From: Tubulanus polymorphus
Taxonomy: Eukaryota > Animalia > Nemertea
Length of the DNA stretch: 64,000 bases
Assembly: GCF_964204645.1 (NCBI RefSeq)
Contig: NC_134028.1
Coordinates: 10,850,001 to 10,914,000 of the forward strand
Reading direction: 5' to 3'
Shown: piece by piece, positions 1 through 64,000 of the stretch
Position numbering within the stretch: the stretch's first letter is position 1
How the letters are laid out: the number at the start of each line of letters is the position of its first letter
Notes under the pieces: generated by a model
Database searches by the model: none
What the model saw: the letters and a program-made list of their open reading frames with translations, nothing else
What the model was told of the DNA's origin: nothing
Translations under genes and position numbers: made by a program

Positions 1-2756
1 ATAATTTATCAAAAAGTTTAGTTGATAATGATTTTGTTATAACTCGATATTATTATCCAAATAAACAAGATTTTAATTTATTGAGATCAATTAAAAGAGG
101 AGTATGTGAAGTGTTTAATAGAACATTAAATATTTGGAACCATTTTAAGATGAAAAATCATGGTGAATTAGTAGATTTATATTTAAAATCAGATGTTATG
201 ATATTGGCTGACATATTTGAAAAATTTAGAGAAGTTAATTTGAATCATTTTAATGTTGATCCTTGTTATTGCTACTCTAGTCCTGGTTTAACCTGGCAAT
301 GTGGTTTAAAATACACAAATGTAGAATTAGATTTATTAAAAGAACCAGACATGGTTTTATTATTTGAAAAATCAATTAGAGGTGGAATTAGTGGTGTTAT
401 GGGAGATAGATATTTTAAAGCAAATGATGAATATAAATTATCATATATTGACGCCAATAATTTATATGGTCGGGCAATGATGCAACATCAACCATATAAA
501 AATTTTATATTAACAGAAGTTGAAAATGATGATAAAACTGATTGGGAAAGCGCAATTGCGAGTTTAAAAGATGAAGCACCAATTGGTTATTTCTTTGTAG
601 TTGATTTAGAATATCCTGAAAATATAAAGTTTAAAACAAGAAACTTACCTTATTGCCCAGAACATTTAACTGTAGATGATAGTTATTTAAGTGAATACCA
701 GAAGAAAATAAAACCGAAAGATCATGTTTTACAGAAAAATTAATACTTACTCAAAATAATAAATACAATATCGTTCATTATAGAATATTAAAATTTTATC
801 TAAAACAAGGAATGAAATTAAAGAAAGTACATGGATATATTGAATTTAATCAATCGAAGTGGTTAGAAAAATATATAGATTTCAATACTCAACAGAGAAC
901 CATATCAAAAACAGATTTTGAAAAAGATTTCTTCAAATTAATGAACAATAGTTTTTATGGTAAAACATGCGAACATATTAGAAATAGAAATGATATTGAA
1001 TTAGTAAATAATTCTAAAAGATTAAGACATTTACAATCAAGTCCTAGACATTTAGGAAATAAAAGATTTGAAGATTATTTAACAGCAGTTAAATTAAAAA
1101 GAACGTCAATGAAATTTAATAAACCTATATTCATTGGTTCAACTGTTTTAGAAGTATCAAAATTATTAATGTATGATTTTTATTATAATGTTTTACAACC
1201 ACTTTTTGGGGAAAAGCATATTGAAATATTATATTTTGATTCTGTAACAGCTGACACCCCAATATTATTAAAATGTAATGATAAAATATTAATTAGAAGA
1301 ATTTCAGAAATAATTCCAAAACAAAATGAATGTTATATTTCATATGGTGAAAAAGAATTAATACAAATAAATGGATTAATGGATGTTTGGAAAAGAAATG
1401 TATGGAAAAAATTAAAGAATATTATTAGACATAAAACAAATAAGAAAATCTATAGAGTTAGAACTAAATTAGGATTTGTAGATGTTACAGAAGATCATAG
1501 TTTAATTAAACGAAATGGCGATGAAATAAAACCAACTGATATAAAAATTGGAGATGAATTATTACATAAAAGATTTTTCCAAAGAATGAATCATATGTCA
1601 TTTGATGCAATTATTGATAATATTTATAATATAGAACCTGAAACATTAGAAGAAAAAGAATATTTTATCAAAGGATTTTTCATGGGTGATGGTTCAGCAG
1701 GTTTGTATAATTATGTTTGGGGTAATAAATATTGTTGGTATTTATGCAATCAAGACTTAAAATTATTAGAAAGAATTAAGAAATTCTGTGAAGAAGTATA
1801 TCCAAATAAAACATTTAAAATCATGGATGTTATGAAATCATCAGCAGTTTATAGAATACTTGTAAATAATCCTAAAGATTTTGCTATAAAATATAATGAT
1901 GAATTCTATATTCATGCAATAGTGAAAAGTAATACTTCAACAAAAGAAAGGATAGTACCAGATTATGTATTAAATGCAAAAAATAATTTAAGAAAGTGGT
2001 TCTTCATTGGATTCTATGCCGCAGATGGCACTAAAAAATTTACAAAGGATAAAAAGATAACCTTTGCACAGAAAGGAAAAGTTGCTATATCAGGATTAAA
2101 TATATTATGCAGTCCATTAGGATTTAATATGAATACAGAATTAATTAAAACTAAACCAAATTGTTTTAATTTAAGGCATGTAGAAAAAGAATTAACAGAA
2201 GAAGTTAAAGATTTATTTGAAATATATAACCCATCAGATTATGTTTATGATTTATCAACTGAAGATGGTACATTTTTAACTGTGGATTTCCATTAATTGC
2301 AAAAAATACTGATGCGTACATACTAAAAATCAAGACAAATGACATAACAAAAGACTTAAAAACATTAAAACATCATTTTGATTTTAGCAATTATCCCAAA
2401 GATCATGAACTATTTAGCAATGATAATAAAAAGATTCCTGGTAAGTTGAATTAGGGGGTGATGAAATGATTGAATTTGTTGGGATAAGAAGTAAAATGTA
2501 TAGTTACAGAACAAAAGATCATGAAGCTAAAAAGTTAAAAGGAATAACAAAACATGTGGTTGTTAAACATATAGAATTTCAAGATTATATAAAGTGTTTA
2601 TATAACTCAATTGTAATGAAACACAAAATAAATTGTTTAAGATCAGAAGATCACGAGATGTACATTAATGAAGTTGAAAAAACTAGTTTGAATCCATTTG
2701 ATGATAAAAGGCATATTTTAGATGATGGTATAAAAACATTACCTTATGGCCATTAA
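1..2756 (+). pseudogene. polB: Protein-primed family B DNA polymerase (pPolB), frameshifted, intein-containing, 5' part outside window
   Basis: Motifs YLKSDVMILAD, SIRGG, YIDANNLYG, FFKLMNNSFYGKT, YFD|...|TD, FVGIRSKMY, KLKGI and FDDKR are spread over ORFs 81-743, 812-2296, an unlisted frame at 2281-2450, and 2466-2756. Confidence 0.93.
1241..2307 (+). mobile_element. Intein (~355 aa) with LAGLIDADG homing endonuclease, inserted at the PolB catalytic YxD|TD (pol-c type) site
   Basis: Begins YFD|SVTADTPILL (block A). Block B VDVTEDHSL. LAGLIDADG-like motifs IKGFFMGDG and FFIGFYAADG. Block F YVYDLSTEDGTF. After a frameshift in the T-run near 2275 it ends CGFPLIAKN|TD (terminal Asn, +1 Thr). 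Confidence 0.92.
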
Positions 2757-4081
2757 AACAGAAAATCAATATCATCATACTCGAAATCACTATTGGCTTC
2801 TTCATTTTCATTTAATTGTTCTTGTATAATTTGTTTAGGTTCTTCCATTTCATTTTTCTCATTTAAATAAAGTTCTATCTTGTACCACATTTCATCTCGC
2901 TCTCTTTGTTTCTTTTTGTTTGTTAATTCGTCAAATGGAATTATAATATCGATGTTCAAATAATTTACAATCATATTTAAAAAGAATTCATAATTAATTG
3001 AATCTGTTATTCTATTTTCCAAATGATACATTAATATTTGTTTGAATATTTTTTTTATATTTTCCATATCTTCTTCTGTTAATTTAGGTTTTTCATAATA
3101 ATCGTTAAATAATAAATATAAATACATTTTCTTTTGTTTTGTGTTAAATGATGATGGAATAATTGTTTTTATAATATCTTTTTTAGTTATTTCACCATTT
3201 TTATTTTCTATTATTTTCATTTTTTCAAGCCATTGCATATATTCTGGTGTATGATCTTCTATAGAAAATATTTTAAAAATTTCATCTAGATAATTTAATT
3301 TTGGTTCCATGAGAAAATCTCTAGTTTTTTCATCACCCCATAAATTCTTTTGCCATCCACATTCATTACAAAATAACACAGTACCTTCTTGTCTTAAGGT
3401 CGCATAACTACATTGTGGGCACTTTCGTTTATAATTTATAAGTAATAGATCTTCATTAAGCTCTTGGTATTTTCTTACGTTTTCTTTATGTTTTATTGTT
3501 CTATTATGTAGATTTAAATTACTTGTGGTAATAATCAATTTACAATATTTACAATAATATGTTTTTCTTGTTAATTCATTATATTGTTTTTCTAACTTTT
3601 CAACTGTTTCTTTATTATCTGGTAACGTTTTCTCATATTTTATTTTTTCTAATGAACTATTTTTTCTTTCATTGAATTCTACTTCAAATTTATTAGAAAT
3701 TTTATCTATATGTACTTTACGAAATTGATGATTCTCCCAATCTTCTATATTTTCAGGGCTATATTTTATTTGACAAGGCTCGCAGAAATGATCTTTTATA
3801 TTATCCTTGTCATAGAACAAGAAAGGTCTTTTCCAAATAATTTCAGGTTCAACTTCAGCAAAATTACTATTACTTTCATTAATATCAACATTAGCCGTTG
3901 TGCCATTAATTTTACACTTCTCTGAATGTTTTTTAACATAATTTCTCGAGAATAATTTATTACATTTTGGGCAGTTTATTTTAGGGGGTTTATAATTTTC
4001 ATCATGTTTTTTCATATGTCGAGCCATATTACTTTTTGTTAGAAGTTCACCACAAATTTCACATGCTGTCTTCTAATCCAT
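2753..4081 (-). CDS. Multi-zinc-finger protein with C-terminal VLTF3-like (NCLDV late transcription factor) domain; original ATG at 4081 is followed by an early stop
   Basis: C2H2-like fingers (CEICG...RHMKKH; CKYCK...HNRTIKH), zinc ribbon CPQC-x13-CNECG, and a C-terminal INYEFFL...KKKQRERDEMWYKI segment resembling the VLTF3 C-terminus (recalled pattern). Confidence 0.6.
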
Positions 4082-4149
4082 TTATTTAGGAAAAATTTTA
4101 TTAAGATTAATTTTTAGTGATGAGCGGTAATTTTTTTATGTTATAAATA

Positions 4150-4909
4150 ATGGTAGAATTAAAAGAATACAGAATATTTGTTGATTCTAGAAAACTTACA
4201 AATTATAAATCACATAATTTATTAGTACAATTAGATAGAGAATTTAAGAATTGTGTAGATTTAAAATTAGTAAATATAAGTTTATGTAATTCTTTTTATA
4301 ATGTATCGGATAAAAGTCTAGAACATTCAATTTTTTCAATCTTTTACAAAAAAAAGGAATAAATGGTTTTTTATATATTTAAAACCAGGATTATATAATT
4401 TAGATACATTAGCACAAGAAATTAATAGAAAAGCTCGAGCTAAATTAGGAAGTGATTCCGGATTTAGTATTAGAATTTTAAAAAGTGATAGTTCTAATAA
4501 AATAAAGATTAGGTTAGCTAATGACGAACAATTTAAATTTACAGTAAGAAAACCTTTAGGTAAACTGTTAGGAATAAACCCAGATATTGTTACAGCATAC
4601 GCAGAAGGTAGATCAAACTTAATACCTTACACACATTTTTATATTTATTGCAATTTAATTAATCCTACAAAAACATTTGAAGCAACTAAAGATACAATTT
4701 GTAATTCTAGTATATTAAATATTTTACCATTAAAAAATGTTAAACAATTTGGAACGCAAATAAATTATAATTTAGCTGAATGTGATTTTAAACCTTGTAT
4801 TCCACATTTCAATAATTTTAAATTAGAAATAAGAAATCATAATGGTTATTTAATTGATTTGAATAACTTTCCTGTAACATATGAATTAGTTATAAGATGT
4901 AAAGAGTAA
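4150..4909 (+). pseudogene. Putative minor capsid (penton) protein, frameshifted near 4350-4380
   Basis: Joined frames give ~250 aa with IFVDS, NSFYNV, PGLYN, FYIYCNLI and EIRNHNGYLIDLNNFPVTYEL, the usual Polinton penton pattern. Confidence 0.7.
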
Positions 4910-4985
4910 TTTTTTCATTATATAAATGAATATAACTGTTTGACCGAGTATATGTTTTGGATTTGATTTTAAACGTGAGAAAGAA

Positions 4986-5282
4986 ATGAAATTTGATATT
5001 AATGATGTAATAACACATATTAAAAATATTGCATTTTCTAATGAAACAACATTTGAATATGAAACAACAATAAATAAAGAAACTATAAATGTAGAAAAGA
5101 TTACTAATTTAATTAGAAAATCTTTAAGATTTTATGAATTAGATGAAGATTTTATCATAGATGATATTAAAAACATATTAACCAAAATATATGATAATCA
5201 TAAAAGTAGTAATGAAATAAATGTTGAAATAATCATAAATAAGATAACTAAATATTTTGAAGATAGTAATTTTTTTGATTAA
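4986..5282 (+). CDS. Hypothetical Polinton protein (upstream TAAATG at 4926 followed by a stop)
   Basis: Short ORF in the co-oriented gene array. Confidence 0.4.
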   Translation: MKFDINDVITHIKNIAFSNETTFEYETTINKETINVEKITNLIRKSLRFYELDEDFIIDDIKNILTKIYDNHKSSNEINVEIIINKITKYFEDSNFFD

Positions 5283-5285
5283 TTA

Positions 5286-5507
5286 ATGAGTGGTAATAAG
5301 TGGATAATAACTGGATTATATAATGGAGCATTACTATCAGTTGGAACTGTTGGTTATTCAATGGTATTAAAAAAAGTATTCAAAATGGAAAGTGTTAATG
5401 TTGATAGATTTGATATAAATGACATCTTAAAATTAACATTAGCAGTTACTTTATCTAATTTAACTATTGATTATTTGGAAAAACAAAAATATATTCCTCC
5501 CATATAA
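5286..5507 (+). CDS. Small hydrophobic Polinton protein (73 aa)
   Basis: Intact ORF with two hydrophobic helices, preceded by the T-run/TAATG motif. Confidence 0.6.
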   Translation: MSGNKWIITGLYNGALLSVGTVGYSMVLKKVFKMESVNVDRFDINDILKLTLAVTLSNLTIDYLEKQKYIPPI

Positions 5508-5531
5508 ATACATAATTATTTTACTAAATAA

Positions 5532-5953
5532 ATGGCTTCTGCAGTTATAACTATTATAGGATCGGCAATTGTTAACGCTTTAGCTTTACTGGTGGGGGTT
5601 ATTTATTTAAACATATTGATAAAAATGGATAATTAACAGAACAAAAAAGACATAACTTAGCATTAGAGAAATACACTAAAACAGCAGAAGAATATAGAGA
5701 AAAGAGACAAAACTATATGGATTATATTAACAAGGAATTATATGATCAGAAGATTTCACATAGAGATTTTCAATCAGTTGATGATGCAATGAGTTTATAT
5801 AACGCGGTAACCAATAAAGAAAAATTACATCTACATAAACCTACAATATCAGATTATTATACCCCGAGTAATGAACAGAAGAAATATGAAATAATATGGA
5901 TTTTAGGTGGAACTGTTATTGTTATATTTGTTGCTTATAAGTTTACTAATTAG
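5532..5953 (+). pseudogene. Small membrane-anchored coiled-coil protein (MASAVITIIGSAIVNALAF...EQKRHNLALE...C-terminal TM)
   Basis: TAAATG start at 5532; frameshift and stop before listed ORF 5717-5953; C-terminal hydrophobic helix. Confidence 0.6.
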
Positions 5954-5973
5954 TAATTTTTTTTGCTAAACAA

Positions 5974-6420
5974 ATGGATGATAAAGATAATATTGATATT
6001 ATTCCTCATGATATAAATAAAACTAAATTAAAAATATATTTAGAAAAACAAATATTAGAATTTGAAAGTGACTTAAAAGTTAAAAAGAAAAAATATATAA
6101 AATCTAAAATTATATATTAAAATTATATATTAAAATTATATATTATTTGATTATAAGTGGTTCGGTTACAATTAGTTCTGTAATAACATTTCTAGCAATA
6201 TTTTCACCATTAACACCTTTAAGCTATATCAATTGGTGTATTAGGATTAAGTTCAAGTGTTTTAACTGGTATAAGTTCAAAATTAAATATAAAAAGTAAT
6301 AAAGAAAAAATTAAAACTAATATAAAAGAAATTAATAAATTGAAGAATACACTAGATTATACAATAAGTTTAAATGGCCATATAACAGTTGAAGAACAAG
6401 ATAAATTATTAAAATTAATA
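5974..6420 (+). pseudogene. Two-TM coiled-coil Polinton protein disrupted by a 13-bp triplication (TAAAATTATATAT) near 6106-6145
   Basis: ATG at 5974; hydrophobic stretches ILIISGSVTISSVITFLAIF and IGVLGLSSSVLTG are read across frames. Confidence 0.45.
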
Positions 6421-7355
6421 TTAGATGAATTAGAATGTCCTTTACCAGGTTCAAAATATTTTAAAGAATTGAATAATAATATTAATTTTTCTAAGTTTTA
6501 TAAAATATGTAATGAATTTAATATTAATTCAAATAAAGATTTTAGAGCAAAAATTGGAACAATGGGTGGATTAGGAATATTATATACTAAAGAATTTGGA
6601 AAAATAATGAAATTCAGATATAAGAACATTAAATTTGAATGAATTACCAAAATATTATGATAATATACAACAACAAAATAATAATGGTTGGGTTTATTTC
6701 ATTTTAGAAAATAGTGAAGGTTTTACTAAAGCTGGTATACAAAGAATAAATCAATCAATTAGAACTTATTTGATATGTATTTTAGGTGCGCAAGTTGAAA
6801 CAAGATCGCCAATAGTTGGAAATGATAACACTTCATTCGATGCGCAGAAACAATTCAAAGTATTATTTGAAGATTCCATTCATAATGATAAAAATAGATC
6901 GATTCCAGAAAACATTGTAAGATATCAAAATTCTTTAGATAAATCACATATTAGACTAAATTATTATATAGGCCCTAATCTATTAATTATTTCTAATGAT
7001 TTAGTATTAAAGATGGGAAATATAATTGGTTACAATAATCTAATTAAAACTGCAACAATAAATAATTCATTTGGATTAAATGATATAAATAAAAAGATTA
7101 TTACTGCTCCAAAATTAATGGAAGGTGAAAAAAAATAAAAAACATATTCAATCAACAGAAACTAAAACTAAGAATATTAAATTAAATAATGATTCTAAAA
7201 TAAAAGATTGTAATACATCAGAAAATATTAAAACTGATAATATTCAACATGATATAATTAAAACTGATAATGATAATAAATCCCATGAAAATACTAAATT
7301 AGCTTTAACTTGTATAGGAATTGTTATAGGAGCAATATTATATTTTAAATTTTAA
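6410..7355 (+). pseudogene. Polinton structural/membrane protein of unknown function, frameshifted
   Basis: Pieces ILDELECPLPG, GWVYFILENSEGFTKAGIQRINQSIRTYLICILGAQVETR, FDAQKQF and a C-terminal TM helix across ORFs 6340-6642, 6635-7138 and 7125-7355. Confidence 0.55.
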
Positions 7356-7371
7356 TTTTTTTATTATATAA

Positions 7372-9059
7372 ATGGATGTAGAAGGTGAAGATATTGGAAT
7401 GTATAATTTTGACAATAACATTTGCTCCTGAAAATGAAATTGTAATATCTAGCGTTGATAAAGATATGAGTTATAAATTATCGAATATATGTTTAGAATA
7501 TGACACAGTAACTGATGAAAATATTTCAAGTATAATTCAAACTCAATACAATCAAGGATTTTCATTATTATATGATTATATTGATAAATTTAAAACTGTA
7601 ACTATTAATGCAAATGATGAAATTATTAATGAGAATATTAACTTCCCAAGAAGATAATTTTGATGAACCTGGCATAACTGATGAACAACAACCTGATTTT
7701 AGTGAAACAAGTTTTAATGGCGGTAATGAGCCAGAATATAATAATAATTTAAATATGCCTGATTATATTAAAAATGCAGAATCACAATTAAATCCTGAAA
7801 ATTTAGACCCAGATTTAGTAAAACAAGATTTAGATAATTTAAACAAAATACCTAAATTAGAACGTATAATTGAAAATTCTAAACTTAACATAAATGATGA
7901 AGACGTTGGACCTTTAGCAGATCAATTAAAATTTTTAGATAATGGTAAGTGGTATTATCATTTGAAAGGTATTTATTATATTGATATCACTTATAAAAAT
8001 AATAAAAATAAAATATTAACAAAATCAACTTTGAGTGATTTAGATCCAGATAGAATTAAAAGAATTAGTAATAGTAATGTAATAACTGATGTTATAAAAC
8101 AAGAATTAACTGATAATGATATAGACGTATTTAAACAAAGAATTAATGAATTATTTGAAATAATCAAAAAGAAATCAGAAACAGAAACAACTTCTGAACA
8201 GAATATAACTTCCAAAACTAGTAAACTTAAATCAAATAAAGTTCCAATTGAAAAACTTTTACCGAATGGATTAATTGATGCAACAGATCAAGAATTAGAA
8301 GGTTTGAATAATATATTTTCTGTTGAAGCAATTAGAGAAATTAAAAGTATAAGACTTGCATCCGATAAAATTGCGCATGATAAAAGTATAAGAGATTTTA
8401 AAATTAGAACTTTAGAAAAAGAATTAACTGATAAAAATAAAGAAATAGAACAATTAAAGTCTGATTTAGATCATCAAGTAATTGATGAAATAGAATATAG
8501 GCAAAAAGAATTACGATTAGAAAAAGAAATTAATAATTTAAAAGATAATTTAGAAGTACAGAAAGAAGAAATTAAATTATTATTAAAATCATATGATTAT
8601 AATATTAATAGATTAAAAGTTATTTTTAAAGATTTGTTGATTAAACCAAATTCTGAAATATCATTGAAAGATAGAATAAAGTTAGTATTTAAATTAGAAG
8701 GAATAACAATTCTTTCAATTTTAACAGCTGTAACTATGTTATTTACAACAATTGGTTTAGCTTTATCAAATGCTTTAAAATCTACTCCTACTCCCAATAA
8801 ACCAGATAAACCCCCGAATGATAATAATTCTATACAAGATAAAGTTAAAGATGGTTTAAAGAAATTAGCAAAATATTTATGGGAACTATCTAAAAAACCT
8901 GCTGCAGCTTTACCAGGAATTATTGCATCAATTGTTGGTTTTATATTGAAATCTGCTGGGAATATTCTTAACTTTGCTGCTGAACATATTATTTTATTTT
9001 TAATTACAGTTGTAAGTGCAATTATTTTTGGGTTAGTAAACATGATCAAAAATAAATAA
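7372..9059 (+). CDS. Coiled-coil protein with C-terminal hydrophobic/amphipathic helices; 5' end interrupted by an inserted capsid-gene fragment
   Basis: TAAATG start at 7372 (MDVEGEDIG); long heptad region; hydrophobic segments ITILSILTAVTMLFTTIGLAL and ALPGIIASIVGFIL...IILFLITVV. Confidence 0.65.
7414..7655 (+). repeat. 242-bp copy of major capsid gene segment 9634-9875
   Basis: Identical apart from one base seen (7431 vs 9651); flanked by ATAATTTTGA at 7403-7412 and 7654-7663. Confidence 0.9.
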
Positions 9060-9079
9060 TTAATTTTTTTGTTAAATAA

Positions 9080-10327
9080 ATGAGTGGGAGTTATATCAAT
9101 CCTTCTAAGAATCATAGAATATCTAATGCTATTAAAGCAGAAAGATCACATCATATAATTACTCATAACTCTTCTAATATTAATCCCGATGAAACTTTAT
9201 ATGTTAGAATTCCTCGATTAACACAAAATACTTTTTATGTTCCAAATAGTATTTATTTATCAGCCGATATAAAAGTAACCGGTAATAATAATAATTATGT
9301 TGTCGATAATGTTGGAAGATATTTGATTAAAAAATTAACTATAAAGATTGGTCCAGAAACAGTTTTCTCATTAGATGATTATAATTTATTCATGCATTAT
9401 AAAGATTTATGGTTAACTAAAGAAAATAGAAATAATATGATATTTCAAGGCATCCAATCAGAAAACCAAAATAAATTAAGATCAGAAGCTAATAGCGCAA
9501 TATTAACTAATGCCGTAGATAAATTGATAAAAAGTATATATGGAATCAAATATAAAATTCCATTAGACTTTGAATTGATAAATAACAATGCACCTTTATA
9601 TAAATACGCAATTCAAGAAGACGTTATATTCGAAATAACATTTGCTCCTGTAAATGAAATTGTAATATCTAGCGTTGATAAAGATATGAGTTATAAATTA
9701 TCGAATATATGTTTAGAATATGACACAGTAACTGATGAAAATATTTCAAGTATAATTCAAACTCAATACAATCAAGGATTTTCATTATTATATGATTATA
9801 TTGATAAATTTAAAACTGTAACTATTAATGCAAATGATGAAATTATTAATGAGAATATTAACTTCCCAAGAAGATCTATTAAAGGTATATTAATATTTTT
9901 TACCATTGCAACATATAATAATGGTGCAATAAATGTTGATAATTATTGTAATCCTGAAATAACAAAAGTAGAAATAACTATCGAAGGAATAGCAAATAAA
10001 ATATTTTGTCAAGGAATGAGAATGATTGATCAATGGCCAGAAATTAGAAAACATTTTATGAATGAAAAAGTAAAATCATCTGAAAATTGTAACATTAATC
10101 AAATTGATTATTATACCGGTAATAAATATGCATTATGGTTAGATTTTAGAACAACAGAGGATAATTCATTACATGGTTCTGGAAAAAAACTACAGAACAC
10201 TAAAGATGGAATACAATTATTCATGACAAAGAATAAAGGAATCAAAAATTTTAAAATGCACATTTATATTATATCTGACGCACAATTAAATATTGTAAAT
10301 TGTCAATTAAATAGTGTTACGTATTAA
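9080..10327 (+). CDS. Putative major capsid protein (double jelly-roll), intact 415 aa
   Basis: Size, beta-rich composition, LSNICLEYD and LWLDFR segments, and position in the structural module. Confidence 0.75.
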   Translation: MSGSYINPSKNHRISNAIKAERSHHIITHNSSNINPDETLYVRIPRLTQNTFYVPNSIYLSADIKVTGNNNNYVVDNVGRYLIKKLTIKIGPETVFSLDDYNLFMHYKDLWLTKENRNNMIFQGIQSENQNKLRSEANSAILTNAVDKLIKSIYGIKYKIPLDFELINNNAPLYKYAIQEDVIFEITFAPVNEIVISSVDKDMSYKLSNICLEYDTVTDENISSIIQTQYNQGFSLLYDYIDKFKTVTINANDEIINENINFPRRSIKGILIFFTIATYNNGAINVDNYCNPEITKVEITIEGIANKIFCQGMRMIDQWPEIRKHFMNEKVKSSENCNINQIDYYTGNKYALWLDFRTTEDNSLHGSGKKLQNTKDGIQLFMTKNKGIKNFKMHIYIISDAQLNIVNCQLNSVTY

Positions 10328-10550
10328 AATTTTAACTTTAATAAAAATTTATATAATAAATGGAAGGAGGTTAAGTATATAAACATATTCCATACATCGA
10401 TACACATGAAAATAATGATGGTTTATATTATGTAATACCTTGTAATATAGCTTTGATATTTGATCCTATTTTCAAAATTTATAAAACTAAACTAATAGAA
10501 ATCGATAATAATAAAAGTGGTGTTGTTGATAATTTAAGTAATGTAATTGA

Positions 10551-10702
10551 TAATAATGTAATACCTTCTACATCTAATAATGTAATACCTACTACATCTA
10601 ATAATGTAATACCTACTACATCTAATAATGTAATACCTTCTACATCTAATAATGTTATACCTTCTACATCTAATAATGTAATACCTTCTACATCTAATAA
10701 TG
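10551..10702 (+). repeat. Coding 24-bp tandem repeat (x6), NNVIP(S/T)TS
   Basis: AATAATGTAATACCT(T/A)CTACATCT units. Confidence 0.9.
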
Positions 10703-10993
10703 AAATAATATTAAATGTTAGTGAAAATAGAAATTATTGTGATTATTGTAAAGGCGAATTTTCAAACGCTCCATCAAATTGGAATAATCATATGAATACA
10801 AATTCACATATTACTAATGTTATAAAACGTGTTGGATGAAGAACACCTAATAAAGATGAATTAGATTTAACCGATGCTATTAAATTAGAATCAAACATTG
10901 TAAATGAAATATTAGGAGCAAACACTAATAAAGATAATAACGAAAATGGCGCCGTATGGCACCCACATGGTGATATAGTTACAGATAAGCATA

Positions 10994-11238
10994 AGATAAA
11001 ATCCCACTATTTACAGATTAAAAGAATTTAAAAACAAGAATTTATTTATTAAATCTAAAATATTTAAAAGACACGACGTTTCGATCTCACCCTAGAGATC
11101 GGTGAGATCGAAACGTCGTGTCTTTAAAATATTTTAGATTTAATAAATAAATTCTTGTTTTTAAATTCTTTTAATCTGTAAATAGTGGGATTTTATCTTA
11201 TTATCCGTTCACCACGTTTGAGTGTGGTCATCGTTCTA
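10994..11238. mobile_element. Palindromic Penelope-like pLTR remnant with partial hammerhead motif and 14-bp TSD
   Basis: ~105-bp inverted arms; GATCTC-N6-GAGATC-GAAACGTC followed by AATAAA; TACAGATAAGCATA at 10980-10993 and 11239-11252. Confidence 0.7.
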
Positions 11239-11562
11239 TACAGATAAGCATATTGATAATAAAGATTCTATGAAACTTGAATCAGAAAATAAAGATATAG
11301 TTGAGATGACTAATAAGTATATCAATAAACCAATTATTTATGAAGATACGGTAAAAAGGGTAAAGAATAAGTACACAAATAATAAAGAATTTGAAGAAGA
11401 AAATTCGGTAGAGAATTTGAATAGATTGTTAGGGTCTGATGATGAATTGGAGAGTGATGATGAAAGTGATTCAGAAAGTGATTATCTAACACTCAAAAAG
11501 TAATAAACGTTGAAAATTGTATAAAATAATAGTAAATAAAAAAGGGGGTTTTAAGTATTAAG

Positions 11563-11676
11563 GTATCTAATACGTATCTAATACGTATCTAATACGTATT
11601 TAATACATATCTAATACGTATCTAATACGTATCTAATACATATCTAATACGTATCTAATACGTATTTAATACGTAT
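11563..11676. repeat. 11-bp tandem repeat (TATCTAATACG ~x10) between convergent genes; shorter copies near 11847-11882 and 14237-14272
   Basis: Read directly; each array follows AAAAAGGGGGTTTTAAG. Confidence 0.9.
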
Positions 11677-11899
11677 TATTTCAAAATACCTTAAATTATA
11701 TTTTTTTAAAATTTATATTAGAAACCTCAGTAATAATAAATAACCTTTATTATTTTCAAACTTATTCATATATTAGTTGAAAAAAATAAAAATAAATTGG
11801 TTGGAAATTGTATGAATAATATTTATTTTAAAAAAGGGGGTTTTAAGTATTAATGTATTTAATACGTATTTAATACGTATTAGATAGATATATAAATAG

Positions 11900-12511
11900 T
11901 TATTTTATAAATTTATATTCATATGGAAATTGTAATCTCAGTAATAATTTTGAACCTTTATTATTCTTAAATTCATTCATATATTCATCATGTAATTCAG
12001 TAGGTATAATTTGATTTTCTTCCAATGATTGTTGCATAGATTTTTTATCTTTGTTATAAAATAAAACTAGAAATCTTATATTCTCCCTAAAGTCTTTAAC
12101 AATTGAATTATATTTTTGATTTAAAACCCATGTTGTTATCCCAAAATGTCTCCCAGAGAAAGCTAGATAACATAACTCACTTTCTCTAACTTTTGAATCA
12201 TGTAAATTTGCGCAATCATCTATAATGAATAATGTATTTGATCCTTTATAAGTATCAATTGCTATTTTAATACAATTATCTAAATTTTCTTTTACTGTTT
12301 TAGGATTTAATATAATAAACTTTTTTATCTTAACTATATCTCTATTATATGTTTTATTCATTTCATAAGTAGGACAGAATAATATTATATTATCAAAATG
12401 ATTCTTATAAATAGTTTCTAACAAATCTAATATGAAATGTGTTTTACCACAATTGGTTACACCAGTAACTAACATATTATGCGGTTCAAATATAAATAAA
12501 TCTTTATTCAT
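11900..12511 (-). CDS. A32-like (FtsK/HerA) genome-packaging ATPase, copy 1
   Basis: Walker A GVTNCGKT, Walker B LFIIDD, GRH arginine finger, LNQ sensor. Confidence 0.9.
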   Translation of the reverse strand: MNKDLFIFEPHNMLVTGVTNCGKTHFILDLLETIYKNHFDNIILFCPTYEMNKTYNRDIVKIKKFIILNPKTVKENLDNCIKIAIDTYKGSNTLFIIDDCANLHDSKVRESELCYLAFSGRHFGITTWVLNQKYNSIVKDFRENIRFLVLFYNKDKKSMQQSLEENQIIPTELHDEYMNEFKNNKGSKLLLRLQFPYEYKFIK

Positions 12512-13060
12512 TTATTCTTTTAATTTCACTAGATAAAATCCATTCATTAAATTTATCATCATATCCTTTATATTTCACCAAAGAATACTTTTTTCCTTTA
12601 AGAGTTTTTGTTTTCAATACTTTTTCTATTTTGTATTCTATTTCATCTGGATTTGGTACAAGTGATAATTCTTGTTCATAGAAATAACCTAATATTTGTT
12701 CGTCTTTTAAATCTTCTAATTTATAAACAAATGGTTTAGTTAATATTATCTTTTTAATCTTGAATATTTCTTCAGTAAAATTTGGGGTATAACCTTTATA
12801 AAATGTTTTTCTATATTTAGATATTCTGACGTGTTGTCCTATTTTAAATTTAGGTTCTCCGAAATCATGTGTAACAAATGCTCCATATAAATTATTCCAA
12901 ACTATTTCTGAATTATCTTCATTTCTAGCTTGTATAGGTTTCATATTTATAGAACTATGTTCAGAATTATTATTACCTTTCACTAAATCATCTAATACAT
13001 CGATATATTCATATGTTTCATTAGCAGTAAAATATTTCCACATTCTAGTTTTCAATGAGT
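12504..13060 (-). pseudogene. Polinton integrase, C-terminal half with chromodomain only (catalytic DDE core absent), copy 1
   Basis: LKTRMWKYFT, HSSINMKP, PKFKIGQHVRISK, KGYTPNFTEEIF, GYFYEQEL; chromodomain YKIEKVL...LVKYKGYDDKFNEWI. Confidence 0.85.
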
Positions 13061-13698
13061 TCATTATTTGGATCATTGTTCCATTGATCAATAAATTTCT
13101 TTGCCTTTGTTAACTGTTCTAAATATAACTGTAAATCTAGTTTATTAGATTTGATTTGATTTTCTTTCTTTTCTAAAGGCCTTAAATTTTTCCAACCCCA
13201 AATAAGTTTTTTATTGTATTCATCATTCATGTTAAATTTAGATATTGGTAACACGTGATCAATATGGTAATAATCCCCATAATTATCTACATTCATCTTA
13301 TCATCGAATTGAAATATAATCCATGATTTGAGAAATTCATCTGAACAACCCAATAGAATAGATAGTGTTTCTGAATGTGTTTCTTTGTTGAATAATTGTG
13401 TTAATCTAGATCTTAAGCATTGTTTAAATCAAAAATTAAGATCTGTTTGATATCTTTCTCTCATATATTCTGCCATATAATAATTATAATGTTCTATATT
13501 ATCTTCTCGGTATTGTTTAGTATATAGTTTAAAACAAGTTTTACAACAATATTGAAAACCATCTTTGCTAATCTTACGCTTACTAAATTCTGTTAAAGCT
13601 AATTTATCTAATTCACATTTAGAACACTTCTTGTAATATATATTTATAACACCAGTGTTATTTGTAATATTGATAGTTTGTGGTTGTTCTGGTTCCAT
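13045..13698 (-). pseudogene. HNH endonuclease with N-terminal CxxC zinc motif; one in-frame TGA at 13429-13431; copy 1
   Basis: ORFs 13429-13698 and 13045-13353 share a frame. KKCSKC...KDGFQYCCKTC, LGCSDEFLKSW, NYGDYYHIDHVLP...NLRPL...ENQIK. Confidence 0.85.
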
Positions 13699-13849
13699 TT
13701 ATTATACGTATTTTTTACTAAATTGGTTAATATTTTAGAATCCTCTTCCATTTCTTCGACCAACGTCATCCTTTTTCATTCCTCGCTGCTTTTGATAAAT
13801 TGTTTCGATTCCTTGATATCTAAATAATACCACTGGGCAAATACCATTA

Positions 13850-14147
13850 AGCAAAAGCGCGCATGAATGCGCGCTTTTGCTTAATGCGCATGCGTTAATC
13901 ATAATTATACATTCATTATGTAAATTCTGTAAAATAGAAACAACCGAACACAGAAAATATCAAAACGTGTTCGCATTAGGCAAAACCGCGCATTCATGCG
14001 CGGTTTTGCTCAATGCGCATGCGTTAATCATAATTATATATTCATTATGTAAATTCTGTAAAATAGAAACAACCGACATGAAATATCTAAACGTGTTCGC
14101 ATTAGGCAAACCGCGCATTCATGCGCGGTTTTGCTCAATGCGCATGC
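13850..14147. repeat. ~120-bp tandem units, each with a GC-rich hairpin GCAAAACCGCGC-ATTCAT-GCGCGGTTTTGC (continued at 16240-16660)
   Basis: Read directly; three hairpins here and four in the second array. Confidence 0.9.
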
Positions 14148-14289
14148 AAACTTATTCATATATTAGTTGAAAAAAATAAAAATAAATTGGTTGGAAATTG
14201 TATGAATAATATTTATTTTAAAAAAGGGGGTTTTAAGTATTAATGTATTTAATACGTATTTAATACGTATTAGATAGATATATAAATAG

Positions 14290-14901
14290 TTATTTTATAA
14301 ATTTATATTCATATGGAAATTGTAATCTCAGTAATAATTTTGAACCTTTATTATTCTTAAATTCATTCATATATTCATCATGTAATTCAGTAGGTATAAT
14401 TTGATTTTCTTCCAATGATTGTTGCATAGATTTTTTATCTTTGTTATAAAATAAAACTAGAAATCTTATATTCTCCCTAAAGTCTTTAACAATTGAATTA
14501 TATTTTTGATTTAAAACCCATGTTGTTATCCCAAAATGTCTCCCAGAGAAAGCTAGATAACATAACTCACTTTCTCTAACTTTTGAATCATGTAAATTTG
14601 CGCAATCATCTATAATGAATAATGTATTTGATCCTTTATAAGTATCAATTGCTATTTTAATACAATTATCTAAATTTTCTTTTACTGTTTTAGGATTTAA
14701 TATAATAAACTTTTTTATCTTAACTATATCTCTATTATATGTTTTATTCATTTCATAAGTAGGACAGAATAATATTATATTATCAAAATGATTCTTATAA
14801 ATAGTTTCTAACAAATCTAATATGAAATGTGTTTTACCACAATTGGTTACACCAGTAACTAACATATTATGCGGTTCAAATATAAATAAATCTTTATTCA
14901 T
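14290..14901 (-). CDS. Packaging ATPase, copy 2
   Basis: Same translation as 11900-12511. Confidence 0.9.
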   Translation of the reverse strand: MNKDLFIFEPHNMLVTGVTNCGKTHFILDLLETIYKNHFDNIILFCPTYEMNKTYNRDIVKIKKFIILNPKTVKENLDNCIKIAIDTYKGSNTLFIIDDCANLHDSKVRESELCYLAFSGRHFGITTWVLNQKYNSIVKDFRENIRFLVLFYNKDKKSMQQSLEENQIIPTELHDEYMNEFKNNKGSKLLLRLQFPYEYKFIK

Positions 14902-15450
14902 TTATTCTTTTAATTTCACTAGATAAAATCCATTCATTAAATTTATCATCATATCCTTTATATTTCACCAAAGAATACTTTTTTCCTTTAAGAGTTTTTG
15001 TTTTCAATACTTTTTCTATTTTGTATTCTATTTCATCTGGATTTGGTACAAGTGATAATTCTTGTTCATAGAAATAACCTAATATTTGTTCGTCTTTTAA
15101 ATCTTCTAATTTATAAACAAATGGTTTAGTTAATATTATCTTTTTAATCTTGAATATTTCTTCAGTAAAATTTGGGGTATAACCTTTATAAAATGTTTTT
15201 CTATATTTAGATATTCTGACGTGTTGTCCTATTTTAAATTTAGGTTCTCCGAAATCATGTGTAACAAATGCTCCATATAAATTATTCCAAACTATTTCTG
15301 AATTATCTTCATTTCTAGCTTGTATAGGTTTCATATTTATAGAACTATGTTCAGAATTATTATTACCTTTCACTAAATCATCTAATACATCGATATATTC
15401 ATATGTTTCATTAGCAGTAAAATATTTCCACATTCTAGTTTTCAATGAGT
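14894..15450 (-). pseudogene. Integrase C-terminal half, copy 2
   Basis: Same as copy 1. Confidence 0.85.
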
Positions 15451-16088
15451 TCATTATTTGGATCATTGTTCCATTGATCAATAAATTTCTTTGCCTTTGT
15501 TAACTGTTCTAAATATAACTGTAAATCTAGTTTATTAGATTTGATTTGATTTTCTTTCTTTTCTAAAGGCCTTAAATTTTTCCAACCCCAAATAAGTTTT
15601 TTATTGTATTCATCATTCATGTTAAATTTAGATATTGGTAACACGTGATCAATATGGTAATAATCCCCATAATTATCTACATTCATCTTATCATCGAATT
15701 GAAATATAATCCATGATTTGAGAAATTCATCTGAACAACCCAATAGAATAGATAGTGTTTCTGAATGTGTTTCTTTGTTGAATAATTGTGTTAATCTAGA
15801 TCTTAAGCATTGTTTAAATCAAAAATTAAGATCTGTTTGATATCTTTCTCTCATATATTCTGCCATATAATAATTATAATGTTCTATATTATCTTCTCGG
15901 TATTGTTTAGTATATAGTTTAAAACAAGTTTTACAACAATATTGAAAACCATCTTTGCTAATCTTACGCTTACTAAATTCTGTTAAAGCTAATTTATCTA
16001 ATTCACATTTAGAACACTTCTTGTAATATATATTTATAACACCAGTGTTATTTGTAATATTGATAGTTTGTGGTTGTTCTGGTTCCAT
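15435..16088 (-). pseudogene. HNH endonuclease, copy 2
   Basis: Same as copy 1. Confidence 0.85.
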
Positions 16089-17565
16089 TTATTATACGTA
16101 TTTTTTACTAAATTGGTTAATATTTTAGAATCCTCTTCCATTTCTTCGACCAACGTCATCCTTTTTCATTCCTCGCTGCTTTTGATAAATTGTTTCGATT
16201 CCTTGATATCTAAATAATACCACTGGGCAAATACCATTAAGCAAAAGCGCGCATGAATGCGCGCTTTTGCTTAATGCGCATGCGTTAATCATAATTATAC
16301 ATTCATTATGTAAATTCTGTAAAATAGAAACAACCGAACACAGAAAATATCAAAACGTGTTCGCATTAGGCAAAACCGCGCATTCATGCGCGGTTTTGCT
16401 CAATGCGCATGCGTTAATCATAATTATATATTCATTATGTAAATTCTGTAAAATAGAAACAACCGACATGAAATATCTAAACGTGTTCGCATTAGGCAAA
16501 CCGCGCATTCATGCGCGGTTTTGCTCAATGCGCATGCGTTAATCATAATTATATATTCATTATGTAAATAGAAACAACCGACATGAAATATCTAAATCAT
16601 ACCACTGAGCAAAACCGCGCATTCGTGCGCGGTTTTGCTCAATGCGCATGCGCTAATCCTAATTATATATTCATTCTGAATAGAAACGTCCGAACATAAA
16701 AATTCGCCAATCAGATTTACACAATACATTATACAAGTTGTTCGGCCGTTTCTTCCAATACATCATTTGATATCTATAAATACAATTTATAATTACAAAC
16801 ATTTTTCAATTGCTGGTAAATATTTAACTACATCAACAAATGTTAAACTTAATCATTGGAGTCTTAATGTTTTTGAAATTCTTATATAGTTTCTTCGTCG
16901 ATCTTTTGGCGATTCTTGTGTTTCTTGTGCTAATTTCTATTGGTTCGATATCCCCATTGCTGTTGATTCCTCAGTCAGAAAGAGTATCTTGAGTTTCTCT
17001 ATCACTTCTTGATGCGTATGGCGTTTTATTAATCTAAAAGATATTAGCGGCAACTCTAGCCATCTAAAAGATATACTAAATACACTTAAATATATCTAAA
17101 GGTTTCATATTTAATAGCCCTAATAACTACAAAAAACAGTACTTACATTTAGATTTAGAATTGTAAACTATAAACTCCTAATTTCGTTTCGAGAGATAGA
17201 ATATCCTGAGCGTAATGTTACAGCGCCTGTTCATTTCTTGCCACGTCATCTGGTTCCGGTTCTAGAGTGTTCTACACGTTTGTAATATTATGACTCATAT
17301 GTCTCGGCGTCATAGTAACAGCTGTAACAGCTGTGAATTTATAGATTTATTCAATAGTTCATTACATGAAATGTATATAGGCTCAAATAGAATCATGTTC
17401 TAGTATAAACAGCTATGCATTATTTCAATCACACTTTACTAACACTTTTAATGTTTAAAAATCTAACTCACACAAATATGAATATTGAAATAATGTTGTA
17501 AATATATACTTTTATATTGAATAATCTGTCAACTTAAATGTTATTCATTTACATGAATATTTTAA

Positions 17566-17984
17566 GAGTAATAGGGGTAATGGGCTTTCAGGTTAAAGGT
17601 TGAATGGTCGAGTTCATTAAAAACAAATATTAAAAGTAATTTAAAACTATAATATATTTTCATAACCGTGTGTATTTCAGTTGAATAATAGAATAATTAT
17701 TATTATTAAAATATATTTGATTATATGAATTTGTGTATTGTAAATAAATCAATTGGTCGCGGAGCGGAGCGGTAGCGAAGTGGAGCGACCAATTGATTTA
17801 GGCCCTAATACAATATGCTTTTAAAATTAAAATTATTAATATCTTAGAATAAATATTTAGTTATAATATAAAATACACACGGTTATGAAAATATATTATA
17901 GTTTTAAATTACTTTTAATGTTTTGTTTTTTATTGAGCTCGACCGTTCGACCTTTGGCTTGAAAGCCCATTACCCCTATTACTC
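17566..17984. repeat. ~420-bp foldback (GAGTAATAGGGGTAATGGGCTTTCA...TGAAAGCCCATTACCCCTATTACTC) with an inner hairpin AAATCAATTGGTCGC...GCGACCAATTGATTT
   Basis: ~110-bp imperfect outer arms and ~15-bp inner arms; no clear TSD. Confidence 0.85.
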
Positions 17985-19282
17985 ATATTATTACCAGGCA
18001 TTTATTCCAATACATTCGAACAAAATACTAATGGCCTACCATTACATTTACCGGAGCATAAACAAACGAGTCATTTGAATAGATGGAGGTAAAGAACCCG
18101 GGAGAAAAATCAGTTGAACATCGTTGAATACGCGCCCGGGTCCCGGCTTTGTTGTAGACTTTTAAGGCTTTTATATACAATGCAATGTTACTATGATTGT
18201 TAAGGAGGGATGACTCACCATATCTAGTCTATCCATAAAAGATCGCTTTAGACTTTAAGAGGATGATGATAAATTCCGAAAGAAAGCGCGATGAAAATGA
18301 ACTTCCGGGTTTGTGTTTATCCACCATCTACGCGCACCTGCCGCTAGCACCGTCACTATGTGGAATCGCGTATAGAATTGAATTTTCTGAAATTTGCTCA
18401 ATAAAACCAAAATTGAATTGGATTTGATGTTTTTATTTGTTCAATAGAATAAAATTGAACTGGATTCAATATTCATTGCTAAATAAAATTCGATTGAATT
18501 TGCAGTTTGAGCACATGGCTAATTAGCATATCAAGGTCATCCATCCGATTTGAGAAAAAGCAATTTTACCAAACTTAACACAATTGTCAATGATAATTTC
18601 TGTAGAGCTAATAAAAATATTCCTCCAAAAAAACAAATCAACCAAAGATTTCACAGAAATCGATCTTAAAATGCAATTTTAGATCTTAAAATTAAACCCG
18701 GAAGTAAAACGGGAGACGATACCGCGGGTTCACGCGAACATATAATAAATAATAAACATTATTATACTGTACGTTCTTTTCTATACAATAAATGAACTTG
18801 AACACCTGCTGATCTGTTTTAAAAAAACAATCATAAATTCACTTTGGTTTATGATTGGCTTTTTAAAAAAGATATTTTTGTGATCAGATTTTCGCGAAAA
18901 AGCTCATAAAACTTTAACGAGGCCCACTCAAAACTCAGCTTCAAAGGGTTTCGAGAATGGATAATGCTTTAATTAACGATTTGTATGAATATATGGTCAG
19001 ACTGATATTTGCTTACACGAAGTAGTAGGCCATTACGTCAAATTATCTATGTAAGATTAATTAAGACAAATTACTTGGGTTACAGGAGTAGTTTTTAGTT
19101 ACCGGGGGCCGGTTCCATAGTCGAGACTTAAAATAAGTCTAGTCTTAAGTCATTTGTTTGTCTTAAATCCTCTAAGACCGACTTAACTAAGTCGGTCTTA
19201 ATTTTGCGTTCCAAAGAGTGGTCTTAGTGTTGGTCTTAAGACAGTCTTAAGCCCCTTTTAAGGACTTAAGACTGAATCCAAA

Positions 19283-21761
19283 ATGGCGGAGATTTTAAAT
19301 GACAGTATCGCGCGGAAGAGATCTTTCAATTATACGACGGATGAAACGAATCTTTTAGTTAAATTAGTTAACGACAATAACGCAATTTTATCGGGTGCAT
19401 TTAGCGATACCATAACCGCTAAACGAAAACGCGAAATTTGGAAAGAAATCTGCTCGAAAGTGAACGCGATTGGCGTAGCGCGAAGAACGGTCGACGAAAT
19501 CAAGAAAAAGTGGAAGAATATCAAAGGGGAGGCGAAAAAGAAATTCGTTAAACAAAACAATTTGATTTCGAAAACCGGTGGGGGGGGACCTCCACCCTGA
19601 GTTGGACCAGGCAACTAAGAACTTCACCCAGTCCTGGCAGTGTGGCTGTCTCCACAGTGTATCTACGTTTCTCTACGATCCTGTGTAACCACCCACCCAG
19701 ACACGTCCATTCAAATTGTGGTAGCCTACATCAGACACTAAGATTCTTGGTGAACTAAGAACGTGATCGAATTGTGGTGTGACAATACAACGTGGTACGG
19801 GATCGACGGCGTGGAAACGTTCATTCTACAAAGTAAAATAATTGTTTCTATCTTTTTGGATTTAAATCATTCACGATTCACCATTTGTTTAAGAATGGTG
19901 AGGGTGTGGGATGTTTGTTAGTGTCTAGAGCTCATAGTTTGTTTGTTTTATCAATCTAGCCTGCCCTAACTCATTTTCGTCTGTGTGTAAACAAAGGTGA
20001 CCTTGACCTAGTACGTCACCTGATCACGCACCTGCTAACTGGCAACATTTGAATCGAATCCCAAAGTAATTGACTTTATTGGAAGATCCTACCTTGACAG
20101 CTTTTCGAAGACTTATCCACATATATATCTAACCATATTCCGATCTAGCATTGCATGACTGAACAGTATCCCCGACTAAATCCATAGTATCCCCGACTAA
20201 ATCCATAGCAATAGAGTATTAAACATAATTTAATAAAATCATCGTCGTAAACCGTAGTGTCAGGCGACTGCTCTTTCCCATGAAGTATATTCCCATTCTA
20301 CGCCAGCATGGCTAAATTGACGCATAGTTCGAATCCCGTAAATTCGTATTATTTCTAATTTTAGACGATGTCGATGGAGCGGAGCAAATCGGAAATATTG
20401 AAGCTCCCAATGCAAGACCTCTGACCACAATTACGGCAAATAACCCAGGAAGAAAGACACTAAATATTTGGATGAATATATGAAAGCTGTGGGTACTGGA
20501 GTGTGTAATGGGTAGTGTAGTGTGATCTGTGTGCATTTGTGGCCAGCACACAGATCACATTGTTCATTGGGGTTTGGTCCAGGACTCGCGAGATTTTCAA
20601 CAACACGGAAGTAACGTGTAATAAATGATGACTTGAATCGCATGACTACCTACCACCCCTCATTATTGTTGGAAAACTAAACGTTCCGCACTGACTAAAA
20701 ATTAGTAATAACATTTTAGAAATGGCCAGAATTTTAACTTAGGTTCTATCTCATTTTCATTTTACTATTGCGATTGGTATAATTTCTTTTTAAACGGCCG
20801 TTAAGGCTTGATGTTTCGTCTGCAATTCACTGCAAATAGTTACGCAACTACGCACATTTCAGTGTTTTTGGCAGCTGTACACTCAATCGGTACCGTTCGT
20901 GACTAGCTTCACTGCAGAATTATCATTAATTAACATCGCCATATCATATCATCAACTTATATTGTGCCTTAAAACCCTAACAGCCGAAATAATTGAAATG
21001 CACACACGATTTCTATCATTGAAAATTGAGTGGCCATGTTTGTGTTCTGCTGCTTCGCGTAAATCCCGCGCGGTGGCGCAACCGCGCGGAGTGGGGCCGA
21101 TACGTCTATGTAAAGCTTACATCTAGTTCTTTTACGGTGCTTAAATGATTCCAGTGTATTTTTTGTATGAAAAATAGGCAATGAGTAGTACTAGTATGCT
21201 ACGTAAAACAAATTGTATTTCGACTTATTTTCAGCTCTATTGGTATTCTCGTATGAAATTATTCAATCTTTCATAAATAAATAGTATATTCTTACCGTTG
21301 AAGGAGATGACCAAGCAGATAAACCATTCCAAAATGTAACTCTGATTGAAACGGCTATGGGAGATGGCCCGCTTGTTATGATTGATGGAGGTAAGTATTG
21401 GAAACGTTACATACCGGTATATACTGTATCCCATCTGCAACCCGACTTGGTATCTTGATATTGTGTATACGTGTTTTTCAGGAGTAGGCCTACAGGCAGC
21501 AGATATTGAGCAGGCTAGTTCATCTAAGGCTGATGGTAAATATTTTTCTAAATGAATCAAATTTTGAAGAACTAGAATAGAACGCTTAGTTTAATATTCT
21601 ATTTGATTATAGGCAACAAGAAAAAGAGAACGGCGACACAGGCGGATCTTATCGAGCTTCAGATGGAGTATGTAAAAAGAAAGATGATGAAGACAGACCT
21701 CGAAATAGAAAAACTTAAAATGGAATTATATTTACTGAAACCAGAAAGAAACTTTCCATGA
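19283..21761 (+). pseudogene. Harbinger Myb/SANT-like DNA-binding protein, spliced and apparently interrupted
   Basis: RKRSFNYT..ET..LV, W-x-EI...VNA, RTVDEIKKKW, KTGGG at 19283-19600. Later exon-like pieces at 21482-21535 and 21613-21761 give a coiled coil (DLIELQMEY...DLEIEKLKMEL). Confidence 0.75.
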
Positions 21762-23065
21762 TGGGTTTCGGTGTAATTGTTTCTGTTTCATTCACCGAAC
21801 TCGCTGTCAAAAAGGCGATTCTCGATATAAATAGTAATGGGTTTTCTCCGCGGGATACCCGCTTTGGGAAAGGCACCTGAATCGATGCTACGAGTTCGAA
21901 TCCCAATATTTAGACGTAATTTATTATTCTTTGAAATAAATTCTTAGAATTTCTATTTATGATAGGATGTGCAGGTTTTGATTTGGTAATGATGTTAATA
22001 AAAGTTAAGCTCTTAAGGTATTGTTTTCTATCTATTATTTGTGACGGATTAGTTTCGATGCTCCTCACAACCCGCCCCGACCACGTGTCACTTATTCACG
22101 GACACGCGGATTGTATCATTTGCAATAGGCCTACCACATGAAAGAGTCCATGGCCTACCGATCACGCTATGTGCGATGAAAGTAGTGTTTGAATAAAACA
22201 AATTTTTAATGAAATAAACATTATTTATCATAATTAATCAATAGATCAGGTGCCGCCTAAATAATTGTTTGTTTCGTGAAATTTGTACAAAACTTTGCGA
22301 CTTCGTCATGTCTTGTGACCCTGAAAATACTAGAAGAATCATCGGTATATGCTTATAAAACGGCGATGTCAACATAGTAACAACAACTTCGGGGATTGAA
22401 AAAAAAAGAATTATTTCTTATACTGATGAGTTATACTGATGGGGAGTAGCGACCGTCATTGACACCGGTTATTTATCCATTCACTATCAAATGTGACGAG
22501 CCCAATAAATGATTGCGCATAGATTCGGCCTCTCAGCATTTAGCACAGCAGTTCCGAGAAGTGTTAAGACCGATCAGCGCGCGCGCTATCTAAAACCGGT
22601 GCTAGTACGATCAATATCTACAGGTATATACGTGTTCAGTATTACACAGCGAGTACCAGTATGTTGATCGAGCTTCGTCGTAGCAACGCGCAATACAGCG
22701 GCTTGAACTAGCGAGTAACGTTAATTATCTTTTAACCAAATTAGAGCACTTATAACCATCGGAATCAAATATAAACCAAGCTGCACCATCTACATCAAGT
22801 AGAGAATACCTGTGTGAAATTACAGAATTGTCGGTCCACACAAACAGCTTAAATCGTGTCATAAAGAAACATCCACAGACGGACAGACAGACAGACATGA
22901 CGACGACGAAACCCATCAAAAACAAGAAAATTAAATTTATTAAATGCCAATTATTGTTATCGTTATGATTTATTTTATGTTTTACTCTTTGCATTTATAT
23001 TACAATACAATACATGTTATAAATAATGAAACATTCTCAAACAATATATATTTTATGTTAAATTT

Positions 23066-24299
23066 TTACAAAAAATATTCTTGAACAATGTGATTTCTTG
23101 TTTCTTGCCCGCGATTTCCAAGTACTTCACGAACAGCCTCTTGTTCTGGCAAATCGACTTCGAAGTTTTCATCAAAATCTAAAGGTTCATTCAAGTTGAT
23201 CGCTATATTATGTAAAACCGCGCACGCAGAAAATATCTTACAGACTTTTTTTGGCTCCATACGAATTTCGCCATGAGGACAGTGGAAACGCCGCTTCAAC
23301 ACTCCAAATGTTCGTTCAATGAGGCTACGAGTCATCTTATGAGCCCTGTTATAATTCTCTTCGGACCTGTCTCCGGGCTGATGAAATGGGGTCATCAAGT
23401 ACGGTTATAATGGATAACCGCTGTCTCCCAAAACCAGTCCATTTCTCAATCCTCCGATTGCAGGATTTTCCTCAAAATACCTATTATACAAAGTATATTT
23501 AGTGAAATCGCCTCAGTTGGTAACACGCACGCACACGCACACATATATTCAATACAGTTCTTGAAAATGTGAAACTTACCTCCCGATTTGTGAAGTTCGC
23601 AGGATGTGGCTGTCGTCAGTGGCTCCTGGCCAGCGCGCTACTACATTAGTAAAACGACCTAGAAAAATATCAATTTTCTGAATCAATATTTCTTTGATCA
23701 ACTACCAAAATATGAATATGCCAATCATAATTTGGTAAGGGTTAATTACCTTTGTTGTCACAAACAGCTTGAATATTCAATGAATGATACCGCATGCGGT
23801 TTACGTAGTAATTTTCGTGATGATGTGGTCTTTGTATTCGGATGTGTGTACAGTCGATGCACCCAATAACTGATGGAAAATGGGCTATGTCATAGAATCC
23901 TTGCATTATCTCGCGCTTTGTATTTACGTCGGTTGGCCATCGAAAAAATTTTGGTATTTGGTCAACGATTGCATTTGTTACTCGAGTTATTATGCGTGAA
24001 ACGGAACTCTTCGCTATACCAAAAGTATCCCCAATTACTTGCAGAAAATGCCCTGTGGCATAAAACCGAAGCGCGATTAAAATCTGCCAAACTACTGAGA
24101 AAGGTTTCCCTCTTTCGTTATCCTGTATAGGCGTCAACGCGGCTCCGAATGTTCTCACGAGAAAATCGATACCCTCTGGTCTGAATCGAAACCGTTCTTT
24201 CAACTCATCAGCGGTAAAAACCTCTAATGGGTTAGATAACCAACGAAATTCTCTTTCTTTTCGAGCTGGCAAAATGATACTAAAAAGTAAATGCGCCAT
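23066..24299 (-). pseudogene. Harbinger (HARBI1-like) DDE transposase; exons 24299-23750, 23658-23580, 23480-23066; premature TAA at 23405-23407
   Basis: ALRFYATG, GCIDCTHI, HSLNIQAVCD, ARWPGATDDS, LGDSGYP, YNRAH...IERTFGVLKRRF, CAVLHN; GT-AG introns keep the frame. Confidence 0.92.
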
Positions 24300-27148
24300 T
24301 TTGTATTTTTCCTTAGATTTTAAGACCGGTCTTAAATATTTAAGTCCACTAATGGACGGACTTAAAAATATTAGACTTAAGACTGTGGCTTAAGCTTAAG
24401 TCTTCTCTCTGGAACAGAAAATGTCCGGTCTTAAAAAAATAAGACTGCACTTAAGATTTAAGACCACTTTTTGGACTTAAGTCTCGACTATAGAACCGGC
24501 CCCGGAACAGTGTTTGGACTTATTAATGTATAATTTAGATACTTGTAGTTTCTAAGTTTATGTCCGTGTAGTTTTGATTAAACTGATGTTACTTGTGGTT
24601 GGTGGGGAAATACAAATTATTTGTATCATACATTTTTAATTTAGTAAGTTCATTCAAAATCTGGTAGAAGGAGGGACTGTAGTGTCCTTGTATTAGTGTC
24701 AGGTTGTTTATGTAACCTAAGAAGGAGTAAGAAGAGTAAGAAGGAAGTAGTTACGTGGCGGAATAAAGCTACTTTGTTGTATTGTCCAACTGTATTCTTC
24801 GTGTTTAAACAGTTTGACGTCACAACTGCGTTGACAATCATGTCCTAAGTATCTCTATTCTTGTTTTTGTTACTGATACCGTGTGTACATATTATATGTC
24901 GATGAATTGGATGAGGAAATCCTTTTCTCCTTCAAAATGTCATAAATGCAGGTCATCGTACATTTTTATGACATAAAACCAGAGGATAGCAGACCTTCCA
25001 ACCCTGAATTTTTTTCCAAGTAACACATATCTAAATTTTAAGTATTTTCAGAAATTTCTAAGGAACCATCCCTTTAACTGGTAATTGTCATGGAAAATAA
25101 GTAGTTTCCTTAACTGAACACAAAAATCAAAATTTCATCTATCAAAATCAAATGTTTTTTTTGGTGGGACCTTCTTCGGTACGTTCTGTCTCAAGTTTAG
25201 AATCGTGTGTGTCATTAGGCTCAGATTGAGATGATGGATTTAAAGAAAAGTCGGCATAGGCAAAATTGAATTTTCAGAGAAAGCACTGAAAAATCAATAG
25301 CTATGATATTAGTTCATTGTAAGAAACAAAGCGGACAAGTCTTGAACTGTCTGGACTCATAAAAATCAGCACCACTATTGGCATAAAATTTTGTGTCACA
25401 AAAAGTGTTCCCAGTCACTCAAAAGTGACTGCATACGTAGGTTAACCAATAATCAGGGCTGTTCTTGATGTGACCAACATGTGTGCAATCAGAATTTGGA
25501 GAATGCATCTTGACATTCGAATAAACAGATAAAAGATGTTATAAGTTATGATGATTTTAGTTTATTATAAAATGTACATTATTTATGAATATTTCTAGGA
25601 TCCAGCCCAAAACACAGAGGTATCACTTATTCACAAGAGCACATCTGTAAACAAGGCCGAAGGTAAGGAATATACAAGCAGGGTCCAAAAACATCATGCG
25701 CATTATATAATGATACACAAATACCAATCGCCTAAGAAAATTTCGAAAAAATTGTTAAATGGATAATTTTCGTAGCATCTAGAGTGATTCTAGAACAAAT
25801 CATACACCAATTATTTGCCGCTGCTTATGTAACTTTCTTTAGCCCGGCTTTGAAAATGTTATGTGGGGAAAAAAGGGAGCCATTTCTGAATTTTTGGCAG
25901 TATGAACATGTCCGTTATAGATTTTTTATTTGAGCCTGATCTTTTTATAATTTGTCAATTGAGCCATGCCAAGAATTTTTGGAAATTATTTCTGCCCTTT
26001 CAGGATTTTCAAAACTATTTTTGGCAAAGAAAGCACCTTTTCCACGATTCTGAGCAGACTAGATTACTGGAAGTGCTTATGTTCAAGTAGCCTATTTATG
26101 AAGTGCATAGATGTTATGTTTTTGACAACACTGCCATAAGGAATTCACAGACATCATCACTGTTTGGGGGTAATGTGGTGAGATGGTGTTTTGTAACGAT
26201 ACATTTCAAGGGCACTAGAAAACTTTGAGGGGGTTGTGCGTGCTGCACGTGGAACTGAACGAATCCATCCCTGATAAAAAAAAAAAGAATTGTATTGTTA
26301 TAATGGACGGCCATCCAGTGGACCCAAATCTTTTTCTCATAATGAAGGGCTAGAGGGTATACATAAAATACATGTACCCATAAATACGAACAATCAAAAT
26401 TGATAAAAGCGTATCAAACATTTCCCTTAAAAACTGAAAAAATGTGTAAAAACTCAGAATTCAGTGATTAATCCGAATCTTAACCCCAGCCAGTTTTTGG
26501 GCTGCTGCGGATGTGTCTAGGGTAGATCGACCTACATGTATTAAGTAAACATCAAACCACTGAAGCATCCTCAAAGCTTTCCAAAATAACTGGACTCCGC
26601 CTATGGATGGACAAAGAGAAAAGTGAATGCAAAAATCCACTGCGACTCTCGAGTCATAAGTGGACTAAAATGTAAGACATTGCTTTTCAATTTTGAGTAT
26701 TTTGAGAAACAGGTAGGCATAGGCCTATGTGTAGTCTATCCGATCCCATTTTGACAATTCCTTTTACATTACCCCTGGTTGGGTGGGGGAAGGAGAGGTC
26801 ATGTGTTACAATATTGATGAGCCTAATTCCACATTTCTTTCAATGTTACATATGTACCAGCAACACTTCTAAAACCTAATGGTCTATACAATTGAAATAG
26901 TCTATAATCAATTGAATCAGTTCAGGAGAAATTGTGATGTAAAATCTTACCCCGCCTAATCCAAATTTGCCGGAGTAAAGCCGGAGTAAATGTTATACAT
27001 GTACAGAAACCCTTCTTTTGTTGGACTATAAGTAATAGATATCTAAATGACAGAGACCAAATAAGGTGGACCCAGATTTGTGTGGTACAACTCGCAACTC
27101 ATCAAGATCTGGATTAAAAAATGGGAAGTCGTCTGTAGCACCGCTGTT

Positions 27149-30100
27149 TTAAAGCTCTGTGTGTTTAACTTTTTCCAGTCTGTACTGCAAATCAGCATGA
27201 ATCTTTTTCAACTGAAAAAGCATAATAAAATCATATGAAAAGGGAGTTCAGAAGGAAGGAAAATCATTGAAGGAGCTGTGGTAGTAGAGGCAGGTACTTC
27301 GTGCATTGAGAAAAACAACAAGCAACAATGAGTGAGGCACCCATCAATCAATTGGACGAGCCCCCTTAACTCATCCACTCGATCGTTATTCAATGAACTC
27401 AACATCCACTCGAGGTACAAACGATACAACATATCGAGGTACAAACGATAAAAAAATTCATAAAATCTTTTCAATATGGAATGTCAGAACCACAAAAAGT
27501 ACATGCGATCGAGTCCCCAACACACGGAAATCGAGCGAAAATGTGCTAACCATCGGCAGTGTATTTGCAGGGCAGGTCACCCTACTGTGTTAAGACTTCA
27601 CTGCCATCCTAAAACTTTTATCGCCAAGCAAAAAATTGTTGTCCTTTGCCATATGCGTAGTCTTTCAGAATCAGCGTTTCATCTATCCTCGACAAAGTTG
27701 ATTTTAAACAACGTATACATGTAGTAAGTTAAGAAATCAGATGCTTCAACAGGAGTCGTTAAAATCATTGGCAGTTTGTTCGAAATGTAGCCAGCTGTCA
27801 GCAAGTACCTGGTTTCCTGGAACAGTTTAAATAGGTCTCACATCAGTCGGAGGCTCGCTTTTGGCATGATACGTGCGGTACTAACAGTAAATATATCAAC
27901 AATCACTCAGCGCTGTTGCTTGATATATTATATCCAGTCCTTACAAGATACTGGCGTAATGCAAATTATCACTATCTTCATTGACTTCAAAAAATATAGG
28001 CATTGGCGAGTCGAGGTTGAGTCCACAACTATGACGACAGAAACACATCGATTAGAGGTGAGTGCACAGGGACTGCTAAGGACTGTAAAATAGATTTGTG
28101 ATGGAGTGGACCGCCCCAACCTTTTTGTGTAAAATTGATTGGATGAGCTGGGAGGATTGATCCAAATCAATGATGGGTGCATTATATGAACAATGAGTAA
28201 GACAAAAACATTGCAAACCTTGTACTTATATTCCTCAGCTCTGCGACTCATACTATCCACAGGAAAATCTGGTGGTATTTCATTTTTTTTAGTTCGTAAA
28301 TTTATATTCTCTAATTTAGCTTTTTCTTTCATGTACTCATGTTTCTTGATTTTATGTTCGAAATGTTTCAATTCTTCCTAGAAATGAAAGATTCTACCAG
28401 AAAATGAAATTGGACTTGTTTAAACGTTTGCCAACCGGACAATTTCGATATATTCATTAAACATATCAGCAACACTATAATTTTGCATTAGACTGCAGTT
28501 TCAAAATATGTATAGATCTGATAAAAATGGAAATACCATGTTGTCCGGCAATTCAATGGCCACTGGTGAACATAAAGAGATCAATGATATTGAATTCACC
28601 TCATGAATAAATACATCACGTACCTTAAATGAAATTAACTCAATCTGTGTCATATTGGACTTTAATGCTTGAATCCATAAATCAAATACTCTTGGCTCAT
28701 TAAATTCCAGTTTACTTTCAGTTTGCTGACCATGGGTTATTTGTTCCAACTTCTGGAGGCTGTTTTTAATTCCGTGATGCATCTGTTTCAATGATTTACG
28801 TTTTTCCTTTATTTCTTGAAATGACATATCTAAAATCTTTGACGGTTCAACTGAATTTTCCGAAATACCTGAAAAATAACCAATAACTAGAATGTGGCGA
28901 AGCCACGTGTCTCCCAAGGATAATCAGTAAGCACCAATCCTAACACAAAGATTCATCCAAACCTATCAAGAATTGTAGGCTGTATCGCGCAAACGAGAAA
29001 TTCAAGATGGCTGCCTTGACGGCCTTATTTAAAGGCCCAAATTCTCTATTTTCAATTGGGATGGACATCTCACCTACCCCAATCATCATACTGAGTTTCA
29101 TGAAGATCCATAAAGCATTGAAGGCTGTATAGTGCCAACAAGATATTCAAGATGGCCACCCTGGCAGCCACATTTAATTGCCAATGACATCCATTCATTC
29201 ATTAGGGGTGAATTTGCAATACATAATGATGAAATCTTAGTGAAAGCATGTTCAACTTCGATGAAATAGGCTTACATGGTAATAGGTTTTCCCCATGACT
29301 CACTGGCACACGGCAGACTTACACTTCAGTCGAACCTAGTCAGCAAGATTCGGCTTACAATGAAAACCTTAGCAATACGGGAAATTGACAAATTAAAGTT
29401 CTGGAATTACTCGTTTGATGGCGCTAGAACCGGAAATTGGAACCAAAAATCCGCCATGTTTTTGTTCATTTGGAATAAAGATCTCTTGCTGCAAGTTTTC
29501 AATGAGCGTTTTTTCACTTACAATGCATCGTCATTATTAATCCTTCAAATATGATATCCTACCATTGGACCGTTGGATACGATAAAACCTCAGCTTGTCT
29601 AAATAAAGTCGCTGACTCCTGCTACTAGTGCACTTACGATCCCTTAAGGCTCTTTCAGGCCTAAAAACTGGCGCCTGATAAGGATCCCTTCTCTAAATAT
29701 ACCATATCGCGAATTTCAATGAAAAATGGCAAACTATAAGGAACCAACAGGTCTAGCAATTCAGGCAAATGATTACCTTCTTAGGCACAAATAAGATCAC
29801 AGGACTGTCATATTATGTCCGGCACATGCTAGGATCATAGGCTTGGGGCATATACTAAGGTCCTGGAAATGGAGCAAGGCTGATATTAAGGCTGTGAACC
29901 GAAGTTATTTTTAGCGGTTTCTTTCGAGATGACATTGGCCCTAGGGCACAGATACGTGGGGTAAGGTTGGATAACCCGGATGGCATATGTAGATTAAAAT
30001 CATTATCCGGATATGCCCCCAGAGGGCAGACCCAGAACCAGACGGGTCAGAGCCCTGAAAGAATCCGTTTGCCTCAAATCGCACTCTATTTATAATCATG

Positions 30101-33100
30101 TTACTTTTTTGCGAAAGTCCAAAACCTCCTTTCTGTTGAGGTGGTGTGATTCGGATTTGTTTGGAGTCACCTCGACATTTCGGATGGAGACTTTGGAGGT
30201 AATAAAAGAATACGCCCTAAGGCAAGAAGAATATGTGGGCTGATTATTGGACAACCAAAGGCTTGTACTATAGCCTTTTTGGGTATATCCTCGGATGTCA
30301 GGGCCAGGGGGACCCATAGACATTTTGTGGTAAAGCCAAAAATAGCTGATGTGCATGAATATTCCGTTGTTTTGGAGTGCAAATTTGAGGCTCTTAATAA
30401 ACTTTTCATTCTGTGATATTTTGGAATTTTTTAAGTTGTCTTATTGTGGGTTTGACAGTCATTCTATATTAAAGTTTACTGTTACGTACCCAGTACGTGT
30501 GCGTTTAGATACTGTATTGTGTAATGTGCATTTCCAATGGTTGTCCTGATATCACTGGGGGATATCAATACTATTGTAGTAATGCTCGCTACTGTTGAGT
30601 GGTTTAGCATAAATACTATGCCACCAGTGACACCAGACAGTTTTTGGCTTGGTCTTGTCGTCAGTATGGTCAATAAACTAAATGTATATAGTGTATGATA
30701 AGTTTCGTGGTAGGTTATTTCTACCTGGAAATCTCTTCTCGTCTATAGGTTATTTCTGACTGTAATACTAACTCTATAAAGTCGATGCCAGATTAGTCAT
30801 CACATTAGTTAAGTCGTCGCTATTTTTTAATCTCATTTTCCAATTTAATTCACTAGTGTTAGTTATCATTTGGAAAGTCGCCTCACACGATTGTCCCGAA
30901 TATGGCAAGTTTCACTGCATACATTTCCGTTACATTGATAAAAAATTTACCGTCAACTTTTAAAAGTTTATCGTACAGTTCTTTATATTCCTTTATCTTT
31001 TCTTGATGCTGTACGAACTCTTGCTTTAAATCCAAAAGTTCCGGACCTGAAAATTAATAATCAAAACAGCACTTAGGCCTAATTGAAAGATTACTTTAGT
31101 ACTGGTATGTCAATAAGTAAATAAACAGCCATAGAGGCTCAGTGGGGCAGTGTTGATGATGTTGCATTCACTGTCAATGCTGAGTCATACATGGTTTCGA
31201 GTCCTGCTGGCTACTTACAGTGTGCGAGTAACACTTCCAAACCTTTCGTAAGGTTAAATGGACAATCCAATATAAACAAAAGTAAACAAACAATATTCAA
31301 TTTACCAGTAAATCCGGATCTTTTGGCTTTATTCCACAATTTTGCTAGTGAGGGGTCTGTGTTACCATCTATATCCCCTGCTGGATCAAACACTGGTGCA
31401 GGAATTTTATTCTTATCCATTATCTTTGGTGGCTTATAATTACTTCCATCAGCTCCATAAAGTTTGTATCTGTCCATAATTGCTGATAATTAATGAAAAT
31501 AAATATTTTGTTACATGTATATCACAGTGTCTACTTGTTTCCGGTACAAGGGGAGCATACAGAGAATTTACCCAGCATTGATTTTCTGACTTTGGATTCG
31601 AATTCTCCAGCTTCATCAGAGCCATCTGATTTTCGCTTTTTTAATTCCCATTCAACCTCATCTTGTAATTTTAAATCTGAATAAAGTTCTATTAATTCAG
31701 TTTTCGTCAATCGCTTAAAAAGAAAAATAAACCAAAATGAGCCCCAGTTCAACAGGTTTCAATGTGTAGTCCAGACCGGGGTGACTGGGTTCATGCTAGT
31801 ACTACAATGTATCGTATTGTAGGGATTGCAGCCAAAGTGCCACTTTCAGGACTACTGCATGATGGACAAAGAATATTTTATGATTGAAAGTGTCTACGTT
31901 TAAGTAAGTATTAAACTTATGTGTGAAACTAGTTTGAAATATATCTTATATTCTACAAATATATCAAAGATCACTGTTTCAGACTCAGAATGTTATCAGG
32001 AATCCAGTGGAATGGTTTATTTTACGACATCTCAACTAGAAAATAGATTTTAAAGACATTTTTGGTTTCAATATCTTCACGATTTTTGCTCCGGACTAAC
32101 TAGGATTAGCAAATATGAAGCAGAGATTTGTCAAAAATATCTACTGTAATAATGTTTAGTGATTCTCCAAAATCGACGATCTTAATCCTTGTGCAGATCG
32201 GACGTATATTGAGGGTAAATTACCGTTGATTCAACAGCGGCCATTTTGAAAAATTGTGGAGAGTGTTACCACCTGTAGACTGGGACCAGAACAACAACAC
32301 AAACTAACGAAACAAAGAAATTTGAAAAATTAAGAAATCAACACTTATTCACATTTTTCTTCAACTAGAAATTTATTATTTATCATGGAAAACCCGAAGA
32401 TTTGAAACATATGTTGGAAAACCAAAAAAATAAAATTGTCCTTTCCTTATGGAAGTTTTATATAAATCCTTGCAGGTCACCTTGTCTATCGTGCCACATG
32501 TATGCAAGGGTCATACTAATAAGCGTCTGGATATTAGTGCATGCGCCGTTGGAAGCAGTCTCGAGCTTTCTCGCTCTCAGAAAAAAGTGGCATTTAGAGG
32601 TAGAAAACACGATAGAAAGATTCCACGAAGGACAGATCCCTAGGTAAGAGCAAAATGGACCATCTGCAGAGCTATTAGGTTATTGGAGAATGTCAGACAG
32701 TCAGGAAAGAATTTTTCTGGACTTGAAATTAGGCAAAAAAATGGCGGACAAAGATGGCGGACAAAATGGCGGATCTGTAGTGTTGATACCCTCCGGAAAG
32801 ACCGGCGAGCGACCCTTATGTTTACATTTTTTTCTAATGACTCTCTCAGCACAAACCGGCAGATTAAAAAAGAAAAGTAACAGTTCAACCCAGAAAGCCT
32901 CGCTAAGTCTAAGATTGACCAACAACATGGCCCAACAAACAAGGGGGCTAAGAAAAGCATTGCAACAGGAGATGATTAAAAAGATGATTGTTGTGGTATA
33001 TGTACAATTGCAGTGACAATATAAATTGCCCATGGGCAAAGTGTGGATTACCTTGAAAGCTAGAGGTTATTTGAAAGGCTGAATCCAAGAACATGTCTAT

Positions 33101-36100
33101 CGCACTTTTGAGCCCAAACATCTACTTTTACTTAGTAGCCACTTGAGAACAATAAGCAATTAACGATATCAGCTACTTTTCCAGTAGTATACATTTTAAA
33201 ACAGTCACTCTGTAATAGTATTCCTTTCAATTCGTTTGGTTTTCTATAGTGGCTGTTTCGAAGAGTCTACTATTGAAAAGTGACCATTTTGAAACATCTG
33301 GTTTCGATAGTGCACACTAGCAGTAGAGATGACTGTAAAACCACCCGCCTGTTAACGGTGACTTTGTGATAGTAACTCCTACCATAGCAGCTACTCTCAA
33401 AACACATTGTTTCTAAAAGTCAACTATTGAAAAGTGACCATTTTGAGATCGCTTGCCAGATTCCCTGTTATAAATACACGGTAGCAACATATGCTTCAAA
33501 TTTGCAGTGATATGTGACAATATAAACATACGGAAAACTCTACTCACTCTATAGTTTGGGGTATAGTTCCATTAAGAGTGACTCAGTTAAGATCCGAAGA
33601 TATTGTAGATACTCTTTGAGGATGTGAAATGTAATGAGCGATTCCCAACTCTAACCAATAAAAGTCGAGATTGGAATTAAATTTGTTTACAAATTGTCAA
33701 TAGTTATGTAGTTTTAAGATAAATCGAAATTTCCTTCTTTTCATGAATTCAATTTGAACAAATGCAGCTTTTTTCAAGCATAGGCCTGCATTTATTTTTG
33801 ATTTAAATTCTTAGATTAAAAGCACAATCATGAATTCAGGCTAACCTCTCATTATTGAAATGGTGGTTTATTTTCAACGGGGCCTGGTTGTCTTTGCATC
33901 TTAAGTTAAGATGTGCATTTTGGAGTGTCTGAATTTCCCCGAATCCTTATTTCGCAAAATCATTGATTTTTTAAAAACAAAATATGCTTTATCCATGTGG
34001 ATTTTAAAAATTCTAAGAGAGCCCATATTTGATCGAATTTAATAGAAGAAACTTTGTATGGTATTCAAGATATCATTTGGATTATGGTAACAGCCTTTGG
34101 TGATCGTCCCTGGGGTCATGAATGAAGAAATCCCGTAATAGAATTTTAAATATGATAAAATTTGTTATGGTGAAACCGCAACGTTTCGACTGTTGACTAA
34201 CAGCCATCAGCAGGTGGAATGTAGGCATTCCTAGTGAGAAGGGCTTTTAGTCAGATGGCTGTCAGTCAACAGCCGAAACGTTGTGGTTCAACTTTAATAA
34301 ATTTCATGATACAAAATTCTATTGTGGAATTTCTTCATTTATCTACAGTTAACACGGTTTAGAGTATTTTATTCGACTTCTTCGGGTCCTGTAGCCGTTT
34401 AGATCGAAAATTATTTACTTTTCGGCACAGAAGGGATATACAACCGAGTTTGTCGCTATGCGAGGGATTCCCTGTATATCTGCACCATAAAGCGGTACCC
34501 TTGTTGGTTCTAGCCTGCATTCGCTTCCAAATTCAAGTATTGGTAACGTTGGTTTACGATAATTTGAGAAAAAAAGAGGTTAGTTGGAGAAAACTGACGA
34601 TTATCTTATAATTCAGCGATTCATTGGTTCATCGATTCGTAAAAATAAAATATAGTCTCATAGAGATATTGCGGTGCAAGTTTATTACTATTAAGAGAGG
34701 TGATTACTTTTGGTTCGTGGTCTTTAGGAGGTTAGTGCAGTTAGTTCATTGGTTCATCAATCACTGTCTAGTTAGCCAGTGTAATTGACCTGCTGACCGA
34801 TAGCTGCTGCTGAGTTGTTGATAACCTATATTAACAATTTACTCAACAAAGTAGGAAAGTATGTGAAACTGAAATTACAGCCTATTACATTTCTTTCACT
34901 ACTTAAGCCAAACGAAGTTTTCTCTATCAAATGAAATTGCTGATTTCAAAATTACGTGAACATCTCAACACTCAACTCTTATACGCTAATCCTTTGATCT
35001 TTCATAATACTCGGTAATTTCATTTCAACCAAACTATATAACTACGAACTAAGATTTTGATTAGGGTATCACTTCTAGCAAGCGATAAAACGATTTTCAA
35101 GAACGAACAAGCAGAGAACCGCGTGACAAAGTGAACATCACATGGATTACTTAAAAATCATTTGTATCGAAATAAACAATAAATTCAAGGTTAATTCTAA
35201 GTATTTTAGATACATTTTTTTCGTAATTCATTTTCTCAACATATGATTTTATTTGTATATTCCTCTCTCATATACCCTTAAAAACAAATTAAGCCTAAAA
35301 GACAAATTTATTTTTTGTCTTTCTTTTCTACAAAATCAAAGATTTATGAACGCACCAGAATGTTTTATAATCGCAAATCTTAAAATTCTAGGACTGGCAC
35401 TATATTTTCGTATTAATGGATTTAATCCATGATGATATAATTTAGGGGATTCTCAGCAACTCAAAAACTTAGATTTTCTATTCACAGAACTGTATTCAAA
35501 GCATACAGAGTTCTGTATACAAAGCAGATAGGGTTTAACAGTACCTTTGACCCTGTCACGTATCACTGCAAATCTTAAACAGATGCTGCTATTTTGAACA
35601 GGAAATTACCATGCCATCTCAAAATGGTCACTTTTCAATAGTTGACTTTTAGAAACGACGTGTTTTGAGAGTAGCTGTTATGGTAAGAGTTACTATCACA
35701 AAGTCACTGTTGACAGACGGGTGGTTATACAGTCACCTCTACTGCTAGTGTACACTATCGAAACCAGATGTTTTAAAATGGTCACTTTTCAATAGTAGAC
35801 TCTTCGAAACAGCCACTATAGAAAACCAACCGAATTGAAAGGAATGCTACTTCAGAGTGACTGTTTTGAAAGGTATACTGCTGGAAAAGTAGCTGATATC
35901 GTTAATTGCTTATTGTTCTCAAGTGGCTACTAAGTAAAAGTAGACGTTTGGGCTCAAAATTGCGATAGACATGTTCTTGGATTCAGCCTTTCATTTGGAG
36001 TAAGGGCATTGCTTGAAAAATCTTTCATAATTCGTTTTTCATCTTGAATAATTCGTGACTTCAAAGTTCTAGAAGTTTATATTGTATTTTATGTTTCTTG

Positions 36101-39100
36101 AAGAATTATTTTGTAGTCAAATAAGACCAAAGATAAACAGGTCTACGTCCAAAATTTTGTAGGGTACAGGTTGCGCGGCAGGGAAGCTATTTTATATTTT
36201 CAAAAAATATTTTTCTCAATATGAAAAAATATTCAAATAAATCAACACAATTACCGGGCAATAAAATGAAACAATTCCAATATGGCGATATGTGAAATAG
36301 TTATATTCTCACCAGCAATGAGCATTTAAAATTCGCACATATACGGCACCTAGTCCAATGAAACGCTCGCCATTTATGGCTTTCCCATTATTATTTTGGA
36401 GTAGCCCCGGAATTCCCTGTATATCCCAAAAACAGCCAATCACATTTGCTCGTAGAGACAACGCCCCCCAATCGAGGTTATGGCAACCTTATATGCAAGA
36501 GCTAAGAATTTTCCCGCCAAAAACAGTTTTTGACGATTTTAAACTAAGTTGACCATGTCATTGACGGAGGTTCGTCATGTCTTCAATCGCGTCGATTATA
36601 CGTCGTTTAACCCGAGAATCAATGAAAATAATGCTCATATAAAAAAAATATCGATAAAGACACATACGAGCTGATTAAAAAAGACAGCAGGAAAGAACTA
36701 CCACTTATGCACTGGTATTGTTCAAAAGAATGCAACAAAGTAGCATCTTGAAAGAGAGGTAGAGAAGCTTTCACGAAAGTAACCTAAGTTGACCAGGCAT
36801 TTGTGAACTTGAGTGAATGTAAACTCCCGGAGAAGACGGTAGGAGCAGTAAAAGCAATATCCCAGCAGTTTACTCCGGTAGATCCCGATGATCCTACCGA
36901 TCTCCTACTGCATCAAAGAAATTATCTCTTCTAGACAAAAAGAGCAATTATTAGAGATGGAGGAGACAGCCAGGAGAAAGAACAACCTCATGGTGTTCAG
37001 ACTCCCGCACAACGCCGAATTGGAAAATTTCAAGAAAATGTTGGTGACAAGTGTAGGCCCGCGAGAGTCACATTCTTAACCGAAACAATGAGAGATGACG
37101 CTTGAAGGCGTAACACAATGCCAGAAAAGAAACCAGGGAGAATAAAAAAACAGATGATAATGAGGATTCAAGACTGTGTATGATAGTATCAGTGCAAAAA
37201 GATCTCACACCTCAAAGGCAAGAAGAGGAAGACCTTTTCAAGGCCCTGAAAAACAAGAGGAACCAATCCAAGGAGTCAGGGGACCAATGTGCTGTCTGGA
37301 TTCGTCGCAAAGAAAGAGTTGTGAACATAGGTAAGTACACAACAAGGGGCGAACCAGCAAGGAAGACAGCAAAATAACACATGGTGTAAATAGTTCTACT
37401 TCTTCGGGTGATGTTTCCAGTCATCATGTAAATGTGTTTAGAAACTGCACATGTATATATACAAATGTTGATCCGATGATGAATAAACGAGCAGAATTAC
37501 AAGCATTGATAGACCTAGATCGCCCCAACGTTAGTGGAGTCATAAATATGAAGCAAAAGAAGTGTAGATATAAGATTGAAGACCACGAGCTAACATTGGC
37601 TACGAACAGTTCCATAACCTTGAAAAACTTGGGAGAGGAGTAATCCTGTACGTACTGAGCAAACTGAAACCGCTCCCGTGTGAAGATTTGAAACATGGTG
37701 ATTTCTCTGAGTCGGTCTTCGTCGAATGCCACCTTCAAGATTATGAATGGAAAAAAGGAAAAATGGAAATGCTCGGATTCATCTATAAAAGCCCAAGCAG
37801 TGCTCCAGAGAATAGTGAAAAGCTAAATGACCTTCATAGGAAGGCCACAGAAAGAGATGACTCACATCTCATGATTATGGGAGACCTTAACTATCCCCTG
37901 GTGAACTGGGTAGACAATAAGTGTGAGACTGGACCCAACCACCCAGCTTATTCATTTTTGAAAGTGGTTAAGTACGTATTCATGATACAACACCACACAT
38001 CACCAACACGCTACAGAGTGGGAGAAAGGGCCAACATAGTGGATCTGGTTCTTTCCAACAGAGAGGACATTATCAATGATATTAGCAGTATCAGGACTAG
38101 GCAAGAGCGACCATTTTGTGCTGTTGATAAGTCTGAATAAGTCTGGAAAGCAGCTGTTGACAAGTCAACACGGATGTCAAGGTCATCAGGCAGGAGAGGC
38201 AGAAGTTGGATAAACCTAGATACACTCAAGTCAGTGCGAAGAAAACACCAGCTTTTTAGAAGATGGCTTTGGACAAGGAATGGCCAGGACTACCAAACCT
38301 ATATTACTGCAAGGAATAAAGCAAGGAAGATTAACCGAAAGGCGATGAAGAGACTAGAAGAGAAAATAGCTAACAATGCGAAAAAGCCTAAGGTGTCCAC
38401 CTTGATTGAATCCAGAAGTTTTCATCAAAATCTGTCTATTGATACGATCTCCATCACACACAACTGCATCATGATTCATCATGAATATACATGGTAGTGG
38501 TTTTTCCCCACTGACTCGAATAGGCACTCTCCACGTTCATGGTGTGACGATTTCATTTATTTCATACACTGTGTACGAAATTTGTTGGACAATTTATTTT
38601 CATAAATTGAACAATTTCCAAGATTCACTCCCCTCTTTCCCAATCACTTTTACTGCCCTTCTATAAAATTCACTGCTTTTCATGGCCGGCCGTGACGAAC
38701 CCTCCCAGTTGAGTCATTTGCAGTTTCCAAGAAAACTTTAACTAGGCAATAAGCAACTCACGCTTTTCATATACATACACAGATCAATACACCACATAGC
38801 AGCGAGTATATCTAACGCGCACGTGTGTGAAGCATGAATATACGTAAAAGGGCATGTGTTCTTCCGAAACGAAATGTAGTTCCAACAACAAATAAATAAC
38901 TAAATTGATAAATAAGCAACAGAATCCAATGAAATTCAATAGGGTTAGAGCTCTTATTACTGCATTTAATGTTTTAAAATTTCCGAAGAAAAACTAAGCT
39001 TCGTTTGGAAGTCATTTTGTACCAAAGGAAGAAAGTTTCATAAGCGATAACAAAATGGACTTAAGTCCATAATAAAGGTCCAATGGCCCTGTGGCTCACC

Positions 39101-42100
39101 TTCAAATCAATGAGTGTATATTGTCAAAAATATTTTACTAACTATAAATTAATTTGGATTGCAATCAAATGTAGAATAGATTACCGAATTAAATCCATCA
39201 ACTGACAACGATATGCTGAACAAACTCTTAAACAACAATCTTTTATTCTAAATCTAATCACTTCATTAATTCTTAGCCCCTTATTACACGATTAATACAT
39301 ACAAGATATTATTATACTCGCAATTTCCAGATTTTATCATCCTTGAATTGAATTAAAATACTTGCGCAACGCACGACTTCTCCAAATCTCATCCGTGTTT
39401 GTTTTTAACAGCATGCGTGTGATAACTATGCTGTACTTTCTCTATTGATCGCTTTGCACGGATTTCCCTATGCGATAGCGATATATATAAGGGTATATGT
39501 GTGAAGACTAGCTCCCACCCCTAAATCAGCTGAAAAAACTGACTGTAGATTAGATGAAAAGCTGAGAGCATTCCACTGCCCGCTATTGTCTACAGACTAT
39601 TTTAGTCCATTATCAATTTATCACAATTCTCTACCATACTTGCTACTTTGGATACTGAATTGAATAGCCTACATGGTTATATTCGTTACACCTACGAGCA
39701 ATTATCTCAACAGGAGGAAGCTCGCCCTATATTCCTGTAGACACGATCAGCAACGCTGTCAATCAAACTGCTGCCGCAGGCTAATTGCTCATCGGCTATT
39801 TCTGCTGCTTGTTCGGAGATTCCCGTGAGACGTATCCACGGCAACAAACAATAACGACGATGGCGGCCGTTGATGAACATGTACAAAAAACGTGCGATTT
39901 TGATGGTTTTTTCGATATAGATCCTGAAGATATTGATATCAATGGCCTATTAAATGAACCAGAGGATTTTTACTGTATTTGTGGAATTGATTCAACCAAT
40001 GATATGGTTTGCTGCGCCCGAGAAAGATGTATTTTAATGTGGTGCCATCGGAGTTGTATCGGGTAGAAACCAGATGAGGATGATGATAACTGGACTTGTC
40101 TGTCATGTTTATCTGGTAAGTATTTATATATTATTAAATAAGAATATGGCTTGAAAGCTCAAAGCAGGGACACAGCCATGGGATAGGATCTCAAGTCCTA
40201 AATTTGATTTGAATTCAATTCTAATGTAGCCTATTCAACTTTCCGATCTTAGGGAGAGATGTATTGAAAGAGCGCAAAGCCAATATTGCCAAAATTCAAA
40301 ATCAAGCAGCCCAGAAAAAAGCCAAACTTTGCAAACATCAACAAATAAAAGCGATCAGTGGTAATTTTTAATAATAGCAACTTATTTTATCATAGTTTAT
40401 ACACATAAAATAAATCACTTTATAATGTTCATTCTTGCAATAATGGTAATTTTTATAATAATATATTCCAATTTGATTAGGCCTATACAATTCATTTAAT
40501 CATACACATAAACGCAACTGATTATCACTTAATCTTAATTAATATTTTTTCTTACAGATAAACTAAAATGTTCCGAGCAGGATATAACGATGAATGTGGT
40601 GCAGGTCACCATCAACGCATTCGAAGAAATGACAAAAAACCAAATAGTAATCTCGAACACGGCATTGAAATCAGAAGTTGATCAGTTGCTATCCACAATC
40701 AAAACATCAAATTTAGGGACAGAAGCAACATTCTTTATCGACGATATTATTGAAAGACTATGGAATTGTATAGTTGCCGGCGGTTCGTGTCTTCATTTCT
40801 CTGAGCGCTATAATGCTATTTACACTTATGCTAGATCCGCGGAAATAAAGCAGTTGAAGTGTCTCTTACACATTCCAGAGTCAAAAACGGATCCGTTCTT
40901 GTCCCAGATATTCCTCCGAACAGCTTTCCGTGTCGTTCTGAATAAGAGACAAATGGATAATGATTCGAATGATGCCATGGATTCAGAAAAATGTATTTTA
41001 AATACTGCAGAAATACAGATATCACATTATACAGCAGGGTACATTTGTTTTAAATTACTAAAACATTACTCTAAGTCCAAAAAACCTGGTCCTACTCTTA
41101 TTGTTCAGATACTGAGATCATGAAAAATATCTCCAGGTGCCAGTAACTCTTCAAACCTTCTTGAGTATGCACAAAAGTGGACCGATATGATAAATAGAGG
41201 GGGCCTGTATCAGATCAGAAATGAAGGTGTAGTTAAGTTGTTTCAGTATCTTGAAGAAATTATAAAGCCAGTACTAAAGAAAAAGAATATTATTGTGCTT
41301 TCTGGTATCAATCTGAAAATCTGAAAAGCAAACTCAGTAGCCTTATCCACGATACATTGTCGAATCGAGTCAGTAAGGAGGTAAATACCGCGCGAACAAC
41401 ATTTTGAACACTTAACTGGCTCAACCCCCATCTGCGTACCGTTATATTGATTGCCTTAGCACATTTTTATTTTTTTGTCCGCGTCATCGTTCAAGTTTTC
41501 TGAGGCAGACTGTACATAAAAAGGGAGGATGTAAATTTGAGTCAAATTAAAGTCGACTTCTGAAGCGTCATTGATTAATTTATGTTGAAGATTTTTATCG
41601 ATCGGACGTCCTTTCTGTATCAAAACGCGTTCTTCACAACACAAACGGCAAAATGCTTCAGCACAGGAATGTCGATCTACAAGAACAAAATGCGTAGGGC
41701 AACTTTTAAGTTTTTGATTTTCCAGTAATGGCCAAATTGTAAGATTTGACCTTTTAATTGAATCAGACTCTGGACTGAAGTCTATAAAACTGCTACATGT
41801 AGTTTCAAAATGAGGGCTACATCTTTCTACTTACCCATTTAAGAACAAGTATGTGCTCGTAAAATAAAGCTATTTGAACAACTGAATGGATTTCGTAGTA
41901 ATAGATCACTGAAAATAAGTGCTTTTTATTAGGCCTAAAGACTGCTAGGAAACTATGTAAACCGCAGAAAACAGTCATATGTGTCAATCCCTATTTCGAT
42001 AGAGATCAGAAATATACTATTTTTGCAAAATTGTAAGAGCACTTTTCTCTAATTCCGCATTGTTCCGCACACATCAGAAGGTAACCCCAGTATTCATCGA

Positions 42101-45100
42101 AAGCTTATCTATTCAAAACAGGATATTTCATATACAGGAACCGTCAGCAACGTATAAAATATGTCATTTATAATGCATATTCATCGCGGAACTTACCTAA
42201 AATTTCATAGATGCGTACAATATCGTAGAAACTCTATTCTTCAACCGATTTCAAAAATTTTTTCATCGAGGAGTAGCTCTCATGGGCGCAGCCATTGTGG
42301 TGATAAATGCGCATGTGTGAGTTGTATACGTCATCTAAAAATACCTAAATGGATTGCTTTTAGTAGCAACGCGCGGCACTGCTATCCAGCTAGGTCGAAT
42401 GCCACACACCCGTAAATAAGTGATTGACAGCGTTACTGATCCAACCAGTGTGTAATACACTGATATAGGACGAGCTTCCTCCTGTTGAGATAATTGCTCG
42501 TAGGTTACACCAAACAAATTATAAGTGAACATACGATACCTAGTCGAATGAAATGCTCGCCATTTTGTTTTGGGTTCCACATTGGGTTTTCCCTATGGGC
42601 TTTCCCACTTACATCAGAAGTTCCCGGAATTTCCTGTATATCCAACAAACAGCATTCTATGTAGCTCAGGTAACAAGGTCAACTCAAATTTAGGGGGTTT
42701 AGGTAGAAAAGTATATTGAGAGGAGTCACAGAAAAACGGCAACACTTCCAGGAAGGATTGAACTTTTATATATTTCAATTCCAAGTACGCAAATTTTCAT
42801 ATGTGAAAACGTTCCATTAATTAGTGCTAAAAAGCTGGATTTTTACGTGTTTTTCAAGAATAAGTCCCCTAAAAATAACTTGATCACTATGAAATTTTTG
42901 TGGGCTCGAGAACTCATTAAGCCAAACTATGACACCAAAAATCAAAACTATTGGTTCAACAGCCAATGTTTGTGCCTTGTTGACACACCGGTACTCTATT
43001 CATTTTCAATGAAAACTGCTTCACCAGGCCGTTTGCATAGGCTAACCTACGGTTCGCCAAAAACCAGGAATGTACATTTTTTTAATGTAAATATCCAGTC
43101 ACGGTTCATTTCAATATGATTAATTTGTTATGAAAACGATAATATCGTTTTCACTACATATATACATATACATATATACACAACTATATATAACATCATG
43201 TTATATTCTTTTTACTGTATTACCCTTATATAATAAGTTGTAAATTGATAATTATAAAACAAGTTGCTTTTGTTTTCTCGAGGGGATTCAGACATTCTGA
43301 CATTGAATCCTGAAATATTGATACTAAATACTGAACCATTGACGCTTGTCGACGCTAATTAGTAGGCCCATGACCGGTAGGCTTATGCAATGCAGAGAAA
43401 TGGCGGAATTTGTAGAAATTAATCAATTTCTCAGAAAAATGGTGATTAATCGTTCAAAACATACCTAAAATTGGATTATTTCGAAAGGTACCTGTCTTAG
43501 TAGGAATATGAACCGATGTCCGCCATATTGGATTTATATTCTGCCGGCTGTTTACCCAGATTTGTATGTAAATAAAGGTCACTAATCATAGAATATAATC
43601 TTAACTTACGGTCTAAATGTGCATAAATCGTTTGCATTCCTTTTATTAAGATTTATAGTCCGTTAAACACAAGGTAATTTCCACATCGATCGGACACATT
43701 GTCGGCCATTTTGTTTGTTAACGTTTTTAATCGACGGCAATTCTATTGGTTCTGGGATGTTAAGAAAGGGATTCTGGGTAAATATTTTGATATGCAAAGG
43801 CTAAAGATGACGTGTCAGCTAATCTAGGCTGTTTTTTTTACGAATCGTCAAAAATCAATGCAAGAAATAGGTCATCAACGAACAGTGAGTACATTTTGCA
43901 CTACTATTTCCGGAATTAAGATGAAAAATTGAATGAAATCAATATTTCCTCGCTAAAACTTCACAAAAATATTGATCTTTGTAATGTTTTTTAGTCATAA
44001 AATGAAACAAATTGAAGTTTCAATGTCGCGCATTTTTCCCCGAAGCCAATATTGACCGGCCAGTCGGTGCCACGCGATCAATATAATGGGCGCATCAAAT
44101 GTAAACATGAATTTTGACATTTCCAGGAATATTCACACAGATATAACTCAAAGAGCCTCCAAATTACACATTCTGAATCTAGCAAGTGCACACTTTTATT
44201 TCACATACATATTATATTCAAACATACACAATTTTGCAGACAATTATGAAATTTATATCATATCACAAGAAAGTGAAATTACGAGGAAATTAGGCATTAA
44301 TACAAATCATGTTGTGACCAAATTAATCAGGCCTAAGTGTTTCTACGATTGATAAAATTGACTTTAAGTCAATTTTATACAAGCCCTTCAAGCAAACCAA
44401 AAAGAAAAATACTATGAGCAGTGCCAAATAAATTGCCCATGGGCAAAGTGTGGTTTACCTTGAAAGCTTGAGGTTGTTTGGAGTAAGTGCATTGCTTGAA
44501 AAATCTTTTTAATTCGCGACTTCAAAGTTCTAGAAGTTTAAATTGTATTTTATCTTTCTTAAAGAATTATTTTGTAGTCGACAAATAAGACCAAATATAA
44601 ACATTTGTTTATGGTCTACGTCCAAAATTTCGTAGGGTACAGGTAGGCGCGGCATTGGAAACTATTTTATATTTTCAAAAAAATATTTTTCACAATATGA
44701 AAAAATATTCAAATAAAATTCATATGATGTCACATATCAGAGGGTGGCTGAAGATTGAGTCTTGGAAATAAAACCTCTTCCAATGTATGGCCGCGGAAGC
44801 TAACCGGGGCATAGTATTAGATCGTTTTAAATCCTGGAATTTACCACTACAATATTCCTCGACCTATACCTATAGTTTGCTGCTTAGTATTTTCAGGTCA
44901 CAAAAAATTACAATTTATTACAAATTCTATCAAACAGAAAACTCAATGCTCATCTGCTACGAGGATTATTCAGCCTGTTATCATACCAAACGTGCACGCG
45001 CCAAGCAGCGTTACAGCATCACCATATAGTAGTCTAGTATGAGCGTGTGTTAGTGTGTGCAACAGTCTGATGTTAGCGCTCCAGCGCACGTGGAGGCCTT

Positions 45101-47798
45101 GTGTAGTGAACGTTTGCTTCACTTCAATCTCAATCAACACAATCACCGGGTATTAAAATGAAACAATACCTATGGCGATATGTGAAATAATTATATTCTC
45201 ACCAGCAATGAGCATTTAAAATTCGCACATATACGGCACCTAGTCCAATGCAACGTCCACCATTAATGGCTTTCCCATTATTATTTTAGTTGCGCCGCAA
45301 TTCCCCGTATATCCCAAAAACAGCCAATCACATTCGCTCGTAGAGACAACGCCCCCCAATCGAAGTCATTGCAATTTTATACGCAAGAGCTAAGAATTTT
45401 CCCGCCAAAAACAGTTTTTCGTCGAATTTAAACAAAGTTGACCATGTCATCGATGAAGGTTCATCATGTCTTCAATCGCATCGATTATACATCGTTTAAC
45501 CCGAGAACCAACGAAAAAAATGCTCACATAAAAAAACGTACCGCGATTTTAGATGAATTGGCCCAATGCCAACCTCATACTGCTGACAAAGGTAAACCAA
45601 TAAAAAACGAAGAGGATAAAAATATTAATGAATGATCTTTTATCTTTTTTTCAGTGATATGGATACCGGCCGTGCTTTGAAGATTCACGATGTTGTCAAA
45701 TATAAAGACACTACACTACTATTCATTCAATCAAGTTTGAATGCACAGGAGAAACTAACTGAATCAGTAAAGAAACTCACTACTTGTGCAAGCAAAAACA
45801 AGTCTCTAACATACAGATGACAGTCAACTAAGTCAACCCTAAAAAGAACAGCCGCACGGGAACAATACTATTGTTGCAAATAAACAAAGAAAGCGAATGA
45901 AACAACTGTACCAATCATACAAAACGAAATCCTCGATAATACTATATCAGAAAATGAAAAACTGAAAGACGATTTACAGCTCGTGGCAACTAGAAACTAA
46001 AAGATCAAATCAATGAATTCAATGGAGACGGTGAAAACAGTGAAATAACTTTTAACTTTACAGAGATGAGATTGCCGATCAATCTAATTCAATGAAATTT
46101 ATTGCTCACCGAGATGACGTATTTGAAGTCAATATGTTGCTTTTGGATACACAAAATTTATATTGAAATGCATTTTGTGCATTATTATGCATATGAAATT
46201 AGTTTTGGGGTGAAATATTTTAGTATTTATGACATTAAGTTACCGAGATCACATTGCGATCAATTCAATATATTTCTTTGATTTCACCGAGATCAAAAGT
46301 TTATTTCACTTCAGATTTCCGTTAAAAAATAAAATGTCTTTCATTTTTCATGATATTCGGTACAAATTACTTTGGAGAGTGCATTTACATTGTATTTTTC
46401 TCAATAAATTTCAATTTTTTACAATAAATTTCAATGAATTCTGATCTCAGCTTAAAGTTATTTTTCTACAAAATATGAATCTAGAAGGTATTTATTACTG
46501 ATATAACATGATTTCAAGTGTTAAAAGGGTTCAGAAATTGGCAAAAATGCTATATTTCATGTCATCTCGGTAAATTGTGTCATCTCGGTAATTAGGAGCA
46601 CCCTTCACTGGGACGCTGCATTGCCAAAAAAATCACAGGGACTTGTCACAATTTGATGGAGGATGGATGTCGCGTTATTTTAGTTTTGTCGTAATGTCGC
46701 CCTCATTTGCATATTCGTGTTTTTTACGCATGGCCCTTATCAGCCACCATAGTAATGGCTTTCGACTATCGTCATCGGCACTTCAATGTAGTCTTACAGC
46801 TTTAGTAGGGATTCACCCTGGGAACGAACCTGAAATCGTTGACTGCTGGATGTAAATACAAATAAACGTGCGTTTGTTTGTCCTGCTGGGCCGCTTACAG
46901 CGAATTCAATTAAATGTTAGAGCGCTATCAATAACTTTAATTTTGCTCTTAAGGCGTTACCGTCGTCAAATATGCTGTCATTTATATGCTTTTATCACTA
47001 ATTATAGCCTACATTGTTTTTTTTACAATTATTTGAAAAAAATCAATGAAATGAAAAAAGATTATAATTAACACAGAATTTAGCCTTTCAGCAATTCAGT
47101 GATTCAGCGATGTTAGAACATCCGCCAGTAACCTGTCTGTGATAAGGAACCATTCTGAAAAACTGAGCAATGGGTCTGTACCCCTCCAAGAACCATTCTG
47201 AAACGCCGGTATGGACCGGCAACATGGTCAGAACATATCACTAAGTCCAATCATACTAATTTTGATCCAAAGATTGTGTATGAATGTCATAACCAATGTT
47301 TTGAACAACTCAGTGTGAGAGAACTGTGTCATGCACTGTTATGATGCTGTGCTGTGTAGGCTATCCTAAGTCAGTCAGGTCAGTAAATTACTAGATGTAT
47401 AGTACGGTACTTCACTGTTAGATGGCAAACACATCTTTTTAAACCGAATTTTAGCCCGGGCTTAAAATGAACATTGTGACTCCCAATCTGTTTGAAACAT
47501 GTAACTTGACGATGGGAACAACTGGCATTAAGCACACACAAGGTCAACACAGTCAGGAACACTTTCCAAAAACGGCTTATTCTGCCAATTTGGCATTTGG
47601 GGAACAACGGCTAGGTACTAGACTAGCCCCTGACATGTGTCGTGAAAAAAATACACAAACCTTTTGCGCTTTCGACCATACCAAATTCACCTTACTCATT
47701 CTAAATGGTCTAATAGTATCAGCAGAGTACTGCATTCCAGACGCGATGATTCTGTTCAGGAATAGGACACACATGATAAAACACAATAAGCGAAGCAT
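27149..47798 (-). CDS. LRPAP1: Alpha-2-macroglobulin receptor-associated protein (RAP), 339 aa; exons 47798-47661, 31713-31572, 31482-31306, 31046-30951, 28868-28624, 28377-28219, 27211-27149
   Basis: Signal peptide, PFRMSKVNLVWSKAQK, LYSDLKLQD, DPSLAKLWNKAKRSGF, EFVQHQEKIKEY, FNEPRVFDLW, EELKHFEHKIKKH and C-terminal HTEL. All introns are GT-AG and the exons total 1020 nt in frame. Confidence 0.93.
32176..32380. repeat. Dispersed repeat; inverted copy at ~56633-56823 (adjacent 56361-56482 matches 43388-43495 inverted)
   Basis: Shared blocks such as AAGAAATCAACACTTATTCACATTTTTCT and TTGGATTATTTCG.AAGGTACCTGT. Confidence 0.75.
33073..35992. mobile_element. Non-autonomous DNA transposon with ~375-bp TIRs and 4-bp ATTT TSD (Sola-like, tentative)
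   Basis: TIRs 33073-33449 and 35616-35992; ATTT on both sides; empty site in the paralog at ~44470-44486. Confidence 0.85.
34121..34380. mobile_element. Palindromic Penelope-like pLTR remnant with degenerate hammerhead ribozyme cores
   Basis: Inverted arms 34121-34210 and 34253-34339; minus strand reads CTGCTGA-TGGCTGTTAGTCAACAGTC-GAAACGTTG; AATAAA follows on the right arm. Confidence 0.65.
36660..38390 (+). mobile_element. Degenerate CR1-group LINE fragment (ORF1 and APE endonuclease; RT missing)
   Basis: ARRKNNLMVF and KDLTP in ORF1 pieces; CIYTNVD, GFIYKSPS, IMGDLNYP.VNW, PTRYR...VDLVLSN and WINLDTL in APE pieces. Confidence 0.75.
38941..39062. repeat. Dispersed repeat; inverted copy at ~57995-58113
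   Basis: AGGGTTAGAG...AAACTAAGCTTC...TTTTGTACCAA...CAAAATGGACTT on both. Confidence 0.7.
39692..42503. mobile_element. TIR element with 7-bp TSD GTTACAC (P/Galileo-like) carrying a PHD-finger gene
   Basis: ~80-bp imperfect TIRs starting CTACGAGCAATTATCTCAACAGGAGGAAGCTCG; GTTACAC at 39685-39691 and 42504-42510. Confidence 0.8.
39860..41320 (+). pseudogene. Spliced PHD-finger protein with YxAGY and NRGGL motifs
   Basis: YCICG...MVCC...C..MWCHRSC...WTCLSC; HYTAGYI; KWTDMINRGGLY in frame after the TGA at 41121-41123. Confidence 0.6.
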
Positions 47799-50009
47799 TG
47801 TACCCAAATTGCGTACCGGTTGTTGAGCTCAGACCACTATTCCAAAATCTTCTATATCCTATAGCAAAAACAAGAAATTCGAGAGTTTAGTTCATATATA
47901 AGCGCGTAAATTTGGGGGAAATCCTGCTTTTGGCTCATAGGCCAGCATCTTAGCTACGCATTGAAGTGGTTTTCGCCCAGGGGGCCTACATTGAGAGAAT
48001 GTTTGAAGAAAGAAAGGTCCTTTAGAAATAGGTGATACAAAATTCTCTGAGACACACAATTTTCAGAACAAAGTTGCTATATTTACGGCGTCGTAGCCGT
48101 ATAGCAGTAGTAAATTCTATATTTACGACGGTTTTATATTGACATTGGGATTATGGTCTAGAGAGGAGAGGATTAGTGTCAAGAGGGTGAGAAGAGGGTC
48201 CAGAGGGTTAGGGTTAGGGTCCGTTTTACCCCCTAGGGATAGGATTAGGGTAAGGTGAGGCTATATTTAGTTAAAACATTCGAGTGGTTTTCAGCGAGCT
48301 CGGTGGTCTAGTGCCAGTGGTATGATGCTGCGCTAGTAATTTACTGGCCCAGGTTAGGTATATTCATGTCCGCGCGGGGCACCACTATCGATTGTGACGA
48401 CCATTATTGATTAGGAAAAGTGTGATGCGCGTTTTTACTACGCGTTTTGACATCGCGTAGTAAAATCATTCATAAAACCTGTCTATCAATGCAAATGAGC
48501 TAAAATCTTTTGGAATCAACCAATAAGATCGATCTTTATCACTTGGGGGTTGGTTTAGTGTATAAATCCGCATTTTAGACGAAGAAAATAGAAATCGAAA
48601 TATACCCTTTTTCAAGAGCAAAATTCGTCAGCTTAGGACCCGGAATAAGCGACGAATCATCAGGAATCGGAAGGTTTAGGATCTTAAAATTCAAATACTG
48701 AAGACCGCATGATTTTATTTCGTGTCAGGGCTGAGCGATCGCTGCCGGAAAATTCAATGTCTAAGTTTTGCGTTGAAGCGAGCGATACAAAATGGTGGCC
48801 GGCACTTGTTATTGAATGACGACGCGCCGCGCTGCTCGTGATGAGATCAATATTCAACAATTATTCATCGGTCTAGCGGTGAATTATTGTATTTATTTTC
48901 CGATTCATACTTACTCATCACTATATTTCTGAATATTAGGACAGATTTAGCGAAATGATCGGCAAAAAAAATTTTTTTGGGGCGCGGATCGCCACTACGC
49001 TCCCGTCGGTAAAGCGGCTGTTGAAAGAGGGAGGCGTCTAACGGGATGAATTGAGGCTTGTGACGGGCAAAAATAGAGGCGCGTGATGGGACAGTGAGGC
49101 TCCCGAGGGGATTTTCCAAAAGCAGCAAAATTGAAATATATATAAAATATTGTTGAAATTTAGCTCAAAACAAAACAAATGGATTATTATTTAGTTATTA
49201 TTAGTAGTATTATTACTTTTGCCTGGTTTATGTTTCTAAACTGATTGATTTTATTATGATATCATGAATATATTTCAAATTTCAGCGTTTTGAGCTAGGC
49301 CAAGCCTAATTTTCTGCTTTTCTTAACTAAAATCCATTTAGCAAATCATATATAAAATTGGTATATTTAAATCAATTTGCAATAGGAGCCTATGGCTATA
49401 GACCTAACTGACAGGCCTTGATAATCATGTTCATTCATTTCAAAAATTATGTAGTGAAAAAAATAATTTCTTCTGAAATCATATCAATATTTCACATTTT
49501 TTCTTGCCGTTACCATGGAAATCTAATAATGATAATCTATATAATAATAGATATTCCTAGATAAACTTGGGCAAACATGAACTATTGATAACTAGTTATT
49601 CTATCCCCTTTCTACATCATAACTTTTGATCTAACATCGATATTTTCATTATTTTACCATTTTTCGGCTGGTTTCCATGGAAACCATAGGCATTTGGAAT
49701 CAGATAAAAATTTTGGGTCTTTCAACTGTCACCTGAAAGTGCTATGAGTGTATTGCTCTTTAAATTTCTAGTCTATCTCTTTTAGTTTAAGAGATATTGA
49801 AGTTTGTTTACAATTCAATTCAAATTCAATTCAAAATATCTTTATTATTCCGTAATGCTTTACATTATTGGTTTTGCACAATAAAGATGAGAAAAAAAAA
49901 GAAGAAGAAAAACAGTATAAAATATGAGAAATTCCTTAACAGTATTTACATTTTGTACATGATAGGAAATTATATACATATCTGGAATAGTTAGGTATTG
50001 TTTCTTTAT

Positions 50010-53000
50010 TCACAGCGGGTTTGTTTTGCTAAGCCAAATATATTTGCCAAGGTTATGAGCCATCAGGGGTGAAGACATAATGGTGATAAATTTGTTTTCA
50101 GGGGTTGTAAATTTCTGTTCGGAAAAATGGGTATCAAAACATTTAATTAGTTCAACTCTGTAGCTATCAAATTTGGTACACTGCATAATAAAATGGAATT
50201 CGTCTTCAATTATATTACATGAGGTGCATAACCTATTTTCCCTTGGGAGGCCAGAATGCCTACCCCTTTCTATTAACAGATGGTGAGCACTCAGTCGCAT
50301 TCTTGTGACTTCGGATTTATAGGTTTTGTTGATGCTCATTGATAGATAGTGTTCCATGCTGAATTCAGATTTAATTTGGCAGTAGCATTTCAATTTGCTA
50401 AATTGGAGGATTTTTTGTTTCCAAAATATTTTGTATCTCTCAGTTAGGACGTGTCTTATAGATTTTGAGAGTTCAGCTAGTACTCTGTCAGTATCTAGCT
50501 TGATGTTCCTGTTCGTGGCTGTTAAAAGAGCATCAACAAAACTATTCCATGTACATTTTTTTGACATCATTTCTTTAAAGACTGTATTGATAAGATGACC
50601 TTTTCGTGCGCAAGCGTGTTCCCAGTATCTAATGACTTGAGTACAGGCATTGATGTACATAGGCAATCTCCCTAGTACCCCTAGGACAGCTAGATTTGTT
50701 GTTTTTCGGTTAACATTCAGAATAAATTTACAGAATTTAATAATCAGTCCAGTTAGATGAGTATCACTGTCAAATGCTTGCTCAATACAATATGGTTTAC
50801 CAGAGGTCATCTTCTTGCTTAATGTAATATTTGGCAGCCAAATTTCACAGCCGTATAAAGAAATGGGCATGACAAGGCTGTCGAAGAGTTTCAGAGAGAT
50901 ATCTGGTGAACAATTTTGTATCCCTATCATTTTCATTATTGATAGCATGGCCCGGTTGGCAGTGTTGTAGAGTATTTCTTTTGCTTTTTTGAATGAACCG
51001 TTGGCTGTAAAAATTAATCCCAAATATTTGAATTCTTTAACAATTTCAACACTCTTCCCATTTATATCGAATTCAACATTGATTGGAATTTGCCCCTTTT
51101 TGTTAAAGATTATAACTTTACTCTTAACAGGGTTGATACTGAGTTTCCATTTTGAGCAGTAGTTAGAAAATTTATCCATACATTTCTGAAGACCTTCTTT
51201 CGAATTCGATACAATGACCAGGTCGTCGGCATAAGAGATAGTTAATAAATGTTTCGCCAAGTAGCCTAGTACAGGATCACAAAATTCATCAAATATATCG
51301 GCGACATCATTTATGAAGACATTAAAGAGTAACGGGCTTAAAATATTACCCTGTTGTACACCATTGTGACACTGGAAAGGCTGTGATGTGGAGTTTTCAT
51401 TAATCTTTAGGCTCCACGAAATATTTTGATACATACTTTCGATAAGTCTGGTGAACCTCTTTCCAAGAGCTAAATTGCTAATTTTGTGGATCAGTCCCTC
51501 ATGCCATATTGAGTCAAATGCTTTTTTAAGATCGATAAAGCATGTATATAATTTTTCCGAGGCACTAAGTTTCATCTGAATAAGTCTTTGGAGTGTGAAA
51601 AGGTGGTCTGTTGTTCGGCATTTAGGCATAAATCCAATTTGGTTTTTGGTGATAACATTTTTGGTCTCCAGGTATGACATAAGCCGATTGTTCAATACTG
51701 AAGAGAATAATTTGCCGAGACAGCTGTTTAGGGTTATGCCCCTATAGTTATCTGGGTTGCATTTGTCTCCATTTTTATGGATTGGTACTATCAACCCTTC
51801 AGCCCATTGATGCGGGAAGTGCCCGCTTGAATACACAAAGTTGAATAGTTTGGCCAGTGGGTGAATCAGGATATCAATGCCATATTTCAAAATCTCATTT
51901 GTTATACCATCAAGACCAGGCGATTTGTTGTTCTTTAGTTTCTGAACAGCAATTCGAATTTCTTTGTCGGTGATCAAGAAGTCTAATTCAGTGAATATAT
52001 CATCATTTGACAAATTTTTAAGGGGATGTTTTTGCCTTGCATCATTTACATTATCTTGAAAAATTGATTTGAAATGATGAATGAATGGTTCCAGGTCATC
52101 AATAGAGTTACGTGAGGATCTGTTAGTGTTTGATAATTTTTTAACTTATTTCCAAAACTGTTTAGGATTCCTTTTCGCGTTTCTAAGTTCGTCAAATTGC
52201 CCCTGCCTAAACTCAGCACGTTTAGACCTTAGAAGTTTGCGGTGGAGTTTTTTGCGCATAAAATATTTTTGCCTATTACATTGACTGGGGTATTTATGCA
52301 GGATCTTGCCGAAATGTCGAACTTTAGTTCTTGACCTTTCACATTCTCTATCAAACCACTGTTTGTTATCAGTTTTCATGGGGGGGTTAGGATGTCGTTG
52401 GGGTTCAGCTACTTTTTCATTTAGGATTAGCATAAAATCGTTGACAACAGTATCTACAGTGTCATAGCTTGGGTTCAGAGATTGCCATACTGCATCTTCG
52501 CAGTAGTTTTGGAGTTTTGAGATGATGTCGTCGTTTGTCAGAATTTCTATGACGTCATCAGGGCTTTTAAACTTCGAGAATTGTCTGTTATTGAACTTTT
52601 TGGATTTACATTCACTGCGATTCCCTTCTCCCATATAGTGCGATTGGAAATCAATCCCAAAGCCTATTGCACTGTGATCTGATAATTCTGAGAATGATGT
52701 GTGGACATAGAAGTATTGAACCAGGGGAAAAATAGTGTCGTTTACAATTGCCAAATCAACAACACTGCTACCATTCCACTGATGGCATGTAAACTCCCCG
52801 AAATGATCACCTGGGGTCCTGCCATTTAGGATGCACAGGTTATTTGTTTTACATAAGTTAATCATATTTTTACCCATCTTATTTACTGTTTTGTCTTTAC
52901 TTTTCCGTTTTTTCAGTATTGGTATGTCTAGATCTATACTAACCATATTTGGTATATATTTGTCATCTGGATTAATTGAACTTATGTCAGATACCTCCCC

Positions 53001-53514
53001 AATTCTAGCGTTAAAATCACCCGTAATTATTACATTGCCCTGGCTCGCATATTTTAAATACTCTAATTCAAGTAGGCCCTAATTGAAAAGTGTCATCCGA
53101 ATTTTTGTTACCAAAGGTAGAATTTGTTGGGCTGATATAACATGATGCAATGAAAAGGGGAGTATTCGAGTTCTGCCCTGTACTGTCTTGGACTTTCAGC
53201 CAAATAATTTCAGATGAAGGTTGTTCAATTACTTTTACACAATTTTTGAGATGATTTTTACATAGTATCATTATACCACCAGAATTGCGCCTAGCATTTT
53301 CACCGCGATTTCTGGTGACCTGGTAGTTGAAATAGCCAGGTACCTGGATGTCATCGGATTCAGAGGAATGGGTTTCAGTTAGACAAATGATGTCGTACGG
53401 TTTGATTTGATCCAGAAATAGTTTGTCTTCAATTTTGTTATGATAATGACTGACCAGGCCCTGGATATTCCATGTACAAACATGCAACATAACTCTATCG
53501 GACCTTGGAATCAT
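50010..53514 (-). pseudogene. LINE ORF2: APE endonuclease, reverse transcriptase and C-terminal zinc-binding motif; broken by frameshift/stop
   Basis: WNIQG, CLTETH, GDFNAR, VVDLA, SDHSA; KSPGLDG, NYRGIT, FIDLKKAFD, QGNILSP, YADD, FKYLG; HLLIERGR...CTSC...EDEFHF..C. Confidence 0.92.
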
Positions 53515-53539
53515 ATTGGTTGTTCCGAGATCAGACTAC

Positions 53540-55549
53540 ACGTAATATAGTGAATATTATTTTCCAAAAAGTCCGAGTGATGAGCGTGTGGTTACAGCCA
53601 AGTTTCTAGCGAAGGATCGGATTCCTTGCCCGTCGTTAAAGTGTACATTGTCCATGAAGAGTCGTTTGTTGTTTAGGTTCTCATGTCTGCAGACGTATGC
53701 GTTAGAATCTTTAGCGGCCATACTTTCTATGATGGCGTTAAATAGTCTCGACTTTACACTCCGGATATCGGCGTTTAATCATGTTTATGAGGTCGATCAT
53801 TGTTGTTACGCACTCGTCCGCGCAGTTAGTGTTTCGAATATCATTTGTCCCAACATGTAGTATGATACAATTCGGGTCGTATGTATCTGGGAGACTGTCG
53901 ATCACGTTTGCAGCTTCAGTAATTGTGTACGCCCGGATTTTTTCTACTTCGCAACTGTCTTTCACAAACCTCCTTTCGTTAAGGTATTTCAAGTTTGACT
54001 CACCGATTACAAGTACACTTTTCTTTGATCGCGATTGTATGTGTTCAGACCGGTGACTGTTCCCATCGTGCGGGTAGCTATCTTGGTGGCTTACCGACGA
54101 CTTTCTTTCGCCCGAATAGTTTTTTCCGTGGTCATGCTCGCCGATTGGTATATCTGGTCTGTGTGTGTCCCGCGGTTTACGTATCTGTACGGTAGTTTTA
54201 GCATTCGTATGCAAATAGTCGGTAGTGTCCTCTTTTTTGTTTAGCATATTCGCGACACGGTTTATACTAGAGTTTTGTTCCTCCATATTTGCCTTCATAT
54301 CGTGTAGATCTTGCTTTAGAGTATCTGTATTGTGTGTTGATTGTAAGATATCGCGGATTCTCGAATCGTTTCTATCCAAAATTTTTCGGACAGTTTCTGT
54401 GGTTTTAATCATGTCTGGAATGTTTTCACAATATTGCGATACATTATCAATCCTCTGCGCACAGTTGTCAAGCTTATCGTTGATGCCTCGTAACTGACTA
54501 GTTCTCGCGCACTGGCTGACTTCCTGTGTTAGTGATACTATTGCTGCCTGTATGGTCTGAAACATTTGTATGATGTCTTCCCCATCCAGAAGAGTCTCTT
54601 TCGTTTGGCACGCAGCAGTTGTTGTTGGTTCAGTCGCTATCTGTTTGGTGATAGTATCTGCGGCCTCCGGGTTTACAGCAATCTCGCACATAGTGGCAGC
54701 ATCACAGTATGATTTGATATTCGTCACATCAGTTTTTTTGGAAGGCCTGCACTTAGGACACATGTACAGATCATCAATGTTTTGCACTAGGTTTTCTACC
54801 TGGTCCTTCGGTAGTTTGGTACATTTGAAGTGCGTCCAGTTTTCGCACAGAGAACACTGGATCATCTGCGTGTTATCTGGATCATTACACTCGATACAGT
54901 TATTCTTTGTTGCCTTGGTAGGGCTGGCAATCGATAGACGCTTTAGTTGTCCCCTTTGAGTAATTCTGTTCTGGATATCATGGAAGTGTTCGTTCATCCA
55001 TAGGAGATACGAGTTTCCTTGGACGTGTAGTTTGGGTGATTTGGCTGTCTTTCCTTTTGCTGACCCACGGTACAGGGTGATATGGACCGATCCAAGCGAA
55101 TTTTCATTACTACCCTTGTAGATCGATGAGAAGTGAAGGCCGTGTGCTCCCCTGTCAACAGGGTTACCATACATTTCACGTAGAACGATTATATACGCAG
55201 CAGTTTTTTCCGTATCAAATTCAATAACCATAGAGTTTGATTTTTCATCAATGTTGACGTTGTTCTCGGGGGTTGTACTGGTCCTGGTCGACGCTCTTGA
55301 ACTTTTAAGTTTGTCTCTGAGATAGATATAGGCTCGATTAAGCTGTTGAAATTGTTCAGTTGCCTCGGCAGCTACGTTTTTATCCGGATGAAGCTGCTTT
55401 GCTAAGTTTATGTACTGTGTTCTCAGTTCTTCTAAGGAGTTGGGTGTGCTCGATAGCTTGAGGACGGATAGAATCCCTTTGATGTCGGATTTCGTCATAG
55501 TCGTTTCTCGCGGTTTCTTGTTGTTGTTATTGTTAATGGGCGCCGCCAT
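53540..55549 (-). CDS. LINE ORF1 with J-domain, PHD finger, coiled coil and SGNH esterase (frameshift near 53745)
   Basis: ELRTQYINLAKQLHPDKN...FQQLNRAY; CIEC...IQCSLCENWTHFKC...YMCPKC; VLVIGESN, ILHVGTND and DNVHF after the shift. Confidence 0.85.
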
Positions 55550-58500
55550 CTTGGATTTATATCTCCGATCGTTCTGGTATTTAAACAATGCCTTAAAACT
55601 CTTGAATACACTCACGTTTCTTGTTGGTTAGCTTATAACTATTCTCGAGTATCTTGTCTTATAAGCTGTTGCAGTTTTAGGTAACTGTGTTGGTTAATTC
55701 GTTGGTAATTTTTGACTTTCTTAGAGTAGACTCAATTAACCCGCCATCGCTCTGGTGGCGCCACCACTGTTACATGAAATATTGCCTTCTTAGATCACAG
55801 TTTTTGTGTATTGAAACATGAAGACACTTTTCGCTCAAATTTTCAAACTTCAATTTACGATATCTCGAAAACTACTGAAGATAATTCAAAAATTTAAAAA
55901 GCATATTGTTATTTGAGCACTCCCCATTCCAACAAGCTTTCTTTCAGTAAGATTGGAGCTATTTGAATTTTTTATGGATATAGCTACCCGGGTTCGAGTC
56001 TCGCTCTATCCGCTCTATTTTCTCCAACTCTTGATTTTTCTAAGTCATGCACCCTAGTGCGCATGCGCAACGCGAAATAGCCAATCAGAATGAAACGTCG
56101 TAAACTTGACTAGTAAAATCTTTCGTAAAATCTGCGAAATGATGTTTCAATGTCTAAGAAGGCCGAATCCCCCACCGTGTTTGGTACCCTTACTCCTAGT
56201 TAGTTACCTAATCGTTGGTGGTAAGCTTTTTATAATCAGATGGGCTTATACCAACGTTAGGGATGACAAGGACCAAAACACGGTTGAAAAAAGTAACACT
56301 TCAAAAATATACTTTCTATTCACTTCAGTCCACAATTAATGGCTTAATTCACAAACTAACACAGGTACCTTCCGAAATAATCCAATTTTATGTATGTTTC
56401 GAGTGGTTAATGAACATTATTTTGAGAAATTAATTAATTTCTCCACCAATTTCGCCATTGGCCGCCATTTCTCTGTATTGCACATGTGGCATGATAAGAC
56501 AAGGGGACCTACAAGGATTTATATAAAACTTCCAAGACGAAACGACAATTTTTATTTTTGATGGTTTTCCAATCTATATTTCAGATCTTCGTGTTTTCCA
56601 TAATAAATAATGAAATAATAAATTCTGGTATAAGAAAAATGTGAATAAGTGTTGATTTCTTAATTTTTTTCAATTTCGTCGTTTCGCTTCGTTAGTTTGT
56701 GCTGTTGTCCTGGCCTCAGTCCACAGGTGCCAGCACCTCCAGTAATTTTTAAAATGGCAGCTGTTGACCCGACGGAAATTTACTCTCACTTTACGGCCGA
56801 TTTGCACATGGATTAAGATCGTCAGGTGAGGTGTTATAGGTATCAGACAAACTACGAATCTGTTGTGCGTCGATTACAACAAAAATTGGACGGATATCTT
56901 AAGAGACAATGAAATGCCAGGCAAATTACTCGTCAGTCAAATTGGCTGACGAAGATTTCATACAAAAGTGACCTTCCCATTCCTGACTGTGGTTTGTGAA
57001 AATATCCGATTGTGAAACTAAACCACAGACAGGTTACTGACTACCTTACTCCTCCAAGCAAAAAAGTCCACGGAATCCCTTATTTCATCATCGATCTGTC
57101 TCCAGGATCAATGGATTTCATCTGTTCATACATAGGCCTAACCGAAATTCGTTACCTCTTATCTATCCCATTTGCAGGTACTATTTTTGGTTCGGCCCTA
57201 CGCCTCTTTAAGCTACTAACCTCATTGTGGTCTGATGTCTGTTTGCGTTGCAAAGTCATCCACACACAACCACACGGCCTTGAAATTCGCTTAATAGTCC
57301 CACTTTTACCGCAATCGTTTTATAGACGGTCTAGACTGGTTGCCTGTCCCATTCTCTATTCTAATTGAAGATGTTACGCCCCAAGTGAGAATACAACCCA
57401 AGTTGAAATATAGTTGCATCTAAAATCCGAACTCCGCTACGACTGAAACGCTGATGTGTTAGTTAATTAGATGGCGCCAGCTACCGGTGCAAAAATAGTC
57501 GAGGCTCGAATTTATCCTTTTTTCACCAGGTTTTTGAACTGATCAAAACAGTAAGCTCATATCGATATGAAATCTTTAATTAACTAAAATTCACACAATT
57601 CATTCTATATTTAAACTTGACATGGAGTGTCTGATTTTTGGGCATTCCATATCACTTTCCGAGTAGGCATAGTATAGTGTTCCTGGACCCCTTTAAAAAT
57701 GTACTCTGAAAAAAGAATATTCTCTATTTTGTTATGTCATTGAAGATTCTCTTCTATGGTTGTGCCAACGCAACTTCTTCTAATTTTGATTCCATGTGTG
57801 AATTTGCATAATTGATTTGCATTTTGCAGGTATGAACTTGTATTGAATATTCAAACATTTTTGTCCATTTGAGGATTATGAGTGTCCATAGATGGAATCA
57901 GGTTTCTTTTTAACGTTTTCATTACACTTTGATGTGTTGTCTTGATGCCTTTCCTAGGGGCATCGTATAATTTTTATGGACTTTTGCTTTACTGAAGTCC
58001 ATTTTTGCTCATGTATGACACGTGCCTCCATTGGTACAAAATAACTTGCGAAAGAAGCTTAGTTTCTCATCTGAACTTTCAAAATGTTCAATGTTGTAAT
58101 AATCTCTAACCCTCCTGCACCACCCTCCTGTAAGGTTTGTTAGAACTCTACAGCCGGTAAGTCTTAATAAATCTTCTTGAAAGTTTGTGTATGAGTTGGA
58201 ACAGGTAAGAGGTGATATTGAAAATGGTGATCTATCAGCTAGATGATATGTCCAACATGACAGCCATGTCTGCCATCTTGAAATTTGGCACCATACAGCC
58301 TGCCAACCTATATTGATTTCCTTGACCCTGGTGTATTAGCAGGTAAGAGGTCTACCCCTATTAAAATTGGTGACCACCAATTGTCTAATATTGCTGCTAT
58401 ATTATCCAATGTATGATTTTCTTCATTTTCAATAATCATTAGCATTGTCACATGTTATATACCTGTAGAAATCTGTGACTAATGAGTATACTCTACACCA

Positions 58501-59413
58501 GGGGAGTTGAAAATTTGAATACACTACTACGTATTAGTCAATTTTTATGAAAACCATGTTATGTATTGATAATGATGTTAAATGGCCATTTGTCTACAAG
58601 GTATATATTGATTCCCCTATGTAGATTCAGTTATTTTCGATTTGAGGAATTTCTATCAACCTCAGGTACATGTATATCGTACATAGTTTAAAATGACCCT
58701 TGTGTAAAAGATTAATTTTGTGCTGTAATTATCAAAAGTGTCGGAATATTCATTATTGCCATACCACGTACCAACCATTGTGGGAATAGACTATTTCTGT
58801 TGCATGGCATGTTGTCTCTACTAAGAGTCCTCCATGGTTGTACATCAGGGGACCAGTCAAAAAATGAAAAAATAGTTGAGAAAAAAATGTTTCGGTTCTC
58901 CATCGTAGGTTTGACACATATGTATTAATGTTGTAGTCATCGAGAATTAATCATATCTCTACAGATTTTGTGCATATTTACATGTCAATAAAGATATTTT
59001 CAAATAAGACCATAGCGTTGTGTTTCCATTGCTGAAAAGGAATAGGATCGATTCGATGCAGCTTACTTGATTCCTTTATTCGACTAGGGCCTACATCTTG
59101 TTCAAAAAATGGCGTCCGGCTGTTAAGACGTGTTGGTACAGTGGAGATTTAAAGTTTCATTTCGATGTCCTTCCACACTTGCTTGATTTATAAGATCTAC
59201 TCAATCTATGCAGTGCTGTTCTTCTGAATGAGACAACGAAGTGTACAAAGAAATTAGGTAACTTTTTACTGGTATTTAGTGGTTCTATAGTATTAATCTA
59301 TAGATATCGTCGATAGTCTGTCCTTAAGTCGTTCACACCGTAGTTGCCAAACGTTACCATAGAGACGTTGTGTACCTGTCAAAAAGTCATGGTCGACTGG
59401 AGATAATCTAAGT

Positions 59414-60373
59414 ATGGGTAGACCGAAGAAAGATCGCTCGACGAAACCTGCCACCGCTACCGCAGATAACAAAGGCACAACGCCGAGTAACAATAACGTT
59501 GAACCCGCGTCAAATACTCAAAGCGCTCCGAAACAACAAACTCTGATCACGCCAGTCACTAGTACCCCGACTGCAGCCTCAGACCCCGAATCGAGGAAAA
59601 GATTCCCCTCTGAAGAATTCTCACCTCGTGAAGGTATAAAAAAACCCAATATTCCTCCAAACGTGAATCAACAGGCAACGAGGCCACATAATGAAAATTT
59701 CCCCGTAGACGAAATTGCGAGCACCGTCTCGAACCTGCTAAATAACGAGGAATCAACCGCGGGTCTAGTGAACCGAATCGTGTCGGCCATAAAGTTCACA
59801 TTTCAAAATCAACTGGAACATCTTGTAAAAACGATCGATGATCAAAACGAAGTCATAGCTGATCTTAGTGCGAAACTGGATCACCAGGAACAATATTCCA
59901 GGCGAAACAATATCATTGTAAACGGTATAAAAGAAAATTCTTCCGAAAACACGGACCAAATAATTCTAGATCTCGCACGTAAGATCATGCCTGATGACGC
60001 TCCCGCGATGGAACTCCGAGATATCGATCGATCTCATCGCCTCGGGCCCAAAAGAGATGGAACAAACCGCCCGATTATCTGTAAATTCGTCACTCACCGA
60101 GCGCGGCAATACGTGTTGGTTAATCGTAAAAAGCTCCCTAAAGATGTTTACGCTAATGAAGACCTGACGAAAAGACGCCAGGCGATTCTGTACGAAGTCC
60201 GAAAATTATGGAAATCTAAGCGTATTTACGGTTTTTACGTTCGCGATGGTAAAATACTCGTCATTAAAACCGAGCGCGAGAAAGCGATTGAAATCAGCGA
60301 CCATTCATCAATATCGGCTCTCAACAAGGAATCAACCCCATCAGCGAACCCGAACGACACCACATACTACTAA
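59414..60373 (+). CDS. LINE ORF1p (coiled coil plus L1-type RRM/CTD)
   Basis: EQYSRRNNIIVNGIKE, IDRSHRLG, RPIICKF, NEDLT. Confidence 0.88.
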   Translation: MGRPKKDRSTKPATATADNKGTTPSNNNVEPASNTQSAPKQQTLITPVTSTPTAASDPESRKRFPSEEFSPREGIKKPNIPPNVNQQATRPHNENFPVDEIASTVSNLLNNEESTAGLVNRIVSAIKFTFQNQLEHLVKTIDDQNEVIADLSAKLDHQEQYSRRNNIIVNGIKENSSENTDQIILDLARKIMPDDAPAMELRDIDRSHRLGPKRDGTNRPIICKFVTHRARQYVLVNRKKLPKDVYANEDLTKRRQAILYEVRKLWKSKRIYGFYVRDGKILVIKTEREKAIEISDHSSISALNKESTPSANPNDTTYY

Positions 60374-61379
60374 TCCGATCCCGTCAACAATTGCGTTGCA
60401 TTCGTGTTTTGTTCATATCTGAAATCCGTACACTTCTATGTTCGACCCCGTTAGCGAACTCGAACGACTCCGCGTACTAGTGTTCCGATCCGTTCATTAT
60501 ATACTTACATCACATTGTGTTCCGTCCATCGTGATATCCGTACCATACCCTTCTACCTACAAACCTAACCTATTCTACGATCCGTTGCGAAATTAGACCC
60601 TTTAAGGGACTAAATGTTGCATTGTGCATTACTTTCAGTTTCCGTTTAAATTACGCACCTTCCTTTCAACGACTCGACAGAATAATTCATACCGTTTCGA
60701 TGGGCACTAAAAATCGCTCCATGGTCCGCACTGCGTTAATTGTCTCGGCGATCCTTAACGTTCGATATGAACGAAATCCGAGACTAAGGGAAGTCTCGAA
60801 CAAAACCTCTTTTAGTATATATTTGTGGTGTTTGACTTAACTGCATTTCACTTCGTTTATTGTTGAATTTGATAATATGATACTAGATGTAAATTCAAAA
60901 GGTGTTACATTTCTTTTTAAATCATGCATTTATTCGAACTCTCAATTCAATTCTGTGTCTGGACTCGAGATTGTACCTCCTTTAAACCTCTTCCTTATTA
61001 TCAATGAGTTATAATAGGGAACTTTATTTTCTCTACTCATCGACTCGTTTGTTGGTTACTATCCGAGCGAATCGGAATATAAAACTACTTGTTATCCTTC
61101 CTTGAATACGTAGACATTTGGTGTATAGAGATATGTAACACGTCTGCCCGTTCTATTATGTACCTATCATTAGTACATTTTGATTAATTTTCGATAATAT
61201 AACTCCAGTGCGATATCCCCAAGTTATCATCACTATTACTCTGCATATGCGATTAATACTGTGTACATGTCTAAAGGACAAAATTTTTTTTTGTTGTTTC
61301 CAATTTTTCTACTGTGTAACCATCTACCCGCATTTCGCCTGTAAATTATGTTTCATGATGATATATTTTTGGATAGTGA

Positions 61380-63969
61380 GAAGGATCCCCCCCGACACTA
61401 CTTATTATTCCATTGACTCGCTTAACGCTCTTGTGAACACCAACGACCAACAGAGTGGATTATTTCTATACCATACCAATGTTAGAAGCATGAACAAAAA
61501 CTTTGAAAATTTAAGAGATACAATAACTAGTTTAAACTTTCACCCACAGTCATTGGGATATCCGAAACGTGGGCGCTAGACGATCACGATAATGACGTAT
61601 TATACAAACTAGACGGGTACAATAGCTTTTTCTTAAATCGTCATTTTAACCATGCAGGCGGTGTGGCTATATACATCGATGACCATTACCATTGTAAAGT
61701 ACGTAACGACCTGAGTATAGAAAGTAACACTTTTGAATTGTTATTTTGTGAATTGTCGATTTCACGTAATGAAAAAATATTAGTCGGTGTCTTATATCGA
61801 CAAGGAGGTTAACCAATTGATCAGTTTACCAATGAACTTAATTCAACATTAGCTAAATTGCCTAAAAATAACGTGTTCATTATGGGCGACATCAATATAG
61901 ATCTCATCAAAGCATCCACGCACAACAAGACCCACGACTTCTCAAATAACATGGTTTCGCATTCATTACAACCTCTTATTTTAAAACCAACAAGAGTCAC
62001 CGAAACGTCAGCAACCTGTATTGACCACATATATACCAATGTTGACAACCAACGATCCGGCATATTGACTACTGATATTTCAGACCATTATTCTACCTTT
62101 GTTATTTACCCGCGTGCTCGACGGCTTAAAAATGCACCGTACATTATCCATTTTAGACCTATCAATGAACTCAATATTTCGGATCTTAAAGCGCGCTTGG
62201 CCAACGAAGACTGGAGTGACATATACACAACCAATGATCCAAACGTAGCATACAATCTCTTTTTCACGAGATACAAGATGCTCTACGACTTAAGTTTTCC
62301 TATTCTAACTAAAAATGTAACTCGTCCTTCGTGTAAACCCTGGCTGTCCGAGGGCTTACTAAATTCTGTCAAAACCAAATTGAAATATTACCGAATATAC
62401 AAACGAACTAAGCGCGCTGATCATCACGAACGTTACAAGAAATATCGCAACAGGTTGAATCGATTGCTTAAAGCTGCGCAGAAACAGCACTTCGCACGAG
62501 CATTAATTGCTGCGAAACATGACCTGAAAAAAACTTGGTCGATTCTAAACCAAGTTATCGGTAGCCCTAAAGATATAAATATATGCCCACCATGTAGAGA
62601 CATAAATGGTGTAGACCTTGACCCTTTAGATGTAGCCAATAAATTCAATTCTTTCTTTACTAACGTTGGTAGAAACTTAGCGGACAAAATTCCAACAACC
62701 GAAATCTCTCCCCTATCATACCTCCAACCCGATTCTTCAAATAACCTGTTCCTAAACCCAATTATTCAGCAGGACATTTTATATATTGTCAATAATTTGG
62801 ATGCTAATAAAGGTGCTGGGCCTGATGATATAATACCTAAAATTGCTAAGTCTGCCATCTCTGAAATAATGGAACCATTACTATACATCTTCAATAAGTC
62901 ATATTCAACGGGGATAGTTCCCGACGCTCTTAAAATCGCCAAAGTTACCCCAATTCATAAAGGCGGTGATAAAAATGAAATCACTTACTACAGACCTATA
63001 TCAGTCCTTTCGTTCTTTTCTAAAATCCTAGAAAAAATTACCTACGCCCGTATAATATCCTTTGTTGATAATCATCATATCCTTAACCCTCATCAATATG
63101 GCTTTAGGAAAAATTCATCTACGGAACTTGCACTGCTTGACTTTACAGATCATATCTCAAAACAGGTTGAAAATGGCCAATTCTCAATAAGTATTTTCAT
63201 TGATTTATCGAAAGCTTTCGATACAATCGACCACTCAATTTTGATCCAAAAACTACACAGATTAGGCATAAGAGGCTTACCGAATGATTGGATTAAAAGT
63301 TATTTATCAAATCGTAAACAATATGTAGACTACAACAAATCTCCTTCCAGTTATCAGCCCATCTCGCACGGTGTCCCACAAGGTTCTATTCTTGGACCAT
63401 TACTTTTTCTTTTGTATGTAAATGACATAATACATGTTTCTAAGTTATTCAAGTTTATACTGTTTGCTGACGACACTACCATTTCTTGTAGCAACAAAGA
63501 TCCTATAGAATTAATTCGTGCCGTAAACCGCGAACTGATAAAACTATCTACGTGGTTTAGAGCAAACAAACTCTCGTTGAATGTAAAGAAAACAAGCTAC
63601 ATGAAGTTTGGCAATTTTAGATTACCAGACAATACAGAAATCAGTATAGACAATCAACCTGTTGCTCATTCGTGCACCAACAAATTTCTTGGTGTGATTT
63701 TTGATGAAAACCTAAACTGGTCAGCACATACTGCCTATACATCTGACAAAGTTACACGTGCTATTGGTTTATTGTTCAAAGCCCACAAATGTCTACCCCA
63801 GCCCATTTTGCCCACACTTTATAATTCCTTAGTTTTACCATATTTCCAATACTGCAACATTGTCTGGGGACGTACATATCCAATCCGTCTGTATCATCTT
63901 AGCATCCTACAGAAACGGGCTTTACGACTTGTATATAATGTACCTTACCTAGCACACTCTTTAAACTAG
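61380..63969 (+). pseudogene. LINE ORF2 (APE and RT), frameshifted near 61548 and 61810
   Basis: HTNVRS, GISETW, GGVAIY, MGDINID, PTRVT, IDHIY, SDH; YRPIS, FIDLSKAFD, GVPQGSILGP, FADDT, KFLG. Confidence 0.92.
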
Positions 63970-64000
63970 GCAATCACCTTAATTAAATTAACTGACATTA

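Follow-up and report, generated by a model that had tools for sequence, protein, structure and literature searches.

A decayed Polinton from a likely marine invertebrate genome carries poxvirus-type late promoters, a VLTF3-like factor and a motif-C intein: a candidate integrated virophage lineage

The source cited for the late transcription factor VLTF3 in a subgroup of Polintons is reportedly Krupovic and Koonin, 2016. Polinton VLTF3 (stated in the accessible part of PMC11131425) and poxvirus-associated Polinton-like viruses (PLVs), which are present in entomopoxvirus occlusion bodies (PMC11296320), are already known. For neither the promoter wiring nor the intein of Polintons was a description found in the literature searched, which covered few subscription papers and neither Repbase nor supplements; the words 'promoter' and 'VLTF' do not occur in PMC11296320. 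Endogenous virophages match the late promoter of their helper, according to the available text of 10.1101/2025.10.09.676808, and vaccinia late promoters place TAAATG on the start codon with a conserved T about 10 bases upstream (PMC11980589; PMC5294985; accessible sections of each). The available portion of 10.64898/2026.06.19.733378 treats the expression of animal Polintons, and whether they are autonomous viruses or helper-dependent, as an open question and their virions as never seen. Nuclear inteins in fungi and protists, none for animals, and no Poxviridae inteins are given in the accessible text of a 2018 survey of eukaryotic inteins (PMC5784728).

The window, the whole stretch of 64,000 nucleotides that was analysed, contains from position 1 to about 13,850 the right-hand portion of a Group 2 type Polinton that is decayed and multi-copy and whose left part lies beyond the window. 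The element is regarded as animal-integrated because the GC content steps from ~23% in the element to ~37% in the flank, Harbinger and LINE elements flank the copy, and the whole-genome reads come from one organism. Harbinger and LINE types are typical of animals, and the host is likely a marine invertebrate. The features are as follows.

3-1240, plus strand: part of the pPolB gene 5' of the intein (PF03175, E 7e-8; 42-61% identity to Polinton pPolBs)
1241-2307, plus strand: LAGLIDADG intein at polymerase motif C (pol-c; YxD/S...N/TD), frame broken near the C-terminal end
2308-2756, plus strand: C-extein of pPolB, broken near 2454
2753-4084, minus strand: zinc-finger and VLTF3 gene (poxvirus A2L-like, TFIIB/cyclin fold), TAAATG start at 4084, followed after an in-frame stop (codon 3) by a 439-codon open frame; VLTF3 domain at about 2855-3424, minus strand
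4150-4909, plus strand: putative minor capsid gene, labelled from size and synteny, frameshifted near 4340-4360; 39-65% identity to the intact ORF 565-1329 of locus L001, no Pfam match
4926-6430, plus strand: four small conserved Polinton ORFs (starts 4926, 5286, 5532, 5974), partly broken, with a T-run plus TAAATG or a near variant at every start
6409-7355, plus strand: 3' part of a conserved Polinton protein of ~440 aa, 5' part absent; 69-83% identity to L001 2996-4324; fold model of low confidence (pLDDT 48), no structural match
7372-9059, plus strand: coiled-coil protein with hydrophobic C-terminus, split at 7414-7655 by 242 bp copied from the capsid gene
9080-10327, plus strand: intact major capsid protein gene, 415 aa, TAAATG start, 926 homologues
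10360-11031, plus strand: broken zinc-finger accessory ORF with 24-bp repeats, TAAATG start; 36% identity to locus L004 2461-3687
10991-11201, no strand: 101-bp inverted repeat, 99% complementary, probably a rearrangement scar
11900-12514, minus strand: intact A32-type packaging ATPase, TAAATG start (Pox_A32, E 3e-12)
12504-13058, minus strand: C-half of a retroviral-type integrase with chromodomain, N-half (most of the rve core) absent; 84% identity to residues 179-361 of the L004 integrase, which has rve and Chromo
13045-13701, minus strand: free-standing HNH endonuclease gene, TAAATG start, frameshifted near 13428
13845-14146, no strand: palindromic ~125-bp repeats at the element end (hairpin z -9.4)
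14147-16705, no strand: 2,390-bp tandem duplication covering ATPase, integrase half, HNH gene and end repeats, plus further end repeats

The polymerase, although broken, groups with Polinton pPolBs and is accompanied by the rve integrase half and the A32 ATPase. The linkage of the capsid gene with ATPase and pPolB is conserved across 80 loci, and the capsid relatives found are Polinton-type loci; the capsid protein itself gives a weak Capsid_N match in 10 of 25 family members and no match in a PDB sequence search. The right end consists of palindromic repeats, and the canonical Polinton terminal motif was not found there. Positions 11757-14146 are repeated as 14147-16536 with 0 differences in 2,390 bases, a duplication that may be genuine or may stem from the assembly, with host-like DNA beyond. 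Most Group 1 Polintons carry an adenovirus-type protease, which is variable in Group 2. The earlier note had seen none in the visible part, and indeed no such cysteine protease was found there, nor any motif match in the ORFs of 80 partial loci. Decay of this copy, which that note did not mention, has broken the polymerase and several further genes, removed the N-half of the integrase and left an inserted capsid fragment. Many copies of the Polinton are present in the host genome.

The raw count of TAAATG in this element of 23% GC is uninformative and equals chance (30 seen vs 30.1 +/- 5.2 expected from 200 shuffles); its placement is non-random. The motif occupies 8 of the 11 homology-placed gene starts, compared with 22 of the 533 remaining ATGs (binomial p 1e-9), and in 12 loci of the same clade it starts 48 of the 54 non-nested ORFs of at least 100 aa, in agreement with the earlier claim of TAAATG starts on most genes. 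A second group of four loci has it at 15 of 16 ORFs, 61 other Polinton loci at 6/111 and 2/143 (8/254 together), and nine viral HNH loci at 2/59. All 14 capsid starts of the window's clade bear the motif (SH-aLRT 99; GC 20-44%), as do four rows outside the clade, against 0/20 of the remaining rows; start motifs differ in other Polinton clades. A T occupies the ninth base upstream of TAAAT at 58 of 61 starts, compared with 22 of 73 TAAATG controls that are not starts (p 1e-15), and the TAA is the stop of the preceding gene in 1 of 53 cases. These starts combine the parts of a poxvirus late promoter, namely TAAAT(G) over the start codon, a T-run and an upstream T, whose peak lies at the ninth base where the review gives the tenth. 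Judged from sequence, the promoter is bipartite, lineage-specific and a match to the vaccinia late consensus. It also stands before the integrase, before VLTF3 itself and before variable cargo genes (HNH, nucleoside kinase), so that no separate early class is visible; the nucleoside kinase, from L001, has one distant viral match (37%). No pPolB gene start was seen in any clade member, and T5NT terminator counts track strand bias.

The VLTF3-like ORF of the earlier note is upheld by HMMER, by a profile test and by fold. A direct Pfam/NCBIfam search for VLTF3 gave no match, and a word-based homologue search with the domain returned 685 candidates, 0 at E<=0.01. Full HMMER (phmmer) yielded four matches among 1.84 billion representatives; the sole clearly non-Polinton match is a 226-aa protein with Pox_VLTF3 (PF04947) and an A2L zinc ribbon (E 6e-4), and no Megaviricetes VLTF3 is among the four. 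A profile built from the domain of the window together with the other three matches gave 46 and 43 bits to two A2L proteins of poxvirus type and <=3.4 to 1,000 shuffles. With the domain model (pLDDT 74), Foldseek retrieved cowpox VLTF3 at E 6e-6 and TM 0.56, and cowpox and two entomopoxvirus VLTF3s rank 1, 3 and 5; Megaviricetes VLTF3s follow the poxviruses closely (3e-4 vs 6e-6). Like poxvirus VLTF3 (vaccinia A2L), the Polinton protein has a zinc ribbon and a cyclin/TFIIB-like helical domain and is associated with TAAATG plus an upstream T, whereas it adds N-terminal C2H2 fingers, shares ~22-32% identity, and was seen with neither VLTF1, VLTF2 nor RNA polymerase. No RNA polymerase gene was found in the visible element part or in the partial relatives scanned, and the scanned ORFs of the clade contained no poxvirus RNA-polymerase subunit. 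Viral-contig scans with the capsid, the L008 HNH and the Polinton VLTF3 alignment gave no matches, the scan with a mixed VLTF3 alignment gave only an already-known record, and a VLTF3 search in one giant-virus record gave none. Promoter and factor both point to poxviruses in particular.

The intein and the HNH gene suggest another origin. The intein, reported earlier at the PolB active site and placed here at motif C, exceeds the TIGR01445 cut-off (E 1e-6), matches Pfam Intein_splicing and LAGLIDADG_3, and has two LAGLIDADG motifs with the acidic residue retained. Its relatives are family-B polymerases in 115 of 120 cases among the matches listed, Mimivirus included, and the Mimivirus intein region is 37% identical to it. 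It belongs to the Mimivirus PolB motif-C intein family, with which it shares insertion site, Ser start, K-N end, Thr+1 and LAGLIDADG; the Polinton version differs in sitting in the protein-primed polymerase of a chromosomal element, in forming its own clade (support 100/100), and in being present or absent among copies. Reads from the same species show intein-free junctions (1240/1244 to 2317), intein-bearing and intein-free alleles coexist, and a related family has a conversion tract. The neighbour of the Polinton clade is P0011 in a quick tree and a different group in a careful tree; because the two differ, no donor is named. The intein probably entered these elements in a single ancient event and now moves between Polinton copies by homing, for which no helper is needed. 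The ongoing exchange of mobile elements with one helper that had been proposed is not supported in that form: the closest intein relatives are Polinton inteins, part of what the earlier note had named as counting against it. Its giant-virus-style HNH gene is present (HNH_4 match weak, E 0.017) and has relatives in giant-virus capsid and RNA-polymerase genes and also in phage-like contigs. Intein and HNH resemble Mimiviridae/Megaviricetes-type elements rather than poxvirus ones, and since the accessible 2018 survey text lists no Poxviridae inteins (PMC5784728), the parts come from at least two virus groups. Both may be separate parasites of giant-virus type.

We lean slightly towards the reading that this is a Polinton lineage with poxvirus-type late promoters and VLTF3 whose intact copies behave as integrated virophages, relying for transcription on the RNA polymerase that a poxvirus-like virus supplies when it infects the same cell. 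Integrated copies would stay silent until the helper infects the cell, whereupon its late machinery would transcribe them; the element's own pPolB would replicate it, its own capsid and ATPase would package it, and the VLTF3 with its fused zinc fingers would steer the helper polymerase toward element promoters. Against this reading, neither a helper virus nor a transcript was seen, and the parts do not name one helper, as intein and HNH point away from poxviruses.

An autonomous nuclear virus, in which the zinc-finger-VLTF3 protein is a private TFIIB-like factor recruiting host RNA polymerase II to TAAATG promoters helper-free, is the strongest alternative, though we judge it unlikely. According to the available text of PMC11253617, mriyaviruses, which lack an RNA polymerase, still encode VLTF3 and presumably rely on the host nucleus, and VLTF3 alone therefore does not require a helper. 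The top PDB structural match of the domain is TFIIB (Z 7.5, where the trust threshold is 8; rmsd 3.3, 95 aligned), C2H2-type fingers precede the domain in the same protein, and in the model such a fold with zinc fingers would also suit host Pol II recruitment; the element is moreover multi-copy, and high copy number requires nuclear integration. However, with the VLTF3 gene behind the same promoter nothing makes the first factor, a start within TAAAT would give an almost leaderless mRNA, which poxviruses solve by a slippage poly(A) leader, and the upstream T stands at vaccinia spacing. A non-poxvirus nucleocytovirus helper with a similar AAATG-type late initiator, whose factory is reflected in intein, HNH and promoter, seems quite improbable: the intein relatives cited above and the best HNH relatives, which lie in NCLDV capsid/RNA-polymerase genes at 5 of the 17 loci scanned, speak for it, whereas TAAATG is rare in the viral HNH loci, Megaviricetes VLTF3 is missing from the sequence matches, and the Polinton inteins are a separate, old clade. 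That TAAATG is AT-rich translation context, stop-start coupling or a virophage-ancestor left-over without present promoter function is very improbable and largely refuted by the statistics, for although the element is AT-rich, the total is at chance and this copy is decayed, the motif is kept in loci of the clade with as much as 44% GC, Polintons of equal AT-richness lack it, coupling covers the single case above, the upstream T is fixed in position, and mobile cargo has gained the motif.

A lineage-specific poxvirus late promoter makes helper dependence directly testable and predicts a poxvirus-like virus in the hosts; as clades differ in start motif, promoters could therefore predict helpers. 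An intein present in some Polinton copies and missing from others would bring animal chromosomes into the range of inteins and homing. The fullest proposal, that these animal germline Polintons are provirophages of an undiscovered marine poxvirus-like virus, with their own DNA-targeted late factor capturing the helper polymerase and with an intein that would be the first to home actively in the nuclear genomes of animals, is offered tentatively, the chances leaning against it.

Among described systems, Group 2 Maverick-Polintons (Polintoviricetes, 'adintoviruses') share pPolB, rve integrase with chromodomain, A32 ATPase, a capsid gene, and chromosomal, multi-copy state; no description was found for them of a motif-C intein or of poxvirus late promoters throughout a lineage, and the window VLTF3 carries fused zinc fingers and has poxvirus A2L as its nearest relative among the matches. 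Mavirus/EMALE with CroV and Tetraselmis PLVs with TetV-2 are likewise integrated, with their own replication and capsid genes and large-virus late-class promoters (accessible text of 10.1101/2025.10.09.676808); they are reactivated by giant viruses, whereas the present lineage has a likely animal host, a poxvirus-type promoter and its own late factor. The entomopoxvirus-associated PLVs (Barth et al. 2024, PMC11296320) differ in having a protease of adenovirus type and strongly divergent capsids and in lacking the rve integrase, but are alike in being Polinton-like elements tied to invertebrate poxviruses.

The Polinton copy at the left end of the window has a GC content of 21-33% (mostly about 23%) over bases 1 to ~16,700, compared with ~37% further right. 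Its genes follow the same order as in L001, a nearly intact relative, and are listed here together with other features of the copy:

First gene, cut off by the window start: protein-primed polymerase (pPolB)
1241-2307, at polymerase motif C: intein with both LAGLIDADG motifs
Second, minus strand: zinc-finger gene
Third, after the zinc-finger gene: block of small and structural genes
After the structural block: capsid gene, intact, 415 aa
7414-7655: inserted capsid fragment, 242 bp
After the capsid gene: A32 ATPase, intact
After the ATPase: integrase, half only, N-half missing
After the integrase half: HNH gene
11537-11680, between converging gene blocks: 11-bp tandem repeat (TAATACGTATC), partially recurring at 11829-11895
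Last, after the HNH gene: palindromic end repeats

The copy is decayed, with several broken reading frames, and segment 11757-14146 occurs twice as an exact repeat. Whole-genome reads of the same species (1.9 Gb read) give bases 1-6000 a depth of roughly 120-1,100, mostly at 90-99% identity, and many of them differ from the window copy at its break sites. The element is therefore a multi-copy family; for a genome of about 1 Gb, it would number some hundred copies or more. The host is likely an animal. The earlier note had described a Polinton carrying an intein, an HNH gene, a VLTF3-like ORF and TAAATG starts, and this description is confirmed. One homologue of the capsid (54%) is annotated as a protein of Bartonella, probably because host DNA contaminated a bacterial assembly. 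The Polinton flank holds Harbinger and LINE elements, among other repeats:

17563-17987: short MITE-like hairpin
19262-24389: Harbinger-type transposon, with a Myb/SANT gene and DDE_Tnp_4 transposase pieces
33072-35993: inverted-repeat element with 393-bp arms, 93% alike
53738-55627, minus strand: LINE ORF1-like frame with DnaJ, PHD and GDSL-esterase domains, the endonuclease-RT lying downstream

By raw count TAAATG is not in excess (30 occurrences, 30.1 expected). It is found at 8 of the 11 starts placed by homology to intact relatives, a count that leaves out one ORF (11270) without a homologue, compared with 22 of 533 other ATGs (p 1e-9); the other three starts are near variants. The survey was extended to ORFs of at least 100 aa in 80 related metagenome loci, which were grouped by their place in the capsid tree and by how the capsid gene starts. 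In the 12 loci of the window's clade, 48 of 54 ORFs begin with TAAATG, a figure that drops one near-copy (L005) and two partial loci (L014 and L031) and is partly conditioned on the capsid gene. A second group of four loci (L037, L039, L046 and L059) has the motif at 15 of 16 ORF starts; their capsids are only ~31-35% identical to the window's, yet TAAATG is used. Other Polinton loci have it at 6 of 111 ORFs (38 AT-rich loci) and 2 of 143 (23 GC-richer loci). The capsid tree has 38 rows with a full N-terminus. TAAATG begins the capsid gene in all 14 that belong to the window's clade; of the 24 others, 4 have it and 20 do not.

The motif is bipartite: the ninth base upstream of TAAAT is T at 58 of 61 starts versus 22 of 73 non-start occurrences, and the fifteenth is A at 79% of starts versus 19% of non-starts. 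Stop-start coupling accounts for 1 of 53 TAAATG cases. The one poxvirus-type locus examined has TAAATG at 4 of 7 ORFs. Where genes lie head to head (L009-L013, L102:3931-3963), the two members of a pair are separated by a single short palindrome, CCATTTA...TAAATGG; this holds for Polintons as well as for the poxvirus-type locus. Two members of the clade encode a deoxynucleoside kinase (PF01712, E 1e-31) on the minus strand, at L001:10340-10981, where TAAATG precedes it, and at L007:2895-3377; such an enzyme would be useful to an element replicating apart from the dNTP pools of the nucleus.

Pfam and a word-based homologue search gave no match for the VLTF3 domain of the window. A full HMMER search with this domain returned four matches: P0269, the orthologue in the L001 family; P0270, which has the same zinc-finger layout; P0271, which lacks genomic context and is presumed Polinton-like; and P0272, which is 226 aa long, combines Pox_VLTF3 (E 1e-24) with an A2L zinc ribbon and shares 63% identity with a gene from a virus record of 232,392 bp. 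When the window domain and P0269-P0271 were made into a profile, the two A2L proteins reached 46 and 43 bits, versus at most 3.4 for 1,000 shuffles. In a fold search, a structure model made without P0272 (pLDDT 74) matched cowpox VLTF3 first and entomopoxvirus VLTF3s third and fifth, with giant-virus VLTF3s next. The VLTF3 similarity proposed earlier is real; the affinity to poxviruses is by best match, not by tree.

All gene classes seen, integrase, cargo and VLTF3 included, appear to use one poxvirus-type late promoter. Neither the visible part of the element nor the partial relatives scanned showed a gene for RNA polymerase. Transcription by outside poxvirus-like late machinery would be the simplest reading. 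Such a virophage-like dependence is, on balance, favored. The proposed satellite of a large DNA virus stands in part: the VLTF3 similarity holds and the promoter argument is sharpened to poxvirus-type transcription by a putative helper. As the main alternative, a private TFIIB-like factor might instead recruit host Pol II with no outside machinery, as implied for mriyaviruses (PMC11253617); the VLTF3 model matches TFIIB in the PDB (Z 7.5). This alternative is doubtful. A non-poxvirus helper is improbable. Set beside the rarity of TAAATG at ORF starts of the AT-rich other Polintons, a relic or compositional effect is very improbable.

The intein search gave 504 matches. Among the 120 listed, five are of pPolB type, with identities reaching 62%. 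The other 115 belong to family-B polymerases; Mimivirus (37%) is the only one named, and a giant-virus origin is presumed for the remainder. The window's intein and the other Polinton inteins with clean ends, five in all, group as a single clade (SH-aLRT 99, 117 rows; 100/100, 44 rows) in trees that are unrooted and thus show no donor. Most intein-bearing pPolBs cluster with that of the window and with one pPolB of the TAAATG clade that lacks the intein (P0005, which did not align, was left out). Within the species, 40 reads join both exteins directly, versus ~290-fold coverage at the inner edge of the intein. The cluster of P0002, a homologue with a naturally intact intein, has 136 members. 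The 15 listed include contigs up to 1 Mb and 12 proteins long enough for comparison, seven with and five without the intein, with extein identity of 94-99%. Six with and two without it have the same length and differ consistently at 12 positions; nine of these are no more than 30 residues from the insertion site and three no more than 103, which is the pattern of a co-conversion tract. Because intein-free alleles occur in the same species and the P0002 cluster has this conversion pattern, the sequences indicate intein homing. P0008, a presumed giant-virus PolB, has a tandem pair of inteins at motif C (residues ~1805-2510), two residues apart.

HNH homologues occur at differing positions in L004, L007, L008 and L010, each preceded by TAAATG except the capsid-side neighbours of L007, which vary. 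Relatives were found in twenty viral contigs; of the 17 scanned, five have them within or next to genes for NCLDV capsid or RNA polymerase, two more are eukaryotic-virus-like, three phage-like and seven unassigned. In L082-L085, L089 and L095, NCLDV major capsid and RNA-polymerase genes are interrupted by HNH relatives, which are probably intron-borne endonucleases. The intein and HNH gene indicate older contact with giant viruses and need no helper today.

The element type is known, as are Polinton VLTF3 (PMC11131425 and PMC8502044), poxvirus-associated PLVs (PMC11296320) and HNH genes in PLVs (PMC12220804). Full-text searches of literature outside the subscription journals found neither poxvirus promoters in Polintons nor an intein in a Polinton polymerase described, and a eukaryotic intein survey (PMC5784728) includes none from animal nuclear genomes and none from poxviruses. 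Endogenous virophages have promoters that match those of the helper (10.1101/2025.10.09.676808). Vaccinia late promoters (PMC11980589 and PMC5294985) combine TAAATG over the start codon with a T that is conserved ten bases upstream; in the Polinton promoter the T is the ninth base upstream of TAAAT. Another Polinton clade (L032, L035, L040, L042 and L063) has TATAT(AT)ATG, not TAAATG, at several capsid, ATPase and small-gene starts. This resembles the late initiator TATATA of African swine fever virus (PMC5294985), and the helper to which a Polinton is adapted may differ from clade to clade.

Follow-up and report, generated by a model that had tools for sequence, protein, structure and literature searches.

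The locus analyzed here raises the question of whether a non-LTR retrotransposon (LINE) of Tubulanus polymorphus encodes a J-domain of its own and, if it does, what such a domain would do for the element. The window, i.e., the whole stretch of 64,000 nucleotides that was analyzed, had been interpreted earlier from its letters, and this sequence-only reading placed a J-domain with the HPD motif at the N-terminus of an ORF1 protein, ahead of a PHD finger and an SGNH esterase. A Pfam scan recovered DnaJ at that position, in one frame from the ATG at 55549 (aa 29-82, E 5.4e-11, 42.9 bits against a cut-off of 27.8). The motifs ILSVLKL (55474-55454) and LNRAY (55342-55328) fall within the J-domain, and VHITLYRG (55087-55064) and LHVQG (55030-55016) within the domain that follows it, termed domain X. 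Helices of the J-domain lie at positions 24-38 and 48-71 of the model, and helix II has Arg or Lys at ORF1 residues 43, 47 and 51; in the family comparison, helix II of this copy holds two Lys/Arg versus a median of four (range 2-6, n = 55). When a model of the J-domain together with domain X was compared by fold, a Tim14-Tim16 chain came first (Z 8.1), on a par with ordinary J-domains, and the viral J folds 1faf (Z 7.4) and SV40 chains were matched as well. By sequence, the J-domain is nearer to cellular DnaJ-type domains than to viral ones.

Table 1. Features of the LINE and of its ORF1 protein (window positions; aa, residues of ORF1)
Feature	Position	Strand	Basis or remark
APE-RT LINE, full-length, RTEX-like, dead copy	49813..55769	-	5,957 bp; read junctions and end sequences
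TTACA 5-bp direct repeat, likely target-site duplication, 5' side of element	55770..55774		
TTACA 5-bp direct repeat, 3' side of element	49808..49812		
5' UTR, 220 bp	55550..55769	-	from element end to ORF1 ATG
ORF1, open part, 603 aa (P0001)	53738..55549	-	ATG 55549, stop 53738
J-domain, aa 22-82	55304..55486	-	Pfam DnaJ, model helices, fold matches
HPD motif, aa 54-56	55382..55390	-	between helices II and III
Domain X, aa 100-200, predicted helix-grip (TBP/KA1-like) fold	54950..55252	-	model pLDDT 91.7
PHD finger (C4HC3), aa 218-267	54749..54898	-	Pfam PHD 26.9 bits, cut-off 24
Likely coiled coil, about aa 320-445	54215..54592	-	inferred from weak Pfam coiled-coil matches and heptad count
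SGNH esterase blocks I-III (GES 54004, GTND 53851)	53750..54025	-	Pfam, motifs
SGNH esterase last part, DxxH (DNVH, 53652-53641), out of frame after the deletion	53557..53739	-	
ORF2, APE endonuclease and reverse transcriptase, broken	50010..53514	-	Pfam
3' UTR with AATAAA (49846-49841) and short TTGAA-type repeat tail	49813..50009	-	

The J-domain lies 220 bp inside the 5' end of the element, in frame and intronless. The ends were located with reads and contigs of four runs (X1-X4; at most three samples from two studies, and X1 may be the source of the window). An element-free junction joining 49807 to 55770 is supported by 118 X4 reads and by X1, X2 and X3 contigs, and the stretch that these reads skip lies between two TTACA repeats and terminates in AATAAA and a TTGAA-type tail. 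The joined form may derive from other copies of the deeper repeat that flanks the element; the element ends are fixed regardless. ORF2 starts 43 bp past the original ORF1 stop and encodes a reverse transcriptase (RVT_1, 137.5 bits) and an APE endonuclease (Exo_endo_phos, 33.5 bits), both over the Pfam cut-offs, and two lesions disrupt it, a frameshift near 53075 and a stop codon at 52146-52148. With APE and RT, a simple-repeat 3' tail and 5-bp TTACA repeats, the element has the hallmarks of an APE-type non-LTR retrotransposon; it has no long terminal repeats, and an Rfam scan of 49500-57500 returned no match. A second 5' junction, at 55753, was observed in X1 and X4, and its contig spans the J-domain with three differences; therefore, at least one further insertion of the element exists.

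The remainder of the window contains further mobile DNA. Positions 1-17000 form an AT-rich (21-26% GC) Polinton/Maverick-like region with an A32 ATPase, a weak capsid match and a chromodomain ORF, and with a family B polymerase followed by an intein/LAGLIDADG-like frame (695-2296). An ORF pair at 11900-13109 is seemingly repeated at 14290-15499, with 129-bp tandem arrays. A DDE_Tnp_4 (Harbinger-type) fragment is found at 23742-24389 and an isolated APE fragment at 37580-38140. Positions 56197-57043 hold a sharp-ended, very high-copy repeat, with an X4 depth of ~2,400 compared to ~20 on the LINE, and a second LINE on the plus strand (59363-63969) has an ORF1 with a weak Baculo_FP_2nd match and an ORF2 with APE and RT.

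According to the sequence-only reading, the J-domain, PHD finger, coiled coil and esterase share a single frame. This is correct for the J-domain, the PHD finger and esterase blocks I-III, whereas the last esterase block lies in another frame, which ends at 53557. The coiled coil is likely, with weak Pfam coiled-coil matches and 17 of 36 heptad a/d positions hydrophobic. Lipase_GDSL_2 was matched at aa 538-600 with E 1.6e-5, which is under the Pfam cut-off because the esterase domain is broken. The distance from the block III Asn to the block V His is 65 residues here versus 78-90 in 19 complete relatives, and therefore ~15-25 codons have been deleted from the esterase of this copy. Contigs of X2 and X3 depart from the window at 53750, and by eye their loose letters lead, without a change of frame, to the family motif S-x-x-PPR-x-D, so the missing stretch is present in other copies; the X1 contig agrees with the window at 53750. 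All four SGNH catalytic residues are present in this copy, split by the deletion. In a PDB search with the family profile, the best SGNH match was the ZfL2-1 ORF1p esterase (4c1b, E 7.4e-18), and the Pfam scan of ORF1 gave no RRM and no CCHC knuckle. The GES that had been pointed out in place of GDS is indeed present at 54004; it carries no meaning, as 20 of 22 family esterases retain the catalytic Ser and the preceding residue is variable (S 11, D 8, E, N, C), and a dead esterase on account of GES was ruled out. Among the same 22 rows, two of them truncated (query and best 150 of 258 matches), Asn is kept in 21, Asp in 15 and His in 18.

With its esterase deletion and broken ORF2, the copy at 49813..55769 is dead, a point that was absent from the sequence-only reading, as was the association of the J-domain with domain X as one travelling unit. 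Read variants in ORF1 comprise 34 substitutions, 8 synonymous and 26 non-synonymous, with the HPD untouched; such a ratio resembles neutral decay and would carry no signal of selection on the J-domain in this organism. Other copies contain a 1-bp deletion at 54733. Judged by these variants, the LINE family is decaying in this organism.

To place the protein among its homologs, ORF1 was compared by phmmer with 1.84 billion representative sequences, which gave 258 matches at E ≤ 0.001; the best 150 were analyzed together with the query (151 proteins). Profiles for J and X were made from 31 of the same matches and the query itself bears a J-domain, so the counts are biased toward J-bearers. Within this set (query and best 150 of 258), domain X was found in 68 of 151 proteins, J and X together in 59, and J, X and esterase in 22. 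The HPD is intact in 51 of the 59 J-X proteins, reads HLD in two and is replaced in six. The J-domain thus extends beyond this copy and its HPD is conserved in the family, both of which the sequence-only reading had treated as decisive for its proposal. The median start of the J-domain is residue 8, and X follows it at a distance of 19-42 residues in all 59 proteins, with a median pairwise identity of 40% for J and 33% for X. Domain X without J occurs in nine proteins, seven of which start within 25 residues of X and look truncated, and a weak X-like domain without J was detected in five further matches (11-18 bits). The order J-X-esterase is common to 21 other proteins with ~16-26% overall identity. 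A complete C4HC3 PHD is present in 14 of the 22 proteins with J, X and esterase, and therefore the J-domain does not depend on a chromatin reader.

The homologs either form clusters of 3-9 members, 95-99% identical, within megabase contigs or sit on contigs about as long as an element (4.8-7.9 kb), as transposons do. Together with the best SGNH match to the ZfL2-1 esterase, these contexts are indirect signs that the homologs are LINE ORF1s. Seven cluster members lack the HPD, six being fragments that begin past J and one having the loop deleted. In metagenome contigs, 2 of 107 matches were homologous loci, of 1.9 and 2.0 kb, which are too short for ORF2; viral contigs gave 20 pattern matches and no relative. 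In a word-indexed search, none of 3,893 candidates proved to be a homolog of P0001, and the same type of search with alignment A1 found one unrelated PWWP-esterase protein only. The linkage of J-X-esterase to a reverse transcriptase is seen in this copy only. Judged from its homologs, the J-domain is a real feature, shared throughout the family, of a variant form of esterase-type LINE ORF1p.

All six proteins without HPD (P0005, P0013, P0024, P0097, P0104, P0151) belong to Branchiostoma, in three species, and they group as a single clade in the tree of X (SH-aLRT 96, 90 columns); therefore, the HPD was lost once. The HPD loop of this lancelet clade is swapped for a longer basic stretch, and its members carry host esterase or GPCR annotations. 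Across the three species, the clade retains the J-like fold and X without HPD, and thus Hsp70 stimulation is dispensable in that clade. Outside of it, the HPD is intact in 51 of 53 proteins, with His and Asp in 53 of 53. An HPD that is kept across such divergence quite probably points to Hsp70 stimulation, and recruitment of host Hsp70 by the J-domain may reasonably be inferred.

The sequence-only reading had also noted an unassigned region of ~100 aa between the J-domain and the PHD finger. This is domain X; its model, built with 65 sequences (pLDDT 91.7), consists of two strands, a helix, three strands and a helix, and its predicted fold class is helix-grip. Structural matches were tied (YgiF Z 7.4, SAD-B KA1 7.2, Chk1 KA1 7.0, METTL16 KA1 6.9, RNase H3 N-terminal 6.4) and none reached Z 8, below which a match may reflect shared arrangement alone. 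Foldseek found nothing for domain X at E ≤ 0.001 (best E 0.007), and RnlA_toxin was weakly matched by 3 of 65 members (best E 0.0022). KA1 domains (SAD-B, Chk1, METTL16, TUT1) and the TBP-like N-terminal domain of RNase H3 have a helix-grip topology like that of X (Z 6.4-7.2, rmsd 2.5-4.1); however, identity of domain X to them is 7-12% and its median net charge is -4. This charge would not favor binding of nucleic acid or acidic lipid, and the slot of domain X, where J-less relatives carry RNase H modules, suggests a nucleic-acid role. The assignment of X as an RNase H3 hybrid-binding domain was unconfirmed, given that Z 6.4 ties with unrelated folds and the net charge is acidic. The joint model (pLDDT 90.6, pTM 0.82) predicts that J and X pack against each other in a fixed arrangement, as a single unit, and PDB and BFVD searches yielded no entry covering J and X together. 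Some other copies of the element have an insertion in domain X at 55191-55194, with loose ends on both sides in X1 and X4 and on one side in X2.

Among 27 long J-less matches scanned, 15 contain RNase H1 N-terminal (Cauli_VI) or RNase H modules. These sister ORF1s have the same PHD-coil-esterase scaffold downstream and hold the RNase H module in the first slot, in contrast to the J-X unit that stands there in our protein. A tree of the esterase with 46 rows requires three or more changes of the HPD-type J label, and the esterase half of this copy groups there with RNase H-type relatives (96/89). A single origin of the J-bearers on this tree was rejected (p-AU 0.0003; 21 vs 25 rows, 173 columns) in a test in which the row of this copy is half-length, branches are long, and P0020 (truncated) and P0152 were excluded. 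The J-X unit appears to move between esterase lineages, and the tree fits a J-X cassette that was exchanged among ORF1 scaffolds or repeatedly replaced. Exchange of ORF1 has been proposed earlier (PMC3905857). NADAR domains were noticed on related ORF1s, after the esterase (P0004, aa 805-933) or before it (P0103, aa 547-674), and in locus L001 (1075-1902) J-X is apparently, by eye, joined straight to a NADAR-like start.

RTEX is the likely clade of the LINE, based on C-terminal motifs that we take to be RTEX-type and on the esterase ORF1. An esterase-bearing ORF1 is reported for RTEX (PMC3905857). A long ORF1 of this kind is unlike RTE proper and is shared with CR1 and L2, hence it is not diagnostic of RTEX. 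When the RT was compared to solved structures, R2 and L1 both scored near 95-100 bits, which does not resolve the clade, and no RTEX label was found in the supplement of PMC11203168.

With the type IV ORF1p of CR1, L2 and RTEX elements (ZfL2-1, PDB 4c1b), as described in PMC3905857 and PMC4120745, the protein shares a likely coiled coil followed by an SGNH esterase with S/N/D/H, ahead of APE-RT; in contrast to them, an N-terminal J-domain, the helix-grip domain X and a PHD are added here. The accessible text of these two papers contains no J-domain, and DnaJ occurs there only as a false match in a reference title of PMC4120745. Our literature search, beyond whose reach were Repbase Reports, Dfam and most subscription journals, found no report of a J-domain in a LINE ORF1; there is an appreciable, though lesser, chance that a repeat-database entry already records it. 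Polyomavirus T antigens and Rki of phage RB43 are likewise multidomain proteins of selfish elements that begin with an HPD-containing J-domain, and viral J-domains hijack Hsp70, which a His-to-Gln change in the HPD abolishes (PMC3486835). Unlike the viral class C J-proteins, our J-domain is encoded by a non-LTR retrotransposon, and its sequence is nearer to cellular DnaJ. The LINE J-domain would presumably act like a viral class C J-protein.

We propose, with a probability of roughly 0.45, that the J-domain of active family members directs host Hsp70 to the RNA-protein particle of the element itself. If it behaves as in ZfL2-1, ORF1p would self-associate via its coiled coil and the esterase would collect the particles on membranes. 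The HPD and helix II would then stimulate ATP hydrolysis by Hsp70 next to the ORF1p oligomer, and Hsp70 would loosen or release that oligomer, comparable to the action of auxilin, which lets Hsp70 strip clathrin coats. The freed RNA and ORF2p could subsequently enter the nucleus for target-primed reverse transcription. Domain X would likely position the client, like the partner domain of a class C J-protein, and the J-X unit would be an optional, exchangeable accessory, its place being taken by RNase H modules in sister ORF1s and its HPD having been lost in one lancelet clade. The element's own particle is favored as the client because the J-domain sits on a self-associating, membrane-binding class of proteins and because the PHD is often lost while J-X stays; ZfL2-1 ORF1p self-associates and binds membranes, and counted against our proposal is that it was dispensable in HeLa assays (PMC3905857). 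The client itself is a guess, and particle remodelling, ORF2p folding and an anti-silencing client are all compatible with the present data.

Hsp70 could instead be recruited against a host target, with PHD and X docking ORF1p on chromatin or a silencing complex that Hsp70 would then dismantle, in the manner of SV40 T antigen, which dismantles Rb-E2F via Hsp70. We regard this as doubtful. In this copy, as in 14 of the 22 full-architecture proteins, X is followed by a PHD, with Met and Trp at positions that we take to be those of an H3K4me cage, and some relatives have other counter-defence-like additions such as NADAR (P0004, P0103). However, eight of the 22 are without a complete PHD and six of these eight nevertheless keep the HPD, and the aromatic residue that methyl-lysine readers have ahead of the first PHD Cys is missing. 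Also counted against it, PMC4120745 describes the PHDs of LINEs as untested. An unlikely alternative in our estimation is that the J fold serves the J-X unit structurally, or as an adaptor, and does not stimulate Hsp70, like the J-like Tim16. The predicted J-X packing, the fold retained without HPD in lancelets and the Tim14-Tim16 chain as top match, tied with ordinary J-domains, are all consistent with such a role; yet the non-lancelet proteins preserve the HPD, above all its His and Asp, together with basic residues in helix II, and a purely structural loop would need none of these.

Hsp40/70/90 prime the hepadnaviral RT, and by the same token the recruited Hsp70 might fold or mature ORF2p in cis on the shared RNA. 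HPD conservation and the start of ORF2 just past the original ORF1 stop agree with this idea. It is nonetheless rather improbable: this ORF2 is one of very many of its kind (1,357 relatives at E ≤ 1e-40 out of 7,992 scored), esterase matches without J and X outnumber those with them (57 vs 22; query and best 150 of 258), and the RT shows no visible special folding need. Least credible is a J-domain that does nothing for the element, whether it was captured by chance in this copy or came from fusion of a LINE to a host DnaJ gene. Although this copy is dead, the J-domain is located inside the element ends, the same J-domain recurs at the second 5' junction in X1 and X4, and the 21 other J-X-esterase proteins have diverged to ~16-26% overall identity, so that this explanation is already largely refuted. 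A bolder extension of our proposal, in which a widespread invertebrate LINE lineage encodes its own Hsp70 co-chaperone and a mobile J-X cassette, replacing RNase H modules, drives ATP-dependent uncoating of the particle, is put forward tentatively and at less than even odds.

Database names for some of these ORF1s include 'curved DNA-binding protein CbpA', PAF acetylhydrolase and GPCR, which is a warning for annotation. PMC3905857 leaves open the remodelling of ORF1p particles between assembly and reverse transcription and the role of esterase-type ORF1ps. A J-domain encoded by the element offers a one-residue switch (HPD to QPD), for which the HPD-less lancelet lineage is a natural control, and if uncoating by J-X is true, it would provide a direct handle on the removal of ORF1p ahead of reverse transcription. 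If the J-domain recruits Hsp70, hijacking of this chaperone, known from viruses and phages, would extend to non-LTR retrotransposons.
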